Shown here in pieces: positions 1-64,000 of a stretch of 64,000 nucleotides of DNA. The translations under genes and the position numbers were made by a program. The DNA is from Escherichia phage vB_EcoS-26175I. The notes under the pieces were generated by a model that was not told the origin of the DNA, did not search any database, and was given only the letters and a program-made list of their open reading frames with translations. The DNA lies in the sequence record NC_133255.1; one strand, written 5' to 3'. How positions within the stretch are numbered: the first letter of the stretch is position 1; each line of letters opens with the position of its first letter.

Positions 1-292
1 AAGATAGGAAGATTGTGCAGTAAGCAGAAGCACTAGGACCGAGCAGGTGCCCAATAACCGTTCCACGACAGTTAGCTATTAGGTTAGATAGCTGTGCAGC
101 AGTATCAACGTAACCACCAGGCCCATTAATCATCAGATTAATTTCATCATCTTCACTAGCCTGCATCAGTATCATTGATAGATCACGATACTCATCCGGT
201 GAGCCTAACTCTTCGTCAAAGAAAAAGGTATACTCATTAGATTGGCGAACAGTGTGAAACAGGTTAGTCTTTTCTTCTTTCTTATTAGTCAT
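1..292 (-). CDS. ClpP-like serine peptidase (S14-like), 5' part only; gene runs past window start
   Basis: ATG at 292 on minus strand, open frame to position 1; translated motif INLMINGPGGYVDTAAQ...GPSAS resembles ClpP INSPGG / GQAAS. Confidence 0.4.
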   Translation of the reverse strand, partial: MTNKKEEKTNLFHTVRQSNEYTFFFDEELGSPDEYRDLSMILMQASEDDEINLMINGPGGYVDTAAQLSNLIANCRGTVIGHLLGPSASAYCTIFLS

Positions 293-304
293 AGTGATCC
301 TTAA

Positions 305-1057
305 TTATCCAACTAGTGGTTCTAGCTCTAAGTCACAGAAGTGGTACACATCGGTACGAAGTGCATCAAGTCCATTGAAGGTATTCTCAAATTTATGAGA
401 AATGTATTTTTCAGGAATACCGCTTTCAGACGGATGATCTGTCTCGATGCGATACTTATTAGTAATACCAGATTCAACCTTAATAAGTATGGAATCCATA
501 TCTAGAGTATTGGTTTCCATGATTAGCTCTCCCTCATTGGGAAAACGCACATCGGTAACGATTGCGACGTCTGGGTCGTCTTTATCGATGGATTGCTCCA
601 GAATTATGAGCCAAATGCGTTCATGCACCAGCTGCCTTCCTAACTCAGTACCTACAAGCTGTAGCATTTTTCTTGGGGAGATAAATACGCTATACAGCGC
701 ATCATCAGCTTGCCCAATTAACTGCTGAGGATCAAGGTATTTTCCTTCAAAAATCGGCCAAACGTACGAGAAGTCCTCAAACTTATCGATACCATACTTA
801 AACCATACGTCTCTAGCTCGCTCCAATTGAGATTGTGTGACCGTAAACCATTGGTCAATCTCTTTTCCCCTGCGCTCTCCCAGAAACTCTGGAGTTACCC
901 CGAGGATTACGGATGCAAGTTCGTAAACGGGTTTAGCAAAACTGTAACGACGAGATAAACACGTTGGGAACGTGTCATTACACCAATCAATCATTAATTC
1001 TGCAACGGTATCTTTTCCCGCACCAGCCTCACCATGTAAACCGACTAATACTGACAT
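305..1057 (-). CDS. deoxynucleoside monophosphate kinase-like P-loop kinase
   Basis: 250 aa ORF; N-terminal P-loop GLHGEAGAGKDT. Confidence 0.5.
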   Translation of the reverse strand: MSVLVGLHGEAGAGKDTVAELMIDWCNDTFPTCLSRRYSFAKPVYELASVILGVTPEFLGERRGKEIDQWFTVTQSQLERARDVWFKYGIDKFEDFSYVWPIFEGKYLDPQQLIGQADDALYSVFISPRKMLQLVGTELGRQLVHERIWLIILEQSIDKDDPDVAIVTDVRFPNEGELIMETNTLDMDSILIKVESGITNKYRIETDHPSESGIPEKYISHKFENTFNGLDALRTDVYHFCDLELEPLVG

Positions 1058-1410
1058 TAATCTTTCCTATTTGTAATGGGTGGATAATAAACTAAGCAAC
1101 GTTTTTCTTGTAAATCTTGACGATAGAAGCAAACCATACCGGTCAGTCGTGAAATGTAAGAGTAAACTGCTTCCTCGCATTTTGCTTTTGCATTCCAATC
1201 TTTGTAAGGTACAACAACTACTACGCCATCTTCACCATTTGTAGCTAATTTCTTTTCGAATTTGAAATCAAAGCTACACGGCTGAAGTCCTTTAGGCCAA
1301 TCTATATGAGCTTGCTTTAACTCATGGGATGGCTCCGGTTTTATTTCTTCTGCACAGCCTGTGATTGTGATTGCGGCTGCGAGCAGTACTCCAAGTTTCC
1401 AGTTAAACAC
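1057..1410 (-). CDS. lipoprotein (possible outer-membrane spanin component)
   Basis: signal peptide with lipobox ITGC; overlaps upstream membrane/coiled-coil ORF. Confidence 0.45.
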   Translation of the reverse strand: MFNWKLGVLLAAAITITGCAEEIKPEPSHELKQAHIDWPKGLQPCSFDFKFEKKLATNGEDGVVVVVPYKDWNAKAKCEEAVYSYISRLTGMVCFYRQDLQEKRCLVYYPPITNRKD

Positions 1411-1790
1411 GCTAATCTTTCCTCGAACTCTTTATTCTGCTTTTTAGCAATTAATGTTACCAATCCAGGCTTTGCAGCGATAACATCTTGACGACTAAGA
1501 GCTTTATCTAACTGCTTAATCTTTTTGTCTAGATCTGCTTGCGAAATATTATTCATTGTGAAATACTGGTTCATTCGAGTCTCACGAAGTTCACTCTCAG
1601 TTTTCACTTTATTAAGAGAAGTCTCTAGAGTGGAGATCTTTTTAGTCGCAACTGCAAGATCACCTGCTAGAGTCTCAACCTTATTAACTAAGTGATAAGC
1701 ACCGAACCCGATGCCTATCGCTAGACCTGCTCCCAGGATATACCACTTACCTTGCCATATTCCTGAAAGAAGTTTTTGTATCAAATCCAT
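1341..1790 (-). CDS. N-terminal TM plus coiled-coil protein (possible inner-membrane spanin)
   Basis: hydrophobic segment WYILGAGLAIGIGFGAY followed by heptad-like charged region; 3' end overlaps lipoprotein ORF. Confidence 0.4.
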   Translation of the reverse strand: MDLIQKLLSGIWQGKWYILGAGLAIGIGFGAYHLVNKVETLAGDLAVATKKISTLETSLNKVKTESELRETRMNQYFTMNNISQADLDKKIKQLDKALSRQDVIAAKPGLVTLIAKKQNKEFEERLACLTGNLEYCSQPQSQSQAVQKK

Positions 1791-2445
1791 GTGCTGCTAA
1801 CCTGTCTTTATCTGATACGGTAATCATATCAGGCTCACCAGTTCCTAGTACACCGAAGATATACTGTTCGAGAACTTGGTGTAAACGGTATAAGTTACTT
1901 TCAATTTCCTGCCACGGAATACCTGACTGGTGGAAACGAATGTTTGTCTGAATTACGAAGTTACGAACATCATCGTTATCGTTCTTCTTAATACCTTTCA
2001 CATATGCAATTGGTACGCGCAGTTCAGATAAGATACGTTCTGCTTTAGGTTTTGCTTCAACCAACATATCTCGCATGGTTTCACGAACATCACCACGATT
2101 CTTGTCTAGTAAGTAAGAACGGGCATGTAATCCCATTTCTTCCATTTTATCAAATACAGCATCGATGTTGAACGTTTTGAAACTGAATGCCGGATGCCAG
2201 CAGGACAGCTCATGTAACCAGTAAACTTCACCTGCAATAAACAGCGGATTTACTGAGTATTCGAAATCACCACGGAAGGATAAGGAACCTTCACGAAACA
2301 CCTGACGATTATGAACAATATTCTTTTCTACATCGTCGGTTACTTTTACTAGCAGCTCTTCAGTTTTACGCTCCCAGACACGATCTGGATCAAATAAACT
2401 ATTCTGCAAATCGTATACATCATTGAACTTTGAAATGATTCTCAT
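1747..2445 (-). CDS. hypothetical protein
   Basis: 232 aa ORF; SD AAGGA upstream; promoter at 2477-2505. Confidence 0.4.
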   Translation of the reverse strand: MRIISKFNDVYDLQNSLFDPDRVWERKTEELLVKVTDDVEKNIVHNRQVFREGSLSFRGDFEYSVNPLFIAGEVYWLHELSCWHPAFSFKTFNIDAVFDKMEEMGLHARSYLLDKNRGDVRETMRDMLVEAKPKAERILSELRVPIAYVKGIKKNDNDDVRNFVIQTNIRFHQSGIPWQEIESNLYRLHQVLEQYIFGVLGTGEPDMITVSDKDRLAAHGFDTKTSFRNMAR

Positions 2446-2476
2446 AAATTATCCTTTTGCCTCAATCTATAAACAT

Positions 2477-2505
2477 ATTATACAATACTTGTGGCATCTG
2501 AGCAA
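2477..2505 (-). promoter_or_regulatory. sigma70-type early promoter (TTGCTC-17-TATAAT)
   Basis: plus-strand attata 2477-2482 and gagcaa 2500-2505. Confidence 0.55.
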
Positions 2506-2526
2506 CTGAAATTTTATTACAAAAAT

Positions 2527-2556
2527 AGCCCAGTCGCAAAATTGCAGGCTGGGCTT
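2527..2556 (-). terminator. hairpin terminator
   Basis: inverted repeat agcccag...ctgggct with T-rich tract on minus strand. Confidence 0.45.
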
Positions 2557-2590
2557 TGTCATTATTATTCTTGCTAGGAGGTGATTATCA

Positions 2591-2980
2591 TCACTCTTGT
2601 TTACTTAATTCTCTAGCACGACGTAGCGATCCAGCGGTTCTCCATAGTTTAATGTCGTCAACAACTTCTTTGTAGGGAGCAATAGTAAGACCTAGCGGCC
2701 CCGCTACCAACAGTCCAAAGAAACCAATTACACGCATGTAAAGCAAGCATTCTTTGGGAGTCATTGACTGGACAGCCTGTCTTTCCTCAGCACTGTCGAA
2801 CTCGTGTTCTTGATCGTCTAAACGTAGGTACTTAATAAACCATTCAGCAGAATATTCATCCAGATGACGAATAACTGCAATAGCATAGCCTAAACCAATA
2901 ATAAACCATGCTGCTACAATGAATAAAATAAAGCTCATGATATCTCCAGTTAAAGTTGAGGTCAGCGACCAACTCACCAC
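2591..2980 (-). CDS. small membrane protein
   Basis: two predicted TM segments; hairpin terminator downstream at 2527-2556. Confidence 0.4.
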   Translation of the reverse strand: MVSWSLTSTLTGDIMSFILFIVAAWFIIGLGYAIAVIRHLDEYSAEWFIKYLRLDDQEHEFDSAEERQAVQSMTPKECLLYMRVIGFFGLLVAGPLGLTIAPYKEVVDDIKLWRTAGSLRRARELSKQE

Positions 2981-3054
2981 TTACCGCACTAAGGGGCACG
3001 ACTCCCTTATCCGTAACAGTTGCAGGTGACGCAACTCGGTCCTACGCGAGTTCT

Positions 3055-3339
3055 TTACTTGCTCTGCATTTCAGCACGGAACTTTTTCATCTTACGAGTT
3101 TTACGGAAGAAGAAATAAGTAGCTACTGGCCCGAACAAGGTGTCCATAATAAGCATACCTGACATAATGAATTTGAACATCTTTTCATCGTCAAATTCTG
3201 CTAATTCTGGCGGACGATATTTGTTTATAACATAAAGAATAACATCTTTATTTTTAGAGATATACAGATCATCAATCAGACTGTAAATCGCGACAACTGC
3301 ACCAATAACAAACCACAAAGCAAATGGAGAGATAATCAT
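3055..3339 (-). CDS. small membrane protein
   Basis: 94 aa ORF with hydrophobic segments. Confidence 0.35.
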   Translation of the reverse strand: MIISPFALWFVIGAVVAIYSLIDDLYISKNKDVILYVINKYRPPELAEFDDEKMFKFIMSGMLIMDTLFGPVATYFFFRKTRKMKKFRAEMQSK

Positions 3340-3629
3340 TTAAGATCCTTTTCGTCAATTAGAATAGTAACAAACAATGGTATACAACCTGGGCACAAAT
3401 ATTTACCAAACTTTTCCATCACATCCCAAAGTGGTAAAGTAATCAGACCATTCTTAACTCTAGGATCTGTATACTCAGCTATTCGTTTATTTGCAAAATC
3501 AGTAGCTAAATCTGAGTTATGCTCGTAGCTATAATCAGTCCAGAATTTAACATGATCCTTTCTAAGATATTCTAGTACAGCATCAGTTGCTGGAATCTGT
3601 ACTAGACTGTTGAGATTTAGCTCTTTCAC
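3336..3629 (-). CDS. hypothetical protein
   Basis: 97 aa ORF, start/stop overlap with neighbours. Confidence 0.35.
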   Translation of the reverse strand: MKELNLNSLVQIPATDAVLEYLRKDHVKFWTDYSYEHNSDLATDFANKRIAEYTDPRVKNGLITLPLWDVMEKFGKYLCPGCIPLFVTILIDEKDLK

Positions 3630-4080
3630 GTTCTTCTCTCCGACGTTTGCGTTCTTTCATCATGTAAGCTGCTACAACTTCATGGTAGTAGTCGTTAATG
3701 TTACCTTCAGGTAAGAAATGCTTAATCGTTTCTAGCTGGCAGACAACACGGTAAAGATGTTTATTTGGTAAACATAATTTCATGCCCATAACAAATCCAG
3801 AGAAGCCTGGAACACTGAACATGGGTTGGGCTTCTACGTTGCCCTCTGGGTTGATACTAAGTTCAATCGAGATGCCCATTTTCATGCTATAAAGCTGACA
3901 GCCTTCACCATTGCCAAATCTTGACCAAACAGTGAAGTCCTCATCTATCTGATCTTGGATTTCTTCGACTGCATGTTTAATTCTAGGGTCTAAATTACTC
4001 ATCTTCACCTTCAAAGCCGCAGTCATAACGGCAAGTAAAAGAATCAGAACTATTAGTACGTTGAGTAGTGATTTCACCAC
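3583..4080 (-). CDS. hypothetical protein
   Basis: 165 aa ORF. Confidence 0.35.
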   Translation of the reverse strand: MVKSLLNVLIVLILLLAVMTAALKVKMSNLDPRIKHAVEEIQDQIDEDFTVWSRFGNGEGCQLYSMKMGISIELSINPEGNVEAQPMFSVPGFSGFVMGMKLCLPNKHLYRVVCQLETIKHFLPEGNINDYYHEVVAAYMMKERKRRREERERAKSQQSSTDSSN

Positions 4081-4294
4081 GTTTACTAACAGTAATAGCC
4101 GGAGTAGAGAAGTTTTTATTAGTATAGATTTCTACTTTGCCATTACGTTCTTTAACATCACGTACTTTACCATATTCGGTGGTAATGCCGTTCTGCTGAA
4201 CTTTAACATTACCATTTTTCATAGAAACTTTGGTAGATGCCAGAGAACCGAAACTAACTGCTGAGATTACTAGAGCAATAATAAACTTATTCAT
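3995..4294 (-). CDS. secreted protein (signal peptide)
   Basis: internal Met start MNKFIIALVISAVSFGSLAS looks like a signal peptide; longer ORF extends to 4360. Confidence 0.35.
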   Translation of the reverse strand: MNKFIIALVISAVSFGSLASTKVSMKNGNVKVQQNGITTEYGKVRDVKERNGKVEIYTNKNFSTPAITVSKRGEITTQRTNSSDSFTCRYDCGFEGEDE

Positions 4295-4568
4295 CTTCAT
4301 CGTCCTCTTCACAGTCACGGCATACATCATAATCATTGAAAGAATGTTCGTGAGCTTCACACCACCAAGAACAAGAATCGCACAAGAAAATTTCTGTTTT
4401 CTCTATTGCCTGTCCAAGCAGTTCGTCTGCTTCATCTTCGGTGATTTTCAAACTACAAACATCAGCAACACGTTTAACAATCATTTTACCTGCTTCATGA
4501 TAAGACATACAAGTCCCAACAACATCATGCTCAAGTACGTGAACAGCACAGTCTAGGCGAGTTTTCAT
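4287..4568 (-). CDS. Cys-rich acidic small protein
   Basis: 93 aa; SD GAGAGG and early promoter at 4599-4627 immediately upstream. Confidence 0.4.
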   Translation of the reverse strand: MKTRLDCAVHVLEHDVVGTCMSYHEAGKMIVKRVADVCSLKITEDEADELLGQAIEKTEIFLCDSCSWWCEAHEHSFNDYDVCRDCEEDDEDE

Positions 4569-4598
4569 TTCAAAGCCCTCTCATCAATTTATATAAAT

Positions 4599-4627
4599 AT
4601 TATATCAAAAGGAGAGGGTTTTAGCAA
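4599..4627 (-). promoter_or_regulatory. sigma70-type early promoter (TTGCTA-17-TATAAT)
   Basis: plus attata 4599-4604, tagcaa 4622-4627; SD GAGAGG then ATG 4568. Confidence 0.6.
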
Positions 4628-4644
4628 ATGAATTATTTACGAAA

Positions 4645-5040
4645 TTAGTCGTAGCACCACCATAACCCACGCTTACGCAGATCATGATCGCGATTATAGT
4701 CGTAATTTTCTGGATCTTTCATCACACGATGAAGTTCGCGACGGTTTCCCTGACGAACCATTTTGTTAGAATGCCACTTAACATTCCTACTAACAGAATC
4801 CCACCAGTGCCCATCTTTCTTCTCGTTACGGATGATATTTTCCTGAATCTCCTTCTCAATTTCATCCCAAGTTTTAGCCCATGCTTCATTGGATCGAACT
4901 TGATAATACTTCCACTGCTTACCATCCCTATCCGTGTAGATATACGGAATACGGATATTAGTGCTATGAAAATTATAAGTAGAACGATGTGCATCACGCC
5001 AGTGACGATCACCAGATTGTTTACGATATGTACGGCTCAT
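4645..5040 (-). CDS. hypothetical basic protein
   Basis: 131 aa ORF. Confidence 0.35.
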   Translation of the reverse strand: MSRTYRKQSGDRHWRDAHRSTYNFHSTNIRIPYIYTDRDGKQWKYYQVRSNEAWAKTWDEIEKEIQENIIRNEKKDGHWWDSVSRNVKWHSNKMVRQGNRRELHRVMKDPENYDYNRDHDLRKRGLWWCYD

Positions 5041-5098
5041 ATTACCTCCATTAAGTCTTTTAAATTAACTTAATGTGGGCGAACTTCAAAATATAACA

Positions 5099-5284
5099 TC
5101 AGTAATCTCCGTTGTCGTTGTATACTACCCCACTGCTCGGGAGTTCTTCTACTGTCACATCCTCGAATTCTATAGAACTTCTATGGTTTCTAGCCAGTTC
5201 GATTGCTTCTTCTGCAGTTTCTGCAACGACAATAGCTGTACCACCTAACCACAGGCCGCTATAGTTCACTTTAAAAATTTTCAT
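5099..5284 (-). CDS. hypothetical small protein
   Basis: 61 aa ORF. Confidence 0.3.
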   Translation of the reverse strand: MKIFKVNYSGLWLGGTAIVVAETAEEAIELARNHRSSIEFEDVTVEELPSSGVVYNDNGDY

Positions 5285-5348
5285 TTCGAAAATCCTACAT
5301 ACAAGAAAACCCCAGACTACCTATTCAATAGCTGGGGTTTATTATTAA

Positions 5349-5648
5349 TTAGATAATTTCGACAATATCCTGAGTTACAAAACCGTCGAATTCATCAGAG
5401 ATACCACCTGTAAAGGTGATGCCCATAATCATTGCATCCATCTTTTTAATCTCCGAGATTTTCATACCTGCTTTACTATTCTTATAGTATTTGCGAGGAT
5501 TCCCACACATCCAACAAGAACAGATGCAAGGAGTGGTAGTGATAATGCCTAACCGCTTAGGACTTTCTTCATGTGGGAAGACTGTCCAATACTTTTTGCG
5601 ATTGTTTTTCACACGTTGCCGGTGATGGCGTCTTAATGCTCGATCCAC
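5349..5648 (-). CDS. hypothetical Cys-containing small protein
   Basis: 99 aa ORF with CICSCWMC. Confidence 0.3.
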   Translation of the reverse strand: MDRALRRHHRQRVKNNRKKYWTVFPHEESPKRLGIITTTPCICSCWMCGNPRKYYKNSKAGMKISEIKKMDAMIMGITFTGGISDEFDGFVTQDIVEII

Positions 5649-5729
5649 ACATTTCTCCTAAAACTTGGGAGATAAATGGAGTTTGCTCGACTACCTTGCG
5701 TAGCTGGGAGAAATCGTATCCAAATCCCA

Positions 5730-6098
5730 TTATATCGCCTGAGTAAATGTACGACTAATAACGTCGTTCTGTTGTTCACGCGTCAATGCGTTAAATCGAA
5801 CAGCATAGCCAGAGACACGGATGGTCAACTGAGGATATTTTTCAGGATGTTTCTGTGCATCCAAAAGCTGATCACGGCTTAACACATTGACATTTAGGTG
5901 CTGACCACCCTCGACTTGAGGAACCACTTCCACATCTACAATGCGAAAGGCCTCAGGGTCAAAGTGAGGTGTGATACCTTCTAGATCTTCGACTAGAACT
6001 TTCTGTTTAAGTTCACCATCTTTAGAATATAGTTGAATGATCTGATTGTTATGAACAATGTTAATTACGCCAGACTTAAGACTTTGATATGCTTTCAT
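5730..6098 (-). CDS. grcA: autonomous glycyl radical cofactor (GrcA/YfiD-like)
   Basis: C-terminus [12 protein letters not shown]...[27 protein letters not shown] carries the glycyl-radical RVSGY motif and closely matches enterobacterial GrcA. Confidence 0.85.
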
Positions 6099-6462
6099 TA
6101 GATCTCCCTGATGTTAGAATTTGGCTCAGCTTTTTGTTAACCCAGAAGCAAGATAAAAACTGGAAGGCAGGCTTGCTTATTAAGTGAATACCCGATAATC
6201 GCTCGTAGTCCGGCTTGTGGATTGATAGTCCCATTCAGTTTAATAAGCACAGGAGCTTTGATTTTAACGTTGCGATCTCCTGGTCTGTTGCAACTACGTG
6301 ATTGCTCACGCTAAGACAATGGCTATCTAAAGTCCTAGCTTCTACATTTATACTCCTGGATAGCATGGAGTTGCAGTCTACTTCCTGCTGTCACGCCCGG
6401 CCATTTATAGAATGTGGACTCTCTTCTCAGCAGGATCTGGTACAAAGACCTGATCCTCTGTT

Positions 6463-6538
6463 TGGTAGTTAGTAGTGGATTTGAACCACTGTAGTCGCCC
6501 CGTATGAAGGAGGTGCATAACCACTCTGCCAACTAACT
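6463..6538 (-). tRNA. tRNA-Met/Ile2 (anticodon CAT)
   Basis: minus-strand cloverleaf: T-arm agtgg-atttgaa-ccact, 7-bp acceptor, anticodon loop ttCATac; TGG (CCA rc) encoded. Confidence 0.55.
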
Positions 6539-6544
6539 ATAATT

Positions 6545-6620
6545 TGGTACTCCGAGTTGGAATCGAACCAACGTTTGACGATTATCGGTCGCCCGTTCTA
6601 ACCTATTGAACTATCAGAGC
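6545..6620 (-). tRNA. tRNA-Ile (anticodon GAT), loop ccGATaa with C33
   Basis: T-arm gttgg-aatcgaa-ccaac, acceptor pairs with GU, D-arm gttc/gaac; anticodon loop has C at position 33. Confidence 0.55.
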
Positions 6621-6621
6621 A

Positions 6622-6888
6622 TTAATACGGGTACTTGGCTCTTTTCACTGCTCTTTCAAATTCTCTAATATGTTCTCTAGAGAGTGCAGATAAATCAAAG
6701 GCACAAGATACTAAACGTTCTTTCTTGAAGAATCCTAAATAAAAGGAGGCTGTTATACATTGCGTAGGTCTAGCAAAGATCTTGTAAACTCCGGATTTAG
6801 GGATTCCCATACCCTTTTGATAATTACTGCCATTTGTAGGCCCAGCCATTAAGTTTTTGGGTACTAAGTCAAAACGTATTTTAATCAT
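6622..6888 (-). CDS. hypothetical protein
   Basis: 88 aa ORF. Confidence 0.3.
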   Translation of the reverse strand: MIKIRFDLVPKNLMAGPTNGSNYQKGMGIPKSGVYKIFARPTQCITASFYLGFFKKERLVSCAFDLSALSREHIREFERAVKRAKYPY

Positions 6889-7178
6889 CGCATAATATCC
6901 AAATAAGATTCATAACGATAGTCTGTTAGGCCTTCCTCCGTCACCGTAACCTTCACTGGAGGTACCCGACGAACTAAACCATGAATCATCTTGTACTGAA
7001 TAGACTTAGATGGTTCGTGATCTTTTGGAAATACTTGTTTAACCGTTACTACTTTGAAGCCTTCACGAGGTGTTAGCACAACAACTTGATCACCTTCTTT
7101 TATTTTCCAAGACTCAGGAAATTCGTAAGTATAGCGTTGACCACCAGTTTGGAACACGACAGAAAGATAACGTTTCAT
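6885..7178 (-). CDS. hypothetical protein
   Basis: 97 aa ORF; promoter 7208-7236 upstream. Confidence 0.35.
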   Translation of the reverse strand: MKRYLSVVFQTGGQRYTYEFPESWKIKEGDQVVVLTPREGFKVVTVKQVFPKDHEPSKSIQYKMIHGLVRRVPPVKVTVTEEGLTDYRYESYLDIMR

Positions 7179-7207
7179 TTGGTTTCCCTCTCATTAATTT
7201 ATATAAA

Positions 7208-7236
7208 TATTATAACAAGAAATAAGAGAGAAGGCA
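7208..7236 (-). promoter_or_regulatory. sigma70-type early promoter
   Basis: same conserved element (caatttatataaatattata...gcaa). Confidence 0.55.
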
Positions 7237-7255
7237 AATGAATTTTTTAAATTTG

Positions 7256-7327
7256 ATGCTCCCACCAGGAATCGAACCCAGTTCAGATGCTTACAAGGCA
7301 ACTGCATCGCCAGCAATGCTTTAGGAG
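7256..7327 (-). tRNA. tRNA-Thr (anticodon TGT)
   Basis: T-arm with aatcgaa loop, acceptor gctccca/taggagc, anticodon loop ctTGTaa; no encoded CCA. Confidence 0.55.
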
Positions 7328-7494
7328 CATTAACCCGTTATTTCAACGGGATTTCTTTTTCATATACAGGAGACTTATCAGACATTACTGTCCTAGCCAA
7401 CTGCTGTAGAAATTCGAAGGAGAGTTTTAAACGTTCTTCACCCAACTCAACCTCAACGCACTTCATTTGTTTATCAACCTTTAGCTTTAGATTA

Positions 7495-7716
7495 TCAGCC
7501 ATCTTCGGATTCTCTTTGCTCAGCTATTGCTAGCCAGTTTGGTAAAAGAAACTTCGTACGAAATTCTTCATATGTTTCTTCTGGATGAAAGCTATAACCT
7601 TGCTTTTCATCATTTAATAAAACCGAACCGTCTTCCTGTTCATAAGCTCGGTATGTTTCACCAATAATTAAAACTCGTCTATTAGGATTTTTATTACGAA
7701 ACTCAAAAACGTGCAT
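7495..7716 (-). CDS. hypothetical protein
   Basis: 73 aa ORF. Confidence 0.3.
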   Translation of the reverse strand: MHVFEFRNKNPNRRVLIIGETYRAYEQEDGSVLLNDEKQGYSFHPEETYEEFRTKFLLPNWLAIAEQRESEDG

Positions 7717-7741
7717 AACGTTTCCTTAAATTGGTGCGGGA

Positions 7742-7816
7742 TACGAGAGTCGAACTCGTGTCTACTGGTTGGAAGCCAGTTATTCTAGCCACTGAACTAA
7801 TCACGCATGAATTGGC
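7742..7816 (-). tRNA. tRNA-Gly (anticodon TCC)
   Basis: T-arm acgag-agtcgaa-ctcgt, anticodon stem actgg/ccagt, loop ctTCCaa. Confidence 0.7.
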
Positions 7817-7822
7817 TGGAGA

Positions 7823-7898
7823 AGGAGGAATCGAACCTACCATTAACGGAGTCAAAGGCCGTTGTGCTAACCGTTACACTACTCTCCAAGTATTTGGC
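7823..7898 (-). tRNA. tRNA-Gln (anticodon TTG)
   Basis: T-arm with aatcgaa loop; anticodon loop ctTTGac. Confidence 0.6.
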
Positions 7899-7904
7899 TG
7901 GGAT

Positions 7905-7980
7905 GCCACGGATCGAACGTGGAACCTTCGGAGTCAGAGGCCGACGATCTGCCAATTGATCTACATCCCAATAATTTTTT
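7905..7980 (-). tRNA. tRNA-Gln (anticodon CTG)
   Basis: T-arm ccacg-gatcgaa-cgtgg, perfect acceptor tgggatg/catccca, loop ctCTGac. Confidence 0.6.
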
Positions 7981-8179
7981 ATTCTACAGGAACCGTGGCG
8001 ATTGGATCAGGTTCTTCTAGACGTTTACCATTATGATCAACACGAATAATACCACAACCCTCACAGATTACAACAGCACCATAGCCTTCTTTAACTTCGG
8101 CTTCTGTAATCAGCCCAGAAAGATCACCAGTATCTTTTCCCCACATATCAATGGAACATTCTTTGCAGAAATCAGCCAT
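7979..8179 (-). CDS. Cys-rich small protein (zinc-ribbon-like)
   Basis: 66 aa with CxxC...CxxC. Confidence 0.3.
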   Translation of the reverse strand: MADFCKECSIDMWGKDTGDLSGLITEAEVKEGYGAVVICEGCGIIRVDHNGKRLEEPDPIATVPVE

Positions 8180-8203
8180 ATTTTATTTCCCGTTTAAGTT
8201 AGT

Positions 8204-8278
8204 TGGTGCATCCTCAGGGAATCGAACCCCGATCGTAAAGTTCGTAGCTTTACATTCTTTCCATTGAAATAAGGACGC
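8204..8278 (-). tRNA. tRNA-Arg (anticodon ACG)
   Basis: T-arm with aatcgaa loop; anticodon stem taaag/cttta, loop ctACGaa. Confidence 0.7.
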
Positions 8279-8284
8279 AATATT

Positions 8285-8361
8285 TGGGGTGACTAGTGGA
8301 ATTCGAATCCACATAGGCCTGATTCACAATCAGGATCATTAACCAATTATGATATAGCCAC
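8285..8361 (-). tRNA. tRNA-His (anticodon GTG)
   Basis: T-arm gtgga-attcgaa-tccac; anticodon stem cctga/tcagg, loop ttGTGaa; 74-nt body consistent with the extra 5' G-1 of tRNA-His. Confidence 0.75.
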
Positions 8362-8676
8362 AATTGAAATCTCTAGTTATCCCTTTCGTAGGGGCTAAAG
8401 GGCGATACCCATCCTAAAGACTTCAATTGTGGCGGCTCTCCGAAACTCATCACACTAACAACTAGTTGATTACTTCTGGATTCTCGCCCAGAAAATTCTC
8501 TAGAAAGGTGCACCGTTACTCTTTGAGCCATTGAATATCAAGAAGTAGAAGGACTCGAACCTTCACGAGATAGACCATTTATCTCAGCCTCGTTTTCGGG
8601 TATCTTATGAGGAGTGGATGTTCCCCTTACGCCCTTTAGGAAGCCCCGTCTACCGATTCCGGCATACTTCAAGATT

Positions 8677-8766
8677 TGGCAGAAGATAATGGAGTCGAAC
8701 CATCACCGTATCACTACAGCGGGCCGGTTTTCAAGACCGGTTACGTACCACTACGTCCTATCTTCT
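8677..8766 (-). tRNA. tRNA-Ser (anticodon TGA), long variable arm
   Basis: 87-nt body; acceptor agaagat/atcttct; anticodon stem ccggt/accgg, loop ctTGAaa. Confidence 0.7.
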
Positions 8767-9121
8767 ATTGTTCGTATATTACAAAGTTTACAGATTCAGA
8801 GTAATAACCATTACTAGAACCATGCCATTTAACGGTTACACAGCCTTTAGCTGTGGCAAACTTATACCATGTATGGGTTACTGAATCCCAATCTTCTGTA
8901 GCGTGTGTGATTACTTCCTCTGCTTCTATGATTGGATAACCTAAAAGGTCATGTAAATCACCAATAATATCATCTATATGAACATCTTCACAGCAGTCCT
9001 GCTCATGATAAAACTTATAGTTCTTACCATCAGTACAAATGAAGATAAGAGTATCTTGGTCTTGGCATACATTAGTAAAAATTTTGCCAAGCATTTCATT
9101 ATAGATTGTCACTTCTGACAT
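8765..9121 (-). CDS. hypothetical protein
   Basis: 118 aa ORF. Confidence 0.35.
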   Translation of the reverse strand: MSEVTIYNEMLGKIFTNVCQDQDTLIFICTDGKNYKFYHEQDCCEDVHIDDIIGDLHDLLGYPIIEAEEVITHATEDWDSVTHTWYKFATAKGCVTVKWHGSSNGYYSESVNFVIYEQ

Positions 9122-9143
9122 ATTAGTTTCCTAGTAAGTTGTT

Positions 9144-9233
9144 TGGCGGAAGAAGAGAGATTCGAACTCTCAAGCCGTTTTACCAGTCAGCCACTTTCCA
9201 AGCGGTTTTCGTCACCTATCGATTTGCTCTTCC
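9144..9233 (-). tRNA. tRNA-Ser (anticodon GGA), long variable arm
   Basis: 87-nt body, T-arm gagag-attcgaa-ctctc; anticodon loop ttGGAaa. Confidence 0.5.
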
Positions 9234-9407
9234 GTAGATCTCAGGATTAAATCATAAACTTCATTAGCGGATACTGGAAGTATGAGATTATACATCTTTT
9301 GGTCATACCTCTGACCATACTCTATAAACACATACTCTTTAGTTAATGTATTAACAGCTAACCAGATATCAGTTATAGGAGTTTTCATCATGAGTTAATC
9401 CAATGTT

Positions 9408-9488
9408 TGGTAGGGATGGAGGGACTCGAACCCACACCCGAAGACTAGAACCTAAATCTAGCGCGTCTGCCAATTTCGCCACATCCCC
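9408..9488 (-). tRNA. tRNA-Leu (anticodon TAG), short variable region
   Basis: 78-nt body; anticodon stem ctaga/tctag perfect, loop ttTAGgt. Confidence 0.5.
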
Positions 9489-9495
9489 ATTTTAT

Positions 9496-9714
9496 TTAGT
9501 TAGAAATAAATAATAATCCCGCAACAATAGAACCTACGCCACTGAATACCATTATCAGCATAGCTTCTAAGCTGATAAAGCGGACAGTATATGGAGCGCC
9601 CCAAGAATAATCAGTAAAGAAAGTTTTCTTTTCTTTAGCTAAATCTTTAATAGTTCTAAAATAGATAGCTAGTGCTAAAGCTGCAAGAACTACAGAGGCT
9701 GCTAAGAATACCAT
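9496..9714 (-). CDS. small membrane protein
   Basis: 72 aa, two hydrophobic segments. Confidence 0.3.
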   Translation of the reverse strand: MVFLAASVVLAALALAIYFRTIKDLAKEKKTFFTDYSWGAPYTVRFISLEAMLIMVFSGVGSIVAGLLFISN

Positions 9715-9733
9715 ATTATTTCCTTAATTTGTT

Positions 9734-9809
9734 TGGTGGAGTCACTCAGAATTGAACTGAGTTCCACTGCTTGCAAGGCAGTAAGTTTAACCAAATAACC
9801 TATGACCCC
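9734..9809 (-). tRNA. tRNA-Ala (anticodon TGC)
   Basis: T-arm ctcag-aattgaa-ctgag; anticodon stem actgc/gcagt, loop ctTGCaa. Confidence 0.7.
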
Positions 9810-9814
9810 GAATT

Positions 9815-9893
9815 TGGTGGAGAATAAGAGATTCGAACTCTTCTGATATCCTCGGTGCAAGCGAGGTGTCCACTCCAAGCAGACCCATTCCCC
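9815..9893 (-). tRNA. second tRNA with anticodon TGC (Ala-like), 7-nt variable loop
   Basis: T-arm aagag-attcgaa-ctctt; anticodon stem cctcg/cgagg perfect, loop ctTGCac; atypical positions 8-9. Confidence 0.45.
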
Positions 9894-9902
9894 AAAATTT
9901 AT

Positions 9903-10166
9903 TTATTCTCTATACATATCGAGAACAGTTGCTACAATCTGAGCTTCTAGCCTAGCAATATCTTTATTCACTATATCAGATTCTACTACTAAGTGATTAT
10001 ATATTGCTTCAGTTTTAGCAAGATCTATATCAGATAGTTTATTAAGACTATTATAATACTTAGCATTATTGCAACGTTTCTTCATATCGGAAACTCGTTT
10101 ATGGAGGGTTCTTTGTTGATAACGTTGCGACATTAGTTTCTTAGCCATATCTTTAAGATCAAACAT
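9903..10166 (-). CDS. hypothetical protein
   Basis: 87 aa ORF. Confidence 0.3.
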   Translation of the reverse strand: MFDLKDMAKKLMSQRYQQRTLHKRVSDMKKRCNNAKYYNSLNKLSDIDLAKTEAIYNHLVVESDIVNKDIARLEAQIVATVLDMYRE

Positions 10167-10431
10167 AGATATTCCTTCTAGTTTACTAAGGCTATTAGCT
10201 CGGTGTGCGTATTACCCTCAGACATTAGCCAGTAGAGGATAACCGCTCTTCACAAACCCGATACACTATTCAGTTGCCGCTGAATCTAGTGGACTAATCT
10301 AGAACTTATTGCAAAGTATCCCCTGCCATTAGGGGTCTAATTGCAATTGTGCTTTTTGGCAGCCAGTCCTAGGTCGAGCTAATACCTTAGTGAACTTTGA
10401 TGAGGATTTCTCCTCATCAATTTATATAAAT

Positions 10432-10460
10432 ATTATAACAAGAAATTAAGCATCAAGCAA
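10432..10460 (-). promoter_or_regulatory. sigma70-type early promoter (TTGCTT-17-TATAAT)
   Basis: conserved element; followed leftwards by ~260 nt without annotated ORF. Confidence 0.55.
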
Positions 10461-10812
10461 GTACATTTTTAGCGATTTCTTGTAGTTCCTTAACGTCGCT
10501 AACGAAAAGGTAATCAGAGCTTCCAGAGTGCATACTCTGCATAACCACACCATCCTCTGGTGCATCTTCCTTCAAAGTAAGTCCTAACCAGAACTTGGCA
10601 AAACCAGGTGTTACCTCACCTTGACTTGCCTTGAACACATCGCCTTCTGTGATCTCTTGACCAGTAGAGAGTCCCATGTATGGTACGTTCAGATCAATAT
10701 CTTTGTAGAACTCAGCTAGATCTTGCTCGAAATCCCAACCTTTAGAGATAGCGAACTCCATTGTTACATGACCGAAATAGCCTTGAACCTTGCTTGATAA
10801 TTGCATTTGCAA
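10453..10812 (-). CDS. hypothetical protein
   Basis: 119 aa ORF. Confidence 0.35.
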   Translation of the reverse strand: MQMQLSSKVQGYFGHVTMEFAISKGWDFEQDLAEFYKDIDLNVPYMGLSTGQEITEGDVFKASQGEVTPGFAKFWLGLTLKEDAPEDGVVMQSMHSGSSDYLFVSDVKELQEIAKNVLA

Positions 10813-10831
10813 TTCCTTATTTTGAGTTAAT

Positions 10832-10905
10832 TGGTACTCGGTGATAGAATCGAACTATCGCAACCGCCGTGTAAAGACGGGGTTCTCCCATTAAACTAAC
10901 CGAGT
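10832..10905 (-). tRNA. tRNA-Val (anticodon TAC)
   Basis: perfect acceptor actcggt/accgagt, T-arm gatag-aatcgaa-ctatc, loop ttTACac. Confidence 0.7.
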
Positions 10906-10909
10906 AATT

Positions 10910-10987
10910 TGGTGGATTGCCTGGGATTCGAACCCAGAACTGACGGATTAAAGGTCCGCTACTCTTATCCAGTTGAGCTAGCAATCC
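10910..10987 (-). tRNA. tRNA-Lys (anticodon TTT), loop ccTTTaa with C33
   Basis: perfect acceptor and T-arm (ctggg-attcgaa-cccag); anticodon loop has C at position 33. Confidence 0.55.
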
Positions 10988-11451
10988 AATTTTTCTACTA
11001 ATAATTTAAAAGCATCTAGTACAGGTACTTCAAACCATTCTCCAGATACTCTATAATCTTTAAGAAGATTATGTAATTCTTTCTCTGTACGTCTTTTATC
11101 AGACGAAAATCTGAAATGGTATAGCTTGTAGTCTCTATTAGGTGAATAAGTTTGATAACTTGCTAACCTCTCATTCACATCTATAGTCATACCTATTTTA
11201 TACATGCCTGGCCATGCTGGATTACCAATTACATATACAAAACCTTCCGTTATAGGTATTTTATGCTCCCTTTTATACTTTAAGAGATTTAAGGCTGCCA
11301 TTCGATAACAGAATCTAAACTCTGAAGTTTTTAACTTACCTTCTTTACCCGAAATTTCGTTATATTTGCTCATATAAGCTCTTATGAGCTTATCATCTAT
11401 AATGAAGTTATCAGGAAGGTTTAAGGCAGCTAAAACTTTATTAATTAGCAT
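10978..11451 (-). CDS. T5orf172-type (GIY-YIG-like) domain protein
   Basis: motif GFVYVIGNPAWPGMYKIGMT...R...Y typical of the T5orf172/MUG113 GIY-YIG-like fold. Confidence 0.5.
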   Translation of the reverse strand: MLINKVLAALNLPDNFIIDDKLIRAYMSKYNEISGKEGKLKTSEFRFCYRMAALNLLKYKREHKIPITEGFVYVIGNPAWPGMYKIGMTIDVNERLASYQTYSPNRDYKLYHFRFSSDKRRTEKELHNLLKDYRVSGEWFEVPVLDAFKLLVEKLDC

Positions 11452-11626
11452 AGACTTCCTTAATAGAATAAACTTTTAAGTAAGGGTGATTAATACCAAA
11501 TTCCGCCATCACTTCGTTTTCATCTTTACCGTAATGGGCTAGTGGATACTTCTTACGATCTTTGCTAGAACGTAGATCACTTACTTTTAAACGAAATAAT
11601 TTCATTTCGAAATCCTTCTATTAAAT

Positions 11627-11704
11627 TGGAAGCGGGTGCAGGAATCGAACCTACCTCTTTCTAGCTTATGAGACTAGCGATCTCTACCAGAGATCTAACC
11701 CGCA
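11627..11704 (-). tRNA. tRNA-Met (anticodon CAT)
   Basis: T-arm with aatcgaa loop; anticodon loop ctCATaa; 1-72 pair mismatched. Confidence 0.6.
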
Positions 11705-11710
11705 ATTGTT

Positions 11711-11788
11711 TGGTCTCCGTGGGAGGATTTGAACCCCCGACCCTACCGCCCCAAACGGAACGCTCTGGCCAAACTGAGCTACACGGAG
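11711..11788 (-). tRNA. tRNA-Pro (anticodon TGG)
   Basis: perfect acceptor ctccgtg/cacggag; loop ttTGGgg. Confidence 0.6.
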
Positions 11789-12100
11789 AATATTCTTTGT
11801 TAACTCACTTTATAAAATATATTATACAGATATTTAAGCATAATAGCAAATGAGTTTTTAATAAATTTACTTATTGCGTAGGCCACCTCACGCTTCAAAC
11901 GCTCTGCTGACAAAGAAGTTTGCGAGACTTCTCTTAAATGCCAGAATAGACCCGCCGATCTATCGGAACCTACTCAATAAGTAAACTTTCGTTTACCTAC
12001 ACCTACCTGGTCGGGAGGATTTTCAGCGACTAGAACCGGCCGGAAACTCATCGCCTTGTTTATCTAGGAGTCCGTTCTCTAGGAAGCAGAAACCTAAATT

Positions 12101-12174
12101 TGGTGCGGTCGGAGGGAATCGAACCCTCAACTTCTGGTTGGCAACCAAAAATTATACCTTTTAACTACGAACGC
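12101..12174 (-). tRNA. tRNA-Gly (anticodon GCC)
   Basis: T-arm gaggg-aatcgaa-ccctc; loop ttGCCaa. Confidence 0.6.
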
Positions 12175-12312
12175 ATAATAAGTCAATCTAGGCAGGACTT
12201 GAACCTGCTATCACTTGTGCGGATTTACGAGAACCATTCTTTCACTCGAATCGAACGAGCTTCTACCCTCGGCAAGCTGGTGTCCCCTCTCCACCACGCT
12301 AGAATGTTTAAT

Positions 12313-12390
12313 TGGTACACCTGCTGAGATTCAAACTCAGGATCTTCCGATTAAGAGTCGGTTGCTTTAAGTCAACTAAGCTACAGATGC
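12313..12390 (-). tRNA. tRNA-Lys (anticodon CTT)
   Basis: T-arm ctgag-attcaaa-ctcag; D-arm gctt/aagc; loop ctCTTaa. Confidence 0.55.
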
Positions 12391-12930
12391 ATTTATATCT
12401 TTATAGGACTTACCAGCCAGTCTTGTATAGCGTTTTCGCAAACCATTATCTGACATGCCCAATTCTCTAGAAGCTCTAGACCATGAGTAATTTTTAACCC
12501 AGTACTCTATTTGTTCTACAGTAATTTCTTGTGGATTTTGACAGTGCTGTTTGCAGTAACTAGCTCTTTTAGCTATTTCTTTGTTGCAAATAGGACAGAA
12601 ATTTTTATCTGAACTTAATCCACGTTCTTCTATAGTTTTGAGAATATGATCAGCTTTACTTCGTACAATCAGATTTTCAAGAGAGAAATTTAGTTTATTT
12701 GTATCATCATGATCTACTTCTAAGTCAGAACTCAAAGATGGTAGATCTTTGTATACTCTCGCTAATACTCTGTGTAATAGAAGATGTTTTGATTTTCCAT
12801 TATGTTGAACAGTAAAGAAAGGATACCCAGAAGTATTAATCTGTATTGAAAGTATACGATTAACTTTAGTACTAAATACTTCCCCAGTCTCACTTATTAA
12901 GTATTCTGGATATTCGGGTATTTCTTTCAT
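12376..12930 (-). CDS. free-standing HNH homing endonuclease
   Basis: 184 aa; HNH-type motif LLLHRVLA...EVDHDDTNKLNFSLENL; embedded in tRNA array. Confidence 0.6.
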   Translation of the reverse strand: MKEIPEYPEYLISETGEVFSTKVNRILSIQINTSGYPFFTVQHNGKSKHLLLHRVLARVYKDLPSLSSDLEVDHDDTNKLNFSLENLIVRSKADHILKTIEERGLSSDKNFCPICNKEIAKRASYCKQHCQNPQEITVEQIEYWVKNYSWSRASRELGMSDNGLRKRYTRLAGKSYKDINASVA

Positions 12931-12947
12931 TACTGTTCCTTATAATT

Positions 12948-13024
12948 TGGCGCGACCGATGGGATTCGAACCCACATTCTCTCCCGTGACAGGGGAGTAC
13001 CATTACCAAGCCAGCCCCGATCGC
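12948..13024 (-). tRNA. tRNA-Asp (anticodon GTC)
   Basis: T-arm atggg-attcgaa-cccac; anticodon stem ctccc/gggag perfect, loop ctGTCac. Confidence 0.8.
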
Positions 13025-13033
13025 ATAATTTGT

Positions 13034-13219
13034 TTACTCAGCTTTGAGTTTTTCGATAGCTTCCTCAACCTCTTTTAGAGCTTCACGACGCTCTACTTGA
13101 CCTTGAAGTTCTTCAAGAAGTTCAGCTTTCAGAGCCTTAATAATATTACCACGAACCTTAATATTATTAATCAGATTATCACGATCAGCTTCTAGTCGAG
13201 CAATTGCACGAGTTGTCAT
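13034..13219 (-). CDS. hypothetical coiled-coil small protein
   Basis: 61 aa ORF. Confidence 0.3.
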   Translation of the reverse strand: MTTRAIARLEADRDNLINNIKVRGNIIKALKAELLEELQGQVERREALKEVEEAIEKLKAE

Positions 13220-13246
13220 ATCTATTTCCTCAGTTGTTAGTGAAAT

Positions 13247-13332
13247 TGGCGGGCCGTGTAGGAGTTGAACCTACTTTATCCTTGCGGATACGGATTAACA
13301 GTCCGGCGCTTAAACCGTTCAGCCAACGGCCC
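13247..13332 (-). tRNA. tRNA-Asn (anticodon GTT) with unusually long variable arm
   Basis: 83-nt body, perfect acceptor gggccgt/acggccc, T-arm gtagg-agttgaa-cctac; loop ctGTTaa; variable hairpin atcc-ttgc-ggat. Confidence 0.5.
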
Positions 13333-13339
13333 TAAAATT

Positions 13340-13415
13340 TGGACGACCGCATGAGATTCGAACTCACATAAGGAGGTTTTGCAGGCCTCCGCCTAAGCCA
13401 TTCAGCCAACGGTCG
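13340..13415 (-). tRNA. tRNA-Cys (anticodon GCA)
   Basis: T-arm atgag-attcgaa-ctcac; anticodon stem ggagg/cctcc; loop ctGCAaa. Confidence 0.65.
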
Positions 13416-13593
13416 ATTTATCTTGTTTTTCGAGATTAGTAAATTCTAAGTCTTTGGAATGCCCTATAGATCTAGCATAATAACCATCTCCAGCATCGTA
13501 GCCTGATTTACCACACTCACACATCTTAAACTCCCGATAACGAGTGAATATATGCTCAGAACCACAACACTTAAATTTAACTAACATTTTCAT
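13402..13593 (-). CDS. hypothetical Cys-containing small protein
   Basis: 63 aa ORF. Confidence 0.3.
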   Translation of the reverse strand: MKMLVKFKCCGSEHIFTRYREFKMCECGKSGYDAGDGYYARSIGHSKDLEFTNLEKQDKSTVG

Positions 13594-13832
13594 GAAACAC
13601 GCTCCGGTAGATCTTCTAATTTATACTCAGTAGCTACATTAGTAGCGTCTAGTAATAAACCCATATGTTTAAGGATTTTAGTAATAGATTCGCCTTCAGC
13701 TTCTTCTACAAAAGTGCGTAGTTGAATGAAGTCAATACCACCATCCATACCAGAGAAAATGTTTAGTAAGCGAAGCATTACCAGCTTACGTTCTTTTAAT
13801 TCTTGTTCTGTCATGTTGCTTCTCCAGTTCAA
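13590..13832 (-). CDS. hypothetical protein
   Basis: 80 aa ORF; promoter 13844-13872 upstream. Confidence 0.3.
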   Translation of the reverse strand: MNWRSNMTEQELKERKLVMLRLLNIFSGMDGGIDFIQLRTFVEEAEGESITKILKHMGLLLDATNVATEYKLEDLPERVS

Positions 13833-13843
13833 TTTATGTAATA

Positions 13844-13872
13844 ATTATACAGAACTTTAAGGATTTAAGCAA
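13844..13872 (-). promoter_or_regulatory. sigma70-type early promoter
   Basis: attata 13844-13849, aagcaa 13867-13872. Confidence 0.5.
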
Positions 13873-14152
13873 CTACATTTTTCAGAAATTTGATGCCTTT
13901 CTTTTTCTTCTTATATTTCCACGTTAACGGGTTCTGTCGATTATGAACGCTTGAGATCTTTGTCTCGTCAAAGTTCTTCAATACCATGTAATCACATGCC
14001 AACTGCTCTAGTGGAATGGTTTCTCCATCAAAAGCATAAACATAAGGCTGTTGACTAGCACGATAATGATAGACTTTGTTAATTCTACATTTCAGCGACT
14101 TATCCGCGCAGTAAATAAAGAAGTTTTCAGGATGCATCAGCATCTCCTTCAA
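13865..14152 (-). CDS. hypothetical protein
   Basis: 95 aa ORF. Confidence 0.3.
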   Translation of the reverse strand: MKEMLMHPENFFIYCADKSLKCRINKVYHYRASQQPYVYAFDGETIPLEQLACDYMVLKNFDETKISSVHNRQNPLTWKYKKKKKGIKFLKNVVA

Positions 14153-14154
14153 AT

Positions 14155-14229
14155 TGGTGCACCCTGTTCGTATCGAACGAACCTCTCAAGCTCTTCAGGC
14201 AAGCGCTAATCCATCTCAGCTAAAGGTGC
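14155..14229 (-). tRNA. tRNA-Phe (anticodon GAA), weak anticodon stem
   Basis: T-arm gttcg-tatcgaa-cgaac; standard register gives loop ctGAAga; anticodon stem has two U-U mismatches. Confidence 0.5.
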
Positions 14230-14235
14230 AAATAT

Positions 14236-14312
14236 TGGCAAACCTACTAGGACTCGAACCTAGACCGTACGGTTTTGGAGACCGACATGCTGTCCAGTAA
14301 CACTCTAGGAAT
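14236..14312 (-). tRNA. tRNA-Trp (anticodon CCA)
   Basis: T-arm ctagg-actcgaa-cctag; loop ctCCAaa; acceptor has mismatches. Confidence 0.5.
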
Positions 14313-14320
14313 GCAGAAAT

Positions 14321-14397
14321 TGGCGTCCTGTGCGGGGATCGAACCCGCAAATCCTACCTTGAAAGGGTAGTGACTTTACCAGTTTGTCTAACAGGAC
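14321..14397 (-). tRNA. tRNA-Glu (anticodon TTC)
   Basis: perfect acceptor gtcctgt/acaggac, T-arm gcggg-gatcgaa-cccgc, anticodon stem ctacc/ggtag; loop ctTTCaa. Confidence 0.75.
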
Positions 14398-14404
14398 TTA
14401 AATT

Positions 14405-14486
14405 TGGTGGGGGATGGAGGACTCGAACCTCCGCGTGGTATACCCGGTCTACAGCCAGGCGCCGTCGCCACTGAGCCAATCCCCCC
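14405..14486 (-). tRNA. tRNA-Tyr (anticodon GTA)
   Basis: 79-nt body, perfect acceptor gggggat/atccccc, T-arm ggagg-actcgaa-cctcc; loop ctGTAga. Confidence 0.65.
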
Positions 14487-14676
14487 CTATTTGAATGAAA
14501 AGTAAGTCGGTTAAACTCAAGGTGGAATATTTCAGGATTTCCTGACTTTACCCCTAAAAGTCAACTCGCTTAATTACTTCTCATTCAGATATGTTTCCAA
14601 ATTAGATAACTATTATATCAAGTTTTATGGCACTGAGCAAGTCAAATTTTAAAGAACTTGCTCAGTGCTGTATTAG

Positions 14677-14952
14677 TTAGTCGAACTTAGGAGTGACAGT
14701 TAAGGAGAACGGAAGTTCAAAAACTTCTTCACCCTCATCACTAACAGTGATTACACGACCTTTAAGTTCAGACATTGAAATATCAATATCAGCTTTTGCA
14801 TCTGGAGCCATGCCAGCTTCAACACATTTAGCTTTAATTTCCGGCAGAAGTTCTACATCATAGAAATAAAGCCATTCAATCTCACCTTCCCAGCCTTCCC
14901 AGGATTTACAGATTGCACTTTCAATACCAGTTGTTATAACACGATTTTGCAT
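14677..14952 (-). CDS. hypothetical protein
   Basis: 91 aa ORF; promoter 14983-15012 upstream. Confidence 0.35.
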   Translation of the reverse strand: MQNRVITTGIESAICKSWEGWEGEIEWLYFYDVELLPEIKAKCVEAGMAPDAKADIDISMSELKGRVITVSDEGEEVFELPFSLTVTPKFD

Positions 14953-14982
14953 TCGTTAACTCCTTCATCAATTTATATAACT

Positions 14983-15012
14983 ATTATACCAGAAATTTAA
15001 AGCAAAAGGCAA
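14983..15012 (-). promoter_or_regulatory. sigma70-type early promoter
   Basis: conserved element upstream of 14677-14952. Confidence 0.5.
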
Positions 15013-15042
15013 GTACATTTTTAAAAATTCTGTTTGGAGGAG

Positions 15043-15249
15043 CTAAACTCCAGATTCTTCAGCCAGATCAAGCCCAACCAATGTGATTGCCATAATAGCC
15101 GCGCCATGTTCTTTCTCTCCTAGCTCTTTGGCTTGAGTGAGAATATTTAGGAACTGCTTGTGGAAATCTTCCACTTCTTCTGTCATGCCTGCTTCAGAAA
15201 TAATACCTTTCAGCATAAAGCGCTGTGCAGTAATTTCAGGATTAGCCAT
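15043..15249 (-). CDS. hypothetical protein
   Basis: 68 aa ORF. Confidence 0.3.
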   Translation of the reverse strand: MANPEITAQRFMLKGIISEAGMTEEVEDFHKQFLNILTQAKELGEKEHGAAIMAITLVGLDLAEESGV

Positions 15250-15400
15250 TTATTATCTCCAGTTATTTAGAATGTAAGCCAAACTTAGGATCATAGCGAT
15301 CATAAGTCGTACCATTAGTTGAAGTCTTGATGCTATGAAAACGACAGTACATAAATTTACGTAGTGCTTTCTTAATAGCTTTCATTTTATTTCCTTAATT

Positions 15401-15478
15401 TGGTAGGGGTGGTGGGATTCGAACCCACAAAACCTGAATTTTAAGTCCAGTACCTATGCCAATTCGATTACACCCCCA
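15401..15478 (-). tRNA. tRNA-Leu (anticodon TAA), short variable loop
   Basis: T-arm gtggg-attcgaa-cccac; loop ctTAAaa; type-I length is unusual for Leu. Confidence 0.5.
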
Positions 15479-15486
15479 TGTAATCT

Positions 15487-15834
15487 TTAGAGTTCGTAAC
15501 CCTGAATATATCGAGCAAAACCAGTAATCTCGAACTGAATTGCCCATGCTACTTCCATATGCTCAATCTTACTAAAATGAGCGTCAGACTGTTCTAGGAA
15601 ATAACGAGAGATTATAGGGAACTCAATGTCAAAATCTTCCTTATCCATACCATAGAAGAAGTTTCCAGAAATATTACGAACTTCACGAAAGAAATCCTCA
15701 ATCTGAAAATCCATCAGAGGATAAGTATATTCCTCTTTGCTATCATCCGTTTGGAAGAAGCGGAAATGCACAAGGCAAGAGCCAATCAGATTTACTGCTG
15801 GAGTAGTGTAAATATCCATGTTAACCTCGATCAA
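15487..15834 (-). CDS. hypothetical protein
   Basis: 115 aa ORF. Confidence 0.35.
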   Translation of the reverse strand: MIEVNMDIYTTPAVNLIGSCLVHFRFFQTDDSKEEYTYPLMDFQIEDFFREVRNISGNFFYGMDKEDFDIEFPIISRYFLEQSDAHFSKIEHMEVAWAIQFEITGFARYIQGYEL

Positions 15835-16006
15835 TATCTAGAGAAATTCCAAATTCTGGATTAATACCAGAACCATTACATGCTGCGCATTCCCACTCTT
15901 CAAAACGCATATCGCCAGGTTCAGCATCATTAATAGTACCTGTTCCATGGCAGTGAGTACACATGCACTCTTCTAGTTCTTGTTTAAGCTCTTGAAACTT
16001 AGACAT
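15821..16006 (-). CDS. small Cys-rich protein (two CxxC pairs)
   Basis: 61 aa; CTHCHGTG...CAACNGSG. Confidence 0.3.
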   Translation of the reverse strand: MSKFQELKQELEECMCTHCHGTGTINDAEPGDMRFEEWECAACNGSGINPEFGISLDIDRG

Positions 16007-16023
16007 ATAGTCTCCTAGTTAAT

Positions 16024-16102
16024 TGGTGGCTCCCGGAGGATTCGAACCTACCTACCTTTCGCTTATGAGGCGACGGCTCATACCAAATGAGCTTGAGAAC
16101 CA
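16024..16102 (-). tRNA. tRNA-Met (anticodon CAT)
   Basis: T-arm with attcgaa loop; D-arm gctc/gagc; loop ctCATaa. Confidence 0.55.
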
Positions 16103-16106
16103 AATT

Positions 16107-16196
16107 TGGAGGAAGAAGTGGGAATCGAACCCACAAGGCTATGTTTCAAACCGACAGATTAGCAATCTGCTGCAATACCGTTATGCTATTCTTCCT
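16107..16196 (-). tRNA. tRNA-Ser (anticodon GCT), long variable arm
   Basis: 87-nt body, perfect acceptor ggaagaa/ttcttcc, T-arm gtggg-aatcgaa-cccac; loop ttGCTaa. Confidence 0.7.
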
Positions 16197-16705
16197 TAAT
16201 TATTTCGGGCATATTCCCCATGAAGTTTCTCTCTCAGTTGAATTAGAGCTTCATTTGCTGCTTCAGGAGTACTGTGCAGCCCTGCGGAGTATGACTTACC
16301 TTTAAACATTATTCTATCCTGCCACTGACCAGATGCTTTGTGGTAGGATACTCCCTTAAATCCGCTAGTATTCCTAGAAGATTTACTAGCATTATGAGTA
16401 TTAGTGGTACTATCCGCTGCTCTTAAATTTAAAGGATGTATGTTTAACTTATTGCAGTCTTTATGATCAATCATTTCCGGCCTATACCCATAATATAGTA
16501 TAAATACTATGATATGAGCTAAGTAATCTTGGTGATCAACGTTAACTCTGATATACCCAGAGCTTTTGTGCAAAGATCCCGCAGGTTTATTGGCAAACTT
16601 AGTATTAAATATCTTCTCCTCTCTGGAGTTTCCGGAGAGCGGATTCCACACCAGTACACCATCTTCTAAACGGAATCTATAAAGTATAGACTCATAGTCT
16701 AGCAT
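16196..16705 (-). CDS. free-standing HNH homing endonuclease with AP2-like DNA-binding region
   Basis: 169 aa; IDHKDCNKLNIHPLNLRAA (HNH) followed by SGFKGVSYHKASGQWQ. Confidence 0.55.
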   Translation of the reverse strand: MLDYESILYRFRLEDGVLVWNPLSGNSREEKIFNTKFANKPAGSLHKSSGYIRVNVDHQDYLAHIIVFILYYGYRPEMIDHKDCNKLNIHPLNLRAADSTTNTHNASKSSRNTSGFKGVSYHKASGQWQDRIMFKGKSYSAGLHSTPEAANEALIQLREKLHGEYARNN

Positions 16706-16738
16706 AAATAGTTCCTAATCTTACAAATTTATGAATAT

Positions 16739-16767
16739 ATTATACAGAAAATTTCGGCATTAAGCAA
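16739..16767 (-). promoter_or_regulatory. sigma70-type early promoter
   Basis: attata 16739-16744, aagcaa 16762-16767. Confidence 0.55.
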
Positions 16768-16775
16768 GTGAAATT

Positions 16776-17072
16776 TTACTGAACATTGCACTGATATACC
16801 TGTTTGATACGTGTCACTGACTTCTTAGTTGGGTTGATAGAAGAACCCTGCCACCAACGTGATTCTGAGCTGAGAACAGCACCAGGAACAGCTTGTTCTT
16901 TTGGCAGAACAATATCAAAACACTGTTCACCCATATTATCTTTAATGTGCGACCAAATGTCTAGAGTAAATCGTTCTAGCTTATTACAAACTTGAACTTG
17001 ACAAAGTTCCTGTTGTGGAGCAGCAAATACAGAAGTAGATACTAGAGTCAATGCAAGTACAATGCGTTTCAT
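16776..17072 (-). CDS. secreted small protein (signal peptide)
   Basis: MKRIVLALTLVSTSVFAAPQ signal peptide; promoter 17103-17131. Confidence 0.35.
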   Translation of the reverse strand: MKRIVLALTLVSTSVFAAPQQELCQVQVCNKLERFTLDIWSHIKDNMGEQCFDIVLPKEQAVPGAVLSSESRWWQGSSINPTKKSVTRIKQVYQCNVQ

Positions 17073-17102
17073 ATTTGATTCCTCTCTCAAATTTATAAAT
17101 AT

Positions 17103-17131
17103 ATTATACAGAAATTTTCTATATTAAGCAA
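17103..17131 (-). promoter_or_regulatory. sigma70-type early promoter
   Basis: attata 17103-17108, aagcaa 17126-17131. Confidence 0.55.
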
Positions 17132-17139
17132 GTGAAAAT

Positions 17140-17170
17140 TTCTGTATAATAGCCCTCGCTTAGAGGGCTA
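17140..17170 (-). terminator. hairpin downstream of pnuC
   Basis: stem agccctc / gagggct, loop gctta. Confidence 0.4.
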
Positions 17171-17178
17171 TAGCTACT

Positions 17179-17871
17179 TTATTTGTTAACGCGTACAAAG
17201 TATCCTTTATAGGCTCCCATAATAGAGTTACCTAAGAATACTAGCCACATTGCTAGGATTGCATAAGATGCACCTGTAGATTGAGTAGTTACAAGCCAAA
17301 TGTACACAGTACCAATGTTAATAGCAATCCAGATCAGCCACTGCTCGGCATACTGCTTAACCATAAGCCACATAGCGATCACACTACCTACCGCAGTAAA
17401 TGCATCCAACATTGGGAATGGATCAGCCGTAGTAGCTAAGAAACTACCATACCCTAACGTGGCTACTGCTAGAATCCCTAGAGTCAGCAGAGCTTGGACT
17501 TTAGTCAGAATCTTAGTTGGAACATCTGGCAGATTACTTGGCTTATTTTTATGCCATAAGTACATTCCATAAAACTGCATAGGAACGTAGTATAGCAGGT
17601 TTAGTGCAGCGTTACCATAAAGATCTGCGTTTAAAGCTGTAATACCATAGGTAAGAACACCAACTAAGCCCCAAATATAGTTAGAAACACGTCCTTTAGC
17701 AACCAAAATAACACAAACTACGTTGGTTATCGCAGTAGCCCAATCTAGAGCTGTACCATTATAGTTTGCTAAACTAATAAAGGCGACTGCCATAAACAGC
17801 CACAGATATTCCAAAGGTTTCCAGTTTTTAAAGTCATTTACAAGATAGTTAGTCATATTAAAACTCTCCAA
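17179..17871 (-). CDS. pnuC: nicotinamide riboside transporter PnuC-like membrane protein
   Basis: 230 aa polytopic membrane protein, Trp-rich TM helices, immediately downstream of the NadR-like gene. Confidence 0.6.
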   Translation of the reverse strand: MESFNMTNYLVNDFKNWKPLEYLWLFMAVAFISLANYNGTALDWATAITNVVCVILVAKGRVSNYIWGLVGVLTYGITALNADLYGNAALNLLYYVPMQFYGMYLWHKNKPSNLPDVPTKILTKVQALLTLGILAVATLGYGSFLATTADPFPMLDAFTAVGSVIAMWLMVKQYAEQWLIWIAINIGTVYIWLVTTQSTGASYAILAMWLVFLGNSIMGAYKGYFVRVNK

Positions 17872-18913
17872 CGTTAAAGTGATGAATCAGCCAGTCTACT
17901 GCGTTTACTGCTTCGTCCATACGAACTTTGTAGTCCGGGGAGTCGATGTAAACAGTACGTCCTTCAGGGAACTGATTTGGAAATTCTTTCTTCATCTGCT
18001 CGAACAGTTCAGAAGTAATTGAACGATCGGAGTTAATACGTAAACCATCATCTACCCACTTGACAGTAGGCGCTAGAACAATTACTAAATCGTAATGTTC
18101 TTCTTTTGCAATTGCTGTAACCACAGGATTCTTACGATGTTCATAAAGTCTGTGGTAGAACTCAGTAATAAAAGCATTTGTATCCACAAACATGATCTTA
18201 TTTGCAGTACGTTCTGCTTCAAACTCTAGCTCTTTGTGTCTGAACGCAATTTTACTATAATCTTCGCTGGTAAGCAGATTTTCGTTACCAACTAGATCAA
18301 CTTCACAATACGTTCGACCATATTCTTCTACCCACGAAGTGTTGTATAGCTTCGCAAGGTATTTTGTTAAAGTAGTCTTTCCCGAGCTTTCAGTCCCAAT
18401 GAGTACAACCTTACGCACGTAATCTTTACGAACTACGCTAGGAAGAAACTCCCAATACTTCATAAGATCATTACGAATCATTGTAGCTGAGATTGGAACA
18501 CGAGTCCGATCAGAATCTACAATATAATGACCAAACTTCGGCAGATATTTCTTATATTCTGCATCATAGTCTAGTTCGCTAGAGAAAATGGTGATCTCAG
18601 GCAAATGTCCATAATTTTCATTAAGGATTCTAGCATATTCCGGCCAACCATTCGGATATTCAGGAATATCATCTTCAATAATGTACTCTACCGAAACGTG
18701 CTCAATATCCGCGTAAGTTTGTTCTAACCAACGAAGACGATTCTTTAACTGTAATACTTCCTGATCACGTGTGTTCTGCTTATCCAGCCAACGATTATCA
18801 TGACTAACTACAATAATAACTCGTTCACACATAGTTGCTGCTGTGTTTATTAGGTTAATATGACCACGCGTTAATGGTGCGAACTTACCAATTACTAGAC
18901 CAGTCTTAATCAT
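17858..18913 (-). CDS. nadR: NadR-like bifunctional NMN adenylyltransferase / ribosylnicotinamide kinase (no HTH domain)
   Basis: N-terminal nucleotidyltransferase motif GKFAPLTRGH; C-terminal Walker A GTESSGKTT; Met start at 18913 with SD and promoter 18944-18972. Confidence 0.75.
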   Translation of the reverse strand: MIKTGLVIGKFAPLTRGHINLINTAATMCERVIIVVSHDNRWLDKQNTRDQEVLQLKNRLRWLEQTYADIEHVSVEYIIEDDIPEYPNGWPEYARILNENYGHLPEITIFSSELDYDAEYKKYLPKFGHYIVDSDRTRVPISATMIRNDLMKYWEFLPSVVRKDYVRKVVLIGTESSGKTTLTKYLAKLYNTSWVEEYGRTYCEVDLVGNENLLTSEDYSKIAFRHKELEFEAERTANKIMFVDTNAFITEFYHRLYEHRKNPVVTAIAKEEHYDLVIVLAPTVKWVDDGLRINSDRSITSELFEQMKKEFPNQFPEGRTVYIDSPDYKVRMDEAVNAVDWLIHHFNVGEF

Positions 18914-18943
18914 GTTTGATTCCTCTCTCAAATTTATAAATAT

Positions 18944-18972
18944 ATTATACAGAGAATTTAGCATTCAAGCAA
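18944..18972 (-). promoter_or_regulatory. sigma70-type early promoter driving nadR-pnuC
   Basis: attata 18944-18949, aagcaa 18967-18972. Confidence 0.55.
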
Positions 18973-19110
18973 TCGAATTTTTAAACTTTTTAGTGGAAAA
19001 ATCTCAAGGCATTTAGTGGTAGCACGTTGTTGCTGCAATAATAGTATATGATTCTAAAGAATTAAATACTAAAGACCTTAGTTGAATAACTTATGGGATT
19101 TTCTTTTACC

Positions 19111-19152
19111 TTAAATACAGAAAAGCCCGCGCTCTCGGAGGAAACGCGGGCT
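19111..19152 (-). terminator. rho-independent terminator downstream of SPFH gene
   Basis: stem agcccgcg / cgcgggct followed on minus strand by tttctgtattt. Confidence 0.55.
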
Positions 19153-19176
19153 TGTTTCGAAGATTACGTGGAACTA

Positions 19177-20121
19177 TTACTTATTACGCATATCCATAAT
19201 CATTTGACCATCGTAGCCAGTACCGACAACAGTCTGCGGTACACCACCTTGGTATTTTTCAGCACGAAGCATTTCAACTTCCAGCTGCTTCCAACGAATC
19301 ATTTCAGGAGTAATGGTACGTTGCAGAGCGGCGTTAGCTTCAGCTTCTTTCTTAGCTGCGTACAGTTTAGCATCTGCGTCACGTTCGTTAGCTACTGCCA
19401 TGTTTTCACGAGCGGAACGATCTGCCTCAGCTTGCTTAACTTTCTGCTGTGCTTCTTGTTCAACACGAGCCAGTTCAGCTTTTGCAGCGTTAACTTGTTC
19501 TTCACGAACTTTAGTGTTCTGTACCTGTTCCATGATTACCGGTGGCAGAGTAATATCCTGAAGGAATACTTGCTTAACCGTGTAACCATAAGGACGCGCG
19601 TACTCTTCTACCTCTTGCTGAATAGCAGTTTGCAGTTGAGCCTGAATCTTAGCGTCGAACAGATCTTGTGCTTTTGGTACGGACTTACCAAACTCACGAA
19701 TCGTAGACAGCATCTTCTCTTCAACGTATTTGTTCAGAGCCTGATCCTGAGTACCTGCGTTAACACGGTTCATAGGAGCTTTAGCACCATCAAACTGCAA
19801 CATAACGGTAATGTCAACAGTAGACTTAAACTTATCCTGGCTAGGAACCTGAAGTTTATCCAGTTTCATGGAAATATCTTTCGTACTAAAAGTATCAAAA
19901 GAAGCAAATGGGTTAACAATATGGAAGCCTGGCAATACAGGATTAGGGCTAACTTTACCCAGGAAGGTTTGAGTCTTAACAGTACCATCCTGAACAACTG
20001 TATAGGAATTGAGAGCCAGAATAAGAGCACCAAGACCAACAGCAGCACCAACACCCCAACGTTTAATAGTACGAATTACTTTTTGCTCAGAAGTCAGTTC
20101 TTTAGTGTTTTTAGTAAACAT
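19177..20121 (-). CDS. SPFH/band-7 (prohibitin/HflC-like) membrane protein
   Basis: N-terminal TM, SPFH-like core, C-terminal Ala/Glu/Gln-rich coiled coil; terminator hairpin 19111-19152 downstream. Confidence 0.65.
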   Translation of the reverse strand: MFTKNTKELTSEQKVIRTIKRWGVGAAVGLGALILALNSYTVVQDGTVKTQTFLGKVSPNPVLPGFHIVNPFASFDTFSTKDISMKLDKLQVPSQDKFKSTVDITVMLQFDGAKAPMNRVNAGTQDQALNKYVEEKMLSTIREFGKSVPKAQDLFDAKIQAQLQTAIQQEVEEYARPYGYTVKQVFLQDITLPPVIMEQVQNTKVREEQVNAAKAELARVEQEAQQKVKQAEADRSARENMAVANERDADAKLYAAKKEAEANAALQRTITPEMIRWKQLEVEMLRAEKYQGGVPQTVVGTGYDGQMIMDMRNK

Positions 20122-20132
20122 ATATTTCCTTA

Positions 20133-20333
20133 TTATTTAGAAGAGTTATCTACTACAGTTACTTTAGTTGCAGAAATAAATAGGCTAGCATCCACAGCAA
20201 ATTCAGGAGCTTTGATATCTCCATTATGAAATATGACTATACCGGAGACTACTTCAAATGCTAGTGCTGTAACATCGGTGGTCTTTAGTTGTGAATGTTC
20301 ACCTACTACTTTTACTATATATCGTGTTTTCAC
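20133..20333 (-). CDS. hypothetical protein
   Basis: 66 aa ORF. Confidence 0.3.
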   Translation of the reverse strand: MKTRYIVKVVGEHSQLKTTDVTALAFEVVSGIVIFHNGDIKAPEFAVDASLFISATKVTVVDNSSK

Positions 20334-20359
20334 TTTATTTTCCTAGCAGTTAATAAAAT

Positions 20360-20434
20360 TGGCCGAGGTGACAGGATTCGAACCTGCATAAAGGAATTTA
20401 GAAGACTCCTGCCTATCCCTTAGACTACACCCCG
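20360..20434 (-). tRNA. tRNA-Arg (anticodon TCT)
   Basis: T-arm acagg-attcgaa-cctgc; anticodon stem ggaat/actcc (one GU); loop ctTCTaa. Confidence 0.65.
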
Positions 20435-20442
20435 AGAATAAA

Positions 20443-20952
20443 TTACTTAATGATTTCGTTCAGTTTGGTTTGGCTTTCTAGCGCTGCTTTAGCTGATTTC
20501 TCAGCATCCCTAGCAGCACGTCGTGCTTTAGAGTCAATCAATAGCTTGTCATACTTGATATTAACGAACTCTTTAATATCATGGTAGAAACGTTGATGTG
20601 CCATGTATTCTTGTGCATCTGCATCGTAACAGCGCATATAGAAGTAATCACTAGGCTCTCCACGAAGTGTACGCTCTAGAATCTGAGGTCGATAACGACG
20701 TAATGTATCTTTCGCCATTTTTATTTCATCAGTTTCTTCACCAAGCTGAACTAGGTGATAAAGACGAGTATTGTCGATGTAATCCAAAGCTACGCTAAAG
20801 TATTCACCTTCTCGAAGATTGTATCCTGTAATCTCACTCATTTTCTCACGAGCTTGATCAAGTGTCAGGCGTTCTGGAAAATGTGCTATATGCAGAATAC
20901 GAGGGCAACACATTTCTTGATGATCAAAGATACAAGTTGTTCCTAGATTCAT
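20443..20952 (-). CDS. hypothetical protein
   Basis: 169 aa ORF downstream of the 1-kb ORF-poor region. Confidence 0.4.
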   Translation of the reverse strand: MNLGTTCIFDHQEMCCPRILHIAHFPERLTLDQAREKMSEITGYNLREGEYFSVALDYIDNTRLYHLVQLGEETDEIKMAKDTLRRYRPQILERTLRGEPSDYFYMRCYDADAQEYMAHQRFYHDIKEFVNIKYDKLLIDSKARRAARDAEKSAKAALESQTKLNEIIK

Positions 20953-21921
20953 ATTGATTCCTTTTGTTAGGTATTTTTAAGAACTCTCGTAAAAGTCCTT
21001 AAAGATACCCGGCGGTAGGTAGGGTCAGCCCCCTCAGATTAAGCTCTGCAGCCCTTCCGTCAGACAATATCTTCCAGTTTAAGTCAGGGTGACTTTGTGG
21101 TTATTCAGCTAAGGCTGATCGGCAGCTCTTAGGTCATGACTCCTCGTCGCTCTTTACTCACCGGCTAGGAAGTTATCTCGAGTTCTTCCTAGCTCTTTAG
21201 TCGTGCCATTAAGGTGCCTTCTAAGAGACTTACCTTTTCCCACTTTCGATTTGGGCATGTATCAGGTAAGGGTAGCCAAATCAGCATCCTAGTCCTACGG
21301 GGTCTCATCAAATTACATACCACCGCTTTTCGATATGTAATGCCCATGTCTATACGGGAGAAGAAAATGGGCATCTTTCTCTTCGTCTGATAGCTTGAAA
21401 AACGACTCCTCATGGAGGAAAAACTTCACTATCTAGGCTAAAGCCTAAAGTTCTTCTTTAATCCGGCAAAGCAAAACCGTAGTATATACTTTTCAGGAAT
21501 GGTTGGTTAGTCTGGAACCAACTACCGCGTGGTTTTGGCAGTGCACAGCTGCCTGCGATTGCTTCGCCATTAGAAGCACCAGTTATCCAACTCTTTCCGA
21601 CCGTGGGACTCGAACCCACATCTTCAGGCGGTGAAGCCCTAATAATACCTATTATACTAGGACGGCAGTGTTGTTACATAAGTGGTTTCGGCACCCCACT
21701 AACATAAACTAGAGAAGAGTTTACGAGATTTCGGGACAGCTCCCGAGTTTTCCGCAGATTTTCAGTTCCCTATCAATAGCAATAAGCGTTAGCTCGTAGC
21801 CTCTCTCAGAGTACTTACTAGTCTCCAACTCACCGACTCTATTCAGTGGAATAGCTATCCTAGTAGGAGTCACTAAACTCACTCAGCGTAATCGGCTCGC
21901 TGTTCTCTAATTTATGAATCT

Positions 21922-21950
21922 ATTATACAGAATTTTGAAGCGTTTAGCAA
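21922..21950 (-). promoter_or_regulatory. sigma70-type early promoter reading into the 1-kb ORF-poor region
   Basis: attata 21922-21927, tagcaa 21945-21950. Confidence 0.5.
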
Positions 21951-21958
21951 ATCAATTT

Positions 21959-22393
21959 TTAATTAAATTCGCCAGCAACCTGAGCAGCAACTTTACCCTC
22001 GTAACGACCAGGAAACTCTTCCTTAATCGCTTTCATTAGCTGGCCTTTAGTGATTCCAGAATTTAATTTAACCAGTTCGGCAAAGTAATTACGAATCTGT
22101 ACTTCTGATAACTGCTCTAACGCGTATTCGTATTCTAGACCCGCTAACAGATCGAGATATTCAGCATCCGGAGTATATTCAATGTTTGCCTTTTCAGCAG
22201 CCGCCTGAGTATTTTCGATTGCTTTGAACTGCGATTTAATCCAGTTAGTAAATTCTAACTTAGTTACGCAGTCCTTATCAATACGCTGCAAGTCACCTAA
22301 AATCGTACTTAGGTGCTTAACCGACACAGTGTCACCACGTTTGCGAGCAGCTTCAATCAACTCTCGCAGTACACGAATCATATTCGTACCCAT
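21959..22393 (-). CDS. hypothetical protein
   Basis: 144 aa ORF. Confidence 0.4.
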   Translation of the reverse strand: MGTNMIRVLRELIEAARKRGDTVSVKHLSTILGDLQRIDKDCVTKLEFTNWIKSQFKAIENTQAAAEKANIEYTPDAEYLDLLAGLEYEYALEQLSEVQIRNYFAELVKLNSGITKGQLMKAIKEEFPGRYEGKVAAQVAGEFN

Positions 22394-22584
22394 TATTTTA
22401 TTCCTAATGCTTGGTTAAAAGATTGTTCTGTCATAACTGCTGAGACTTTGGCGAAATCAAACTTCTTAGGATTTGTAGTAATTTCAGCAACGTTAGTAGT
22501 TTTAACTGTTTTCGTAGTACGAATACCGTGAGTGTTAACACCAATAATTACAACTGATTTCATATTTCGCTTTCCTCTCATCAA
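22393..22584 (-). CDS. hypothetical protein
   Basis: 63 aa ORF; promoter 22596-22624. Confidence 0.3.
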   Translation of the reverse strand: MMRGKRNMKSVVIIGVNTHGIRTTKTVKTTNVAEITTNPKKFDFAKVSAVMTEQSFNQALGIK

Positions 22585-22595
22585 TTTATACAGTT

Positions 22596-22624
22596 ATTAT
22601 ACAGAAATTTAAGGCTTTAAGCAA
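22596..22624 (-). promoter_or_regulatory. sigma70-type early promoter
   Basis: attata 22596-22601, aagcaa 22619-22624. Confidence 0.5.
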
Positions 22625-22632
22625 TCGAATTT

Positions 22633-23100
22633 TTAAGTTTTCTTAACCACAGGCTTGTAGAACGTATGGCCTTGAATCTTCGTTGTTTTCTTAAACTTCT
22701 TTGTCCAGTACGGTTTATCTTTACCACTATGGAAGTATAACGCTCCATGTGTTGGATCTTGTGGTAAATCAACGTAGTATATCACTCTAGCTAAATTCTT
22801 AGCAACTTGCCAAGCCTCATCGGTTTTATCAACTTTTGGTCTCTTGGCCACCCAAGAGAACTGGTTAGACTGATATACTACTTTACAGTAAGAATCAGGA
22901 AAAGTACCAGAGTTAACACGGTTTTTAGTAACCTGTGCAACTGCGATCATTCCTTTAGTGCCCTCACCTCGTGCTTCGAAGTAGATATTTTTTGCAATGC
23001 AATCAATCTGCTTTGAGTCGTAGGTCGCATGACTATTGAAGCTATAGGTTAGGGCAGCTATTAAAAGCAAAGCTGCCTTCATTTTATTTACTCCGGCCAA
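22633..23100 (-). CDS. SleB-like cell wall hydrolase
   Basis: signal peptide; NIYFEARGEG...AVAQVTKNRV...QFSWV matches SleB/Hydrolase_2 signature. Confidence 0.7.
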   Translation of the reverse strand: MAGVNKMKAALLLIAALTYSFNSHATYDSKQIDCIAKNIYFEARGEGTKGMIAVAQVTKNRVNSGTFPDSYCKVVYQSNQFSWVAKRPKVDKTDEAWQVAKNLARVIYYVDLPQDPTHGALYFHSGKDKPYWTKKFKKTTKIQGHTFYKPVVKKT

Positions 23101-23405
23101 TCGTACTCAATACGATTAGGGCTTTCTTGATACCCTTCGTCAAGCAAATCATTGCGCATGTTCTGCTTAGCTACAGGGTTCGAGGTTACTAGTACCACTT
23201 TCTTGGGTCTCTGACCAAATTCTAGGAGTAAACGAAGAATTTGATAACCTTCCATACCATCTACAGCCAGATCGTTATCCATATAAACGAAATGACCCGT
23301 GGTATCGGTTGTATTCAGAAACTCAATAGCGGCTTCGGGGGTTCGAATGATAATGTCCATTCCATGGAGGTTACGCACATCATCAATCAGAATATGAAAA
23401 ATCAT
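23088..23405 (-). CDS. hypothetical protein
   Basis: 105 aa ORF; promoter 23435-23464. Confidence 0.35.
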   Translation of the reverse strand: MIFHILIDDVRNLHGMDIIIRTPEAAIEFLNTTDTTGHFVYMDNDLAVDGMEGYQILRLLLEFGQRPKKVVLVTSNPVAKQNMRNDLLDEGYQESPNRIEYDWPE

Positions 23406-23434
23406 AATAGCCTCGTCTCATCAATTTAAAAATA

Positions 23435-23464
23435 TATTATACAGATAATTAAACTGTTTTGCAA
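23435..23464 (-). promoter_or_regulatory. sigma70-type early promoter
   Basis: attata 23435-23440, ttgcaa 23459-23464. Confidence 0.5.
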
Positions 23465-23845
23465 ATACATTTTTAGATTGAGAGAACTAGTAAACCGATA
23501 AACAGCCTAGAGGCGCCACAGGCCATATCTTATGAGCCATGTACCTTTGATCTAGGGTTTGAATCATCAACGAATACTTTGCATCTTTTAGCTTTAGAAG
23601 GTTAGAAGTTTGAGTGCTTTTAACTTTTCAGCTTTCATACTTGAGCGTTGATCTTTGAAGTTGTGTTGGTACTACCAACGACCGTTTTTACAGTTCAGCT
23701 TAAGAGGCTGGTGTAATAAACATAATCTCCAATAGATTATACTTTATAGTATGGTCAGCGGTCTTATTTAACCTCGTATTTCAACCGCTGCTGCGAGGTA
23801 AGATGCTTGGGCTTTCGTCTACCGATTTACTAGTCTTTTAAATTA

Positions 23846-24484
23846 TTACTCTACTTCGATAAAAGTAGAGGCGTTGGACTCAGACAGAACAAAGTCAACG
23901 TTGGTTGCAAAGTCCTGGTATTCTTCGTCGTGTTGCTTGATCAGCTTTTCCAGCTCCAGTGGATCGATCAGGAACGGAGTGTTCTTGAGTTCCAGCAGGT
24001 TAAGCTGCATCTTAACTTCATCCTCGGAAGTCTTCTTGTCGCGGGTAGCCATGGTATCCTGCAAACGCTCATACTTAGCATCAAACTGAGCTTTCTGAGT
24101 GTTAAACTTAACAGTAGCAGCATGGAACTGCTTACGCATGTTAGCCAGCAACTGAGCTTTGAGTTCCATAGAACGCTTAGCTTCGATTGCTTCCGCAACA
24201 GTCATAGAGCGCGAACCGATCTCTACAACAGTTTCAGCATTGCTCTTGATCAGCGCAGCTTTCAGACGATCACGCTGGGACATCATATCCAGCAGAGACT
24301 GGAAATCAGTCTTAATACGGGTAGACAGAGCATCTACTTCGATTGCAGCGCCAACGACAACTTGGTTCTTGTCCTTACCTTCACCAACAGCGATCAAAAG
24401 CTGTTGTTCAGTAGCTTTACGGATTTTAGCTTCCAGAGACTTGATAGTTGCCAGAGCACGAGTTTTAGAGATACGAGTAGTCAT
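23846..24484 (-). CDS. hypothetical coiled-coil protein
   Basis: 212 aa ORF. Confidence 0.4.
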   Translation of the reverse strand: MTTRISKTRALATIKSLEAKIRKATEQQLLIAVGEGKDKNQVVVGAAIEVDALSTRIKTDFQSLLDMMSQRDRLKAALIKSNAETVVEIGSRSMTVAEAIEAKRSMELKAQLLANMRKQFHAATVKFNTQKAQFDAKYERLQDTMATRDKKTSEDEVKMQLNLLELKNTPFLIDPLELEKLIKQHDEEYQDFATNVDFVLSESNASTFIEVE

Positions 24485-24538
24485 TATTTGCTTCCTTATA
24501 TGAAGTTTGAGATTTGAATTTGTTTTAAAAACGGTCTA

Positions 24539-24721
24539 TTACAGACCGATTGCCAGCATAGTGCGCAGAACAGTATCAGAACTGTTATCAATATTCGGAT
24601 TGGCGCGATTCAGTACGTTAAAGATTTTCTGGATGCCGGACTGACGTTCAGCCATACGACGCAGACCCAGGTTACGTTTTGCTACTTTACCATTTTTACG
24701 GACGTTTTTAGATACTGGCAT
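24539..24721 (-). CDS. small basic protein
   Basis: 60 aa Lys/Arg-rich; promoter 24762-24790. Confidence 0.3.
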   Translation of the reverse strand: MPVSKNVRKNGKVAKRNLGLRRMAERQSGIQKIFNVLNRANPNIDNSSDTVLRTMLAIGL

Positions 24722-24761
24722 AATTATTTTCCTTTTGTTGTTCTCTCAAATTTATGAATAT

Positions 24762-24790
24762 ATTATACAGAATTTTGGAGCTGAAAGCAA
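24762..24790 (-). promoter_or_regulatory. sigma70-type early promoter
   Basis: attata 24762-24767, aagcaa 24785-24790. Confidence 0.5.
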
Positions 24791-24791
24791 A

Positions 24792-25493
24792 TCAAATTTT
24801 GATTTTTTCGATCATGACGGCTACACAATAACTTTCAACTAAAGCATCGAATGCTGGATCATGCTTCACAGGATAGATTCCATAACGAATGGTGTCCATC
24901 TTTTCCATTTTAGCTTTTGCCCAGCTAGCACCTTCGGCTTCTAGATCTTTATAGCTATAACCAGCTTGCATCCACTGATTACGGAAAGATCGAACGTTAC
25001 CTAAGTTCCAGAATTTCCACGGAACTATTTCTTCATGAGTTCCGGCATGGAACGTATTTGCAGAGTAGATTGTCATATCAAACTCTGGGCCATTGCCGTA
25101 ATACAGAGCATTATCTCCTAGAGACAATTCCATAATGTTCTGAGCCATAGAGAAGGCAGCATAATTAGAGCCTACGTCATTAGTGCAGTGATGCTTACCA
25201 TCACGGAAGGCAATCAGTTTAGGATTACGATCATTTAGAGCCTCCATAATATGGAGCGCAGATGGACTGTTTTTAGCTTGATCCATCCAGAATGCAATAG
25301 TAGAGGCAGTTACCTTAGCACCCGCATTAAGCTGATCTTGAACGTCTAGAGTAACGAATACCAGATCAGGATCTTTATCAATTCCGTGCATCGCTACAAA
25401 AGCGAAAGAAGGCATTGCAATATGAGTAGTACCGCAATTTCCTGGAGTACCTAGAGATTCAATGTCCAGCATACCAAAGGGCTTGAATTTCAT
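24792..25493 (-). CDS. DEDDh-type 3'-5' exonuclease (DexA-like)
   Basis: Exo I motif MLDIESLG and Exo III-like HDPAFDAL. Confidence 0.5.
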   Translation of the reverse strand: MKFKPFGMLDIESLGTPGNCGTTHIAMPSFAFVAMHGIDKDPDLVFVTLDVQDQLNAGAKVTASTIAFWMDQAKNSPSALHIMEALNDRNPKLIAFRDGKHHCTNDVGSNYAAFSMAQNIMELSLGDNALYYGNGPEFDMTIYSANTFHAGTHEEIVPWKFWNLGNVRSFRNQWMQAGYSYKDLEAEGASWAKAKMEKMDTIRYGIYPVKHDPAFDALVESYCVAVMIEKIKI

Positions 25494-25523
25494 AATTATG
25501 TCCTTTATTGTTGTAGAAAACTA

Positions 25524-25736
25524 TTAAAGAGCTGTCTCTTTAATAGACTCCCACTGTTTGGGGTCTTTCAGAGGAAGTTCCTCTTCTTCAAACAGGTCTA
25601 TTCCACTTTCGTTAACATCCCAATTTTCTTCCATGATCTCTTCTAGAAGCTCATGTTTAGAAAGACGAGTGTAGTCTCTAGCAGATTTATGAGTGCTAGC
25701 ACGGTTAAAATCATTCTTTGCAACGAAGTTACGCAT
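25524..25736 (-). CDS. hypothetical acidic small protein
   Basis: internal Met start avoids intergenic hairpin 25752-25767. Confidence 0.3.
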   Translation of the reverse strand: MRNFVAKNDFNRASTHKSARDYTRLSKHELLEEIMEENWDVNESGIDLFEEEELPLKDPKQWESIKETAL

Positions 25737-25774
25737 AGTTTCTCCAAATAAGAGGGGCTTTCGCCCCCTGCATA

Positions 25775-26092
25775 TCAAAGATAAGTTCTACAGTAGTGCT
25801 CTAAAGCACTCTGAGCTTCTCCAGGCGTAACGAAGTATCCCTCGCTAAACTGTTCACACTCATCAGAGTATTCATACCAAGTAAATGTTTGGTTGTACAA
25901 AGAATCTGGATCATCTGATATCCGAAACTCTAGTTTCCAGATATTTGGAAATTCAGTTTTGTACGCTTTTACTGCACCATCGTAGAACAGGCGTTGCAGC
26001 ATACCTGACATAATACGAGCGTTATTTTCTCTCATATTACTTGCCCAGCAGTTTAAGGATGTTTTCCTTAATAGTTTGAGCAGATTTTTCAC
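25775..26092 (-). CDS. hypothetical protein
   Basis: 105 aa ORF. Confidence 0.35.
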   Translation of the reverse strand: MKNLLKLLRKTSLNCWASNMRENNARIMSGMLQRLFYDGAVKAYKTEFPNIWKLEFRISDDPDSLYNQTFTWYEYSDECEQFSEGYFVTPGEAQSALEHYCRTYL

Positions 26093-26252
26093 TCTTATTG
26101 GTTTCAGCCAGTTTCAGAGCGAGTTCTTCCTGCTGTTTCTGAATATCAGCAGCAGTTTTCTGGTCCGCTTCAATACGAGCTTGAAGTTCATCAGTAATAA
26201 TGGTAAAGGAAGCAACGATTTCAGTAACGGAACGTGGTTTCTTAGAGAACAT
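26037..26252 (-). CDS. hypothetical protein
   Basis: 71 aa ORF. Confidence 0.3.
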   Translation of the reverse strand: MFSKKPRSVTEIVASFTIITDELQARIEADQKTAADIQKQQEELALKLAETNKSEKSAQTIKENILKLLGK

Positions 26253-26313
26253 AAAGATATCCTTAATTAGTCAGAGAAAGAGTTAGTATATGGGGCTTTC
26301 GCCCCATCAATCA

Positions 26314-26829
26314 TTACTTCGCTTTACGCTTACGAGTAGGTTTAGCGGATTTACGATCGGAAGCACCAGTAAACTTAATACCGATACCGTAGCACAGAGC
26401 GCGAACGTTGTCACGGCTATACTCTACACCGAAAATATTCGGTTTAACGGAGCCAAACTGTCCACGGGATTCACGCATTACGTCAGCCATTGGCTTACGC
26501 TTCTGATTGACTGCTTTTTCGTAGTCTTTCAGAGCCATACCGTTGCGGGCGAACATCTCAGCACCGCCGTTAAAGCTCAGAGTTACCGGTACAGACTTAT
26601 GACCTTCACCCTTGATGAACACAACCTGCTTAGCAGTTGCGCGAGTAGAGTTCTTGGCCTTCGGCTTCTGGCGAACCGGAGCCGGAGACTTCAGGGCAGT
26701 CTGAGCCTGAGCATCAGTAGGATGCTTACGCAGATGACGTTCCAGACGAGCCTTACGATTGGCTTCGGTCTGGGCGAAAGTTTTAACTGCCGGAGCTGCC
26801 TGAGTTTTTGCGTTTTTCTGCTTAGCCAT
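26314..26829 (-). CDS. basic protein (possible nucleic-acid binding)
   Basis: 171 aa, Lys/Arg/Ala-rich termini; promoter 26868-26896. Confidence 0.4.
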   Translation of the reverse strand: MAKQKNAKTQAAPAVKTFAQTEANRKARLERHLRKHPTDAQAQTALKSPAPVRQKPKAKNSTRATAKQVVFIKGEGHKSVPVTLSFNGGAEMFARNGMALKDYEKAVNQKRKPMADVMRESRGQFGSVKPNIFGVEYSRDNVRALCYGIGIKFTGASDRKSAKPTRKRKAK

Positions 26830-26867
26830 TATTTGTTTTCCTTTTTGTTGATCAATTTATGAGATAT

Positions 26868-26896
26868 ATTATACGAAATTTTGAAGCGTTTAGCAA
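26868..26896 (-). promoter_or_regulatory. sigma70-type early promoter
   Basis: attata 26868-26873, tagcaa 26891-26896. Confidence 0.5.
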
Positions 26897-26912
26897 ATGA
26901 ATTTTTTAAAAA

Positions 26913-27191
26913 TTATCTGCCGATCATCTTAGCTTGTTCCTCACTGGAAACGTACTGATAACCACCCTTGTTATATGCAGGAGCAGTACACAGTTTCTTG
27001 CGCTCAATTTCTTCTTGAGCTTTGCGTTCCCTTTCGGCTAATTCTTCATCTAGATAAACTAGACGCTGCTCCGGAGGTGGTGGAAGCCTAGTTTCTGGCT
27101 CACCAATATTTGCCTTTCTGATCTGACGCGGAGATTGTGCGCGTTTTCTCAACGGTTTAAATCCTAATGAATTTGAGTTGTAAATTCGCAT
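26913..27191 (-). CDS. hypothetical protein
   Basis: 92 aa; promoter 27219-27247. Confidence 0.3.
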   Translation of the reverse strand: MRIYNSNSLGFKPLRKRAQSPRQIRKANIGEPETRLPPPPEQRLVYLDEELAERERKAQEEIERKKLCTAPAYNKGGYQYVSSEEQAKMIGR

Positions 27192-27218
27192 AAAGCCCTC
27201 CTCACTTTCAATACGAAT

Positions 27219-27247
27219 ATTATACTAAATTCTAGGGCTTTAAGCAA
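27219..27247 (-). promoter_or_regulatory. sigma70-type early promoter
   Basis: attata 27219-27224, aagcaa 27242-27247. Confidence 0.5.
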
Positions 27248-27267
27248 GTGAATTTTTAAATTATTTA

Positions 27268-27744
27268 TTACATCTCAGCAAGTTCTTGCTCAGTAATTAC
27301 AGTATTGCATAGAGCATCAACTTCTTCATTACCACGAATACCTGAGTGACCTTTAACCTTAACAAAGGTTGGATTGGTATCATGGAAGTTAATATACTGT
27401 TGAGTTAGTTTAAATGCTTCTTGCCAGAGTTCTAGATTGAGAGGAGTTTCACCATCTCCCTTCTTCCAGCCTTTCTTCTGCCAAGACCACATCCAGCTTT
27501 CCATACCATTTTTACAGTAAGCAGAATCAGTGTAGATAATTACTGGACGATTATCTTTCTTAGTAGACCAACGAAGAACTTCAACAATTGCAGTAAGTTC
27601 CATTTCGTTATTAGTAGTTTTAGGGCTGAAGCCAGATTTAGAGCCAATACGATCATCATTATCATTATAGACAACGAATCCCCACGCACCTAAACCAGGA
27701 TTGCCTTTACATGCACCATCTGTATATATGTGGAAAACCGACAT
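27268..27744 (-). CDS. rnhA: ribonuclease H
   Basis: IYTDGACKGNPG...IYTDSAYCKNG...HSGIRGNEEVDAL carries the RNase HI catalytic signature. Confidence 0.8.
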   Translation of the reverse strand: MSVFHIYTDGACKGNPGLGAWGFVVYNDNDDRIGSKSGFSPKTTNNEMELTAIVEVLRWSTKKDNRPVIIYTDSAYCKNGMESWMWSWQKKGWKKGDGETPLNLELWQEAFKLTQQYINFHDTNPTFVKVKGHSGIRGNEEVDALCNTVITEQELAEM

Positions 27745-28013
27745 TATTTGCTCCAATCAATTTCAAGCCAAAAACCTTCACGCTGTTCATACTTAGCTTC
27801 TACAACATAACCTAGTTTGCTAAGTTTTTGCATGACGCTATTTCTAGCGTTTTCTGAGTATTCAGTTAATCCCTGGATGTGACAGTTAAATTCTTTATCT
27901 TTAATAGCTTTGTCAATCTCTACGGCAATAAGTGATTCTAGGTCAATTACTTCCTTTTTAATGCTAGCAATAGTATTTTGTTTTGCTTCTAAAGCAGATA
28001 AAAGAATAGACAT
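27744..28013 (-). CDS. hypothetical protein
   Basis: 89 aa ORF. Confidence 0.3.
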   Translation of the reverse strand: MSILLSALEAKQNTIASIKKEVIDLESLIAVEIDKAIKDKEFNCHIQGLTEYSENARNSVMQKLSKLGYVVEAKYEQREGFWLEIDWSK

Positions 28014-28015
28014 AT

Positions 28016-28594
28016 TTATTCTCCAATTACTAAAACATCATGTTGAGAAGATACACCACACATATAATCTGCACAATGCGTAAAAGCCAGATCAATGATT
28101 TCAAATATATCATCTACATCTAAATCTGTGGCTCGACAATCCGCAATAGCTAAACCTGTACGAATACTGGAAAGTACATCTTCTCCTCCACAGCCTACAC
28201 CGGCATATTCAACTTCTAGAATAGAAGCATTAGATTGGAAAATAAAGATTCTTCCTTTGTAGAGCATAATAAATTGTCCCAGATTAGGTTCAGCATATTT
28301 TTCATTTTTCTTTTCGCCAAAATCTTTCTGGTTAAACATATCACGTAATTTAGGTACTATTTCCGTATATAAATATTTATCATCGGAAATATCCGCTAAA
28401 CGTGGTGGTACAGTAAAGCTATGCTCTAGTAATTGTCCCATGTAGAAGGAACTAGTGTATCCGAAGTACAAATCATCAGAGATTTTGAATACTTTCGGAT
28501 TTTTAACCAGCAGTTTCGTATAGCCATTAGAACCCATACGATCACCAGCTAAGTATACTTTATCTTTATATTTAAATGCTACTATGGCTGTCAT
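28016..28594 (-). CDS. Ntn-hydrolase (HslV/proteasome-like) peptidase candidate
   Basis: MTAIVAFKYKDKVYLAGDRMGS: Thr at position 2 and HslV-like N-terminal pattern; promoter 28625-28653. Confidence 0.4.
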   Translation of the reverse strand: MTAIVAFKYKDKVYLAGDRMGSNGYTKLLVKNPKVFKISDDLYFGYTSSFYMGQLLEHSFTVPPRLADISDDKYLYTEIVPKLRDMFNQKDFGEKKNEKYAEPNLGQFIMLYKGRIFIFQSNASILEVEYAGVGCGGEDVLSSIRTGLAIADCRATDLDVDDIFEIIDLAFTHCADYMCGVSSQHDVLVIGE

Positions 28595-28624
28595 TATTAA
28601 ATCCTTCTGTCAAATTAGAAGTAT

Positions 28625-28653
28625 ATTATATTTGAATTTCACTCAGTAAGCAA
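28625..28653 (-). promoter_or_regulatory. sigma70-type early promoter
   Basis: attata 28625-28630, aagcaa 28648-28653. Confidence 0.5.
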
Positions 28654-28659
28654 ATGAAA

Positions 28660-28687
28660 TTTAAGTATAATAGCCCCGAAGGGCTAT
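28660..28687 (-). terminator. hairpin downstream of membrane-protein gene
   Basis: stem agccc-cgaa-gggct; element shares gtataatagccc with 17142-17160. Confidence 0.4.
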
Positions 28688-28692
28688 TTGAA

Positions 28693-29046
28693 TTAGATTA
28701 TAATCAAGATTATTAGGGCGTATGTCAGATAATGCAGTAACTGATCAAATCCTAAAGCTATCCAAAACTTAGCGTCGCTTATAGCGTATTTACAGCGTTG
28801 TGCTTTCCAATAATCTATAATAAAGTGTAGAATTAATTCCATAATAGCTAAAGCTATAGACATTCCTAGTGATGTGAATAGGATTAGAATTGCAAATGTT
28901 AATCCAGCATGTACTAGCGAATGGGTTAATAATGGAAGTTTCCACCCTATTTTATGCGTCTTTCTTAGCATATATGGTGTTTGGAGGGGATAATCGGCCA
29001 TAAAATGTTTTAGAAAGAATATGACAAATAATAGTATAATTAACAT
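28693..29046 (-). CDS. membrane protein
   Basis: 117 aa, multiple hydrophobic helices. Confidence 0.35.
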   Translation of the reverse strand: MLIILLFVIFFLKHFMADYPLQTPYMLRKTHKIGWKLPLLTHSLVHAGLTFAILILFTSLGMSIALAIMELILHFIIDYWKAQRCKYAISDAKFWIALGFDQLLHYLTYALIILIII

Positions 29047-29049
29047 ATG

Positions 29050-29904
29050 TTACACCGTAAATGGATATGCAATAGCAGGATGGTGTTCATAGCCACGAAC
29101 AGTAAAATCATCCTTACTTACCCACGTTAATACATCATCCAAAGTTCTAATATTTGGATTGATTTCTAAAGTAGGGGGTGCAAAAGGTTCACGATCGAAT
29201 TGCTTGTGCTCCATCAGAACATTATACTGATCTTCATAGATATGAAGATTAATAATCTTTTGACGAGCAATACCTGGCTTAAGACCTGTAATCTGTGCCA
29301 TAATAGCTAGAAGTGCATAGCATTGCACCATATTAAATACTTGGCCCAGCAAGAAATCATTAGACCTCTGGAAAGAGTTTAGGTATAGTGTATCACCTAA
29401 AATAGAGAATTGATGGGTATGCATACACGGACGTAGGCATCCTTTACGAAATTCCCCAGGGTTCCAAAAAGTTAAAATTTCTCCACGATCGTCAATCCCT
29501 CTTTTCAAATTATGATAGACTTTGGCTAACTGATCAAATACCATACCATCAGAATTAGTCCAATGACGTCCTTGAACACCATAGACTCGTCCCATATCAT
29601 CCTCGCCTTTACGGAATGGATTACCTAGCCAGGCAATATTTTCATTTGCATTAGCATTCCATGTATTAACACCAATAGCGCGGAATTGTGCTGCTGAGTC
29701 GTACCCACGGAGATATCCGATCATTTCCATTATTGCTTGTTTAGCAAATGCTTTACGAGTAGTTACTAGCGGCAGTTCTCCTGCTCCTACGTTAAAGGTA
29801 AAGTCTGCATCAATAATAGTTAGGCAACGAATCCCTGTTCTAGGATTCGTTACCCATACACCCTCTTCAAGAATACGTTTTCCAGTTTCAATATATTGGC
29901 GCAT
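29050..29904 (-). CDS. thyA: thymidylate synthase
   Basis: [21 protein letters not shown] matches the ThyA WNP...PPCH active-site region; adjacent to DHFR. Confidence 0.8.
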
Positions 29905-30431
29905 TAATAAGTCACCAGTTCTTGTACAAAAGATAAACTTTTGTCTGCATTATGCCCTACTGCATAGTCCATCCTAGTTGCTGTTGAATTAGTCATAGTA
30001 ATATGATGGTGAAGATGTACATCAGCAGATAATGGTGTGGCTGAATTAATAGTAGATACATACGCCATATCTAGATGATTATTGACGTACATTTCAAGAA
30101 GCAGAGTTGCTCCTCCTAATACTACAGTTACTTCTTCCTTGAGGAAATCAGGCAGACTGTATCCAATATTACTTATGCGTGTGGCTGATCCTACAGAGTT
30201 AGGTAGTGGTCTATTTGCATAAATAAATAGGTCAGAATCTCCTAGTATTCTTTTTTGCAGAGTCTCAGGGAAGGCTAACCAAGTCCCTGCTCCTACAATA
30301 ATATTATCAGGTGCTAGAGAATCCAAAGTAGCGTAGAAGATATCTAGTTCTTCTTTGAAAGAACCCCAAGGGAGTTTACCGTTGAGGCCGAACTCCCCAT
30401 TCGGCCCAGTTGCATAGATTGCTGCTATCAT
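29904..30431 (-). CDS. dihydrofolate reductase
   Basis: [23 protein letters not shown]-terminus typical of DHFR; 175 aa. Confidence 0.75.
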
Positions 30432-31576
30432 TAGAACATACCCTCAAATTCGTTGCCAAGATCTTTCAGAGTATCAGCAGAGGTTTCTGTGACTTGACCT
30501 ACGCGGTAGGCTGCACCAATCTGAATCTCTTGCGGAGCAGGTTGTAGAGAAGTAGTATCCAACCAGTTCATGATCCACGGAATCGGATTCTTAGTAATTA
30601 CAGGTAAGTGGCTTGGCCATTCTACACCAATGTGCATAAATGCGTTACGTCCTACAAAGTAAAGGTATTCTTCAAGCAGTTCTGCGTTCAAACCAATCAG
30701 ACTACGGCCTTTAAAGATAAAGTGACCCCATTCAATCTCAGTTTTCAGAGTTTTTAGGAGTTGTGCTGGTGCTTTAGCTAATGCTTCATCTACCAGATCT
30801 TTATCAAACTGCTGGAACATAATCTGGATGATAGCTTTAGACATTTGAGTATGTAGAGCTTCATCTTTAGCGATTAATTGCAGGTTCTTAGCAATACCTT
30901 GCAGAATATCGTTCTCTGCTAGAGCAAAGGTACATGCAAAGGATGCGTAGAACTGCATTGCTTCCAGACCGTAGATTGCAAAGTAAGCATCTAACAGCTT
31001 AGCCTGAGTTTCACGTTTAACTTCAGGGAACTCAGTTTCTGGATAAGTATTATCACCACGATGATCACGTACTGCAAGGAAATACTGACCTAACAGATAC
31101 AATTCATCAAACAGTTCAACAGAATCTGCGATACGTGCAAATGCTTCTTGGTTTTTAGTTACAGAATCAATAAATTCTGCTGGATCAGTCAGAACGTTAC
31201 GAATAATGTTACTATATGCACGGCTATGCAGATCTTCGAAGTAGCTCCACTGCTTGAGCATACCCTCCAATTCAGGACGGCTTACAAGCGGCATAATAGC
31301 TGCTTCAGGAGCACGGCTAATGAAAGAATCTGTTTGAGTCTGCCATGCTAAGTTCAGGAGAGTAATTTCCTGAATATCACGCGGGAGGTTTGGCCATTGT
31401 TTCTTATCGGCTTCCAGACTGATTTCAGTTTCAGTCCAGAATTGAGAGCGAGCTAATAACGCCAGCCTTTCTAGCTCTGGATGAGCTACTCGTACATAAT
31501 CTGCAATACCAAGAGAATCACCGAGAAATAGATCTTTATTGGTATGATCCCAGTTTAAGTTAAGTAAAGTTGTCAT
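30431..31576 (-). CDS. nrdB: ribonucleotide reductase class Ia beta subunit
   Basis: 381 aa; size and helical di-iron R2 pattern; adjacent to nrdA. Confidence 0.85.
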   Translation of the reverse strand: MTTLLNLNWDHTNKDLFLGDSLGIADYVRVAHPELERLALLARSQFWTETEISLEADKKQWPNLPRDIQEITLLNLAWQTQTDSFISRAPEAAIMPLVSRPELEGMLKQWSYFEDLHSRAYSNIIRNVLTDPAEFIDSVTKNQEAFARIADSVELFDELYLLGQYFLAVRDHRGDNTYPETEFPEVKRETQAKLLDAYFAIYGLEAMQFYASFACTFALAENDILQGIAKNLQLIAKDEALHTQMSKAIIQIMFQQFDKDLVDEALAKAPAQLLKTLKTEIEWGHFIFKGRSLIGLNAELLEEYLYFVGRNAFMHIGVEWPSHLPVITKNPIPWIMNWLDTTSLQPAPQEIQIGAAYRVGQVTETSADTLKDLGNEFEGMF

Positions 31577-31584
31577 TAGTTCTC

Positions 31585-32100
31585 CTATTTATCTGTGTTT
31601 CTAAGTAGTGTTGGGTCTTTGGTTATAGAGAGGATTAAAGAATCTCGATACTCTATCGCCTCTTCGAGAGTTGGAAGAGTTTTCACGTATTCTTTTCCGT
31701 TAATGGATTTTCTAACTTGAAATCCAGACCCTTTCTTCCGAATATTCTTAGTACCCAATATATTATTTTTACTGGTTTTTCTGTTTTGACTATTTAACTG
31801 CCAGTCTGCTTCTCTTAGATTAGTCCACTTATAGTTTAGTGAATCTCCATCTATATGATCAACCATAACTTTAGGTAAGTTTCCTGTCATGTACAGGAAA
31901 GCAATATTTTGTGCAGGATATTTCTTACCATTGATTTGTATTACTAAGTCTTTTCGGTTAGGATCTACTGAGTGGGGTTTTAAACAACCAGCAGGTAGTC
32001 CTCTTACTTTATTGTGTACTTCTTGGTTATTTAACCAAGTAAATGTTCCTTCATCTGGATTATACTCCAGAATCCTTTTTAATTCATCTTGTGTTATCAA
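31585..32100 (-). CDS. free-standing HNH homing endonuclease (between nrdA and nrdB)
   Basis: 171 aa; VDHIDGDSLNYKWTNLREA HNH motif plus AP2-like GFQVRKSINGKEY. Confidence 0.55.
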   Translation of the reverse strand: MITQDELKRILEYNPDEGTFTWLNNQEVHNKVRGLPAGCLKPHSVDPNRKDLVIQINGKKYPAQNIAFLYMTGNLPKVMVDHIDGDSLNYKWTNLREADWQLNSQNRKTSKNNILGTKNIRKKGSGFQVRKSINGKEYVKTLPTLEEAIEYRDSLILSITKDPTLLRNTDK

Positions 32101-32201
32101 AACTAATCTCCTTAACTAATGGAGATATTATAGCAAATCTGGTAGCAATTAGCAAGTAAAATTTCAAAGAAAAAGGAGACCCGAAGATCTCCTTGTTTTT
32201 A

Positions 32202-34592
32202 TTACAGGTTACAACCGCCTGATGCACAACCTGCTGCTTCTTCACCAGCTCCACCACCATTTTCAGTGTTGAAGTTAGCGTAGTACCAAGTTTTCCAACC
32301 GTACTTAACAGCAGTCATAAAGTCACGAACTACTACTGGGCCAGGAATTACCTCATTCTCAAACTTAGTATAGTCATAGTACATATTCGTACTGATAGAC
32401 TGGCTAAAGAATTTCTGCATAGTTGCTACCCATTTGATCCACTCGATACGATCTACATCATAAGCCAGTTTATAGCTCATTAATGTATCCCAATCGGTTG
32501 CACCTGGAGCAATTGCAATTACTTTATTCACTGCACTACCCTTGATAGATACAATCTTACGAGGTGGTTCAATAGAGTTAGTAACACCTAGCAGTACAGA
32601 GGAACTTTCACCCGGCATCTGAGCAGTCAGAACAGAGTTGCGCATACCATATTTCAGAATATCTGCACGCAGAGATTCCCAATCCATTTCTAGACCTACA
32701 GTTACCAGTTCATCAACAGTTTTCTTGTACGTGTCGATTACCAGAGTTCCTTGCGAAGGCTTAGTACGATTAAACCAGTCACATGCACCTTGTTCTTTAG
32801 CCAGACGTACAGAGGCTTTATGCAGGAAGTAGGACAGCTTTTCAGCTTCACGGTGAATCCAGTTACGAGCTTCAACACCTTCGTAAGCCAAACCTTCTGC
32901 TGCCATTGCGCCTGCTGCGTTCATCAGACCAATACCAACGTTACGACGTTTCTTAGCCGTGTACTCCATAGTTGGGAATGGGTAATCCTGAATCTCGATG
33001 ATTGTATCAACGAATTTCAGAAGAATGTAGCAAGTTTTCTCCCATTCAGCCAGAGATTCCATGCGACCTAGCACAACACCACCTAAGTTACACAGAGATA
33101 CTTCACCAATATCTTCTGGACGCATATCATCTAACTGATCTTGGGTCTTATACAGTTCCGTAATATGGTGGAATGGGCGAGTTGGCTGAGTAATTTCAAC
33201 ACAAAGGTTGGTCATACGAATCGGGTCAAGGAAGTTACCATGACGGTTAGATTCACCAATGTGATGAGCATACATACGCCCTGTTTCCATACGGATACGT
33301 AACCAAGTATCTAGGATTTCTTTTGCAGAGATTCTAGGAGCTGCTGGAATTGTTTTTCCTTCATGGTCGATCTTTGTAAGAGATGCCACACGTTTCTCCG
33401 CTGCCACGTAGATTTCTTCAAACTTAGCCTCATCTTCGCCATAAAACGCTTCATGAACTTCTGGTGCGTAGAAGTAGGACATTAGCGTAATATCTTCGTT
33501 TTTCAGGTAACGTTTTAACAGAAGGTTGTTAAAGCTCAGAGAGTAATCCATCTTATCGATTTTATTCTCGTCTGTAGCACGTTGTTGTTTAACCTGCATC
33601 AACTGAATGATTTCAGGATCGAAGTATGGATAAGACACAGTAGCAGAACCGCCACGGGTTTGCTGAGTGTTAGCTTTTACTGATCGGTCAATGTGTCGAT
33701 AATATGGCAGTTTTCCGGAATGCGGGAATGCCCCATTTCGCACCGGATCAGCAATTGATCGGCTTTCAAGATGATACCCGATTCCCGCTCTGGCTGCGAC
33801 CATTTTGAAGACGATGTGCTCGGCTGTGTCGATTGAATCGAGCGTGTCAGTGGAATCCACGAGGCAGCAACTAGCAAATCCACGGTCACTAGAGCGCAGG
33901 CCAACCAGTGGCGGCGTAGGAACGTTGATTTTGTGGAGTGACATTGCATTGTAGAGGTCGATTGCATCTAGAATTGTCCAGTTAGGTTGAGATAACATCG
34001 CCATTGCCATACCCATGTAGGCAAACTGCGGGGTTTCATAAATTTCACCAGTTGCAATATTACGACGAGAATACTTGTCGAAGAACTGTTTCAGTCCACC
34101 ACTAGTGAATAAACGATCGCGATCATGATCAATAACTTGGTTCAGAGCGTCAAACTGATCATCGCTAATCCATGCACTCATATTTTCCCAAGCGCCAACA
34201 CGAACCATATGATCGTGGAAGAAACGCAGAGAAGGTGGTTCGAAGGAATCATATAGGCGTTTACGCATCTGCGCAAGACGTAATTCCTTCGCTACAGTAT
34301 CATATGCTGGATTGTCTTTGATAAGACCTTCAGCAGCTTTAATTAACACATCTTGGAGTGTATCGGAGTCTACAACACCTTTGGGTAGATTTTTCAGGGC
34401 AGCCATAACTACGGCAGACCAACTTACGTCAGTATCTTTACATGCCCATGCAGCCCAATCATTGAGTTTTTCAGGAGCAAAGTCCTGAACAGTACCGTCA
34501 CGTTTAATTACTTTTTCTATGCGATGGCTCATTTGGCTTTCCTTTTTGTAGTTATCAGGATTTAAATAGTATTCTACTTTATTCTCAGTCAT
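32202..34592 (-). CDS. nrdA: ribonucleotide reductase class Ia alpha subunit
   Basis: 796 aa; ATP-cone N-terminus, C-terminal Cys pair ...GCASGGCNL. Confidence 0.9.
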   Translation of the reverse strand: MTENKVEYYLNPDNYKKESQMSHRIEKVIKRDGTVQDFAPEKLNDWAAWACKDTDVSWSAVVMAALKNLPKGVVDSDTLQDVLIKAAEGLIKDNPAYDTVAKELRLAQMRKRLYDSFEPPSLRFFHDHMVRVGAWENMSAWISDDQFDALNQVIDHDRDRLFTSGGLKQFFDKYSRRNIATGEIYETPQFAYMGMAMAMLSQPNWTILDAIDLYNAMSLHKINVPTPPLVGLRSSDRGFASCCLVDSTDTLDSIDTAEHIVFKMVAARAGIGYHLESRSIADPVRNGAFPHSGKLPYYRHIDRSVKANTQQTRGGSATVSYPYFDPEIIQLMQVKQQRATDENKIDKMDYSLSFNNLLLKRYLKNEDITLMSYFYAPEVHEAFYGEDEAKFEEIYVAAEKRVASLTKIDHEGKTIPAAPRISAKEILDTWLRIRMETGRMYAHHIGESNRHGNFLDPIRMTNLCVEITQPTRPFHHITELYKTQDQLDDMRPEDIGEVSLCNLGGVVLGRMESLAEWEKTCYILLKFVDTIIEIQDYPFPTMEYTAKKRRNVGIGLMNAAGAMAAEGLAYEGVEARNWIHREAEKLSYFLHKASVRLAKEQGACDWFNRTKPSQGTLVIDTYKKTVDELVTVGLEMDWESLRADILKYGMRNSVLTAQMPGESSSVLLGVTNSIEPPRKIVSIKGSAVNKVIAIAPGATDWDTLMSYKLAYDVDRIEWIKWVATMQKFFSQSISTNMYYDYTKFENEVIPGPVVVRDFMTAVKYGWKTWYYANFNTENGGGAGEEAAGCASGGCNL

Positions 34593-34654
34593 TTAGCAAG
34601 TACAATTTTTCTGATAGAAAAGGCCCGAGTATTTTCATACCCAGGCCTTCTATA

Positions 34655-34897
34655 TTACCAGTCTAGTTTTTCGGCTTGATTAATTACTTTTGCTTTCGCA
34701 TTCGCCCTCAGAAGAATATCTACTGATGTTGAAAGTTCATTATAATTAAAAGGCCGATTTGGATTAGAGGCTACAATTTTCCATGCTAGGGTAGTCTTAG
34801 GACTTTCTTCCCCTTCCTTACGTGTAATCATATTAGCAGCACTCAATGAAGTACGGTGGATCTTAGTTTTGCGGTGCAGATGTACGACGTTTCCCAT
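34655..34897 (-). CDS. hypothetical protein
   Basis: 80 aa ORF. Confidence 0.3.
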   Translation of the reverse strand: MGNVVHLHRKTKIHRTSLSAANMITRKEGEESPKTTLAWKIVASNPNRPFNYNELSTSVDILLRANAKAKVINQAEKLDW

Positions 34898-34898
34898 A

Positions 34899-35660
34899 CT
34901 ACACCTTCCCCATATCCTTAAAGATATCGTAGAATGCTTTAGACTCTGGTGAGCGAACGTTGTCGATCAGTTCGATCATAGAGAAAGGAGAGTTTTCGTA
35001 CTTCTCATAGACTTCCATAAGAAGTGCTAGACCTGAATCACCCTTGATGTCTTTCTGAGCTATATCCCCACAGATAATTAAACGACAATCTTGTCCTACA
35101 CGAGTCAGGAGACAGATCATTGCTTCAACGGAGATATTCTGAGCTTCATCGACAATTACATAGGAGTTGTTGAAAGTTCGGCCACGGGCATGTTCGATAG
35201 CCAGGAATTTGATTTTCTGACGTTCGACATATCCTTTGTAGGCGTGATCACCGATTGCCCATTTCATGCCATCGGCTATTGGTTCCAACCAAGGTTCTAG
35301 CTTTTCTGCTAGATCACCTGGGAGCATACCAAGAGATTTACCTAGAGGTTCGTTCGGACGCACGAGGATCACTTGCTCAATATCTGAGTGAATGTCTACG
35401 AGTTCCTGAGCTGCAAGAACGGACGGAATAAAGGTTTTACCAGTACCTGGTTCACCGATACCCACAGTCACTGTGTTGTTCTTGATCATATTGATATATG
35501 ATTTTTGCTCACGGTTTTTACCAACTAGGGATTTAGCAACTGGATTGGCGTAATCACCAGAGAAATCTGCTTGAATTACGTTACTCTCGTACTTGTTGCC
35601 ACGCTTTCTTGAACCATTGCGGTTCTCTCTTTTTTGACGTGCTTTTCCCATAAATAACAC
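34899..35660 (-). CDS. phoH: PhoH-like ATPase
   Basis: Walker A GIGEPGTGKTF and Walker B VIVDEAQN. Confidence 0.7.
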   Translation of the reverse strand: MLFMGKARQKRENRNGSRKRGNKYESNVIQADFSGDYANPVAKSLVGKNREQKSYINMIKNNTVTVGIGEPGTGKTFIPSVLAAQELVDIHSDIEQVILVRPNEPLGKSLGMLPGDLAEKLEPWLEPIADGMKWAIGDHAYKGYVERQKIKFLAIEHARGRTFNNSYVIVDEAQNISVEAMICLLTRVGQDCRLIICGDIAQKDIKGDSGLALLMEVYEKYENSPFSMIELIDNVRSPESKAFYDIFKDMGKV

Positions 35661-35724
35661 TCCTATAGTGTACTTCGCTAACAGAGGATCAACAAAAAGA
35701 TCTTGTTTATCAACTTACAAATAT

Positions 35725-35753
35725 ATTATACCAATATATACGGGAGAAAGCAA
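35725..35753 (-). promoter_or_regulatory. sigma70-type promoter for the phoH-nrdA-nrdB leftward unit
   Basis: attata 35725-35730, aagcaa 35748-35753. Confidence 0.5.
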
Positions 35754-35945
35754 CTACAATTTTAAATAAGCCTATGATATTGCATTTAAATAAAAAATTT
35801 GCTTGCTTTTATTGGGAAATGTATGGTACTAGATAATCATTTTATATCGCGTACACGGGTGCGTGATTATACTATTTTTAGTAGAGGTTGGCAAATAAAA
35901 TTTTTTGACTCAGATCAATTTACAGAATGTTATAGTAAAATATTG

Positions 35946-35974
35946 TTGACATCCGCCTTCGAATGAGTTATAAT
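35946..35974 (+). promoter_or_regulatory. consensus sigma70 promoter (TTGACA-17-TATAAT) for nrdD
   Basis: ttgaca 35946-35951, tataat 35969-35974, RBS gaaggagag, ATG 36004. Confidence 0.7.
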
Positions 35975-36003
35975 AGTAGTCTTAGTTAGAGAAGGAGAGT
36001 ATA

Positions 36004-37878
36004 ATGAATCGCAATGAAGAACTAAAGTATAAAGGAATGCAGTCCTTGATTCGAAACTGCAAAGAAATTATCGAAGGTTCAGCAGATGAAGAGCTGCTGT
36101 TTAATAATGCCAATAAGCCCTCAGAACGTTTCCCTACACAAAGGGATATGCTTGCAGGGGAATTGAGTAAATATCTGATTCTGGAAGAAATGCCAATCCA
36201 GATTCGAAATGCTCACATGATTGGTGATATTCACTTCCATGATGCTGATTACGCTGCGTTAGGTATGACTAACTGTTGCCTGGTTGCTTTGGAAGATATG
36301 TTGAAGAATGGTATGAAGGTTGGTAATGCTGAAATCAGTACACCAAACTCTATTACTACTGCGGCTGCTATCACAGCTCAGATTATCACTCAGGTTAGTT
36401 CACATCAATATGGTGGTACTTCTGTAGACCGATTAGATGAAGTACTGGCTCCTTATGTTCGTAAGTCTTATGATAAGAATCATGCGTTTGCAAAACGTTG
36501 GACTAAGGATGAAGCCAAAGCATCTGTAATGGCTACGGAAATGACTGAGAAAGAAGTTTACGATGCCTGTCAGGGCCTGGAGTATGAAATCAATACGATG
36601 TTCAACTCTAATGGTCAGAGTCCATTTATTACCTTTGGTTTTGGTCTAGGAACTTCCTGGGAAGCACGTCTTGTACAGAAAGCAATCTTAGAAGTGCGTA
36701 TGGATGGTTTGGGTATCAATAAACGTACAGCTATCTTCCCTAAACTGGTATTTGTTTTGCGTGATGGCGTAAACATGAAACCTGGTGATGTTAACTATGA
36801 TATCAAGAAGTTAGCTATGAAATGTACTGCCGAACGTATGTACCCCGACTATATCAGTTATGATAAGGTTGTAGAAGTTACTGGTGACTATAAAGTCTCT
36901 ATGGGTTGTCGTTCATTCCTGGCTGCTGCGGAAGATGGTGAAACTTCTGGTCGTAACAACTTAGGCGTTGTTTCCGTAAACCTTCCTCGAATCGCTATCG
37001 AAGCAGAAGGAAATATTGATCTATTCTTCGATCTGCTTGAGCTGCGTGTGGATACCGCGTTAAAAGCATTGGAGTGGAGGGTTGATCGCTTAAAATACAT
37101 TCAAGCTAAAGCTGCGCCCATCCTCTATATGTCAGGAGCCTTTGGATTACGTCTGGGACCCGATGAATATGTATTTGATCATTTCTACAAGCGTGCTTCT
37201 GTATCTCTAGGATATATTGGTTGCCACGAAATGTTGCAGCTCATGTTTGGTAAAGATGTAGATACAATGTCTGAGTCTTGTATCAAGTTCGTTCAACGTG
37301 TGCTACAATATATGCGTGATCGTGCTGATCAGAAGAAGGAAGAGACTCAGTTAGGTTATAGTCTGTATGCTACACCATCTGAATCTCTGTGTGATCGCTT
37401 CTGTCGTCTAGACCGTGAGTACTTCCCAGAGCATGAGGATATTCTGGCTAAAGGATACTACACTAACTCCCATCACCTTGATGTAGAACGTAAGGTTGCT
37501 CCAAATGTGAAATTTGATTATGAGTCTAACTTTACTCCTATTGCTTCTGGTGGGTGCATTTCCTACGTGGAATTACCTGACATGAAGAAATTCCCAGATG
37601 CCCTAGAATGGGTAATTAACTATGCTGCAAGTAAAGTTCACTACTTTGGTATTAATACTCCAGTTGATTCTTGTGGTGAGTGTGGATTCTTAGGCGAAAC
37701 AATTGCTTCTGAAGATGGATTTAAATGCCCAATTTGTGGCAACCATGATCCTGAGACTCTTGAGGTAACACGTCGTGTTTGTGGGTACCTTGGTAATCCA
37801 GGTGCACGCCCATTTAACCCAGGTAAACAGCATGAGGTTATGGGACGAATCAAGCATGCAGATGTAAGAGCTAAATAA
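36004..37878 (+). CDS. nrdD: anaerobic ribonucleoside-triphosphate reductase (class III)
   Basis: 624 aa; C-terminal Zn ribbon CGECG...CPICG and glycyl radical motif RRVCGYLG; consensus promoter and RBS upstream. Confidence 0.9.
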   Translation: MNRNEELKYKGMQSLIRNCKEIIEGSADEELLFNNANKPSERFPTQRDMLAGELSKYLILEEMPIQIRNAHMIGDIHFHDADYAALGMTNCCLVALEDMLKNGMKVGNAEISTPNSITTAAAITAQIITQVSSHQYGGTSVDRLDEVLAPYVRKSYDKNHAFAKRWTKDEAKASVMATEMTEKEVYDACQGLEYEINTMFNSNGQSPFITFGFGLGTSWEARLVQKAILEVRMDGLGINKRTAIFPKLVFVLRDGVNMKPGDVNYDIKKLAMKCTAERMYPDYISYDKVVEVTGDYKVSMGCRSFLAAAEDGETSGRNNLGVVSVNLPRIAIEAEGNIDLFFDLLELRVDTALKALEWRVDRLKYIQAKAAPILYMSGAFGLRLGPDEYVFDHFYKRASVSLGYIGCHEMLQLMFGKDVDTMSESCIKFVQRVLQYMRDRADQKKEETQLGYSLYATPSESLCDRFCRLDREYFPEHEDILAKGYYTNSHHLDVERKVAPNVKFDYESNFTPIASGGCISYVELPDMKKFPDALEWVINYAASKVHYFGINTPVDSCGECGFLGETIASEDGFKCPICGNHDPETLEVTRRVCGYLGNPGARPFNPGKQHEVMGRIKHADVRAK

Positions 37879-37910
37879 TGAATCAGCCAGGTCGCTAGTC
37901 GATCTGGCTT
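37874..37910 (+). terminator. rho-independent terminator after nrdD
   Basis: inverted repeat gccag...ctggc followed by ttttatttt. Confidence 0.5.
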
Positions 37911-37919
37911 TTATTTTAC

Positions 37920-37948
37920 TTGCTTTCTAGCTAAAACTTATGTATAAT
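37920..37948 (+). promoter_or_regulatory. sigma70 promoter with extended -10 (TGTATAAT)
   Basis: ttgctt 37920-37925, tataat 37943-37948. Confidence 0.55.
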
Positions 37949-37977
37949 TGATTTATAAATTTGAGAGGAGAAAACGA

Positions 37978-38196
37978 ATGGCAAAAGTACCACAAGAATT
38001 TACGGATGGAATTAAGGCAGATCTAGATGTAATGCTAATGGCCCAATGGGAGTCTGGCTTCCGAGATGGAATTGATTGTTGTGTGGCCGTGCTCGATACT
38101 ATTAGTTGGCAGCTTATTCAATCTGGAAATGATGCAGAAGGCAACCTTCTAGCTAACCTTTCTAAACAAATTAGGGAAATGAAATGCGCAGATTAA
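37978..38196 (+). CDS. hypothetical small protein
   Basis: SD GAGAGGAG before ATG 37978; promoter 37920-37948. Confidence 0.3.
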   Translation: MAKVPQEFTDGIKADLDVMLMAQWESGFRDGIDCCVAVLDTISWQLIQSGNDAEGNLLANLSKQIREMKCAD

Positions 38197-39035
38197 TTAT
38201 TGTTAGTGGTGCAGGTTTGAGTGTAGACAGTGGTGTTCGTGCTTTCCGTACTGATACTTCTAGTGGAAAATCTTTGTGGGATGAGTACGATCTAGAGGAA
38301 GTATGTAGCTTGCCTAACTTTGAAGCTGGCTTCCGTCGCTTCTGTGGTGAAGATGATCCTAACTACTTCAGTGCTCGTTTCCCTGGCATTGATGAAGATG
38401 GTAACGATCTGTATCTCAAGACTCATGAGTTCTACAACATGCGTCGTCAGGAATTACAGACTGTTGAGCCTAACATTGCCCATCTGCGAATTGCAGAATG
38501 GTTCCAGCGTTATGGTGCGGATAGCGTGAAGAACTTCACTACTAACGTTGATGACCTTCTGGAACGTGCTGGTATCCCTCGTGATGAAATCATCCATGCT
38601 CACGGATACTTGAAAGAGGTGATCTATCGTCGGGGTCGCAATCAAATCATCGAAGATGTTGGATACACTGCAATTGTTCCTGAAGATTACGAATGGGTAA
38701 AACCAAACGTGGTGTTCTTTGGTGAGACAGCTCCGTGGTACATGGGTCAAATCAACCTGTTTGATACTCTTACTAGCAATGACATGGTTATTGTGGTGGG
38801 TTGTAGTAACCAAGTTATCAACTTCAACTGGGAATTATTTCCTGCTGTATGTCGTGGAACTAAGATGATGGTTGTTAACCCACAAGTTCGTTATGACGAG
38901 CAGCTTGAGTATGAGAAACGTGGTGTTACTGTATGGCGTGCTGGAGCTGCCGAAGTTTTTGGTAACAAGCATTTCATTGATCAAGTTGAAGCCTTTATGG
39001 AAGGAACTATTTATGCACCAGAAAAACATAGGTGA
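38184..39035 (+). CDS. Sir2-family (sirtuin-like) NAD-dependent protein, no zinc-ribbon module
   Basis: GAGLSVDSGVRAFR (cf. GAGISxxSGIPxFR), TTNVDDL, HAHG, KPNVVFFGE, VIVVGCS; the four Zn-binding Cys are absent. Confidence 0.6.
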   Translation: MRRLIIVSGAGLSVDSGVRAFRTDTSSGKSLWDEYDLEEVCSLPNFEAGFRRFCGEDDPNYFSARFPGIDEDGNDLYLKTHEFYNMRRQELQTVEPNIAHLRIAEWFQRYGADSVKNFTTNVDDLLERAGIPRDEIIHAHGYLKEVIYRRGRNQIIEDVGYTAIVPEDYEWVKPNVVFFGETAPWYMGQINLFDTLTSNDMVIVVGCSNQVINFNWELFPAVCRGTKMMVVNPQVRYDEQLEYEKRGVTVWRAGAAEVFGNKHFIDQVEAFMEGTIYAPEKHR

Positions 39036-39175
39036 TCTTTTAGTATGGCCGGATGGTAGTTGGTGCTACCGTTTCGAATTTGCTACCGATGACTTCTCAT
39101 GGAAGAGTGATGATTTCTGCGTTATCTACGAAGATACAGCGGAATGGAAAGAATTCCTGATTAAGGAGGGAGAAT

Positions 39176-39361
39176 ATGGTGAAGAAGATTTTTAAGGGTA
39201 TCTGGAAAGGTCTAGTATGGTTTGTCAACCTAATTGGTATGATTACCATTTATTCTCTGTTCCTATCTGTTATGTGGGGTAAAGGTGAACTGAAGGTTCC
39301 GGTTCCTTTTACTAATGAAGTTAAAGTCTGGACGTGGGATGCTACTGGTGGAAATAAGTAA
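39176..39361 (+). CDS. small membrane protein
   Basis: 61 aa with one TM helix. Confidence 0.3.
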   Translation: MVKKIFKGIWKGLVWFVNLIGMITIYSLFLSVMWGKGELKVPVPFTNEVKVWTWDATGGNK

Positions 39362-39854
39362 TACTCCTGTGATTTTCCTGGATATTGATGGGGTGCTCAA
39401 TTCGAGCATCTCTCACCATCATGCTCCAGATAATGAAAAGCTGTTCTTTGGCAGTGATTGGGTTTATAAACCGTTACTCCAGGCTTTTCAGAACTTCCTT
39501 AAACCTTCTCCAATAATGATTGTTGGGGTATCTTCATGGTTTTCTGTACGAAACGAGATGGAGAACGTTCAGATTATGACCGGGCTCGGTTTGATCGATC
39601 GTTTTCTTGGTACAACAGATTTTACTGGTGGCGGTTTATCTCGTGGTAATTCTGTCTTACGTTTCGTAGAAAAACATAAGCTCAAGCATTGGTGCGTCCT
39701 AGATGATGCTGGTGCTATGATGTATCAATTTCCTACTGTTATTGTAAATGGCAGGACTGGAATAAACTTTCAAGATTTAAATGCTATCAGCTATACGCTG
39801 GAATTTAGTCCAGATCTTGAAATGTGTAAGGCTCTTCAGAAACTCAAGGTGTAG
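39339..39854 (+). CDS. HAD-superfamily phosphatase (possible nucleotidase)
   Basis: HAD motif I FLDIDGVLN near N-terminus. Confidence 0.5.
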   Translation: MLLVEISNTPVIFLDIDGVLNSSISHHHAPDNEKLFFGSDWVYKPLLQAFQNFLKPSPIMIVGVSSWFSVRNEMENVQIMTGLGLIDRFLGTTDFTGGGLSRGNSVLRFVEKHKLKHWCVLDDAGAMMYQFPTVIVNGRTGINFQDLNAISYTLEFSPDLEMCKALQKLKV

Positions 39855-39856
39855 AT

Positions 39857-40285
39857 ATGTTCGATAATCTTTTCATGAAAGAGGTAAACCCTATGCTTCT
39901 CAACTTCTGGCGTTCTCTCCCTAATGGTATGTACAATGAAACCATCAATCTGCTTAAGATTTGGTGTGAGAATAACGATATCTTCTTATCCTTTAAAGGC
40001 CCACTAGAGGAAGCTCCGTGTATTGGAGTTAGTGTGGATTTAGGGGAGGGAGTAGAAGAAATTGTGGACTGGAAAGAACTCGATGAAATGGGTCTGGTTT
40101 TTGCCTTGAACCATAAGCTGTTTATGCCTGCAAATCACCGTCTTATTGTAAATTATCGCACTGGTGAAGCTCCTGCTTTCCAGGTAAATGAACGTGAGGG
40201 CTGGTCATATTCGCCCGAGGAAGTAAATGAGGGGATTCAGAAACTTCGTCGTTTCGGGTATATGATCCCAGGTTTAACTGCTTAA
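39857..40285 (+). CDS. acidic protein, tandem paralog A
   Basis: shares W-EL--MGL--ALN...TGE-P...PGL pattern with next ORF. Confidence 0.4.
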   Translation: MFDNLFMKEVNPMLLNFWRSLPNGMYNETINLLKIWCENNDIFLSFKGPLEEAPCIGVSVDLGEGVEEIVDWKELDEMGLVFALNHKLFMPANHRLIVNYRTGEAPAFQVNEREGWSYSPEEVNEGIQKLRRFGYMIPGLTA

Positions 40286-40294
40286 GGAGGCAGA

Positions 40295-40690
40295 ATGGAA
40301 CAAGTATTTTGGCGTCAGATAGATCCTAGTTTGGTAGAGCGTGCTGAAGGGCTCCTTGCACGTTGGTTGGGGGTTGACAAGGTTAGTGTAACATTTCCGT
40401 TTACTTCTGTAACAGACCCTAGTGTAGGTGTCTTTGTGGACGAAGATGAAGATGATGGTTGGGAAGCTGACTGGAATGAATTGTCCAGCATGGGCTTGAT
40501 TGTTGCCCTCAACTTCTCTATATTCCATCCACGTGGCTTAGCCATTACACGTGACCCCGAGACTGGTGAATCCCCTTATCTTTTGCAAGTAGAAGATGAT
40601 ATTTGGGAGTACACCGAAGATATTCTCGAAGAAGCTAAAGGTCAATTAAATCTCATTGGAATCTATGTCCCAGGCCTAAATGTTGATTGA
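40295..40690 (+). CDS. acidic protein, tandem paralog B
   Basis: paralogous to 39857-40285; terminator-like hairpin downstream. Confidence 0.4.
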   Translation: MEQVFWRQIDPSLVERAEGLLARWLGVDKVSVTFPFTSVTDPSVGVFVDEDEDDGWEADWNELSSMGLIVALNFSIFHPRGLAITRDPETGESPYLLQVEDDIWEYTEDILEEAKGQLNLIGIYVPGLNVD

Positions 40691-40781
40691 TTTTCATTAG
40701 TTCAATCCTGATTACCGAGTCATTTTGGCTCGGTTTTCTCCGTGCTCAAAGACACTGATAGCACCTTCGGAAAAATTTTAC

Positions 40782-40810
40782 TTGCAGGATGCTCAAAATC
40801 TTGGTATAAT
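40782..40810 (+). promoter_or_regulatory. sigma70 promoter with extended -10 (TGgTATAAT)
   Basis: ttgcag 40782-40787, tataat 40805-40810; followed by ~590-nt leader. Confidence 0.55.
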
Positions 40811-41402
40811 ATTTATATTGAATTGAGAGACATTAGTAAAAATTGATTTTGCTAATTTTTCTTAATGAAGCTGACAATGGATTTACGGCGAGAGCGATCG
40901 ATGACCCGTAAATAGCTGCATAAGGTACGTTGCTAGAGCTTTATGAAAAAGTTTTTCTTGTTTACAATCCGCAATACGGAACAGTTAGGCTGCCCCATTA
41001 AAGGTTGTTTTAACTATTACTAGTGTTTATACTGCATTAGTTAATTATCAATTAAGTGATCTGCGTACCCTGAATTCGGAAAGGTAAATCCAAACCGTGC
41101 ATATTTAGCTCGTTATATAGGCAGAGCTTTATATGGGGGTGCGAACGAAAAGAGCAGCGAATGGTGACACGTCCAGTAGCCACCTACCAATAGGATAGTG
41201 AGGGCAATCAGAATCGGCTTAGCGGCCAATGACCTAGGTTCTGATCTGGATAAGAGTTAAGAGAGCGCAGCACTGAGGTATGATAACTTATTCATACTGC
41301 TTGATGATGATTAATGTTTGTGTAAATGGTAGTAATAGTTGTTCTATTCTTTTGAATAGTCCTAAAGAAAGATATCCGAATAACCAACATAGGAGTATTG
41401 TT

Positions 41403-44192
41403 GTGTTCTCAATCCTACAAGGTCACGCAGGATTTTCCAGAGATAAAGCCACTGGCATCTGGAAAGAGATCAAAGTGGAAGATTACACCTTTGCAAAGCG
41501 ATTCTCTAAAGAGCATCCAGAAGGTAAACCAGCTTCCATGCCCTTCAAATTTGACGTACTTGAAGAACTTGACCCGCAAAACCTTGCTGAAATGTTACCT
41601 ATCATGCGTCGTCTTACCAAAGATCCGCATATTGTAGCTATTCGTGGTAAATGTCTAGCTCCAAAAGATAATGTGCGTCGTACCAGAGGAAACTTTAACG
41701 TATCCAATCCTAGTCATATTATTGCTATGGACGTGGATGGTATTGTAGATACTGGTGGCTATGACAAGTTTAATCTTGTTGGCATGGCACGTCATATTAT
41801 TAAGATGTTGAATAGTATTAGTGAGGATATGTTTCCTCTTGATGCAGGGTTTATTGCCCATGCATCGTCTTCGGCTGGATTAAAACCAGGTATCCGAATG
41901 CACTTAATGCTAGAATCTAATGTCAAGGTAACGCAGGGACAGTTAAAGTTCTTATTTACATCTATCAATGATAGTAGTAAGCAAAAGTACGGCTTTGATA
42001 TTGCTGACTTAGCTTATTATTCTTCTGTTCAGCTTCACTATTTCGCAGATCCCTTATTTGATGATGGTATAGTCGATCCGTTTAAAGCGGAGAATAAACC
42101 ACGTCTTGTGTATGTTAAGGGTTCGAAGGTGAATCTACCTAATAACCTAGTTGACTTTGAGACAACTAGAGGTGAGTTTAAAGAAGAATTCTATTCCTTA
42201 CTTGACCAAATTAAAGGCAAGAAGGCTGCATCTGATAAAGTGGAAGAAACCATCAGCGAACTAGAAGAAGCTGAGGATGGAGTGTACCTGCGTATTATCC
42301 CAAAGCTGTATCACAGAGCATTGGAAGATGGTGTGGACTTCGCATGGTTAGAAAAGGAGATTAAACCAGCCTTATCTGAGTATATTGCAACTAAGGATAA
42401 TAGTCGTAACATTCAAGATTACTTTAATAACGGTCGTAAGCAGGCTCTCAAAGCCTTTGTAAATAACTCCAAACGTGAGATTCCACCAAACTTAAAAGGT
42501 GTACCATTAAAACGTCTAGATACAGATTCACCACCAGAAGTTCCATACCTGAAAATTAACATTGTACCACCAAAAGGACATTTAACATTTGTTAAGGCAA
42601 GTCTTGGTACGGGTAAAACTACAGCAGTAACTAAGTGGCTAGATGCAGGTGTTCTTCCAGGAAACTTTATTGCAATCACGAATACTAGGGCACTTGTATC
42701 TTCAAACGCGAAGAAATTCAGTGCTGGCCAGTATGATAAGTCAGTTGATATGCTAAACTTCAAACGTGGTGCTATTGATCGTATGTCTTCAACTATTCAC
42801 TCTATCCATAAGTTCAAGAGCTTTGTGGGTCAGATTGATACGATCTTTATTGATGAATGTGATGCAGTAATGAATGATCTGTTATTCGCTCCGGTTGTTA
42901 AAAACCGTCGTGAATGTATTCAGGTTCTTCGTGATATCCTTATTACTGCTAAAACTGTTATCTTATCTGATGGTGATATCAGTGCAGAAACGATTGAAGC
43001 CTATGGTTCTTTGATTGATTTTGATAAACCAGTTGCATTCTATAATCATCACCGTAAAATGCTGGCGAAAGCTCACGCTTATGAATTCCCTGACGAATCC
43101 AGTATTTGGGTTGCACTTCAAACATCTCTAGAGATGGGGGAGAAGTCAATCCTAGTATCTGACTGTGGACCGGATGAACTGAATGAAAAGGGAATGGCGT
43201 TACGTCGTAATACTGGTGCGTTAGTTAAAGAAATTCACTCAAACTCTACATCTGATGTAGATATCCGACGTATTCTGGATTATACAACTAATGAGCTAAT
43301 TGATCAACAGATTGATTGTTTGTTATGTAGTCCATCTGTAACGAGTGGTGTTGACTTTAACTATTTTGATAACGTATTCGTAATCACTAGAACCTCAAAC
43401 CAAGCGCCAAACATGCGTTTCCAAGCAATCAGGCGCGACCGTGGTGCTCAGAATATCTATTACTTCATTGATAAGTCTACAAGTGGATTTTCTGCGGGTT
43501 CCGAGCAGTATAATATTGATGAAGGTTGGATTGAGTTAGCCCAACAACTGTACGCACGTCGTCGTGAGCTGGAATCTAAAAACTATACTAGTACTTTGCG
43601 TTATTATCTACTTGATCAGGGTGCAACTATTGATATTTTCAGTGAAAGCTGGGGAACTATCGAAGGTGCAGGCAAAGAGTATACAGAAGAGCGAATCAAA
43701 GCTATTTTGTACTCAACTCCTGAATATTGCGCACCACGTCATGCAGATGCCTATGAAGCCAAGATACTTCTGGTTCGCTATTATCATCTGGATTCTATTA
43801 AAGATGTAACAGTGGAACACGTTGAACAGTATATCAAGGATAAACCGAATGATCGAGCTGCATTTTTCCATAAGATGCACGAGATGTTCTGGGAAGATAT
43901 TAAAAAGTGTTCAAACGTAACAATCAAACCGTTTATCGAAGCTCTTAAGAATAAGAAGAAGGATTTCTTCCTTAAGACAGGTCAGAGCGCTAACCCAAAA
44001 TATGCTCGTATGTATCTTGGCATGATGGGTATCGGTAAAGATCTGGATACGGAAAAGATTGTGGACTGGTACAGAACTTACTGTAAGATCGAATGTATGC
44101 CGATTCCAGTTAAGTTTATGACAGATGAAGAACGTCAGATGCATGAGGAAGCTCTTGCTGAATTGGGAGCTAGAAATGACAGTGAAGAATAA
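41403..44192 (+). CDS. large P-loop NTPase/helicase-like replication protein
   Basis: Walker A ASLGTGKTTAV and Walker B IFIDECD; probable GTG start at 41403 after SD AGGAG (longest ORF begins 41280). Confidence 0.55.
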   Translation: MFSILQGHAGFSRDKATGIWKEIKVEDYTFAKRFSKEHPEGKPASMPFKFDVLEELDPQNLAEMLPIMRRLTKDPHIVAIRGKCLAPKDNVRRTRGNFNVSNPSHIIAMDVDGIVDTGGYDKFNLVGMARHIIKMLNSISEDMFPLDAGFIAHASSSAGLKPGIRMHLMLESNVKVTQGQLKFLFTSINDSSKQKYGFDIADLAYYSSVQLHYFADPLFDDGIVDPFKAENKPRLVYVKGSKVNLPNNLVDFETTRGEFKEEFYSLLDQIKGKKAASDKVEETISELEEAEDGVYLRIIPKLYHRALEDGVDFAWLEKEIKPALSEYIATKDNSRNIQDYFNNGRKQALKAFVNNSKREIPPNLKGVPLKRLDTDSPPEVPYLKINIVPPKGHLTFVKASLGTGKTTAVTKWLDAGVLPGNFIAITNTRALVSSNAKKFSAGQYDKSVDMLNFKRGAIDRMSSTIHSIHKFKSFVGQIDTIFIDECDAVMNDLLFAPVVKNRRECIQVLRDILITAKTVILSDGDISAETIEAYGSLIDFDKPVAFYNHHRKMLAKAHAYEFPDESSIWVALQTSLEMGEKSILVSDCGPDELNEKGMALRRNTGALVKEIHSNSTSDVDIRRILDYTTNELIDQQIDCLLCSPSVTSGVDFNYFDNVFVITRTSNQAPNMRFQAIRRDRGAQNIYYFIDKSTSGFSAGSEQYNIDEGWIELAQQLYARRRELESKNYTSTLRYYLLDQGATIDIFSESWGTIEGAGKEYTEERIKAILYSTPEYCAPRHADAYEAKILLVRYYHLDSIKDVTVEHVEQYIKDKPNDRAAFFHKMHEMFWEDIKKCSNVTIKPFIEALKNKKKDFFLKTGQSANPKYARMYLGMMGIGKDLDTEKIVDWYRTYCKIECMPIPVKFMTDEERQMHEEALAELGARNDSEE

Positions 44193-44409
44193 AAAGTGGG
44201 AAACAAGGAAGTTTCCAGTAAAAGAACGTAAAACTTCTGTTTACGATACCGCGGAGAAACTATGTAGGGTTGTACCACCTCGTCTCGCTGGCATCCCTAA
44301 CGTCTCCATATGGTTACTTAAACAACGGAAGACTCGTGTGTCTCTTCGCATTGGCTTTGAGTTAGATAAAGTCTATGCTGAACTTGCTTCTTTGCTCAAA
44401 GAATCATAA
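44176..44409 (+). CDS. hypothetical small protein
   Basis: overlaps stop of upstream gene. Confidence 0.3.
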   Translation: MTVKNKKWETRKFPVKERKTSVYDTAEKLCRVVPPRLAGIPNVSIWLLKQRKTRVSLRIGFELDKVYAELASLLKES

Positions 44410-44416
44410 AAATTTA

Positions 44417-44445
44417 TTTGCTTTCAGGAAAAATTTTCTGTATAA
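44417..44445 (+). promoter_or_regulatory. sigma70 promoter
   Basis: ttgctt about 44418-44423, tgtataat ending 44445; SD GAGAGAGGAG. Confidence 0.5.
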
Positions 44446-44477
44446 TAGATTCATAAATTTGAGAGAGGAGTTTAAAT

Positions 44478-45182
44478 ATGGCTGGTTCTCGTAGAAAGAA
44501 ACTTATCCATGAAATCCCTGATGAAACCTTTAAAAAGGTTATTGAACATCTGGAGAATGGTGGTACTAAGAAAGCAGCATGTGAAATGCTCGGTGTTTCT
44601 TCTAACCCAACTATGGAACGAATGATCGAAGAATGGAGAGATCGTCAGGTTCAGGTTGCGGAAATGAAAAAGAAGAAGCGCGGAACACTGATTGAAGGTG
44701 TTGAGCTTGCAAACGTAATTGAACAGTATCTTTCTGGTGATTCTTTTGAAGAAATTGCTGATCGTAACTATCGTTCTGTAGCGATGATTAAATCTGTTCT
44801 GGAACGTTATGGTGCTCTGCTTCGTTTAAACGATATTGTTGATCCATTGAATCCTCCATTGATTCCTGATGATGCGATGGCAGAAGAATTTGAAGTTGGT
44901 GAACTTGTTTGGGTTCCTGGATATCAGTGTATTGGTGAAATCAAGAAAGCAATGACTAATCCAGTTGGTTGCTATCGTGTTTGGTTGTTATCAGAAGGTA
45001 AACAACAGAACGTTCACTATATGCACTACGAATTAGCTTCTGTTAAACATCTGGAAAAGCTGGGTGTTGATGTTAAGGCTCTGGGCTTTAAGTGGAGTCG
45101 TGAAGAAGTTATCACGTTGGTTAATGAAGCTGTTAAAGCTGCCTTGAAACTCGATAAAGAGAAAGGAAAACGCCGTGAGTAA
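44478..45182 (+). CDS. HTH-domain DNA-binding protein
   Basis: N-terminal HTH-like TKKAACEMLGVS; promoter 44417-44445. Confidence 0.4.
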   Translation: MAGSRRKKLIHEIPDETFKKVIEHLENGGTKKAACEMLGVSSNPTMERMIEEWRDRQVQVAEMKKKKRGTLIEGVELANVIEQYLSGDSFEEIADRNYRSVAMIKSVLERYGALLRLNDIVDPLNPPLIPDDAMAEEFEVGELVWVPGYQCIGEIKKAMTNPVGCYRVWLLSEGKQQNVHYMHYELASVKHLEKLGVDVKALGFKWSREEVITLVNEAVKAALKLDKEKGKRRE

Positions 45183-45438
45183 ACTAACTGATCTGTTAAA
45201 AGCTGGAGACGTAAAATATCTCCAGCGAGATAGTTGGGTTAACTGGGATGTTCGTAGCTGCTACTCTACCATTATAAAGGTAGATGTTGATAATAATGAT
45301 ATTATCGAATTTACTTGGTGGCCTGATGTAGATGGATATACTAATCTCTCTTTTGAGAAAGCATCGTGGAAAACCACTGAGCTGACTCTAGACGAAGCTC
45401 TGGCCGACGATTGGGAGATCATTGAACTAGATGTGTAG
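45175..45438 (+). CDS. hypothetical protein
   Basis: 87 aa ORF, translationally coupled. Confidence 0.3.
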   Translation: MSKLTDLLKAGDVKYLQRDSWVNWDVRSCYSTIIKVDVDNNDIIEFTWWPDVDGYTNLSFEKASWKTTELTLDEALADDWEIIELDV

Positions 45439-45458
45439 CAGTTACTGAAAAATTTCAG

Positions 45459-45487
45459 TTGCTTAATCCTGTAATTCTTGATATAAT
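45459..45487 (+). promoter_or_regulatory. sigma70 promoter
   Basis: ttgctt 45459-45464, tataat 45482-45487. Confidence 0.55.
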
Positions 45488-45545
45488 ATTCTCATAGTTT
45501 GAAAGAACTATTCTGTTTAATTCTTAATTAAGGAAATCGAAAAAT

Positions 45546-45956
45546 ATGACTACTCCAACTCAGTGGACTGATGAACTGTTCGAAAAAATGTCTTCCGACT
45601 ACGTTGCTCGTATGGAGCAATTCCCAGAAGATGAGCGTCCGGGCGTTAGCATGGAAATTGTTAGCGAAATTGCTCAGGAAAATGGTGTAACTCCGAATGG
45701 TTTCCGTATGAAGCTGACCAAAGCAGGTCTGTATATCAAGAAAGCTGCTGGCTCTACTTCTAAATCAAGCGCATCTACTGGAGAAAAAGCTTCTGGGGGT
45801 TCTCGTACTTCCAAAGCTCAGGCTCACTCCGATCTACGCTCTGCATTCTCTGATGCTGGCTTAGCACCGGACTTCCTGGACGACGCAATCATCGACAAGC
45901 TGACCGGTAAAGCAGCTGCTCATCTGGCAGAAGCTATCCGAGCTATCACTAAGTAA
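45546..45956 (+). CDS. hypothetical protein
   Basis: 136 aa; promoter 45459-45487. Confidence 0.35.
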   Translation: MTTPTQWTDELFEKMSSDYVARMEQFPEDERPGVSMEIVSEIAQENGVTPNGFRMKLTKAGLYIKKAAGSTSKSSASTGEKASGGSRTSKAQAHSDLRSAFSDAGLAPDFLDDAIIDKLTGKAAAHLAEAIRAITK

Positions 45957-45992
45957 TTCTTAGATAAATCCACCAATACAAGGAATACAGTT

Positions 45993-46289
45993 ATGAATAA
46001 AGCTGAAATTATTGCTCAATGCGAAAAATTTGGTGAGTTTTATCTTCATTACGAAAAACTTCGTCAGAAAGGAACCACGTACCTTCAGGGTACGATGGAA
46101 TTTGATCCAGCTCAGGATAAATACCTGGCTGAGCGTATTAAACGTGAGCGCATCCGTAAGCCGAAAGAAGATGAAATCCTCGTTTTCTCTCGTACTAACG
46201 ATAGCTTCCGTTTCATTCCTGTTGCGAAAGTTCGCCGTGTGACGAGCCTCCAGTCAGAGTTAGATCGTGCTTCTCCAGTAGGCCGATAA
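45993..46289 (+). CDS. hypothetical protein
   Basis: 98 aa; terminator 46300-46322. Confidence 0.35.
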   Translation: MNKAEIIAQCEKFGEFYLHYEKLRQKGTTYLQGTMEFDPAQDKYLAERIKRERIRKPKEDEILVFSRTNDSFRFIPVAKVRRVTSLQSELDRASPVGR

Positions 46290-46299
46290 GAAACCAATT

Positions 46300-46322
46300 A
46301 GCCCCTATATGGGGCTTTTTGT
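46300..46322 (+). terminator. rho-independent terminator
   Basis: gcccc-tatat-ggggc followed by ttttt. Confidence 0.65.
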
Positions 46323-46339
46323 GTATTTGGGATATGTAA

Positions 46340-46648
46340 ATGAGCGATCAAGTAAATCAAAACTATGAAGGACACGTTGACGACCAGTCCATCATGCTTT
46401 GGGAGAAGGAGGGGGAACAAGTAAGATTAACCGTATCTGAATTTCGTGGGAATCTATACATGGGAATTCGTTACTGGCTCCAAGATATTACTGGAGAGTG
46501 GTTTCCAACGAAATCCGGCTTCTCTTTTCCTTATACCCTAGAAACTACATCACAGCTATTCTACGCTTTTACGCAAATCCTCAGTGAATCAGAGGTCTTG
46601 CATGAAGTACAGAAACGAGCTGAAGAACTCAAAGCCAAGAATGCCTAG
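46340..46648 (+). CDS. hypothetical protein
   Basis: 102 aa; hairpin plus T-run 46633-46665. Confidence 0.35.
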   Translation: MSDQVNQNYEGHVDDQSIMLWEKEGEQVRLTVSEFRGNLYMGIRYWLQDITGEWFPTKSGFSFPYTLETTSQLFYAFTQILSESEVLHEVQKRAEELKAKNA

Positions 46649-46675
46649 TTCTTGGCTTTTTCTTTATAAATGTAC

Positions 46676-46704
46676 TTGCTTTCTTCCCTATTTTCTTATA
46701 TAAT
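46676..46704 (+). promoter_or_regulatory. sigma70 promoter
   Basis: ttgctt 46676-46681, tataat 46699-46704. Confidence 0.55.
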
Positions 46705-46726
46705 AGTTATATAAATTAATGAGAGG

Positions 46727-47005
46727 GTGAATATGAAAAAGATAAAAATAAGTCCACTCAAACCTTTACCGTACATAGGACAGTCTTTAGTTCTTTCCTG
46801 GGAAGAAAAGCTCAATGGAGAGAAGGTACGTATGGTTCGACAGGGATATAAACTTATATCTCTCGCTTACGAAGCAAACACATTAGTTGCTGATATTTAC
46901 TCTCCAATAACTCAAAGAGTGGGAAGGACTACCTATCTTTGCTTATGTAAGAACTTTACATGGCAGGGAGATACTATTCATCCTAAAGCATATGAGGTAC
47001 AGTAA
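46727..47005 (+). CDS. hypothetical protein
   Basis: 92 aa; promoter 46676-46704, SD GAGAGGG. Confidence 0.3.
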   Translation: MNMKKIKISPLKPLPYIGQSLVLSWEEKLNGEKVRMVRQGYKLISLAYEANTLVADIYSPITQRVGRTTYLCLCKNFTWQGDTIHPKAYEVQ

Positions 47006-47200
47006 ATGACAATAACACTTCCAAAGATTCAAGCAAAACTTAATTTGCTCTCCATGGCAAGAAGCAACTATCAGGATAGTATCGGCACCCCAAACCAGAA
47101 AGCATACAAAGATGCATGGTTGAAAGAAGCTGCTGATTTAGCTGGTATGGCTGCTCAGTATAATAAAGAACTCAAAATGGAAATCGCAGACGATGAATAA
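47006..47200 (+). CDS. hypothetical protein
   Basis: 64 aa ORF. Confidence 0.3.
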   Translation: MTITLPKIQAKLNLLSMARSNYQDSIGTPNQKAYKDAWLKEAADLAGMAAQYNKELKMEIADDE

Positions 47201-48164
47201 TGTAAAAGACTTTATCAAACGTTGTCAAGAAGCGTACTACCAGGGAATGAGTCTTATTTCCGATGAAGAATATGATCGTCTAATTAAAAGATTCCCTCTA
47301 GAGGAAGAAATCGGACCGAAAGGTGATATCCCTCATTTGTATCGTATGTATTCTTTGCAGAAAGTCTATTATGGTCGTGGTGATAAATCTCCGTTCAATC
47401 CATTAGGTCAGGTTGAAACTGATAAGTTAGATGGTTGTGCGATTTCCCTATTATATATTAATGGTGAGTTTGTTCAAGCGTTAACTCGTGGTAACGGTAT
47501 TCTAGGGAATGATGTAACGCATAATGTTAAAATGCTGAACATCCCCAAAACTATTTCCCAAAAAGTACCAACTCAAATCACTGGTGAAGTTCTCATTACT
47601 AAAGAAGTAGAGAACAAACGTAACTATGCTTCTGGTGCTATTAACCTGAAAGATAGTGATGATTTCATGCAACGTATTGGTGAAGGTGGTTTAATCTTCG
47701 TTGCATATGGTATCCAGTGTTCAGCGGAAACAGTCGGTATTACAGAAGCCTATTTAAAAGATATGCTTTGGCTAGAGAATGAGAACTTCTTGACAGTTGT
47801 TAATGTTCGTTCCTTCTTTAAATGGATTCCGACAGATGGTAAAGTTGTTCGCATTAACGACAATAATAAATTCTTCCGTGAAGGTTGGACTAATAAATTT
47901 CCTCGTGGTGCATTTGCTATTAAAGAGGATGAAGAAGGCGAAATTACCACACTTGTTAAAGTTGAATGGCAAGTAGGGGCTTCTGGTAAGGTAACTCCAG
48001 TTGGTTATTTCGAACCGGTGATTATTGATGATGCCACAATCGTTAAAGCAACTCTTAATAACGTTGATTATATTAACGCTCTCGATTTAGAGATCGGTTG
48101 CCAGATTCGAGTGATTCGTGCTGGTGGTGTAATCCCTTGTATAGTAGAGCGAGTATACGACTAA
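47193..48164 (+). CDS. NAD-dependent DNA ligase, N-terminal (adenylation/OB) part
   Basis: N-terminus EEYDRLIKRF like LigA Ia domain; adenylation lysine motif KLDG. Confidence 0.75.
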   Translation: MNNVKDFIKRCQEAYYQGMSLISDEEYDRLIKRFPLEEEIGPKGDIPHLYRMYSLQKVYYGRGDKSPFNPLGQVETDKLDGCAISLLYINGEFVQALTRGNGILGNDVTHNVKMLNIPKTISQKVPTQITGEVLITKEVENKRNYASGAINLKDSDDFMQRIGEGGLIFVAYGIQCSAETVGITEAYLKDMLWLENENFLTVVNVRSFFKWIPTDGKVVRINDNNKFFREGWTNKFPRGAFAIKEDEEGEITTLVKVEWQVGASGKVTPVGYFEPVIIDDATIVKATLNNVDYINALDLEIGCQIRVIRAGGVIPCIVERVYD

Positions 48165-48307
48165 TTCGTAACCCTTTGCTACCCGTTTACCATGTCGGAA
48201 TTATAAAGTGGTTATTGACATTTTCGCCGCTTAGGTATATACTATTATCATTCAGTTGAGGGATAGAAAGTTATGGCGAGGGTAAGCAAAGTTAGTTAAA
48301 ATTGTAG

Positions 48308-48336
48308 TTGCTAAATGCTTAAATACTTGCTATAAT
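48308..48336 (+). promoter_or_regulatory. sigma70 promoter between the two ligase ORFs
   Basis: ttgcta 48308-48313, tataat 48331-48336. Confidence 0.55.
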
Positions 48337-48363
48337 ATTTATATAAATTGATAAGGAAGAAAT

Positions 48364-49146
48364 TTGATGAAAATCGAAATTCCAACACAATGTCCCTCTT
48401 GTGGTTCTAAGCTAGATCTTGTCAACGGGCAATTATTCTGTAGGAATAAGTCCAACTGTCCAGCGCAATCAAGTAAGTTAATCGAGAACTTCTGCACAAA
48501 AATGAAGTTAAAGGGCTTTGGCCCGAAAACTATTGAGAAGCTGGAGCTGACTAAGATCTCAGAACTGTTTTACCTGACCGAAGAAGATTTGGTCGGAGCT
48601 GTGGGTAGCAAGGTTGCCACTAAGTTGATTAGCGAGTTAAATACTAAGGTTCGCGGAGACATTGACTTTGGTTCAGTTCTCGGTTCTTTAGGAATTCCTC
48701 TTATTGGAGAGGTTGCAGCAAAGAAACTGTCCCAAAATTGCACTAGCTTCCACGATGTGAAGGCTGACGGCAAGGCTGGAGAAAATTACAAAACCTGGCT
48801 AAATTCCCCACAAGGCAAGGATGTTATTGAATTACCGTGGAAATTCTCAACTGGTATTCGAGGCATTAAAGCTGATATCATCATTACGGATGATTTAGTT
48901 GCCCAACCAAATGGAATCACGGTCTGTATTACCGGATCTTTGCAAGATTTTGCAAATCGAACGGATGCAACAAACTATTTAGAAAGTCTAGGATATACGG
49001 TTAAGAAGTCCGTTACCAAAGATGTCAAATACCTAATCTGTGAGGATGAATCAAAACGTTCTTCCTCATCTTATAAGAAAGCCGAAACGAATGGGATAGA
49101 AATCCTGTCGATTAAAGAACTATTGGAGAAAAATAATAATGTCTAA
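48364..49146 (+). CDS. NAD-dependent DNA ligase, C-terminal (Zn-finger/HhH/BRCT) part
   Basis: CPSCGSKL...CRNKSNCPAQ zinc finger then HhH-like and BRCT-like regions; own promoter 48308-48336. Confidence 0.75.
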   Translation: MMKIEIPTQCPSCGSKLDLVNGQLFCRNKSNCPAQSSKLIENFCTKMKLKGFGPKTIEKLELTKISELFYLTEEDLVGAVGSKVATKLISELNTKVRGDIDFGSVLGSLGIPLIGEVAAKKLSQNCTSFHDVKADGKAGENYKTWLNSPQGKDVIELPWKFSTGIRGIKADIIITDDLVAQPNGITVCITGSLQDFANRTDATNYLESLGYTVKKSVTKDVKYLICEDESKRSSSSYKKAETNGIEILSIKELLEKNNNV

Positions 49147-49906
49147 ACTGAACTGGAACGTAGAAGGTGTAACCGAGTCTCTGAAAGCAAAAGCCACTGC
49201 TCTGGGTGTTGCTGTAATCTCTCAAGAACAAGTAGCTGCTATCGCTGCTGAACTGGCTACCGAGACTGGTAAAGACGTTACCGCCCGCTCTGTTGGCTCT
49301 AAGCTGCGTAAAGAAGGTTTTGAAGTACAGAAAGCTAACGAAGTACAGAAATCCCCGTGGACTCCTGAGCAGGAAGCTGAACTGGTTGATTTCCTGAACG
49401 CTCATGCTGGTCAGTATACTTACGCTGAAATCGCTGCTGCTGTAGCTGGTGGTCAGTTTGGTGCTAAGCAGGTACAGGGAAAGATCCTGAGTCTGGAAAT
49501 GACCGCTTCTGTTAAGCCAACTGAAAAAGCTGCTGCTGTTCGTTCCTTCACTCCGGACGAAGAAACTGATTTCGTTAATCAGGTTGTTGCTGGTGCTACT
49601 ATTGAAGCTATCGCTGCTCACTTCGGTCGCAATATTAAGCAGATCCGTGGTAAAGCTCTGAGCCTGCTTCGTGAAGGTCGTATCGCTGCTATGCCGGTAC
49701 AGGAAACTTCAAGTGCTAAAACTCGTGAAGATCTGTTAGAAGGTCTGGATCTGGCTAACATGACTGTTGCTGAGATCGCTGAAAAAACTGGTAAGTCTGA
49801 GCGCGGTGTTAAATCTATGCTGTCTCGTCGTGGTCTGGTTGCTAAGGACTATGATGGTGCCGCTAAGCGTGCTAAACTGGATGCAAAAGCTGCGGCTGCT
49901 GAATAA
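49139..49906 (+). CDS. Ala-rich protein with three HTH-like repeats
   Basis: repeats TYAEIAAAVAG / TIEAIAAHFGRNIKQIRGKALSL / TVAEIAEKTGKSERGVKSMLSRRGL; GCT/CTG-rich codon usage unlike neighbours. Confidence 0.45.
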   Translation: MSKLNWNVEGVTESLKAKATALGVAVISQEQVAAIAAELATETGKDVTARSVGSKLRKEGFEVQKANEVQKSPWTPEQEAELVDFLNAHAGQYTYAEIAAAVAGGQFGAKQVQGKILSLEMTASVKPTEKAAAVRSFTPDEETDFVNQVVAGATIEAIAAHFGRNIKQIRGKALSLLREGRIAAMPVQETSSAKTREDLLEGLDLANMTVAEIAEKTGKSERGVKSMLSRRGLVAKDYDGAAKRAKLDAKAAAAE

Positions 49907-49915
49907 TCTGGTAAA

Positions 49916-49948
49916 TTAAACCTAAGGGGAGGGGGCTATGCTCCTTCC
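49916..49948 (+). terminator. rho-independent terminator
   Basis: aaggggagg...ccttcccct followed by ttttt. Confidence 0.6.
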
Positions 49949-49988
49949 CCTTTTTGCATTTAGAAGGCACGAAAGCGTGCAAAGGAGA

Positions 49989-51461
49989 ATGACCTTGTTT
50001 AACGTGCAAGCTGTAGTGTTGAAGATGCTTCTCGCTTCTGAACAGAAGCAAATAGCATTGGAAACATTCTCAAAACTGCATAAAGATCATTTTAATGACG
50101 CTTTCTCCTCAATTTACCAAGCCGTCCAGAATTATTATAAGAAATATAACGCAATGCCGTCCATTGACGCACTGATGCTTGAGGCCAATAGGAACGCCCG
50201 CCTTTCTCAAGCTCTTGTCGTCTTAGCTAACACTCAAATTCCAGAAGTGAGCATGGAACAGGCACTTGAAGTCCTAGAAGCCGAATATACACAGGATCTA
50301 TTCCTGAAACTTCTAGAAACAGACGTGCTTCAAGATTTAACAATGCTGGATCAGGGAGAAATTCTCAACCGAGTTGCCTCCCTTCACTTAAAATTAGAAG
50401 AGAAAGTAACGAATACTGGAAAGGTATTCAACGCAGACACAATGCGTATTTTCCAGAGAGAAGAAGATACCAAACTGAACTTGATCGCTCTTGGTATTTG
50501 TAATGAGTTCGACGCTCAAATTGGTTTAGCTCGCACAGAAACGTTACTGCTTGGTGGTTGGCGTGGTACTGGTAAATCCATTATCTGTTCAAACATACAG
50601 GTTCAGCAATATTTGAATGGAGACATTGCTCCATATTTCTCAATTGAGATGAAAGAGCACGAAGTGTTTAGACGTAATCTGGCTATGTTAGCTGGAGTAT
50701 CTGCATTAGCAATGCGTAATAACACTCTTGAAGGTGCTGCTCTGTTGAGATTAGCCAGAACTAGGGCTAGAATGTTTAATGGTGGTGAAGAGCTTTTCGA
50801 TAACTTCGTTAAGCAGTACACTATGGCTAAAATGAGTGACTTCTATGATATGGAAAGTAAACTCATTGAAGGCTATGAGCTTCACACTCCTATGATCATC
50901 GTTTACGACCCTGAACTGTCTATTACGACGGTTGACGTAGAATTAAATAAACTAGTTGCTAAGTATGGTGATAAGGTTACTGTAGCTCTTCTAGACTACA
51001 TTAACCAAACAAGACTTCCAGATTCAAAGACCATTGACATGTATGACTGGAAAGAACAGATGGTTGTTAGTTCATCTTTCAAATCTATCTGCCAGAAACA
51101 TAACGTGGCTGGTGTTGCCCCTTACCAGATTGACCAAGATGGTAGAACGCGTATGTCTAAAGGGATTCTTGATTCCGCAGATATGGCTGCTAATCTTAAT
51201 GCTGCAAAAGCTGATAACGGTCAAGGTGCTATTATGTTTGACTTCGTTAAGACTCGTTCCTCTGATAGTGTGAAGTTTATGCCTAAGATGAACTGGGAAA
51301 CTCTGCGAATGGATAATACTACCAACCTAGCAATGGAAGATATTGCGCAAATGGAAGCTGAGTTCGTTATTCCTATTGAAAAGGATAAACCAGCTCAACC
51401 TAAACGTGCTAAGAAAGACAAAGCTGAAAATTCAACAGGTGAACAGGCCAGCGATATATGA
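49989..51461 (+). CDS. DnaB-like replicative helicase
   Basis: Walker A GGWRGTGKS; start at ATG 49989 after SD AAAGGAGA. Confidence 0.6.
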   Translation: MTLFNVQAVVLKMLLASEQKQIALETFSKLHKDHFNDAFSSIYQAVQNYYKKYNAMPSIDALMLEANRNARLSQALVVLANTQIPEVSMEQALEVLEAEYTQDLFLKLLETDVLQDLTMLDQGEILNRVASLHLKLEEKVTNTGKVFNADTMRIFQREEDTKLNLIALGICNEFDAQIGLARTETLLLGGWRGTGKSIICSNIQVQQYLNGDIAPYFSIEMKEHEVFRRNLAMLAGVSALAMRNNTLEGAALLRLARTRARMFNGGEELFDNFVKQYTMAKMSDFYDMESKLIEGYELHTPMIIVYDPELSITTVDVELNKLVAKYGDKVTVALLDYINQTRLPDSKTIDMYDWKEQMVVSSSFKSICQKHNVAGVAPYQIDQDGRTRMSKGILDSADMAANLNAAKADNGQGAIMFDFVKTRSSDSVKFMPKMNWETLRMDNTTNLAMEDIAQMEAEFVIPIEKDKPAQPKRAKKDKAENSTGEQASDI

Positions 51462-52348
51462 GTAGAATAACAGAACTACTTGATCTGAAAGGCATTGAAT
51501 ACAAAGACACAGGTGGGGACATCCTCATCTGTTGTCTCAATCCAGATCATGATGATAGACACCCAAGCTTGCGTATTGATCCTGCATCAGGTATTATGCA
51601 TTGCTTGAGCTGTGGCTTCGGTAGAGGAATACCGAGCATTTACCATTATTTTAATGAGACTCAGTACAGACAGTCCCCAAGATTGTCACAAGTACGTAAA
51701 AAGATTTCAGAGATTAGGAATGGATCTACGAATCTTGCAATTCCTGAATCTGCTTACCTTTTCGAAGGTGATTTCCGAGGTATCAGTTCTAAGACCTTGA
51801 AGAAATATTTTGCTTTCCAACATCAAGCAGACTGGGAAGGCAGAATTGTATTCCCAATAACAGATGCTGTTGGACGCAATATCCTATTCCTGGGACGTTC
51901 TATAAACAGTTCTGCCCCTCCTAAATACTTAGTAAAACCAAAACAAGTTTCACCACCGATTTTCCCTGTACGATATAATACACCAGTTCTTGTTCTAGTT
52001 GAAGGTATCTTTGATATGTTAAATCTAGAAGATAACGGTGTGGATTATGCTTCTTGCTGCTTTGGTACACATCAGTTTACATCTGATAACATTGCTGATA
52101 AGTTCAGTTCTTACATTATTGCTGGAGTAAGAGTAGTTGTTATCTTGCTAGATAACGATGCCTCTGGTAATAAAGCTGCCCAAGCACTAGCGAAGCTAAT
52201 TCGTACAAAAACACGTTTAACACCTGTAGTTGGTAACTTCCTTCTTCCAGAAGGCAAAGACCCAGGTGATTTAAATAAAGAAGAGATCGATATGTTGGCT
52301 CAACGTATTGAAATTTTAGTTGCCGAATCGCTCAAAGATTTGGTATAA
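51458..52348 (+). CDS. DnaG-like DNA primase
   Basis: N-terminal zinc-binding CCLNPDHDDRHPS...HCLSCG, TOPRIM-like VLVEGIFDMLNL. Confidence 0.65.
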   Translation: MSRITELLDLKGIEYKDTGGDILICCLNPDHDDRHPSLRIDPASGIMHCLSCGFGRGIPSIYHYFNETQYRQSPRLSQVRKKISEIRNGSTNLAIPESAYLFEGDFRGISSKTLKKYFAFQHQADWEGRIVFPITDAVGRNILFLGRSINSSAPPKYLVKPKQVSPPIFPVRYNTPVLVLVEGIFDMLNLEDNGVDYASCCFGTHQFTSDNIADKFSSYIIAGVRVVVILLDNDASGNKAAQALAKLIRTKTRLTPVVGNFLLPEGKDPGDLNKEEIDMLAQRIEILVAESLKDLV

Positions 52349-52349
52349 T
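52321..52349 (+). promoter_or_regulatory. putative promoter with extended -10 upstream of DNA polymerase
   Basis: tggtataat 52341-52349; weak -35. Confidence 0.35.
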
Positions 52350-52410
52350 ATATTGGTAAGTTAGAGAAGAAACACTGAAGTTATACTTACTTACCAAAAG
52401 GAGACTAAAT

Positions 52411-54978
52411 TTGAAAATTGCAGTAGTTGATAAAGCTCTAAATAACACTCGTTATGATAAACACTTCCAGCTTTATGGTGAGGAAGTTGATGTATTCCAT
52501 ATGTGTAACGAGAAGTTATCTGGCCGTTTGCTGAAAAAACATATTACAATCGGAACTCCAGATAACCCGTTCGATCCGAACGATTACGATTTTGTTGTAC
52601 TAGTTGGTGCTGAACCTTTCCTGTATTTCGCAGGTAAGAAAGGTATCGGTGATTATACTGGTAAACGTGTAGAGCATGGCGGCTATGCCAATTGGATTGC
52701 AAGCATTAGTCCAGCTCAGTTACACTTTAAACCTGAAATGAAACCAGTTTTCGATGCAACTGTAGAAAGTATTCACGATATTATTAATGGTCGTGAGAAG
52801 ATTGCAAAAGCTGGTGATTATCGTCCTATTACTGATCCAGATGAAGCTGAAGAATATATCAAGATGGTGTATAACATGGTTATCGGACCTATCGCATTCG
52901 ACTCCGAAACCTCAGCTTTGTACGCTCGTGATGGTTATCTGCTTGGTGTTTCTATGTCTCACCAAGAGTATCAGGGTGTTTATATTGACTCTGATAGCAT
53001 CACCGAAGTAGCTGTACATTATCTCCAGAAAATTCTGGATAGCAAGAATCATCAGATCGTTTTTCATAACTTGAAGTTCGATATGCACTTTTATTCCTAT
53101 CATCTAGGACTTTCCTTCGAGAAAGCACATAAAGAGCGTAGACTTCATGATACCATGTTGCAACACTATGTTCTCGATGAACGTCGTGGTACTCACGGCT
53201 TGAAATCTCTGGCTATGAAGTATACGGACATGGGCGATTATGACTTTGAACTGGATAAGTTCAAGGATGATTATTGCAAGGCACATAAGATCAAAAAAGA
53301 GGATTTCAGCTATGATCTGATTCCTTTTGATATTATGTGGCCATATGCTGCAAAAGATACCGATGCTACTCTGCGTCTGCATAACTTCTTCTTACCAAAA
53401 ATTGAGAAGAACGAAAAGCTTTGCAGTCTATACTACGAAGTTCTGATGCCTGGTTGTGTATTCCTGCAACGTGTTGAAGATCGTGGTGTACCAATTTCTG
53501 TTGATCGCTTAAAAGAAGCTCAGTATCAATTAACTCACAATCTGAATAAGGCTCGTGAGAAGCTGTATACTTATCCAGAAGTCGTTCAGCTAGAGAAAGA
53601 TCAGAACGAAGCGTTTAATCCGAACTCTGTTAAGCAACTCCGTGTTCTTCTGTTTGATTATGTTGGTTTAACTCCAACTGGTAAATTGACGGATACAGGT
53701 GCAGATTCTACAAACGCAGAAGCTCTGAACGAACTGGCTACTCAGCACCCGATTGCTAAAACTCTGCTAGAGATTCGTAAGCTGACTAAGCTGATCTCTA
53801 CTTATGTTGAAAAGATTCTTCTGAGCATCGATGCAGATGGTTGTATTCGTACCGGTTTCCACGAACATATGACTACTTCTGGTCGTCTGAGTTCTTCTGG
53901 TAAGCTGAACCTACAACAGTTACCACGTGATGAATCTATTATCAAGGGTTGTGTAGTAGCTCCTCCTGGATATCGTGTAATTGCATGGGACTTAACAACT
54001 GCGGAAGTTTACTATGCTGCTGTTCTGTCTGGTGACAGAAATATGCAACAAGTATTTATCAACATGAAGAATGAGCCTGATAAATACCCTGACTTCCACT
54101 CAAACATCGCCCACATGGTATTTAAACTGACTTGTGAACCACGTGATGTTAAGAAGCTGTTCCCAGCTCTGCGTCAGGCTGCTAAGGCAATTACCTTCGG
54201 TATTCTGTATGGTTCTGGCCCAGCGAAAGTAGCTCATTCTGTTAACGAAGCTCTTCTGGAACAGGCTGCTAAGACAGGCGAACCGTTTGTTGAATGTACC
54301 GTTGCAGATGCGAAGGACTATATCGAAACTTACTTCGGTCAGTTCCCTCAGCTTAAGCGTTGGATTGATAAGTGCCACGATCAGATCAAGAACTTTGGGT
54401 TCATCTATAGTCACTTTGGTCGTAAGCGTCGTCTGCACAACATCCATTCCGAAGATCGTGGTGTTCAGGGTGAAGAAATCCGTTCTGGATTTAACGCAAT
54501 CATTCAGTCTGCATCTTCTGATAGCCTGTTGTTAGGTGCTATTGATGCTGATGAAGAAATCCTGTCCCTGGGTCTAGGAAAAGAGATGAAGATCGTCATG
54601 TTGGTTCACGACTCCGTGGTTGCTATTGTACGTGAAGATCTGATTGATCAGTATAACGAGATTCTGATTCGTAACATCCAGAAGGATCGTGGTATTAGTA
54701 TCCCTGGCTGCCCAATCGGTATTGATTCTGATTCTGAGAAAGGTGGTTCTCGTGACTACTCTTGTGGTAAGATGAAGAAACAGCACCCATCAATCGCTTG
54801 TATTGATGATGATGAATATACTCGTTATGTTAAGGGTGTATTACTCGATGCAGATTTCGAGTATAAGAAGTTAGCTGCAATGGATAAAGAGCATCCAGAC
54901 CACAGCAAGTACAAGGATGATAAGTTTATTGCTGTATGTAAAGATCTGGATAATGTGAAAAGGATTTTAGGTGCTTGA
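52411..54978 (+). CDS. DNA polymerase, family A, with 3'-5' exonuclease domain
   Basis: 855 aa; exo motif FDSETSALY; Pol I-type palm motifs; apparent TTG start at 52411 after SD AAGGAGA. Confidence 0.9.
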   Translation: MKIAVVDKALNNTRYDKHFQLYGEEVDVFHMCNEKLSGRLLKKHITIGTPDNPFDPNDYDFVVLVGAEPFLYFAGKKGIGDYTGKRVEHGGYANWIASISPAQLHFKPEMKPVFDATVESIHDIINGREKIAKAGDYRPITDPDEAEEYIKMVYNMVIGPIAFDSETSALYARDGYLLGVSMSHQEYQGVYIDSDSITEVAVHYLQKILDSKNHQIVFHNLKFDMHFYSYHLGLSFEKAHKERRLHDTMLQHYVLDERRGTHGLKSLAMKYTDMGDYDFELDKFKDDYCKAHKIKKEDFSYDLIPFDIMWPYAAKDTDATLRLHNFFLPKIEKNEKLCSLYYEVLMPGCVFLQRVEDRGVPISVDRLKEAQYQLTHNLNKAREKLYTYPEVVQLEKDQNEAFNPNSVKQLRVLLFDYVGLTPTGKLTDTGADSTNAEALNELATQHPIAKTLLEIRKLTKLISTYVEKILLSIDADGCIRTGFHEHMTTSGRLSSSGKLNLQQLPRDESIIKGCVVAPPGYRVIAWDLTTAEVYYAAVLSGDRNMQQVFINMKNEPDKYPDFHSNIAHMVFKLTCEPRDVKKLFPALRQAAKAITFGILYGSGPAKVAHSVNEALLEQAAKTGEPFVECTVADAKDYIETYFGQFPQLKRWIDKCHDQIKNFGFIYSHFGRKRRLHNIHSEDRGVQGEEIRSGFNAIIQSASSDSLLLGAIDADEEILSLGLGKEMKIVMLVHDSVVAIVREDLIDQYNEILIRNIQKDRGISIPGCPIGIDSDSEKGGSRDYSCGKMKKQHPSIACIDDDEYTRYVKGVLLDADFEYKKLAAMDKEHPDHSKYKDDKFIAVCKDLDNVKRILGA

Positions 54979-55468
54979 TTTCAAATTGCCCGTATATGCT
55001 TTACGGGCATTTGTATCAATTGAGCAGGAAGGTGATTATTCCGTAATTACAACAAGATATAATAAATATGTGCTAGATAACAGGGAGTTGCCTGGCACAT
55101 TCTCTCAACGTAGGTTAGCCTTATTTGAGAAGCGGAAAGAATTACCTTATAAGCTCTACCCTATTCGTGGTAGAATATCAATGTTGTCCCAATTAGTTGG
55201 GTCAAAGCGTAGCCAGTTCATAGATTCTGATGGAAATCTAATTAACTGGAAGAAAACTACGTTCTATGATGTTATCACGTCTAAAGTTCTGCATTCTGCA
55301 AGAATTTATAATGGAAAGTATCAATGCTATGTGGCTAAAGTCCCGTATCCATTCGTGCTATCCTATGTTCCAGCTTATATAAGCTATATTCTGGTAAATA
55401 ATAGCCCTGTTATTTATCAAGTCCATCAAGAGGAGCCTGAAATTCCTAGACTTAGAATAAAATTATGA
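54971..55468 (+). CDS. hypothetical protein
   Basis: 165 aa ORF. Confidence 0.35.
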   Translation: MLDFKLPVYALRAFVSIEQEGDYSVITTRYNKYVLDNRELPGTFSQRRLALFEKRKELPYKLYPIRGRISMLSQLVGSKRSQFIDSDGNLINWKKTTFYDVITSKVLHSARIYNGKYQCYVAKVPYPFVLSYVPAYISYILVNNSPVIYQVHQEEPEIPRLRIKL

Positions 55469-56817
55469 AGGTTGTTATATCTAATAAAGCCTATTTCAAG
55501 CCCGATGATGAACTCTGGGATTACTGTAGTAAGCAAACCACTTATCACATCGAGACAATGACTAGTAAATACCCTATTATGTATAAGAATAGTGGTGTTG
55601 TTGCTAAAGAGATTAAGTGGATTCCCATTACGCGTCTGGATTTGCTAGATGCTAAGGGAGTAAAATACGAATTAGTTGATAAACGCACGTTAGCTCCGGT
55701 AAAAATACCAGAACCTCAGTTCAAGCTGCGTGAAGAAGATCAACTCCCTATATATGAAGAGTGTGATGATACTTGTATTATCAATGGTAAGCCCGGATTT
55801 GGTAAAACTATCCTAGCTTTAGCTCTTGCATATAAGTTTGGCCAGAAAACTCTGGTAATCTGCACCAACACATCCATACGGGAAATGTGGGCTGCAGAAG
55901 TTCGTAAATGGTTTGGATTCGAGCCTGGTATTATAGGTTCTGGAAAGTATAATATTGATCCACCAATCGTGGTCAGTAATATACAAACAGTGAACAAACA
56001 TGCGAATAATCTTTCTAAGGTGTTCGGTACTGTTATAGTTGATGAAGTTCACCACTGTGTGGCTACAACTTTCACTAATTTCTTAGAGATCTCGTGTGCT
56101 CGCTACAAGATTGGTTTATCGGGTACGTTAAAACGTAAAGATGGCCTACAAGTTATGTTCAAAGATTTCTTTGGATATAAGATCTTTAGTCCGCCTGTCA
56201 ATAACACTGTTCCACCCACAATCCATAGGTACTCCGTACCTGTCGAGTTATCAGGAAACCAGAACGTACCGTGGGCACTACGTGCTAATGATGTATATAA
56301 TCATCCTGAATATCGGGAAACTATTATAAACCTAGCACATTTATATGTGTCTATGGGGCATAAGGTTCTCTTTGTAAGTGATAGGACGGAACTAATCCAA
56401 ACAATATTAGAAGCTCTCGCACAACGTGGTGTTACAACCTATGAGATTATAGGTGCAACTCCTTTGGATGATCGATTGAGAATCCAGAAAGATGTAGCAG
56501 AGGGCGGTCCATGTGTACTTGCAGCAGCTCAGAGTATCTTCTCAGAAGGTATTTCTCTTAACGAGCTGTCTTGTTTAATAATGGGAAGTCTCATTAATAA
56601 TGAATCTCTCATAGAACAGCTAGCAGGTCGCGTTCAACGTATTGTTGACGGAAAACTAGATCCGATTGTTGTAGATTTAATTATGAAAGGAGGTACTGGT
56701 TTAAGACAGGCTTCTGGACGTATGGCTGTATATCGCAATAATGCATGGAAAACTATTACTATGACTCCGGAGAAAGCAGTACAATTAGCTAAAATTGCAT
56801 TTGGCAACTGCTCATAA
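55465..56817 (+). CDS. SF2 DNA helicase
   Basis: Walker A GKPGFGKT, Walker B/DEAH-like VDEVHH. Confidence 0.7.
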   Translation: MKVVISNKAYFKPDDELWDYCSKQTTYHIETMTSKYPIMYKNSGVVAKEIKWIPITRLDLLDAKGVKYELVDKRTLAPVKIPEPQFKLREEDQLPIYEECDDTCIINGKPGFGKTILALALAYKFGQKTLVICTNTSIREMWAAEVRKWFGFEPGIIGSGKYNIDPPIVVSNIQTVNKHANNLSKVFGTVIVDEVHHCVATTFTNFLEISCARYKIGLSGTLKRKDGLQVMFKDFFGYKIFSPPVNNTVPPTIHRYSVPVELSGNQNVPWALRANDVYNHPEYRETIINLAHLYVSMGHKVLFVSDRTELIQTILEALAQRGVTTYEIIGATPLDDRLRIQKDVAEGGPCVLAAAQSIFSEGISLNELSCLIMGSLINNESLIEQLAGRVQRIVDGKLDPIVVDLIMKGGTGLRQASGRMAVYRNNAWKTITMTPEKAVQLAKIAFGNCS

Positions 56818-56829
56818 TTATTGTATAAT
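56801..56829 (+). promoter_or_regulatory. sigma70 promoter (first of a tandem pair)
   Basis: ttggca 56801-56806, tgtataat ending 56829. Confidence 0.5.
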
Positions 56830-56900
56830 ATACACATAAATTTGAGAGAGAAAGTTTCGGATTGATAAGAAAGTCCGAAGCAGAAAAATAAAAATTGTAC

Positions 56901-56930
56901 TTGTCAAATCCTCCCGATTTAATGTATAAT
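56901..56930 (+). promoter_or_regulatory. sigma70 promoter (second of a tandem pair)
   Basis: ttgtca 56901-56906, tataat 56925-56930. Confidence 0.5.
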
Positions 56931-56957
56931 ATATACATAAATTGATGAGAGACAAAA

Positions 56958-57320
56958 ATGAAATTCTTTGATTACGAGAGAATTTACCTCTTAGCTAGAG
57001 GAAACTCCGACCTGATTGTCAAGCTATTTAATAGAATGCTTGCAGAGCCTGATGCTCACCAACTACTGGTCGGTTCTTCATTCATCTTGAATGAATCAAC
57101 TATTGTTGATAACCCTTACAAATTGTCTAATAGACAACTGGCAGAATATCTAGGAATTCTAAGTCTACGAAATTATGCCGAATATAAGTTTACAAACGAT
57201 CCGAGTTTGGACATGCAATATGTTCCCGTATGGATACCACGTTCTGTAATCGACACTAACCCACTAATTGCAATCAATAAATCGAAGATAATCTTTAAAG
57301 AGGAAATAAAATATGTCTAA
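56958..57320 (+). CDS. hypothetical protein
   Basis: 120 aa; tandem promoters 56801-56829 and 56901-56930 upstream. Confidence 0.35.
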   Translation: MKFFDYERIYLLARGNSDLIVKLFNRMLAEPDAHQLLVGSSFILNESTIVDNPYKLSNRQLAEYLGILSLRNYAEYKFTNDPSLDMQYVPVWIPRSVIDTNPLIAINKSKIIFKEEIKYV

Positions 57321-58086
57321 GTCTTGGGGCGAAACTACTGGCGGTTCTAACGATAAAATCGACTTCCTGAAATTCAACAACGGTGTAACTCGTGTTCGTA
57401 TCGTTTCTGGTGTTCTTCCACGTTATGTATACTGGCTGACTAACAAAGATGGTAATGCAGCTCCGTTTGAGTGCCTGCGTTTCAACCGTACTAAAGAGAG
57501 CTTCGTTCGCGGTAAAGCTGACCCGATTCACGAAATGGGCTTCTTTGAAAAAGAGCTGGATAAAGATGGTAATCGTGTTCCGCTGAAACCGAAGAAAAAT
57601 TACATAGCTTTCGTTATCGACCGTTCCGATAACAAACTGAAAGTTATGGAAGTTAAAGCTACTATCCTGAAAGGCATCCAGTCTATCATGAAGCAGCTTG
57701 AACTGGCAGATCCATTCGATATCGATATTTCTATCGAGAAGAAAGGTAAAGGCTTCGATACTGAGTACGATGTACAGCAGATCGCAGCAATGCAGTTCCA
57801 GATGAAACTGAAAGATCCTACCAGTGCTGAGTCTAAACTGCACGCCGCAGATGCCGATATTCTCGGTGAAGCTATGTGTGATGATACTGGTGAGTTCATC
57901 AAGTTTGAAAAAGTTCCTTCTCTGGAAGAAACCTACCCGGTTCCGTCCTACGAAGAGCAGAAAGAAGCTATTCTCGCCTTCATGGAAGGTCGTGAGAAGC
58001 AAGACGGCGGTGATGCTAAGTCTGGTGGAGATGCTGGTTCTCAGAAAGGCATCGACGCTGAAGCTGCTAGCGATCTGGACGACTAA
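57313..58086 (+). CDS. single-stranded DNA-binding protein-like (acidic C-terminal tail)
   Basis: 257 aa, acidic tail ...DAEAASDLDD; terminator 58094-58120. Confidence 0.45.
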   Translation: MSKSWGETTGGSNDKIDFLKFNNGVTRVRIVSGVLPRYVYWLTNKDGNAAPFECLRFNRTKESFVRGKADPIHEMGFFEKELDKDGNRVPLKPKKNYIAFVIDRSDNKLKVMEVKATILKGIQSIMKQLELADPFDIDISIEKKGKGFDTEYDVQQIAAMQFQMKLKDPTSAESKLHAADADILGEAMCDDTGEFIKFEKVPSLEETYPVPSYEEQKEAILAFMEGREKQDGGDAKSGGDAGSQKGIDAEAASDLDD

Positions 58087-58093
58087 TAAACCA

Positions 58094-58120
58094 AGGGGAG
58101 CTACGGCTCCCTTTCTTTTT
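58094..58120 (+). terminator. rho-independent terminator
   Basis: gggagc-tacg-gctccc followed by tttcttttt. Confidence 0.6.
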
Positions 58121-58125
58121 AACTT

Positions 58126-59103
58126 ATGAGAATACTATTTAGTGCTGATCATCATATCAAATTAGGACAAGATAAAGTTCCAAAGGAATGGCAAAAGCGT
58201 CGCTTCCTGATGCTAGGAGAACGGTTAAATGACATATTCCATAATCATAACTGTGATCTGCATATTGCTGGTGGTGATATTCTTGATGTTGCCGACCCAT
58301 CGTCGGAAGAAATAGAACTTCTTGAACAGTTCATGTCAAGACTTGACCATCCAGGCAAGATCTTCACTGGTAACCATGAAATGTTAACTAAAACTATTTC
58401 ATGTCTATATCATTATGCAGGAGTTATTAATAAAGTAACAAACGGAAATTGGGAAGTCATTACTAAACCATATCGTTCTCCTGAATTTGATATTATCCCT
58501 TATGATGAAATCCACAAACCAAAGTGGAAACCATCTGAATCAAAATTATGTTTCACGCATGTTCGTGGTGAAATCCCCCCACATGTAAAACCAGAGATTG
58601 ATCTAACTAGGTATAACTGTTATGACACTGTAGTTGCTGGCGATTTACATTCTTATACTAATAGTCAAACTGTTGGTTCTACTAGACTTCTTTATCCAGG
58701 ATCTCCATTAACTACATCGTTCCACAGAGAACGCACAAAAGGTACAAATGGTTGTTTTATCATTGATACCGACACATTAAAAGTAGAGTGGATTGAACTT
58801 GGTGACTTACCACAACTGATTCGTAAAACAATCGGAGTTGGTGAGGAAATGGAGCCTAGTGACTATGACCGTGTAATTTATGAAGTCACTGGTGACGTCG
58901 TTCAGTTAAAGTCTATTAAAGATTCCGATCTCTTAGATAAAAAGATTAACCATCGAGTTACTAAAGATGCTAAGCTAAATCTTGTTGATCTTGATATGTT
59001 AGGCGAGCTTGAGCTTTACTTCCGTGAAGTTGAAAAGCTGTCTCAAGGCGACATTGATAGAATCTTGGCTAGAGCTGCTAAATATGTCAAAGATTATAAT
59101 TAA
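58126..59103 (+). CDS. sbcD: SbcD/Mre11-like nuclease
   Basis: phosphoesterase motif MRILFSADHH...GGDILD...GNHE. Confidence 0.75.
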   Translation: MRILFSADHHIKLGQDKVPKEWQKRRFLMLGERLNDIFHNHNCDLHIAGGDILDVADPSSEEIELLEQFMSRLDHPGKIFTGNHEMLTKTISCLYHYAGVINKVTNGNWEVITKPYRSPEFDIIPYDEIHKPKWKPSESKLCFTHVRGEIPPHVKPEIDLTRYNCYDTVVAGDLHSYTNSQTVGSTRLLYPGSPLTTSFHRERTKGTNGCFIIDTDTLKVEWIELGDLPQLIRKTIGVGEEMEPSDYDRVIYEVTGDVVQLKSIKDSDLLDKKINHRVTKDAKLNLVDLDMLGELELYFREVEKLSQGDIDRILARAAKYVKDYN

Positions 59104-60922
59104 GACACTAAAATTCAGCAACGTTATGTCTTACGGTAAGGATATCGTAATTCATTTCGATAAGAATCCAGTTACTCAGTTAATCGGAGGAAACGGTCTA
59201 GGGAAGTCCACTATTGCTACTGTTATTGAGGAATTGTTTTATAACAAGAACTCACGTGGTATCAAGAAAGACGCCTTATTCTCTTGGGGTTCTCCGAAGA
59301 AAGAGTACGATATGCACGCTTACTTCTCGAAAGATGAAGATGAGTATGAGTTGCATAAAGTAGTTAAATCAACTGCTAAGGTTACACTGATTAAGAATGG
59401 AGAAGATATCAGTGGACACACAGCAACCCAAACATATAAGATGATTGAAGAGATTATGGGTGGTGACTTCCAAACATTCACTAAACTGATCTATCAATCT
59501 GTAGGTTCCAATCTAGACTTCCTCAAAGCAACTGATGCGACACGTAAAGCTTTTCTTGTTAATCTGTTTAATCAGGAACAGTATAAAGAGATGTCAGAAA
59601 CTATTAAGGCCGATCGTAAAGAAGTGGCAAGTACATTAAGTAACTTGCAAGGCCAGATGGCCGTAATTACGAAAATTCTTAATGGAAAGAATAACTTGGG
59701 AACCTTACAAGAACCAGTCGAAGTTCCAGAGTTTAATGAAGAACCGTTATCACAAGAACTTACTGAATCGAAAATTAAGGCGGCATTAGCCAAGTCACAA
59801 GAGGCTAATATTACTAAACTCCGTAATTTGGACAAAGCTGTACAAGTTGCCGAACAATCTTTCGAGCCTTTCAAAAATTTCCCTGCGCCCACTGACCAAT
59901 CTGAAGAGATCTCAAGTGTTACGCGTGACCTAACGATTGTTACCTCACGTGCGGGAGAAGTCAAGAAACGTTATCAGAAGTTCAAGCAAGAGGCTTCAAA
60001 TACTGAATGTCCTACTTGTGGTACTCACCTTGATACAACTGCTGCTCAAAAAGCAATGGATATGGCTAGAACAGAGTATGATCCTCTGTTTAAAGAGAAA
60101 CAATCTCTTGAAGATACACTAGAGCAGTTGAAGAAAGAACAAGTCGAGTACACTGCGTATACTAGAGCTAAAGATGCTTTAGATAAGGCAGTAGCAGCTA
60201 GAGACGAGTTCAAAAATTCAATGAGTGATGCTTCTTTCGAAGAACTCAATGTGCAAATCCTACAGGTGCAAATCCGACAATTAGAACAGGAAATCGCTGA
60301 TGGACGTTCTAAAGTTGCAATTGCCAAAGAGCATAATGCAAATGTCGAGTTAGCCAATGCAAAATATAAAGCGAAACTAGAACAGATTGAGAAAGCTGAG
60401 GCAGAAATGTCTGAGATAACATCCAAACTGGATGGAGTATCAGAAGCTGTTGCTGATCTTGATATTCTGATCGCTGCATTGAAAAATCTGGTAGGATATA
60501 AACTAGAGCATAGTGTGAAAGTATTTGAGGAATTGATTAATAAATATCTTTCTATTATGACTGGTGGTAAGTTCGCACTTGGATTTGAGCTTGATGAAAC
60601 TAAATTACAAGTAGTAATCTTCAATGATGGAAACCGTACCAGTATGGAGAACTGCTCTACTGGTCAGCAAAGTAGAATTAACCTAGCAACTCTGTTAGCA
60701 ATTCGAATGCTGTTAACATCTATTAGTAAAGTTAATATTAATCTTCTGTTCCTTGACGAAGTTATTAGCTTTATTGATACGAAAGGACTTGATACTCTCG
60801 TTGAATTATTAAATGAAGAGGATAGTCTGAATTCTATCATTGTTTCTCATGGGCACTCTCACCCGCTGGCCCATAAGATTACAGTTAAAAAAGATGCAGA
60901 AGGATTCTCTTATTTAGAATGA
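59084..60922 (+). CDS. sbcC: SbcC/Rad50-like ATPase
   Basis: Walker A GGNGLGKST, long coiled-coil middle, C-terminal signature/Walker B LLFLDEVISFID. Confidence 0.75.
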   Translation: MSKIIIKTLKFSNVMSYGKDIVIHFDKNPVTQLIGGNGLGKSTIATVIEELFYNKNSRGIKKDALFSWGSPKKEYDMHAYFSKDEDEYELHKVVKSTAKVTLIKNGEDISGHTATQTYKMIEEIMGGDFQTFTKLIYQSVGSNLDFLKATDATRKAFLVNLFNQEQYKEMSETIKADRKEVASTLSNLQGQMAVITKILNGKNNLGTLQEPVEVPEFNEEPLSQELTESKIKAALAKSQEANITKLRNLDKAVQVAEQSFEPFKNFPAPTDQSEEISSVTRDLTIVTSRAGEVKKRYQKFKQEASNTECPTCGTHLDTTAAQKAMDMARTEYDPLFKEKQSLEDTLEQLKKEQVEYTAYTRAKDALDKAVAARDEFKNSMSDASFEELNVQILQVQIRQLEQEIADGRSKVAIAKEHNANVELANAKYKAKLEQIEKAEAEMSEITSKLDGVSEAVADLDILIAALKNLVGYKLEHSVKVFEELINKYLSIMTGGKFALGFELDETKLQVVIFNDGNRTSMENCSTGQQSRINLATLLAIRMLLTSISKVNINLLFLDEVISFIDTKGLDTLVELLNEEDSLNSIIVSHGHSHPLAHKITVKKDAEGFSYLE

Positions 60923-61428
60923 AAAAGCAAGATATAACTGTAGAGTTCCTACAGGATAGGTATGAAATTAGAGACGGTACTCTATTTCATAGAAAATCAG
61001 TAGGATCAGCTAAGAAAGGATCTAGAGTCGGATCCCTGTCTAAAGATGGGTATTATAGAACAAGTATTAAAGGGACAGAATACAGAGTATACGATTTAAT
61101 TTACTTTATGGCCAACGGTACCTGGGCAGACTCAGTGGATCATAAAGATAGAAATAGGCAAAATGATATTCCAGATAACTTACGTAATGCTTCTAAGTCT
61201 CAGCAAGCTCAAAATAGATCTTCTAGGTCTAAGGCTACTAAGTATAAAGGTTTAGATTTCCCTAACGGTAGAGATGGTAAACCCAGGGCTAGAATTAAGA
61301 ACCCTAATACTGGTATTAGAGAAAACTTAGGATCTTTTAATACTCTAGAGGAGGCTGCCAAAGCATATGATATTAAAGCAAAAGAATACTTCGGAGATTT
61401 CGCAGTATTAAATTTCCCAGAGGAATAA
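60919..61428 (+). CDS. free-standing HNH homing endonuclease
   Basis: VDHKDRNRQNDIPDNLR HNH motif plus AP2-like GLDFPNGRDGKPRARI. Confidence 0.55.
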   Translation: MKKQDITVEFLQDRYEIRDGTLFHRKSVGSAKKGSRVGSLSKDGYYRTSIKGTEYRVYDLIYFMANGTWADSVDHKDRNRQNDIPDNLRNASKSQQAQNRSSRSKATKYKGLDFPNGRDGKPRARIKNPNTGIRENLGSFNTLEEAAKAYDIKAKEYFGDFAVLNFPEE

Positions 61429-61910
61429 TGGCCGTAGATAGTAGAGAGAAAGGTAAACGTGGTGAATATCAGGTAAGAGATATACTGCGTGAACGTACAG
61501 GTCTTGAGTGGGAACGTGTTCCAGGCTCTGGTGCTTTTGGCCAGAGCCATGGACTGAAGGGCGACATCTACCTTCCACCACAAAGCGGACGCATTAGTAA
61601 ATACTGCTTCGAAGTTAAGTGGTATAAAGATGATAATATATCAAGTAATTTATTTAACGTTGGTGAATCCACTCTAGAGAAGTGGTGGCAGCAGTGTTCC
61701 CGTGAAGGTGAACAGATGAACTCCAAACCAGCCTTAATATTCAAGAAAGACAGAGGACAGTGGTTAATTGCTTTGGATAGCTCAGACCCGATGGTTGACA
61801 ACTTAATGAGTCGTACCCATATGGTATTAAATAAGAAAGACATAGAAATCGTAATCGGGTTATTCGAACCGTGGTTACATCACGCATCTGTTGAGGACTT
61901 AATTAAATAA
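61428..61910 (+). CDS. PD-(D/E)xK nuclease, Hjc-like Holliday junction resolvase candidate
   Basis: GKRGEYQVRDIL...GSGAFG...GDIY...FEVKW pattern. Confidence 0.45.
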   Translation: MAVDSREKGKRGEYQVRDILRERTGLEWERVPGSGAFGQSHGLKGDIYLPPQSGRISKYCFEVKWYKDDNISSNLFNVGESTLEKWWQQCSREGEQMNSKPALIFKKDRGQWLIALDSSDPMVDNLMSRTHMVLNKKDIEIVIGLFEPWLHHASVEDLIK

Positions 61911-62785
61911 TGAGTAAATCCTGGGGAAAATTTATTGAAGAGGAAGAAGCTGAGCTGGCTTCTCGTCGCAACCTAATGATTGTTGATGGAACTAACTTGG
62001 GCTTCCGCTTCAAACATAATAATAGTAAGAAACCATTCGCTTCAAGTTATGTTTCCACTATTCAGTCTCTAGCAAAATCTTATTCTGCTAGAACTACAAT
62101 AGTTTTAGGAGATAAAGGGAAGTCTGCATTCCGTTTGGAGCATCTTCCTGACTATAAGGGCAACCGTGACGAAAAATATGCTCAACGCACAGAAGAAGAG
62201 AAAGCACTAGACGAACAGTTCTTTGAGTATCTTCGTGATGCTTTCGAGTTGTGTGAAACCACATTCCCAACCTTCACTATTCGTGGTGTAGAAGCAGATG
62301 ATATGGCAGCTTATATTGTTAAGCTCATTGGTCACTTATATGATCACGTTTGGCTAATCTCTACTGATGGTGACTGGGATACTCTATTAACTGATCGAGT
62401 TTCTCGGTTCTCCTTTACCACACGTCGTGAATATCACCTCCGTGATATGTATGAGCATCACAACGTTGATGATGTGGACCAGTTTATCTCTCTGAAAGCA
62501 ATTATGGGAGATCTAGGCGATAACATCCGTGGTGTTGAAGGAATTGGTGCGAAACGTGGTTATAATATTATCCGTGAATTTGGTAATGTTCTGGATATTA
62601 TTGATCAACTCCCTCTGCCTGGGAAACAGAAATATATACAGAATCTGAACGCATCGGAGGAGTTGCTTTTTCGAAATCTGATTCTGGTTGATTTACCGAC
62701 CTATTGTATAGATGCTATTGCTGCTGTGGGTCAAGACGTACTAGATAAGTTTACGAAAGATATTTTGGAGATCGCAGGACAATGA
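61910..62785 (+). CDS. flap endonuclease / 5'-3' exonuclease
   Basis: 291 aa; N-terminal MIVDGTNLGFRF and acidic metal-binding clusters of the FEN/5' nuclease family. Confidence 0.85.
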   Translation: MSKSWGKFIEEEEAELASRRNLMIVDGTNLGFRFKHNNSKKPFASSYVSTIQSLAKSYSARTTIVLGDKGKSAFRLEHLPDYKGNRDEKYAQRTEEEKALDEQFFEYLRDAFELCETTFPTFTIRGVEADDMAAYIVKLIGHLYDHVWLISTDGDWDTLLTDRVSRFSFTTRREYHLRDMYEHHNVDDVDQFISLKAIMGDLGDNIRGVEGIGAKRGYNIIREFGNVLDIIDQLPLPGKQKYIQNLNASEELLFRNLILVDLPTYCIDAIAAVGQDVLDKFTKDILEIAGQ

Positions 62786-63228
62786 TTAAAATTAAACTAA
62801 CTCATCCAGATTGCATGCCAAAGATTGGTTCTAATGATGCCGCAGGTATGGATCTGCGTGCATTCTTTGGTACTAACCTTGCAGCAGATTTACGTGCTAT
62901 TGCACCAGGCAAATCCCTTATGATTGACACCGGTGTCGCGGTGGAAATTCCGCGAGGTTGGTTTGGTTTGGTAGTTCCTCGCAGCTCTTTAGGTAAGCGT
63001 AAACTGATGATCGCAAATACCGTAGGAGTGATCGACTCAGACTACCGTGGTACTATTAAGATGAACCTGTTTAACTACGGTTCTGAGATGCAAACTCTGG
63101 AGAATTTCGAGAGACTTTGTCAGCTAGTGGTACTACCACACTACTCAACCCATCATTTTGAAATCGTTGACGAACTAGAGGAGACTGATCGTGGAGAAGG
63201 CGGCTTTGGAAGCTCAGGAAGTAAGTAA
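62782..63228 (+). CDS. dut: dUTP pyrophosphatase
   Basis: 148 aa; dUTPase motifs AAGMDLRA, GLVVPRSSLG, GVIDSDYRG. Confidence 0.85.
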   Translation: MIKIKLTHPDCMPKIGSNDAAGMDLRAFFGTNLAADLRAIAPGKSLMIDTGVAVEIPRGWFGLVVPRSSLGKRKLMIANTVGVIDSDYRGTIKMNLFNYGSEMQTLENFERLCQLVVLPHYSTHHFEIVDELEETDRGEGGFGSSGSK

Positions 63229-63457
63229 TTTTGCTGACCCTAATATGGTAGGAGTAGACGTAGATCAATCTAACTTTTACAAGATTGATGTTAAATACGT
63301 AGAACCTGAGAAAATAGTACTGAGAGTTGATGTATCTGGTGTAGTAGAACAGTGGGATGAGGAAGGATTTATAGCACTTTGTAGTGAATCCCAAGATCCC
63401 ATGCTTAAAGCTATGTTAGCAGTATATAACTTAGGTATTATTGCAGGTAGTAGATAA
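63191..63457 (+). CDS. hypothetical protein
   Basis: 88 aa ORF overlapping dut end. Confidence 0.3.
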   Translation: MEKAALEAQEVSNFADPNMVGVDVDQSNFYKIDVKYVEPEKIVLRVDVSGVVEQWDEEGFIALCSESQDPMLKAMLAVYNLGIIAGSR

Positions 63458-63461
63458 TAAT

Positions 63462-63496
63462 AAACCCCAGTGGATTATCCACTGGGGTTTTCTTTT
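63462..63496. terminator. bidirectional terminator between converging plus-strand early and minus-strand tail-fibre transcripts
   Basis: ccccagtgg-attat-ccactgggg flanked by A-run upstream and ttttctttt downstream. Confidence 0.6.
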
Positions 63497-64000
63497 ACTT
63501 AGAACTTCTTAGTGCATTAAGTTCTCTCTGCATATATTCTAACTGTTCCTTATAGTCCACTATTTGTTTTTGTAGTTCCTGTACAACTGTGATAATATCA
63601 GCCATAACAGCCTTATCATTTACGTTTAGAATCTCAAATTCTTTTCCATTATCATCTACAGACTGACCTCCACTAAAAACATAAATAGGGTCAATAGCTT
63701 CCATCTGCTGTGCTAAATACCCACGCTGGGGAACTACATTTCCTTTATATGTGAATTCTACGATCCCTATTTGTTCAATTCGTTCCCACGCACCCGATTT
63801 CGGCAATTTAAAATTGTCTTTGATACGAACATCAGAACCTTGAATAGCAACTTGCCCTAAAGGAGTATGCATTGTGCTGTCCGCTCGCATAGAATACCAG
63901 AGATTTATATTATCAGATCTTGTTAATTGCCATGTATATTGTGCAACTCCATCTACGGTATAAATGTAGTTGGCTACCGTACAGTCAGAGTTTTCAAGAT
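63495..64000 (-). CDS. tail fibre protein, C-terminal intramolecular chaperone-like domain; gene continues past window end
   Basis: minus-strand frame open to window end; C-terminus has coiled-coil tail (QELQKQIVDYKEQLEYMQRELNAL) typical of self-cleaving fibre chaperone domains. Confidence 0.45.
   Translation of the reverse strand, partial: LENSDCTVANYIYTVDGVAQYTWQLTRSDNINLWYSMRADSTMHTPLGQVAIQGSDVRIKDNFKLPKSGAWERIEQIGIVEFTYKGNVVPQRGYLAQQMEAIDPIYVFSGGQSVDDNGKEFEILNVNDKAVMADIITVVQELQKQIVDYKEQLEYMQRELNALRSSK

What the first reader, a model, noticed from the sequence alone, without database searches (positions are those of the whole stretch)
52411..54978. DNA polymerase appears to start at a TTG codon
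The only in-frame start downstream of the strong RBS AAGGAGA (52398-52404) that gives the full 855-aa family A polymerase is TTG at 52411. Non-ATG initiation on the key replication enzyme may tune expression.
Basis: seen in the sequence. Interest (0 to 1): 0.2.

Follow-up and report, generated by a model that had tools for sequence, protein, structure and literature searches.

The report
T5-type DNA polymerase starts at TTG
The phage's DNA polymerase gene really does begin at a TTG codon rather than ATG, but this is already annotated for phage T5 and shared by all its close relatives, so it is an ordinary, known feature.

Summary
The window is a T5-like phage (Epseptimavirus, 100% identical to MK907268 over the 501-nt query). 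In detail: ORF 52411-54978 (855 aa, family A polymerase with 3'-5' exonuclease) opens with TTG, 6 nt after AAGGAGA, with no other ATG/GTG/TTG back to the in-frame stop.

Comparative evidence supports TTG as the real start:
- Codons 2-30 evolve as coding sequence (variable sites 2/0/13 by codon position).
- The MKIAVVDK N-terminus is conserved in 14 Demerecviridae lineages, and 11 of them have ATG at the homologous position.
- The Shine-Dalgarno site is the best for any NTG in the gene region (-8.7 versus -3.9 kcal/mol for the internal ATG 52501).
- 439 natural GenBank relatives carry a Leu codon there; none has ATG or GTG.

T5 RefSeq already annotates this TTG start. The 1989 829-aa call came from a one-base sequencing error, and about 11% of sampled modern records still miscall the start at Met31.

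That TTG "tunes" expression is plausible: UUG initiates less well than AUG, and TTG arose a second time in Providencia phage PR1. It remains untested.

Verdict: real, correctly read, already known, low interest.

The parts
52320..52349 (+). Sigma-70-type early promoter for pol (TTGCCG, 18 nt, TATAAT with TG extension), lying in the 3' end of the primase gene. Predicted transcription start is about 52356.
   Evidence: Consensus scan, 10 of 12 matches. T5 RefSeq annotates a promoter at the homologous place, record 70987-71061. A second copy precedes the same leader in phage Lindwurm.
52353..52397 (+). Conserved 5'-leader stem-loop (UUGGUAAGU...ACUUACCAA) ending directly before the Shine-Dalgarno site. 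Its role was not tested; mRNA stabilisation or regulation are possibilities.
   Evidence: MFE fold (energy not exceptional, z -0.28). The consensus structure is kept in 7 lineages, with 4 pairs showing two-sided changes. Only 5 of 66 leader positions vary among 29 distinct sequences. No Rfam match.
52398..52404 (+). Shine-Dalgarno sequence AAGGAGA, 6 nt upstream of the start codon.
   Evidence: Sequence. Duplex with the 16S 3' end is -8.7 kcal/mol, the best of the sites upstream of 151 NTG triplets in the ORF region. AGGAG(A) at similar spacing in most of the relatives examined, weaker (AAGGA/AGGAA) in three Vibrio phages.
52411..52413 (+). TTG initiation codon of the DNA polymerase, decoded as fMet by initiator tRNA.
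   Evidence: First ATG/GTG/TTG after the in-frame stop. TTG in T5 RefSeq. TTG in all 29 distinct IMG/VR relatives. Leu codon in 439 natural GenBank records, ATG or GTG in none. ATG at the homologous site in 11 other lineages.
52411..52500 (+). The first 30 codons (MKIAVVDKALNNTRYDKHFQLYGEEVDVFH), the stretch in dispute between the TTG and the Met31 start.
   Evidence: Variable sites by codon position 2/0/13; 13 synonymous-only codons versus 2 with amino-acid changes, the same pattern as codons 31-140; the other two frames are full of stops. The motif is conserved down to Vibrio phages at about 40% identity.
52411..54978 (+). DNA polymerase gene, 855 aa plus stop. It has a lineage-specific N-terminal region (1-136), a 3'-5' exonuclease (137-331 = 52819-53403), a family A polymerase domain (368-760 = 53512-54690) and a C-terminal extension.
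   Evidence: Homologue of T5.122.
52490..52492 (+). Out-of-frame ATG used as the start in the 1989 T5 record M24354 (829 aa). Rejected.
   Evidence: The M24354 CDS starts 79 nt after the TTG. That record has one extra A at position 165 relative to the T5 genome, which joins the two frames.
52501..52503 (+). In-frame ATG (Met31) used as the start by some automatic annotations (825 aa). Rejected as the main start.
   Evidence: MK907268 annotates from here. SD energy is only -3.9 kcal/mol with a 12-nt gap. Met31 is replaced by Leu in 4 of the 5 marine/Vibrio-type lineages.
54971..55468 (+). Next gene (165 aa, GTG start), overlapping the last 8 nt of pol. Homologue of T5.123 and probably translationally coupled.
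   Evidence: T5.123 is annotated with the same overlap and GTG.

Best explanation
The window carries the DNA polymerase gene of a T5-like phage. Translation starts at UUG 52411, and the ribosome is placed there by the strong Shine-Dalgarno AAGGAGA 6 nt upstream. Initiator fMet-tRNA reads UUG with a first-position mismatch, so the protein begins Met-Lys-Ile-Ala-Val-Val-Asp-Lys and is 855 residues long. The gene has its own sigma-70 early promoter inside the end of the primase gene and a conserved leader of about 55 nt. Because UUG is a poorer start codon than AUG, the strong SD plus weak start codon should give less polymerase per mRNA than ATG would. Whether that reduction is selected or merely tolerated is not shown. 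Shown here: the anatomy, the coding nature of codons 2-30, homology of the start position across the family, and invariance of TTG in the T5/Epseptimavirus clade. Inferred: fMet at the N-terminus and lower translation efficiency.
For: Anatomy.
SD: the best SD in the gene region is at the TTG (-8.7 versus -3.9 kcal/mol at Met31).
Coding signature: codons 2-30 vary 2/0/13 by codon position, with 13 synonymous-only codons against 2 non-synonymous, matching codons 31-140.
Window versus T5: 6 differences in codons 2-30, all third-position and synonymous.
Reach of homology: tblastn alignments reach residue 1-2 in Klebsiella, Pectobacterium, Proteus and Vibrio phages. The [KR][IV]A[VLI][VI]DK motif follows the start codon in 14 lineages.
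Start codon elsewhere: 11 of those lineages have ATG exactly there.
Census: 412 + 27 natural GenBank records have a Leu codon at codon 1. None has ATG or GTG, and the single ATG record is a back-translated sequence.
Existing annotation: T5 RefSeq T5.122 is annotated as 855 aa from the same TTG, and PR1 RefSeq also uses TTG.
Numbering in the literature: D164A/E166A in PMC8284885 fits the 855-aa form.
Profile coverage: phrog_17 aligns from residue 1.
General knowledge: UUG starts give Met at the N-terminus, and AUG/GUG/UUG initiate at 10-100% of AUG (10.1101/063800).
Against: No protein-level evidence could be obtained. No open paper in the library maps the N-terminus, and no solved structure of the T5 enzyme exists. 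From my memory of the abstract of Andraos et al. 2004 (JBC 279:50609), which I could not read here, an enzyme lacking the first 30 residues keeps about half of its activity, so those residues are not essential for catalysis. The structure prediction was too poor to show whether residues 1-30 belong to a folded domain. For the tuning part, most sister genera use ATG on the same enzyme, and TTG invariance within a shallow clade is a single site.
Confidence: 0.92

Rival explanations
1. The real start is the in-frame ATG at 52501 (Met31), giving an 825-aa enzyme, and the TTG/RBS upstream is coincidental. This is how the 100%-identical record MK907268 and some other records are annotated.
For: MK907268 annotates the CDS from this ATG. 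In a spread sample, 5 of 46 annotated close relatives have no feature over the first 30 codons. ATG is the commonest start in this phage, at 103 of 115 T5 CDSs. From memory, unverified here: the 30-residue N-terminal deletion enzyme is active (Andraos et al. 2004).
Against: The SD is weak and badly spaced (-3.9 kcal/mol, 12-nt gap). Codons 2-30 show a clear coding substitution pattern and amino-acid conservation across 14 lineages. ATG sits at the homologous upstream position in 11 lineages. Met31 is Leu in 4 of the 5 marine/Vibrio-type lineages.
Confidence: 0.03
2. Both starts are used: a major 855-aa form from TTG and a minor 825-aa form from Met31, giving two isoforms that differ in the N-terminal region.
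For: Met31 is conserved in all enterobacterial lineages. A weak GAGGA lies upstream of it. E. coli cdsA, with TTG plus an internal Met37, is a reported case of multiple initiation codons (PMC11448367, abstract seen).
Against: The SD for Met31 is poor. Met31 is not conserved in 4 of the 5 marine/Vibrio-type lineages. No evidence for a second product was found in the accessible literature.
Confidence: 0.08
3. TTG is the true start but has no adaptive role. A neutral or slightly deleterious ATG-to-TTG change was fixed in the ancestor of the T5/Epseptimavirus clade, was buffered by the strong SD and strong early transcription, and has simply not reverted.
For: Eleven of the 14 sampled lineages, including the close relative Eos, use ATG on the same enzyme. 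TTG use in T5 (3 of 115 CDSs) is at the usual bacterial background of about 3-4% (10.1101/063800). The whole leader is nearly invariant in this clade (5 of 66 sites vary), so invariance of one more base carries little information.
Against: No reversion among 439 natural records, although a single T-to-A change would restore ATG. TTG appears a second time, apparently independently, in Providencia phage PR1: TTG taxa are monophyletic in 0 of 200 bootstraps. My rough estimate of that happening by chance is about 0.04 at a 2.6% background; it is post hoc and not corrected for phylogeny.
Confidence: 0.45
4. The gene starts at the out-of-frame ATG 52490 and encodes 829 aa, as in the original 1989 T5 sequence.
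For: GenBank M24354 annotates a putative RBS and CDS this way. The SD energy there is moderate, -6.4 kcal/mol.
Against: M24354 differs from the T5 genome by one extra A in an A-run, which artificially joins the frames. In the window, that frame holds an ORF of fewer than 40 aa (not listed).
Confidence: 0.005

Closest known systems
Bacteriophage T5 DNA polymerase gene (pol, T5.122; RefSeq NC_005859 71097..73664, YP_006950.1)
   Same: Same gene, same 855-aa length and same TTG start. The RBS (GAGGAGA versus AAGGAGA), spacing, leader and promoter position also match. The first 140 residues are 96% identical.
   Different: The window phage is an Epseptimavirus rather than Tequintavirus T5. There are two base differences in the 66-nt leader and synonymous differences in the coding part. 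The window also lacks the hegJ homing endonuclease gene upstream.
E. coli genes with UUG starts and an internal Met that confuses annotation, for example cdsA (PMC11448367)
   Same: A TTG start is preceded by an SD, and a downstream in-frame ATG was originally or automatically taken as the start.
   Different: For cdsA the start usage was tested genetically. For this polymerase no protein-level test was accessible here.
Start-codon-based translational control such as infC (AUU start sensed by IF3)
   Same: A non-AUG start on a central gene lowers initiation and makes it sensitive to IF3 discrimination (general knowledge; 10.1101/063800 discussion).
   Different: infC autoregulation depends on its product being IF3. 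Nothing links the polymerase to start-codon discrimination. UUG is a canonical start and is much less discriminated against than AUU.
Phage T4/RB69 gene 43 translational operator (the DNA polymerase represses its own mRNA by binding a hairpin next to the SD)
   Same: The layout is similar: a conserved stem-loop ends directly 5' of the polymerase gene's SD. The comparison with T4 rests on my own knowledge.
   Different: The polymerases belong to different families (B in T4, A here), and there is no sequence similarity. The hairpin here is longer and sits at the predicted 5' end of the transcript. Binding or autoregulation has never been shown and was not testable here.

Membership tests
Family A (Pol I-like) DNA polymerase, T5 type | DNA_pol_A catalytic domain | tested here: met
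   PF00476 at residues 368-760, E 4.7e-65, 220 bits against a cutoff of 34. Klenow fragment is matched at E 2e-49.
Family A (Pol I-like) DNA polymerase, T5 type | 3'-5' proofreading exonuclease domain with the Exo I acidic residues | tested here: met
   PF01612 at residues 137-331, E 1e-37. The F-D-S-E-T motif with D164/E166 aligns to the Klenow Exo I motif. The same residues are mutated in PMC8284885.
Family A (Pol I-like) DNA polymerase, T5 type | No 5'-3' exonuclease domain; lineage-specific N-terminal (about 130 aa) and C-terminal extensions instead | tested here: met
   Residues 1-136 and 761-855 match no Pfam family. The N-terminal 140 aa match only phrog_17 and Demerecviridae polymerases. 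A separate flap endonuclease gene (D15) is annotated in T5.
Family A (Pol I-like) DNA polymerase, T5 type | Orthology and synteny with T5 pol (helicase D6, primase, pol, T5.123, D10 helicase) | tested here: met
   Window ORFs of 507, 296, 855, 165 and 450 aa lie in the same order as T5.119.121.122.123 and .124. Identity to an Epseptimavirus record is 100% over the 501-nt query.
Genuine UUG-initiated gene | In-frame UUG with an SD at 5-9 nt and no better start upstream in the ORF | tested here: met
   AAGGAGA, 6-nt spacer, -8.7 kcal/mol, best of the sites upstream of 151 NTG triplets; stop at 52357 with no start codon between.
Genuine UUG-initiated gene | Sequence between the UUG and the first AUG is under protein-coding constraint | tested here: met
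   Variable sites by codon position are 2/0/13, with 13 synonymous-only against 2 non-synonymous codons. Amino-acid conservation holds across 14 lineages.
Genuine UUG-initiated gene | Orthologues start at the homologous position | tested here: met
   ATG at the homologous position in 11 lineages and TTG in PR1 at the same SD spacing. Depositors annotate those starts.
Genuine UUG-initiated gene | Protein N-terminus or initiating ribosome mapped to the UUG | not testable with these tools
   No N-terminal sequencing, proteomics or ribosome-profiling data for T5-like polymerase were found in the accessible literature. The key JBC paper is not held.
Start-codon tuning or autoregulation (infC-like or T4 gp43-like) | Expression changes when the start codon is changed, or the product binds its own leader | not testable with these tools
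   Only indirect hints exist: recurrence of TTG in two lineages, and a conserved leader hairpin with weak covariation and no Rfam family.

The most novel reading that the evidence does not exclude
The weak TTG start, the strong SD and the conserved stem-loop that abuts the SD could together form a translational control module that sets polymerase dosage. TTG would be actively maintained, having arisen twice in the family, and the leader hairpin could serve as an operator, for instance for autogenous repression by the polymerase as in T4 gene 43, or for timing of synthesis during infection. Nothing found here excludes this, and nothing tests it directly.
Probability: 0.08. Interest if true: 0.45.

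Novelty: already known. Interest (0 to 1): 0.1.

Why it matters
Scientifically it matters little. A UUG start on the T5 polymerase is already in the curated T5 record, and UUG starts occur in about 3% of bacterial and T5 genes.

The practical value is for annotation. About one in nine sampled GenBank records of T5-like phages, including the record identical to this window, truncate the polymerase by 30 residues by starting at Met31. The 1989 reference entry carries a frameshift error. The comparative evidence assembled here gives a clear rule for correcting these records.

If the start codon were shown to be selected for dosage control, it would be a modest example of start-codon tuning of a replication enzyme.

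Tried and rejected
1. The key biochemical paper (Andraos, Tabor, Richardson 2004, JBC 279:50609) could not be read by DOI or PubMed id. What I say about its 30-residue deletion comes from memory and is marked as such.

2. Literature searches for TTG, an initiation codon or N-terminal sequencing of T5 polymerase gave nothing relevant.

3. The search for homologous proteins with the N-terminal region returned only 4 short fragments, which was useless for an alignment or for a survey of called lengths. Residues 1-140 were later confirmed against the window.

4. The AlphaFold2 single-sequence model of residues 1-340 had a mean pLDDT of 35 and is uninformative. No fold search was attempted.

5. Rfam search of the leader found no family. 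The leader fold energy is not better than shuffles (z -0.28), so I do not claim a structured RNA element beyond conservation.

6. I first read the Providencia PR1 start as lying 3 codons upstream of the homologous site. Comparison with Eos and Slocum showed that the TTG sits at the same SD spacing and is followed by a 9-nt insertion.

7. The single 'ATG' record among close relatives (OP745094) was rejected as natural evidence because its codons look back-translated.

8. I considered and rejected the 829-aa (1989) and 825-aa (Met31) starts; see the rival explanations.
Full report
**What the window is.** A 501-nt stretch around the finding is 100% identical to Escherichia phage vB_EcoS-26175II (MK907268; Demerecviridae, Markadamsvirinae, Epseptimavirus). 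It matches 543 phage records, mostly Salmonella, Escherichia and Klebsiella T5-like phages. Gene order matches phage T5: D6-type helicase (49938-51461), primase (51458-52348), polymerase (52411-54978), a 165-aa gene (54971-55468) and the D10 helicase (55465-56817).

**Check of the observation.**
- The coordinates are exact: AAGGAGA at 52398-52404, spacer CTAAAT, TTG at 52411-52413.
- The ORF 52411..54978 is 855 aa.
- In the same frame there is a stop at 52357-52359 and no ATG, GTG or TTG before 52411.
- The next in-frame candidates are ATG at codon 31 (52501), TTG at codon 40 and ATG at codon 110.
- The protein is a family A polymerase with a 3'-5' exonuclease domain at residues 137-331 and a polymerase domain at 368-760. 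Klenow fragment is its best solved relative and there is no solved T5 enzyme.
- Residues 1-136 match no Pfam family but are covered from residue 1 by phrog_17.

**Is TTG the real start?** Five independent lines say yes.

1. *Ribosome binding.* The SD:anti-SD duplex upstream of the TTG is -8.7 kcal/mol with a 6-nt gap, the strongest for any of the 151 NTG triplets in the ORF region. Met31 has -3.9 kcal/mol with a 12-nt gap.
2. *Coding signature.* Among 29 distinct sequences of the T5/Epseptimavirus clade, variable sites in codons 2-30 fall 2/0/13 on codon positions 1/2/3. Thirteen codons vary only synonymously and two change the amino acid. This is the same pattern as the undisputed codons 31-140 (10/4/69; 61 versus 13). 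The two other frames of 52411-52500 are full of stops. All six differences between the window and T5 in this stretch are third-position and synonymous.
3. *Deep conservation.* tblastn alignments with the first 140 residues reach residue 1 or 2 in Klebsiella (77%), Pectobacterium (74%), Proteus (58%) and Vibrio (37-39%) phages. In an alignment of 14 lineages, the motif [KR][IV]A[VLI][VI]DK directly follows the start codon.
4. *Homologous starts.* ATG occupies exactly that position in Sugarlandvirus, two Pectobacterium-type lineages (Hongcheonvirus and L065), Novosibvirus, phage Eos, Serratia phage Slocum, four Vibrio-phage genera and a metagenomic lineage. Depositors annotate those starts. Met31 is replaced by Leu in four of the five marine/Vibrio-type lineages.
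5. *Curated practice.* T5 RefSeq annotates pol (T5.122) as 855 aa from the same TTG behind GAGGAGA. The exonuclease mutations D164A/E166A used in PMC8284885 fit the 855-aa numbering.

**Census of the start codon.** I ran tblastn with the first 30 residues three times, with Leu, Met or Val as the first residue.

| First residue of query | Records at 30/30 | Records at 29/30 | Records at 28/30 |
|---|---|---|---|
| Leu | 412 | 28 | 0 |
| Met | 1 | 412 | 27 |
| Val | 0 | 413 | 27 |

The bands reconcile exactly: 439 natural records have a Leu codon at codon 1, and none has ATG or GTG. The single Met record, OP745094, is a 2565-bp entry whose codons look back-translated, so it is not natural evidence. 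Every sequence I could read directly has TTG.

**History and annotation errors.** The original 1989 T5 entry (M24354) annotates an 829-aa product that starts 79 nt after the TTG, which is out of frame with it. Aligned to the T5 genome, that entry has one extra A in an A-run at position 165. The extra base closes the TTG frame and fuses the ATG-52490 frame to the true one. Modern automatic annotation makes a different error. MK907268, identical to the window, starts the gene at Met31. In a spread sample, 5 of 46 annotated close relatives have no feature over the first 30 codons.

**How it most likely works.**
- A sigma-70-type promoter (TTGCCG, 18 nt, TG-TATAAT; 52320-52349) lies in the end of the primase gene, where T5 RefSeq also annotates a promoter. 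This gives a leader of about 55 nt.
- The 30S subunit is positioned by the SD, and initiator fMet-tRNA pairs with UUG. Methionine at the N-terminus of UUG-initiated proteins and the 10-100% range of AUG/GUG/UUG efficiency are reported in 10.1101/063800.
- In T5, 103 of 115 annotated CDSs examined start with ATG, 9 with GTG and 3 with TTG (pol, the holin T5.041 and hegH). TTG is therefore rare but at the usual background level.
- The expected consequence of TTG is fewer initiations per mRNA than with ATG, partly offset by the strong SD. This step is inferred, not shown.

**Is the TTG selected?** The evidence is suggestive only.
- A neighbour-joining tree of the N-terminal 140 residues places the T5 group inside a clade with five ATG lineages that excludes Providencia phage PR1 in 200 of 200 bootstraps. 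The TTG taxa are never monophyletic.
- PR1 also starts with TTG at the same SD spacing, followed by a 9-nt insertion. TTG therefore seems to have arisen twice among about 13 lineages.
- My rough chance estimate at a 2.6% background is about 0.04. It is post hoc and ignores phylogenetic non-independence.
- Against selection, most lineages use ATG, and the whole leader is nearly invariant in this clade (5 of 66 sites vary). An invariant start-codon base therefore adds little.

**Side structure.** The leader folds into a stem-loop (52353-52397) that ends at the SD.
- Its energy is not exceptional (z -0.28), and Rfam has no match.
- The pairing is kept in seven lineages, with four pairs showing two-sided changes.
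- In phage Lindwurm, a 109-aa ORF is inserted between primase and pol, yet the unit of promoter, leader, SD and TTG is preserved intact behind it.
- With the predicted start at about 52356, the hairpin would sit at the very 5' end of the transcript. From general knowledge, such hairpins can stabilise mRNA. A regulatory operator role, as in T4 gene 43, is not excluded and was not tested.

**Comparison with what is known, and verdict.** This is the T5 polymerase gene in an Epseptimavirus genome, and all tested membership criteria are met. The TTG start is the curated state for T5, so the finding is correct but already known. Its main use is as a correction rule for the minority of records that truncate the protein at Met31.

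**What failed.** The large protein search returned only fragments. The single-sequence structure model was unusable.

Noticed in passing
window 52353-52397 (+): A conserved stem-loop in the pol leader ends directly at the Shine-Dalgarno site. It is kept in 7 lineages with a few two-sided changes. It has no Rfam family and its energy is not exceptional. The predicted transcription start places it at the 5' end of the mRNA.
   Followed up: partly
L080 (Escherichia phage Lindwurm) 426-755; also hits H26, H28, H31, H34 and H44: Some T5-like phages carry an insertion of about 390 bp with a 109-aa ORF of unknown function between primase and pol. It is flanked by two copies of the promoter -10 region, and the leader, SD and TTG are intact downstream.
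   Followed up: partly
window 51458-51461 (junction of the helicase and primase ORFs): The window lacks the HNH homing endonuclease gene hegJ that T5 carries between the D6 helicase and the primase. Here the two genes overlap directly by 4 nt.
   Followed up: no
window 54971-55468 (+): The gene after pol starts with GTG and overlaps the end of pol by 8 nt, as does T5.123 in T5. This suggests translational coupling, and it is a second non-ATG start in the same operon.
   Followed up: no
window 6463-21667 (-): A cluster of 31 predicted tRNA genes. Three have a CAT anticodon; the one at 11627-11704, next to tRNA-Pro, corresponds by position to the tRNA that T5 RefSeq labels initiator tRNA-fMet. 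One prediction, labelled tRNA-SeC with anticodon TCA at 21594-21667, could be an opal-reading tRNA or a tRNA-like RNA.
   Followed up: no
L079 (GenBank M24354) position 165; L078 (GenBank OP745094): Two public records are misleading. The 1989 T5 polymerase entry has an extra A that shifts the frame and yields a wrong 829-aa product. OP745094 is deposited as a phage gene but has back-translated-looking codons and an artificial ATG.
   Followed up: yes
L001 (MK907268) 1752; hits H137, H141, H150, H168 and H172: About 11% of sampled annotated T5-like genomes, including the one identical to this window, leave the first 30 codons of pol unannotated, starting the gene at Met31.
   Followed up: partly
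L073 (Providencia phage PR1) 593-604: PR1 polymerase also starts with TTG and has a 9-nt insertion (Ser-Ser-Leu) right after the start codon. On the tree it lies outside the clade that contains the T5 group and five ATG lineages.
   Followed up: partly

What the first reader, a model, noticed from the sequence alone, without database searches (positions are those of the whole stretch)
60919..61428. HNH endonuclease inserted between sbcC-like and Hjc-like resolvase genes
A third HNH/AP2-type ORF interrupts an otherwise tightly coupled recombination/repair operon (sbcD, sbcC, resolvase, FEN), with start and stop overlapping its neighbours. It looks like a mobile insertion into a conserved gene order.
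Basis: partly seen in the sequence, partly recalled or inferred. Interest (0 to 1): 0.4.

Follow-up and report, generated by a model that had tools for sequence, protein, structure and literature searches.

The report
Homing endonuclease gene in T5-like phage
The ORF is an ordinary but apparently still active selfish "homing endonuclease" gene that sits between two DNA-repair genes in only about 7% of related T5-like phages, has moved between phage genera, and probably targets a short stretch at the end of the neighbouring sbcC/Rad50-like gene.

Summary
Window 60919-61428 (+) is an intact 169-aa ORF. Its ATG overlaps the stop of the SbcC/Rad50-like gene D13 (ATGA), and its TAA overlaps the ATG of the PD-(D/E)XK gene D14 (TAATG). 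It encodes an I-HmuI-type HNH domain fused to an AP2 DNA-binding domain.

The window is 100% identical to Escherichia phage vB_EcoS-26175II-V (Epseptimavirus). About 450 T5-like phage records carry this operon:
- 19 records carry this gene.
- 14 records carry a diverged HNH-AP2 gene at the same site.
- The rest have D13 and D14 separated by 3 nt.

The gene tree conflicts with the backbone. The gene is 99.4% identical between genera whose flanks are about 91% identical. All 10 copies compared are intact, with dN/dS of 0.05-0.15.

Across 4.35 kb of flanks, the only sites that separate occupied from empty genomes form a 13-nt cluster in D13, 55-67 nt upstream of the insertion. I read this as the endonuclease's target and immunity site.

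This is a typical free-standing homing endonuclease gene, and several GenBank records already annotate it that way. Cleavage is untested, and one metal-ligand position is Gln instead of Asn. Interest is low to moderate.

The parts
60919..61428 (+). Free-standing homing endonuclease gene (HEG), 'type A', 169 aa plus stop
   Evidence: The ORF is listed. It matches Pfam HNH_3, PHROG_99, and I-HmuI plus AP2/ERF chains in the PDB. It is present in 19 of ~450 related phage records. All 10 copies compared are intact, with dN/dS 0.05-0.15.
60919..61218 (+). N-terminal I-HmuI-like HNH (His-Me finger) nuclease domain, residues 1-100. The beta-beta-alpha core is strands 72-75 and 88-91 plus helix 93-100. 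Residues D74, H75, N87 and N99 are conserved. Q96 sits where I-HmuI and most relatives have Asn.
   Evidence: Pfam HNH_3 covers residues 60-97. The alignment to 1u3e covers residues 28-124. Conserved columns come, the model's secondary structure, and the Foldseek hit to 1u3e (E=2.7e-4).
61225..61425 (+). C-terminal AP2/ERF-type DNA-binding domain, residues ~103-169 (three-stranded sheet plus helix 143-161)
   Evidence: phmmer matches WRI1 7wq5 at 3.5e-10, ERF096 at 2.7e-5 and ATERF1 at 2e-4. Foldseek matches 1gcc with TMt 0.81, rmsd 1.4 A and 43% identity. Homologues in the protein database carry PF00847 together with PF13392.
60854..60871 (+). Candidate target/immunity patch in the 3' end of D13 (codons H-S-H-P-L-A, just after the H-loop 'VSHG'). 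Occupied genomes read CAC TCY CAY CCR CTG. Empty genomes read CAT ACG CAT CCA TTA.
   Evidence: Among 950 variable columns in 4.35 kb of flanks, only 60857 and 60859 separate the 13 occupied from the 8 empty genomes perfectly. Positions 60856, 60866 and 60868 nearly do. All 24 empty IMG/VR loci except one have ACG/TTR. In GenBank only phage H8 combines an empty site with this haplotype. That this patch is the recognition or cleavage site is inferred, not shown.
60919..60922 (+). Left junction: ATGA, the HEG start overlapping the D13 stop. D13 ends in TGA in all type A genomes and in TAA in all empty genomes.
   Evidence: There is no Shine-Dalgarno sequence within 5-10 nt of the ATG, so translation is probably coupled to termination of D13 (inference).
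61420..61430 (+). Right junction: GAGGA (61420-61424), which serves as a Shine-Dalgarno for D14, followed by TAATG, the HEG stop overlapping the D14 start.
   Evidence: Empty genomes have no comparable Shine-Dalgarno upstream of D14.
61363..61428 (+). Block at the HEG 3' end conserved at the nucleotide level and shared with the diverged type B and C genes at the same site
   Evidence: There are 2 variable sites where ~10 are expected among 10 type A copies (P~0.001). About 50 nt are identical in types A, B and C. No RNA structure and no Rfam family account for it. The cause is unexplained.
59084..60922 (+). D13, the SbcC/Rad50-like ATPase. It is the upstream neighbour and the probable target gene.
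   Evidence: Pfam AAA_15, AAA_23 and SbcC_Walker_B. The start follows the annotation of MK907268.
61428..61910 (+). D14, the PD-(D/E)XK endonuclease (annotated elsewhere as a Holliday junction resolvase). It is the downstream neighbour.
   Evidence: Pfam PDDEXK_15 at 161 bits and PHROG_244.

Best explanation
The ORF is a free-standing homing endonuclease gene of the HNH-AP2 type: an I-HmuI-like His-Me finger nuclease fused to an AP2 DNA-binding domain. It has no promoter of its own and rides in the D12-D13-D14-D15-dut operon of a T5-like phage. It is probably translated by coupling to D13 (ATGA overlap), and its 3' end supplies the ribosome-binding site of D14.

Proposed mechanism (steps 1-2 are inferred; step 3 is what the sequences show):
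1. In a cell co-infected by a phage that has the gene and a relative that lacks it, the enzyme recognises the sequence GGGCATACGCATCCATTAGC at the 3' end of the relative's D13 gene, 55-67 nt from the D13/D14 junction, and nicks or cuts there.
2. The break is repaired by recombination using the gene-carrying genome as template.
3. This copies the gene plus at least ~70 nt of D13 to its left and a variable length of D14 to its right.

The carrier genome would be immune because its own D13 reads CACTCYCAYCCRCTG at that place, which includes a Thr-to-Ser change.
For: - **Domains.** Searches support the HNH and AP2 assignments.
- **Presence/absence at a precise site.** 19 records have type A and 14 have types B or C, out of ~450; the rest are empty with a 3-nt spacer.
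- **Horizontal movement.** The HEG in the window is 99.4% identical to those of Tequintavirus SP3 and JLBYU43, whose flanks are 90-91% identical. It is only 91.4% identical to that of Epseptimavirus 1-23, whose flanks are 96.7% identical.
- **Left-hand co-conversion.** From -67 to the junction, the D13 haplotype follows the HEG sub-lineage. Upstream of about -90 it follows the genus (SP3, LmqsSP1).
- **Right-hand co-conversion.** 5 of 13 occupied genomes carry diverged D14 5' tracts of different lengths. None of the 8 empty genomes does.
- **Target/immunity cluster.** Five associated differences fall within 13 nt, two of them perfectly associated. Besides them, only the D13 stop codon at the junction itself (TGA in type A, TAA in all empty genomes; position -2) shows an association of that strength among the other variable columns of the 4.35 kb. 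The pattern is replicated in IMG/VR and GenBank with a single exception, phage H8.
- **Functional gene.** All 10 copies are intact, with dN/dS 0.05-0.15.
- **A full homing cycle is visible.** There are sensitive empty sites, occupied sites, a decaying copy (in-frame TGA in Kenya-K36) and one resistant empty site (H8).
- **Not intron-borne.** There is no Rfam match.
- **No internal promoter or terminator.** The operon is bounded by terminators at 58093-58114 and 63462-63490.
- **Literature frame.** Free-standing HEGs in T4 sit in intergenic regions as promoter-less cassettes, cut a neighbouring conserved gene and co-convert flanks (PMC2988022). HNH-AP2 is a recognised HEG architecture (PMC10448857; PMC5714182, group 2).
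Against: - No cleavage assay exists for this protein or any close relative that I could find.
- Residue 96, which aligns with Asn96 of I-HmuI and is Asn in most relatives (motif SQNxxN), is Gln in all ten type A copies. From memory, not verified here, that Asn is a metal ligand in I-HmuI. Catalysis could therefore be weakened or lost.
- The D13 cluster could be a hitch-hiking remnant of the ancestral donor rather than the recognition site. The occupied panel has 13 genomes but only about 8 independent combinations of backbone and haplotype.
- Ordinary homologous recombination between co-infecting phages could spread the gene without any nuclease activity.
Confidence: 0.8

Rival explanations
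1. The gene is a former homing endonuclease that no longer cuts (Gln at the helix metal-ligand position). It would be kept as a sequence-specific DNA-binding or regulatory protein, or simply because its 3' end now provides the ribosome-binding site and translational coupling for D14. Its patchy distribution would then reflect ordinary recombination and loss.
For: Q96 replaces the Asn found in I-HmuI and most relatives in all type A copies. Purifying selection is strong. The GAGGA that serves D14 lies inside the ORF, and the last 66 nt are conserved at the nucleotide level.
Against: D74, H75, N87 and N99 are all conserved, and Gln keeps the amide group. Near-identical copies sit in backbones that differ by ~9%. 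The tight linkage to a 13-nt cluster of substitutions in D13 is what nuclease-driven conversion and self-immunity predict, and it is not expected for a regulator. D14 is expressed without this ORF in more than 90% of relatives.
Confidence: 0.15
2. The ORF is ancestral to T5-like phages and has been deleted in most lineages. On this view it is a loss polymorphism, not an insertion.
For: Synonymous divergence among type A sub-lineages (dS 0.18-0.54) is as large as that of the flanking genes between genera, so the gene is old in this group. Three diverged lineages occupy the same site.
Against: About 410 empty genomes share exactly the same junction (TAA AAC ATG; one has TAA AC ATG), which independent deletions would not give. 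HEG and backbone trees conflict. Flank haplotypes travel with the HEG. An old age is compatible with recurrent homing cycles.
Confidence: 0.05
3. The enzyme cuts at or next to the D13/D14 junction itself, not at the 60854-60871 patch. Immunity would then come simply from disruption of the site by the insertion, as with intron-encoded enzymes, and the D13 cluster would be a linked passenger.
For: The shortest co-conversion tracts still span -67 to the junction, so the cut could lie anywhere in that interval. I-HmuI-type enzymes cut within a few nt of their insertion site (from memory, not checked here).
Against: The resistant-type cluster is retained in every occupied genome even though recombination breakpoints fall only 20-30 nt upstream of it. 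It comprises 5 changes in 13 nt, including a two-step codon change that alters the protein. This is hard to explain without selection on that sequence. Phage H8 keeps the cluster with an intact empty junction.
Confidence: 0.2

Closest known systems
I-HmuI (Bacillus phage SPO1; PDB 1u3e) and the Pfam HNH_3 / His-Me finger 'group 2' homing endonucleases
   Same: The N-terminal domain aligns over residues 28-124 (E=5.6e-5), and Foldseek gives E=2.7e-4. D74-H75, N87 and N99 are conserved. The layout is modular, nuclease followed by a DNA-binding domain (PMC5714182).
   Different: I-HmuI is encoded in a group I intron and uses a C-terminal helix-turn-helix region. This gene is free-standing and uses an AP2 domain. 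Position 96 is Gln rather than Asn.
HNH-AP2 homing endonucleases (Magnani et al. 2004, as cited in PMC10448857 and PMC5714182; 'IPA-HNH' HEGs of ICP1-like phages)
   Same: The architecture is the same, an N-terminal HNH and a C-terminal AP2 domain, and these genes are also found in phages.
   Different: The ICP1 'IPA-HNH' domains are reported as too diverged for the Pfam HNH_3 profile (PMC10448857). This protein passes the HNH_3 threshold. No member with a mapped target is close in sequence.
T4 free-standing HNH endonucleases (mobA, mobE) and seg genes: 'intronless homing'
   Same: It is an intergenic, promoter-less cassette inside a conserved operon. Its target is apparently in the neighbouring conserved DNA-metabolism gene, and flanking markers are co-converted (PMC2988022). 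Different HEGs replace each other at one locus, as SegH and Hef replace mobC and mobE (cited in PMC2988022).
   Different: The Mob proteins carry a different C-terminal region (a zinc finger according to PMC10448857). The inferred target here lies only ~55-67 nt from the insertion, closer than the hundreds to thousands of bp quoted for T4 free-standing enzymes.
[quoted passage not shown] 2004, cited in PMC5714182)
   Same: They are HNH-type site-specific endonucleases encoded by the same phage family.
   Different: From memory, they lie in the tRNA gene region. F-TflIV is placed in a different His-Me finger group (group 1) in PMC5714182. I made no sequence comparison here.

Membership tests
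HNH_3 / I-HmuI-like His-Me finger nucleases | Profile match above the curated threshold | tested here: met
   PF13392 scores 30.1 bits against a cut-off of 24.8, E=3.6e-7, residues 60-97. PHROG_99 matches at 9e-44.
HNH_3 / I-HmuI-like His-Me finger nucleases | Beta-beta-alpha fold with the catalytic His at the end of strand 1 and a structural Asn in strand 2 | tested here: met
   The model has strands 72-75 and 88-91 and helix 93-100. D74 and N87 are invariant and H75 is conserved in at least 90% of 19 homologues. Foldseek hits 1u3e.
HNH_3 / I-HmuI-like His-Me finger nucleases | Metal-binding Asn/His on the helix (position aligned with I-HmuI N96) | tested here: inconclusive
   All 10 type A copies have Gln96. 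Most relatives have Asn there, and N99 is invariant. The ligand role of N96 is recalled from memory, not verified.
HNH_3 / I-HmuI-like His-Me finger nucleases | Mg2+/Mn2+-dependent nicking or cleavage of DNA | not testable with these tools
   This needs an enzyme assay.
AP2/ERF DNA-binding domain | Profile match above Pfam's threshold | tested here: not met
   PF00847 scores 13.7 bits against a cut-off of 33.3, and only residues 136-158 match.
AP2/ERF DNA-binding domain | Three-stranded sheet packed on a C-terminal helix, with sequence similarity to solved AP2 domains | tested here: met
   phmmer matches 7wq5 at 3.5e-10, 5wx9 at 2.7e-5 and 1gcc at 2e-4. Foldseek matches 1gcc with TMt 0.81, rmsd 1.4 A and 43% identity. 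Homologues carry PF00847.
Free-standing homing endonuclease gene (intronless homing) | Intergenic ORF, present or absent at one precise site among close relatives | tested here: met
   19 type A and 14 type B/C records out of ~450. The empty sites are uniform.
Free-standing homing endonuclease gene (intronless homing) | Not inside an intron or intein | tested here: met
   The ORFs are separate and overlap only at start and stop codons. There is no Rfam family at E<=1.
Free-standing homing endonuclease gene (intronless homing) | Horizontal spread with co-conversion of flanking sequence | tested here: met
   HEG identity and flank identity are incongruent. The haplotype of the last ~70 nt of D13 follows the HEG sub-lineage across genera.
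Free-standing homing endonuclease gene (intronless homing) | Cleaves the HEG-less allele, while the carrier allele is resistant | tested here: inconclusive
   A 13-nt cluster of substitutions in D13 is perfectly or nearly perfectly linked to occupancy. Cleavage itself cannot be tested here.
Free-standing homing endonuclease gene (intronless homing) | Super-Mendelian inheritance in mixed infection | not testable with these tools
   This needs phage crosses.

The most novel reading that the evidence does not exclude
The D13/D14 site may hold an exchangeable cassette. Three HNH-AP2 lineages with ~47% amino-acid identity share one immunity haplotype in D13 and a nucleotide-identical 3' block of ~50-66 nt. 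That block would act as a fixed adaptor, providing the D14 ribosome-binding site and a crossover point, so that nuclease bodies can be swapped at one site while operon expression and self-immunity are preserved. The type A enzyme, with Gln at a metal-ligand position, could be a variant with altered catalysis, for example nicking only or a changed metal preference.
Probability: 0.15. Interest if true: 0.45.

Novelty: new member of a known kind. Interest (0 to 1): 0.25.

Why it matters
In itself the finding matters little. Free-standing HNH homing endonuclease genes are common in T5-like phages, and this ORF is already labelled '(putative) HNH homing endonuclease' in several GenBank records.

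Its value is practical. The comparison gives a concrete, testable target: D13 codons H-T-H-P-L, sequence GGGCATACGCATCCATTAGC. It also identifies a ready experimental pair in the BASEL collection on E. coli K-12: HildyBeyeler/Bas33 carries the gene, and GreteKellenberger/Bas26 is empty with the sensitive haplotype.

This would be a simple system for studying HNH-AP2 enzymes, a class with no well-characterised phage member. It could also show how homing endonucleases shape recombination boundaries and marker exclusion in therapeutic T5-like phages.

Tried and rejected
- **Automatic alignment of occupied and empty alleles.** MAFFT misplaced the left flank, so I replaced it with anchored extraction.
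- **Group I intron or other RNA element around the ORF.** There is no Rfam match at E<=1.
- **RNA structure in the conserved 3' block.** The z-score is +1.05, no better than shuffles.
- **Own promoter or terminator.** The promoter scan gives no more matches than shuffles (19 against 17.9) and none is convincing near the ORF. The one terminator-like hit inside the ORF is on the minus strand and weak.
- **Foreign base composition.** The ORF has 36.1% GC, against 37-42% for its neighbours and 39.9% for the window. This is not distinctive.
- **NCBIfam.** No family matched the ORF or D14.
- **Literature check of the I-HmuI metal ligand.** The search for 'I-HmuI' with 'Asn96' found no paper, so that point rests on memory.
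- **Hjc-like identity of D14 by sequence.** Only a non-significant hit to a Holliday junction resolvase was found (E=0.63).
- **HNH as a terminase-associated factor.** Rejected because the gene lies in the early DNA-metabolism operon and is absent from more than 90% of relatives.
- **Antisense ORF 61209-61583 (-), 124 aa.** I did not pursue it. It overlaps two well-supported genes on the plus strand.
Full report
**What is there.** Window 60919-61428 (+) is an intact ORF of 169 codons. Its ATG overlaps the TGA of the upstream gene (ATGA, 60919-60922). Its TAA overlaps the ATG of the downstream gene (TAATG, 61426-61430). The region 58000-63300 is 100% identical to Escherichia phages vB_EcoS-26175II-V (MK907268-71), which belong to the genus Epseptimavirus of the Demerecviridae, the T5-like phages. 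The gene order is:
- D12, an SbcD-like metallophosphatase;
- D13, an SbcC/Rad50-like ATPase (59084-60922);
- this ORF;
- D14, a PD-(D/E)XK endonuclease (Pfam PDDEXK_15, 161 bits);
- D15, the flap endonuclease;
- dUTPase.

Terminator-like hairpins lie at 58093-58114 and 63462-63490, and none lies on the plus strand in between until within the dUTPase gene at the far end of the operon. Promoter-like matches are no more frequent than in shuffled sequence. The ORF is therefore a promoter-less passenger of this operon.

**What the protein is.** The N-terminal ~100 residues pass Pfam's HNH_3 threshold (30.1 against 24.8 bits). They match PHROG_99 'HNH endonuclease' (9e-44) and align with the intron-encoded homing endonuclease I-HmuI (1u3e, E=5.6e-5). 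Residues ~103-169 match plant AP2/ERF DNA-binding domains in the PDB (WRI1 at 3.5e-10, ERF096 at 2.7e-5), although the Pfam AP2 profile is below threshold.

An AlphaFold model built on 19 homologues (mean pLDDT 86.7) shows a beta-beta-alpha core (strands 72-75 and 88-91, helix 93-100) and a separate sheet-plus-helix domain. The latter superposes on AtERF1 with TM 0.81 and rmsd 1.4 A. I-HmuI is also recovered.

HNH-AP2 is a recognised homing-endonuclease architecture (PMC5714182 group 2; PMC10448857, citing Magnani et al. 2004). D74, N87 and N99 are invariant and H75 nearly so among the homologues.

One irregularity remains. The position aligned with I-HmuI Asn96, which is Asn in most relatives (SQNxxN), is Gln in all ten type A copies. 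From memory, that Asn is a metal ligand in I-HmuI. I could not verify this, so the catalytic competence of this protein is not certain.

**Presence and absence.** Of 450 phage records that carry the operon, 19 carry this ORF at 90.6-100% nucleotide identity. These are 13 GenBank genomes plus 6 RefSeq duplicates. A further 14 records carry a 163-codon HNH-AP2 gene at the same site that is only ~47% identical in protein. I call these type B (phA11, Kenya-K36 and others) and type C (Shivani, SHSML-45 and others). All other genomes examined have D13 TAA, a 3-nt spacer (2 nt in SP01) and the D14 ATG. An independent scan of IMG/VR gave 25 empty and 2 occupied loci.

**Evidence for movement.** The ten type A copies fall into four sub-lineages that cut across phage genera. 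The copy in the window is 99.4% identical to those in the tequintaviruses SP3 and JLBYU43, whose flanks are 90-91% identical to the window. It is only 91.4% identical to the copy in the epseptimavirus 1-23, whose flanks are 96.7% identical.

The variable sites of the flanks show why.
- **Left flank.** From about 67 nt upstream of the D13 stop to the junction, the haplotype follows the ORF sub-lineage. In SP3 and LmqsSP1 the sequence upstream of about -90 reverts to the tequintavirus type.
- **Right flank.** 5 of 13 occupied genomes carry a strongly diverged D14 5' segment of variable length (up to +45 to +280). None of the 8 empty genomes has it. The window itself switches to the local backbone right at the end of the ORF.

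These are the co-conversion tracts expected from double-strand-break repair during homing (PMC2988022).

**Evidence for function.** All ten copies are full length. Pairwise dN/dS between sub-lineages is 0.05-0.15, close to the values for D13 and D14. By contrast, the type B copy of Kenya-K36/K42 has an in-frame TGA. A metagenomic protein (P0002) combines a type A N-terminus with a type C-like body. Decay and recombination between the lineages therefore both occur.

**Probable target.** I compared 13 occupied genomes (types A, B and C) with 8 empty genomes over 2.6 kb to the left and 1.75 kb to the right, which contain 950 variable columns.
- Only two columns separate the groups perfectly: window 60857 and 60859.
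- Three more nearby nearly do: 60856, 60866 and 60868.
- The only other column with P<0.001 is the D13 stop codon itself.

All five lie within 13 nt of D13, just after the H-loop 'VSHG'. Empty genomes read CAT ACG CAT CCA TTA (H-T-H-P-L). Occupied genomes read CAC TCY CAY CCR CTG (H-S-H-P-L).

Polymorphisms closer to the insertion (-44 to -11) are not associated. In IMG/VR, 24 of 25 empty loci have ACG/TTR. In GenBank, a query built from the exception shows that phage H8 (AC171169) is the only record with an empty junction plus the 'occupied-type' cluster. About 400 empty records differ from it by the expected 7-8 mismatches.

My reading is that the cluster marks the recognition and/or cleavage site, and that carrier genomes are immune through these substitutions. 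H8 would then be either a genome that lost the gene or a naturally resistant lineage.

This is inference. The shortest conversion tracts only place the cut somewhere between about -90 and the junction, and a linked-passenger explanation is not excluded. Types A, B and C are all linked to the same kind of D13 haplotype, which suggests they compete for one target.

**Integration into the operon.** There is no Shine-Dalgarno sequence at the right distance from the ORF's ATG. The ATGA overlap suggests translation by termination-reinitiation after D13. The ORF's last codons contain GAGGA (61420-61424), 3 nt before the D14 ATG. Empty genomes have nothing comparable there.

The last 66 nt of the ORF are unusually invariant: 2 variable sites where ~10 are expected (P~0.001). 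About 50 nt are identical in types A, B and C. I found no RNA structure, Rfam family or promoter that explains this. Recent gene conversion, or use of this block as the crossover point when nuclease bodies are exchanged, is possible but untested.

**Verdict.** This is a free-standing HNH-AP2 homing endonuclease gene inserted between D13 and D14. It is polymorphic in the population, has been horizontally exchanged with its immediate flanks, and is under purifying selection.

It is a new (uncharacterised) member of a well-known kind. Several GenBank records already call it an HNH homing endonuclease, and the Shivani record notes the HNH and AP2/ERF domains. The added value here is the candidate target site and a straightforward experimental test. 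Confidence that it is a mobile homing endonuclease gene is about 0.85. Confidence that the 60854-60871 patch is the target/immunity determinant is about 0.55.

Noticed in passing
window 31585-32100 (-): Another HNH_3 ORF (171 aa) lies between the ribonucleotide reductase large-subunit gene (32202-34592) and small-subunit gene (30431-31576). This is the same intergenic position as mobE in phage T4 (PMC2988022 Table 1).
   Followed up: partly
window 16196-16705 (-) and 12376-12930 (-): Two further HNH_3 ORFs are present. One has an AP2 domain and is a paralogue of the finding (~25% identity). The other has a NUMOD4 motif. The window therefore holds four HNH_3 genes.
   Followed up: partly
L029 1452-1580 (Escherichia phage H8, AC171169.12): This is the only empty D13/D14 junction found that carries the 'occupied-type' D13 haplotype CAC TCC CAT CCG CTG. 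It is a candidate post-loss or naturally resistant allele.
   Followed up: partly
L005 2584-3075 (Salmonella phage Kenya-K36; same in Kenya-K42): The type B HNH-AP2 gene at the same site has an in-frame TGA (TGG to TGA) near its 5' end. The record annotates a shortened CDS, so this looks like a decaying copy.
   Followed up: partly
window 61363-61428: The last ~66 nt of the ORF are nearly invariant at synonymous sites. About 50 nt are identical in the ~47%-identical type B and C genes. Apart from the D14 Shine-Dalgarno in the last ~10 nt, this is unexplained.
   Followed up: partly
L008 3510-3790, L003 3075-3275, L004 3081-3280, L011 3510-3555 (D14 5' ends): Five occupied genomes carry a strongly diverged 5' segment of D14, of variable length, that is absent from all 8 empty genomes compared. 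It probably represents right-hand co-conversion tracts from an unsampled donor lineage.
   Followed up: no
protein P0002 (metagenome, labelled Spirochaetia bacterium MAG): This 163-aa protein has the type A N-terminus (MKKQDITI) on a type C-like body, so it is a recombinant between HEG lineages. The taxonomic label is probably a binning artefact of phage DNA.
   Followed up: no
window 58093-58114 and 63462-63490: Strong hairpin terminators bracket the D12-dut operon. The second has 13 pairs and reads as a terminator on both strands, facing the convergent tail-fibre gene.
   Followed up: no
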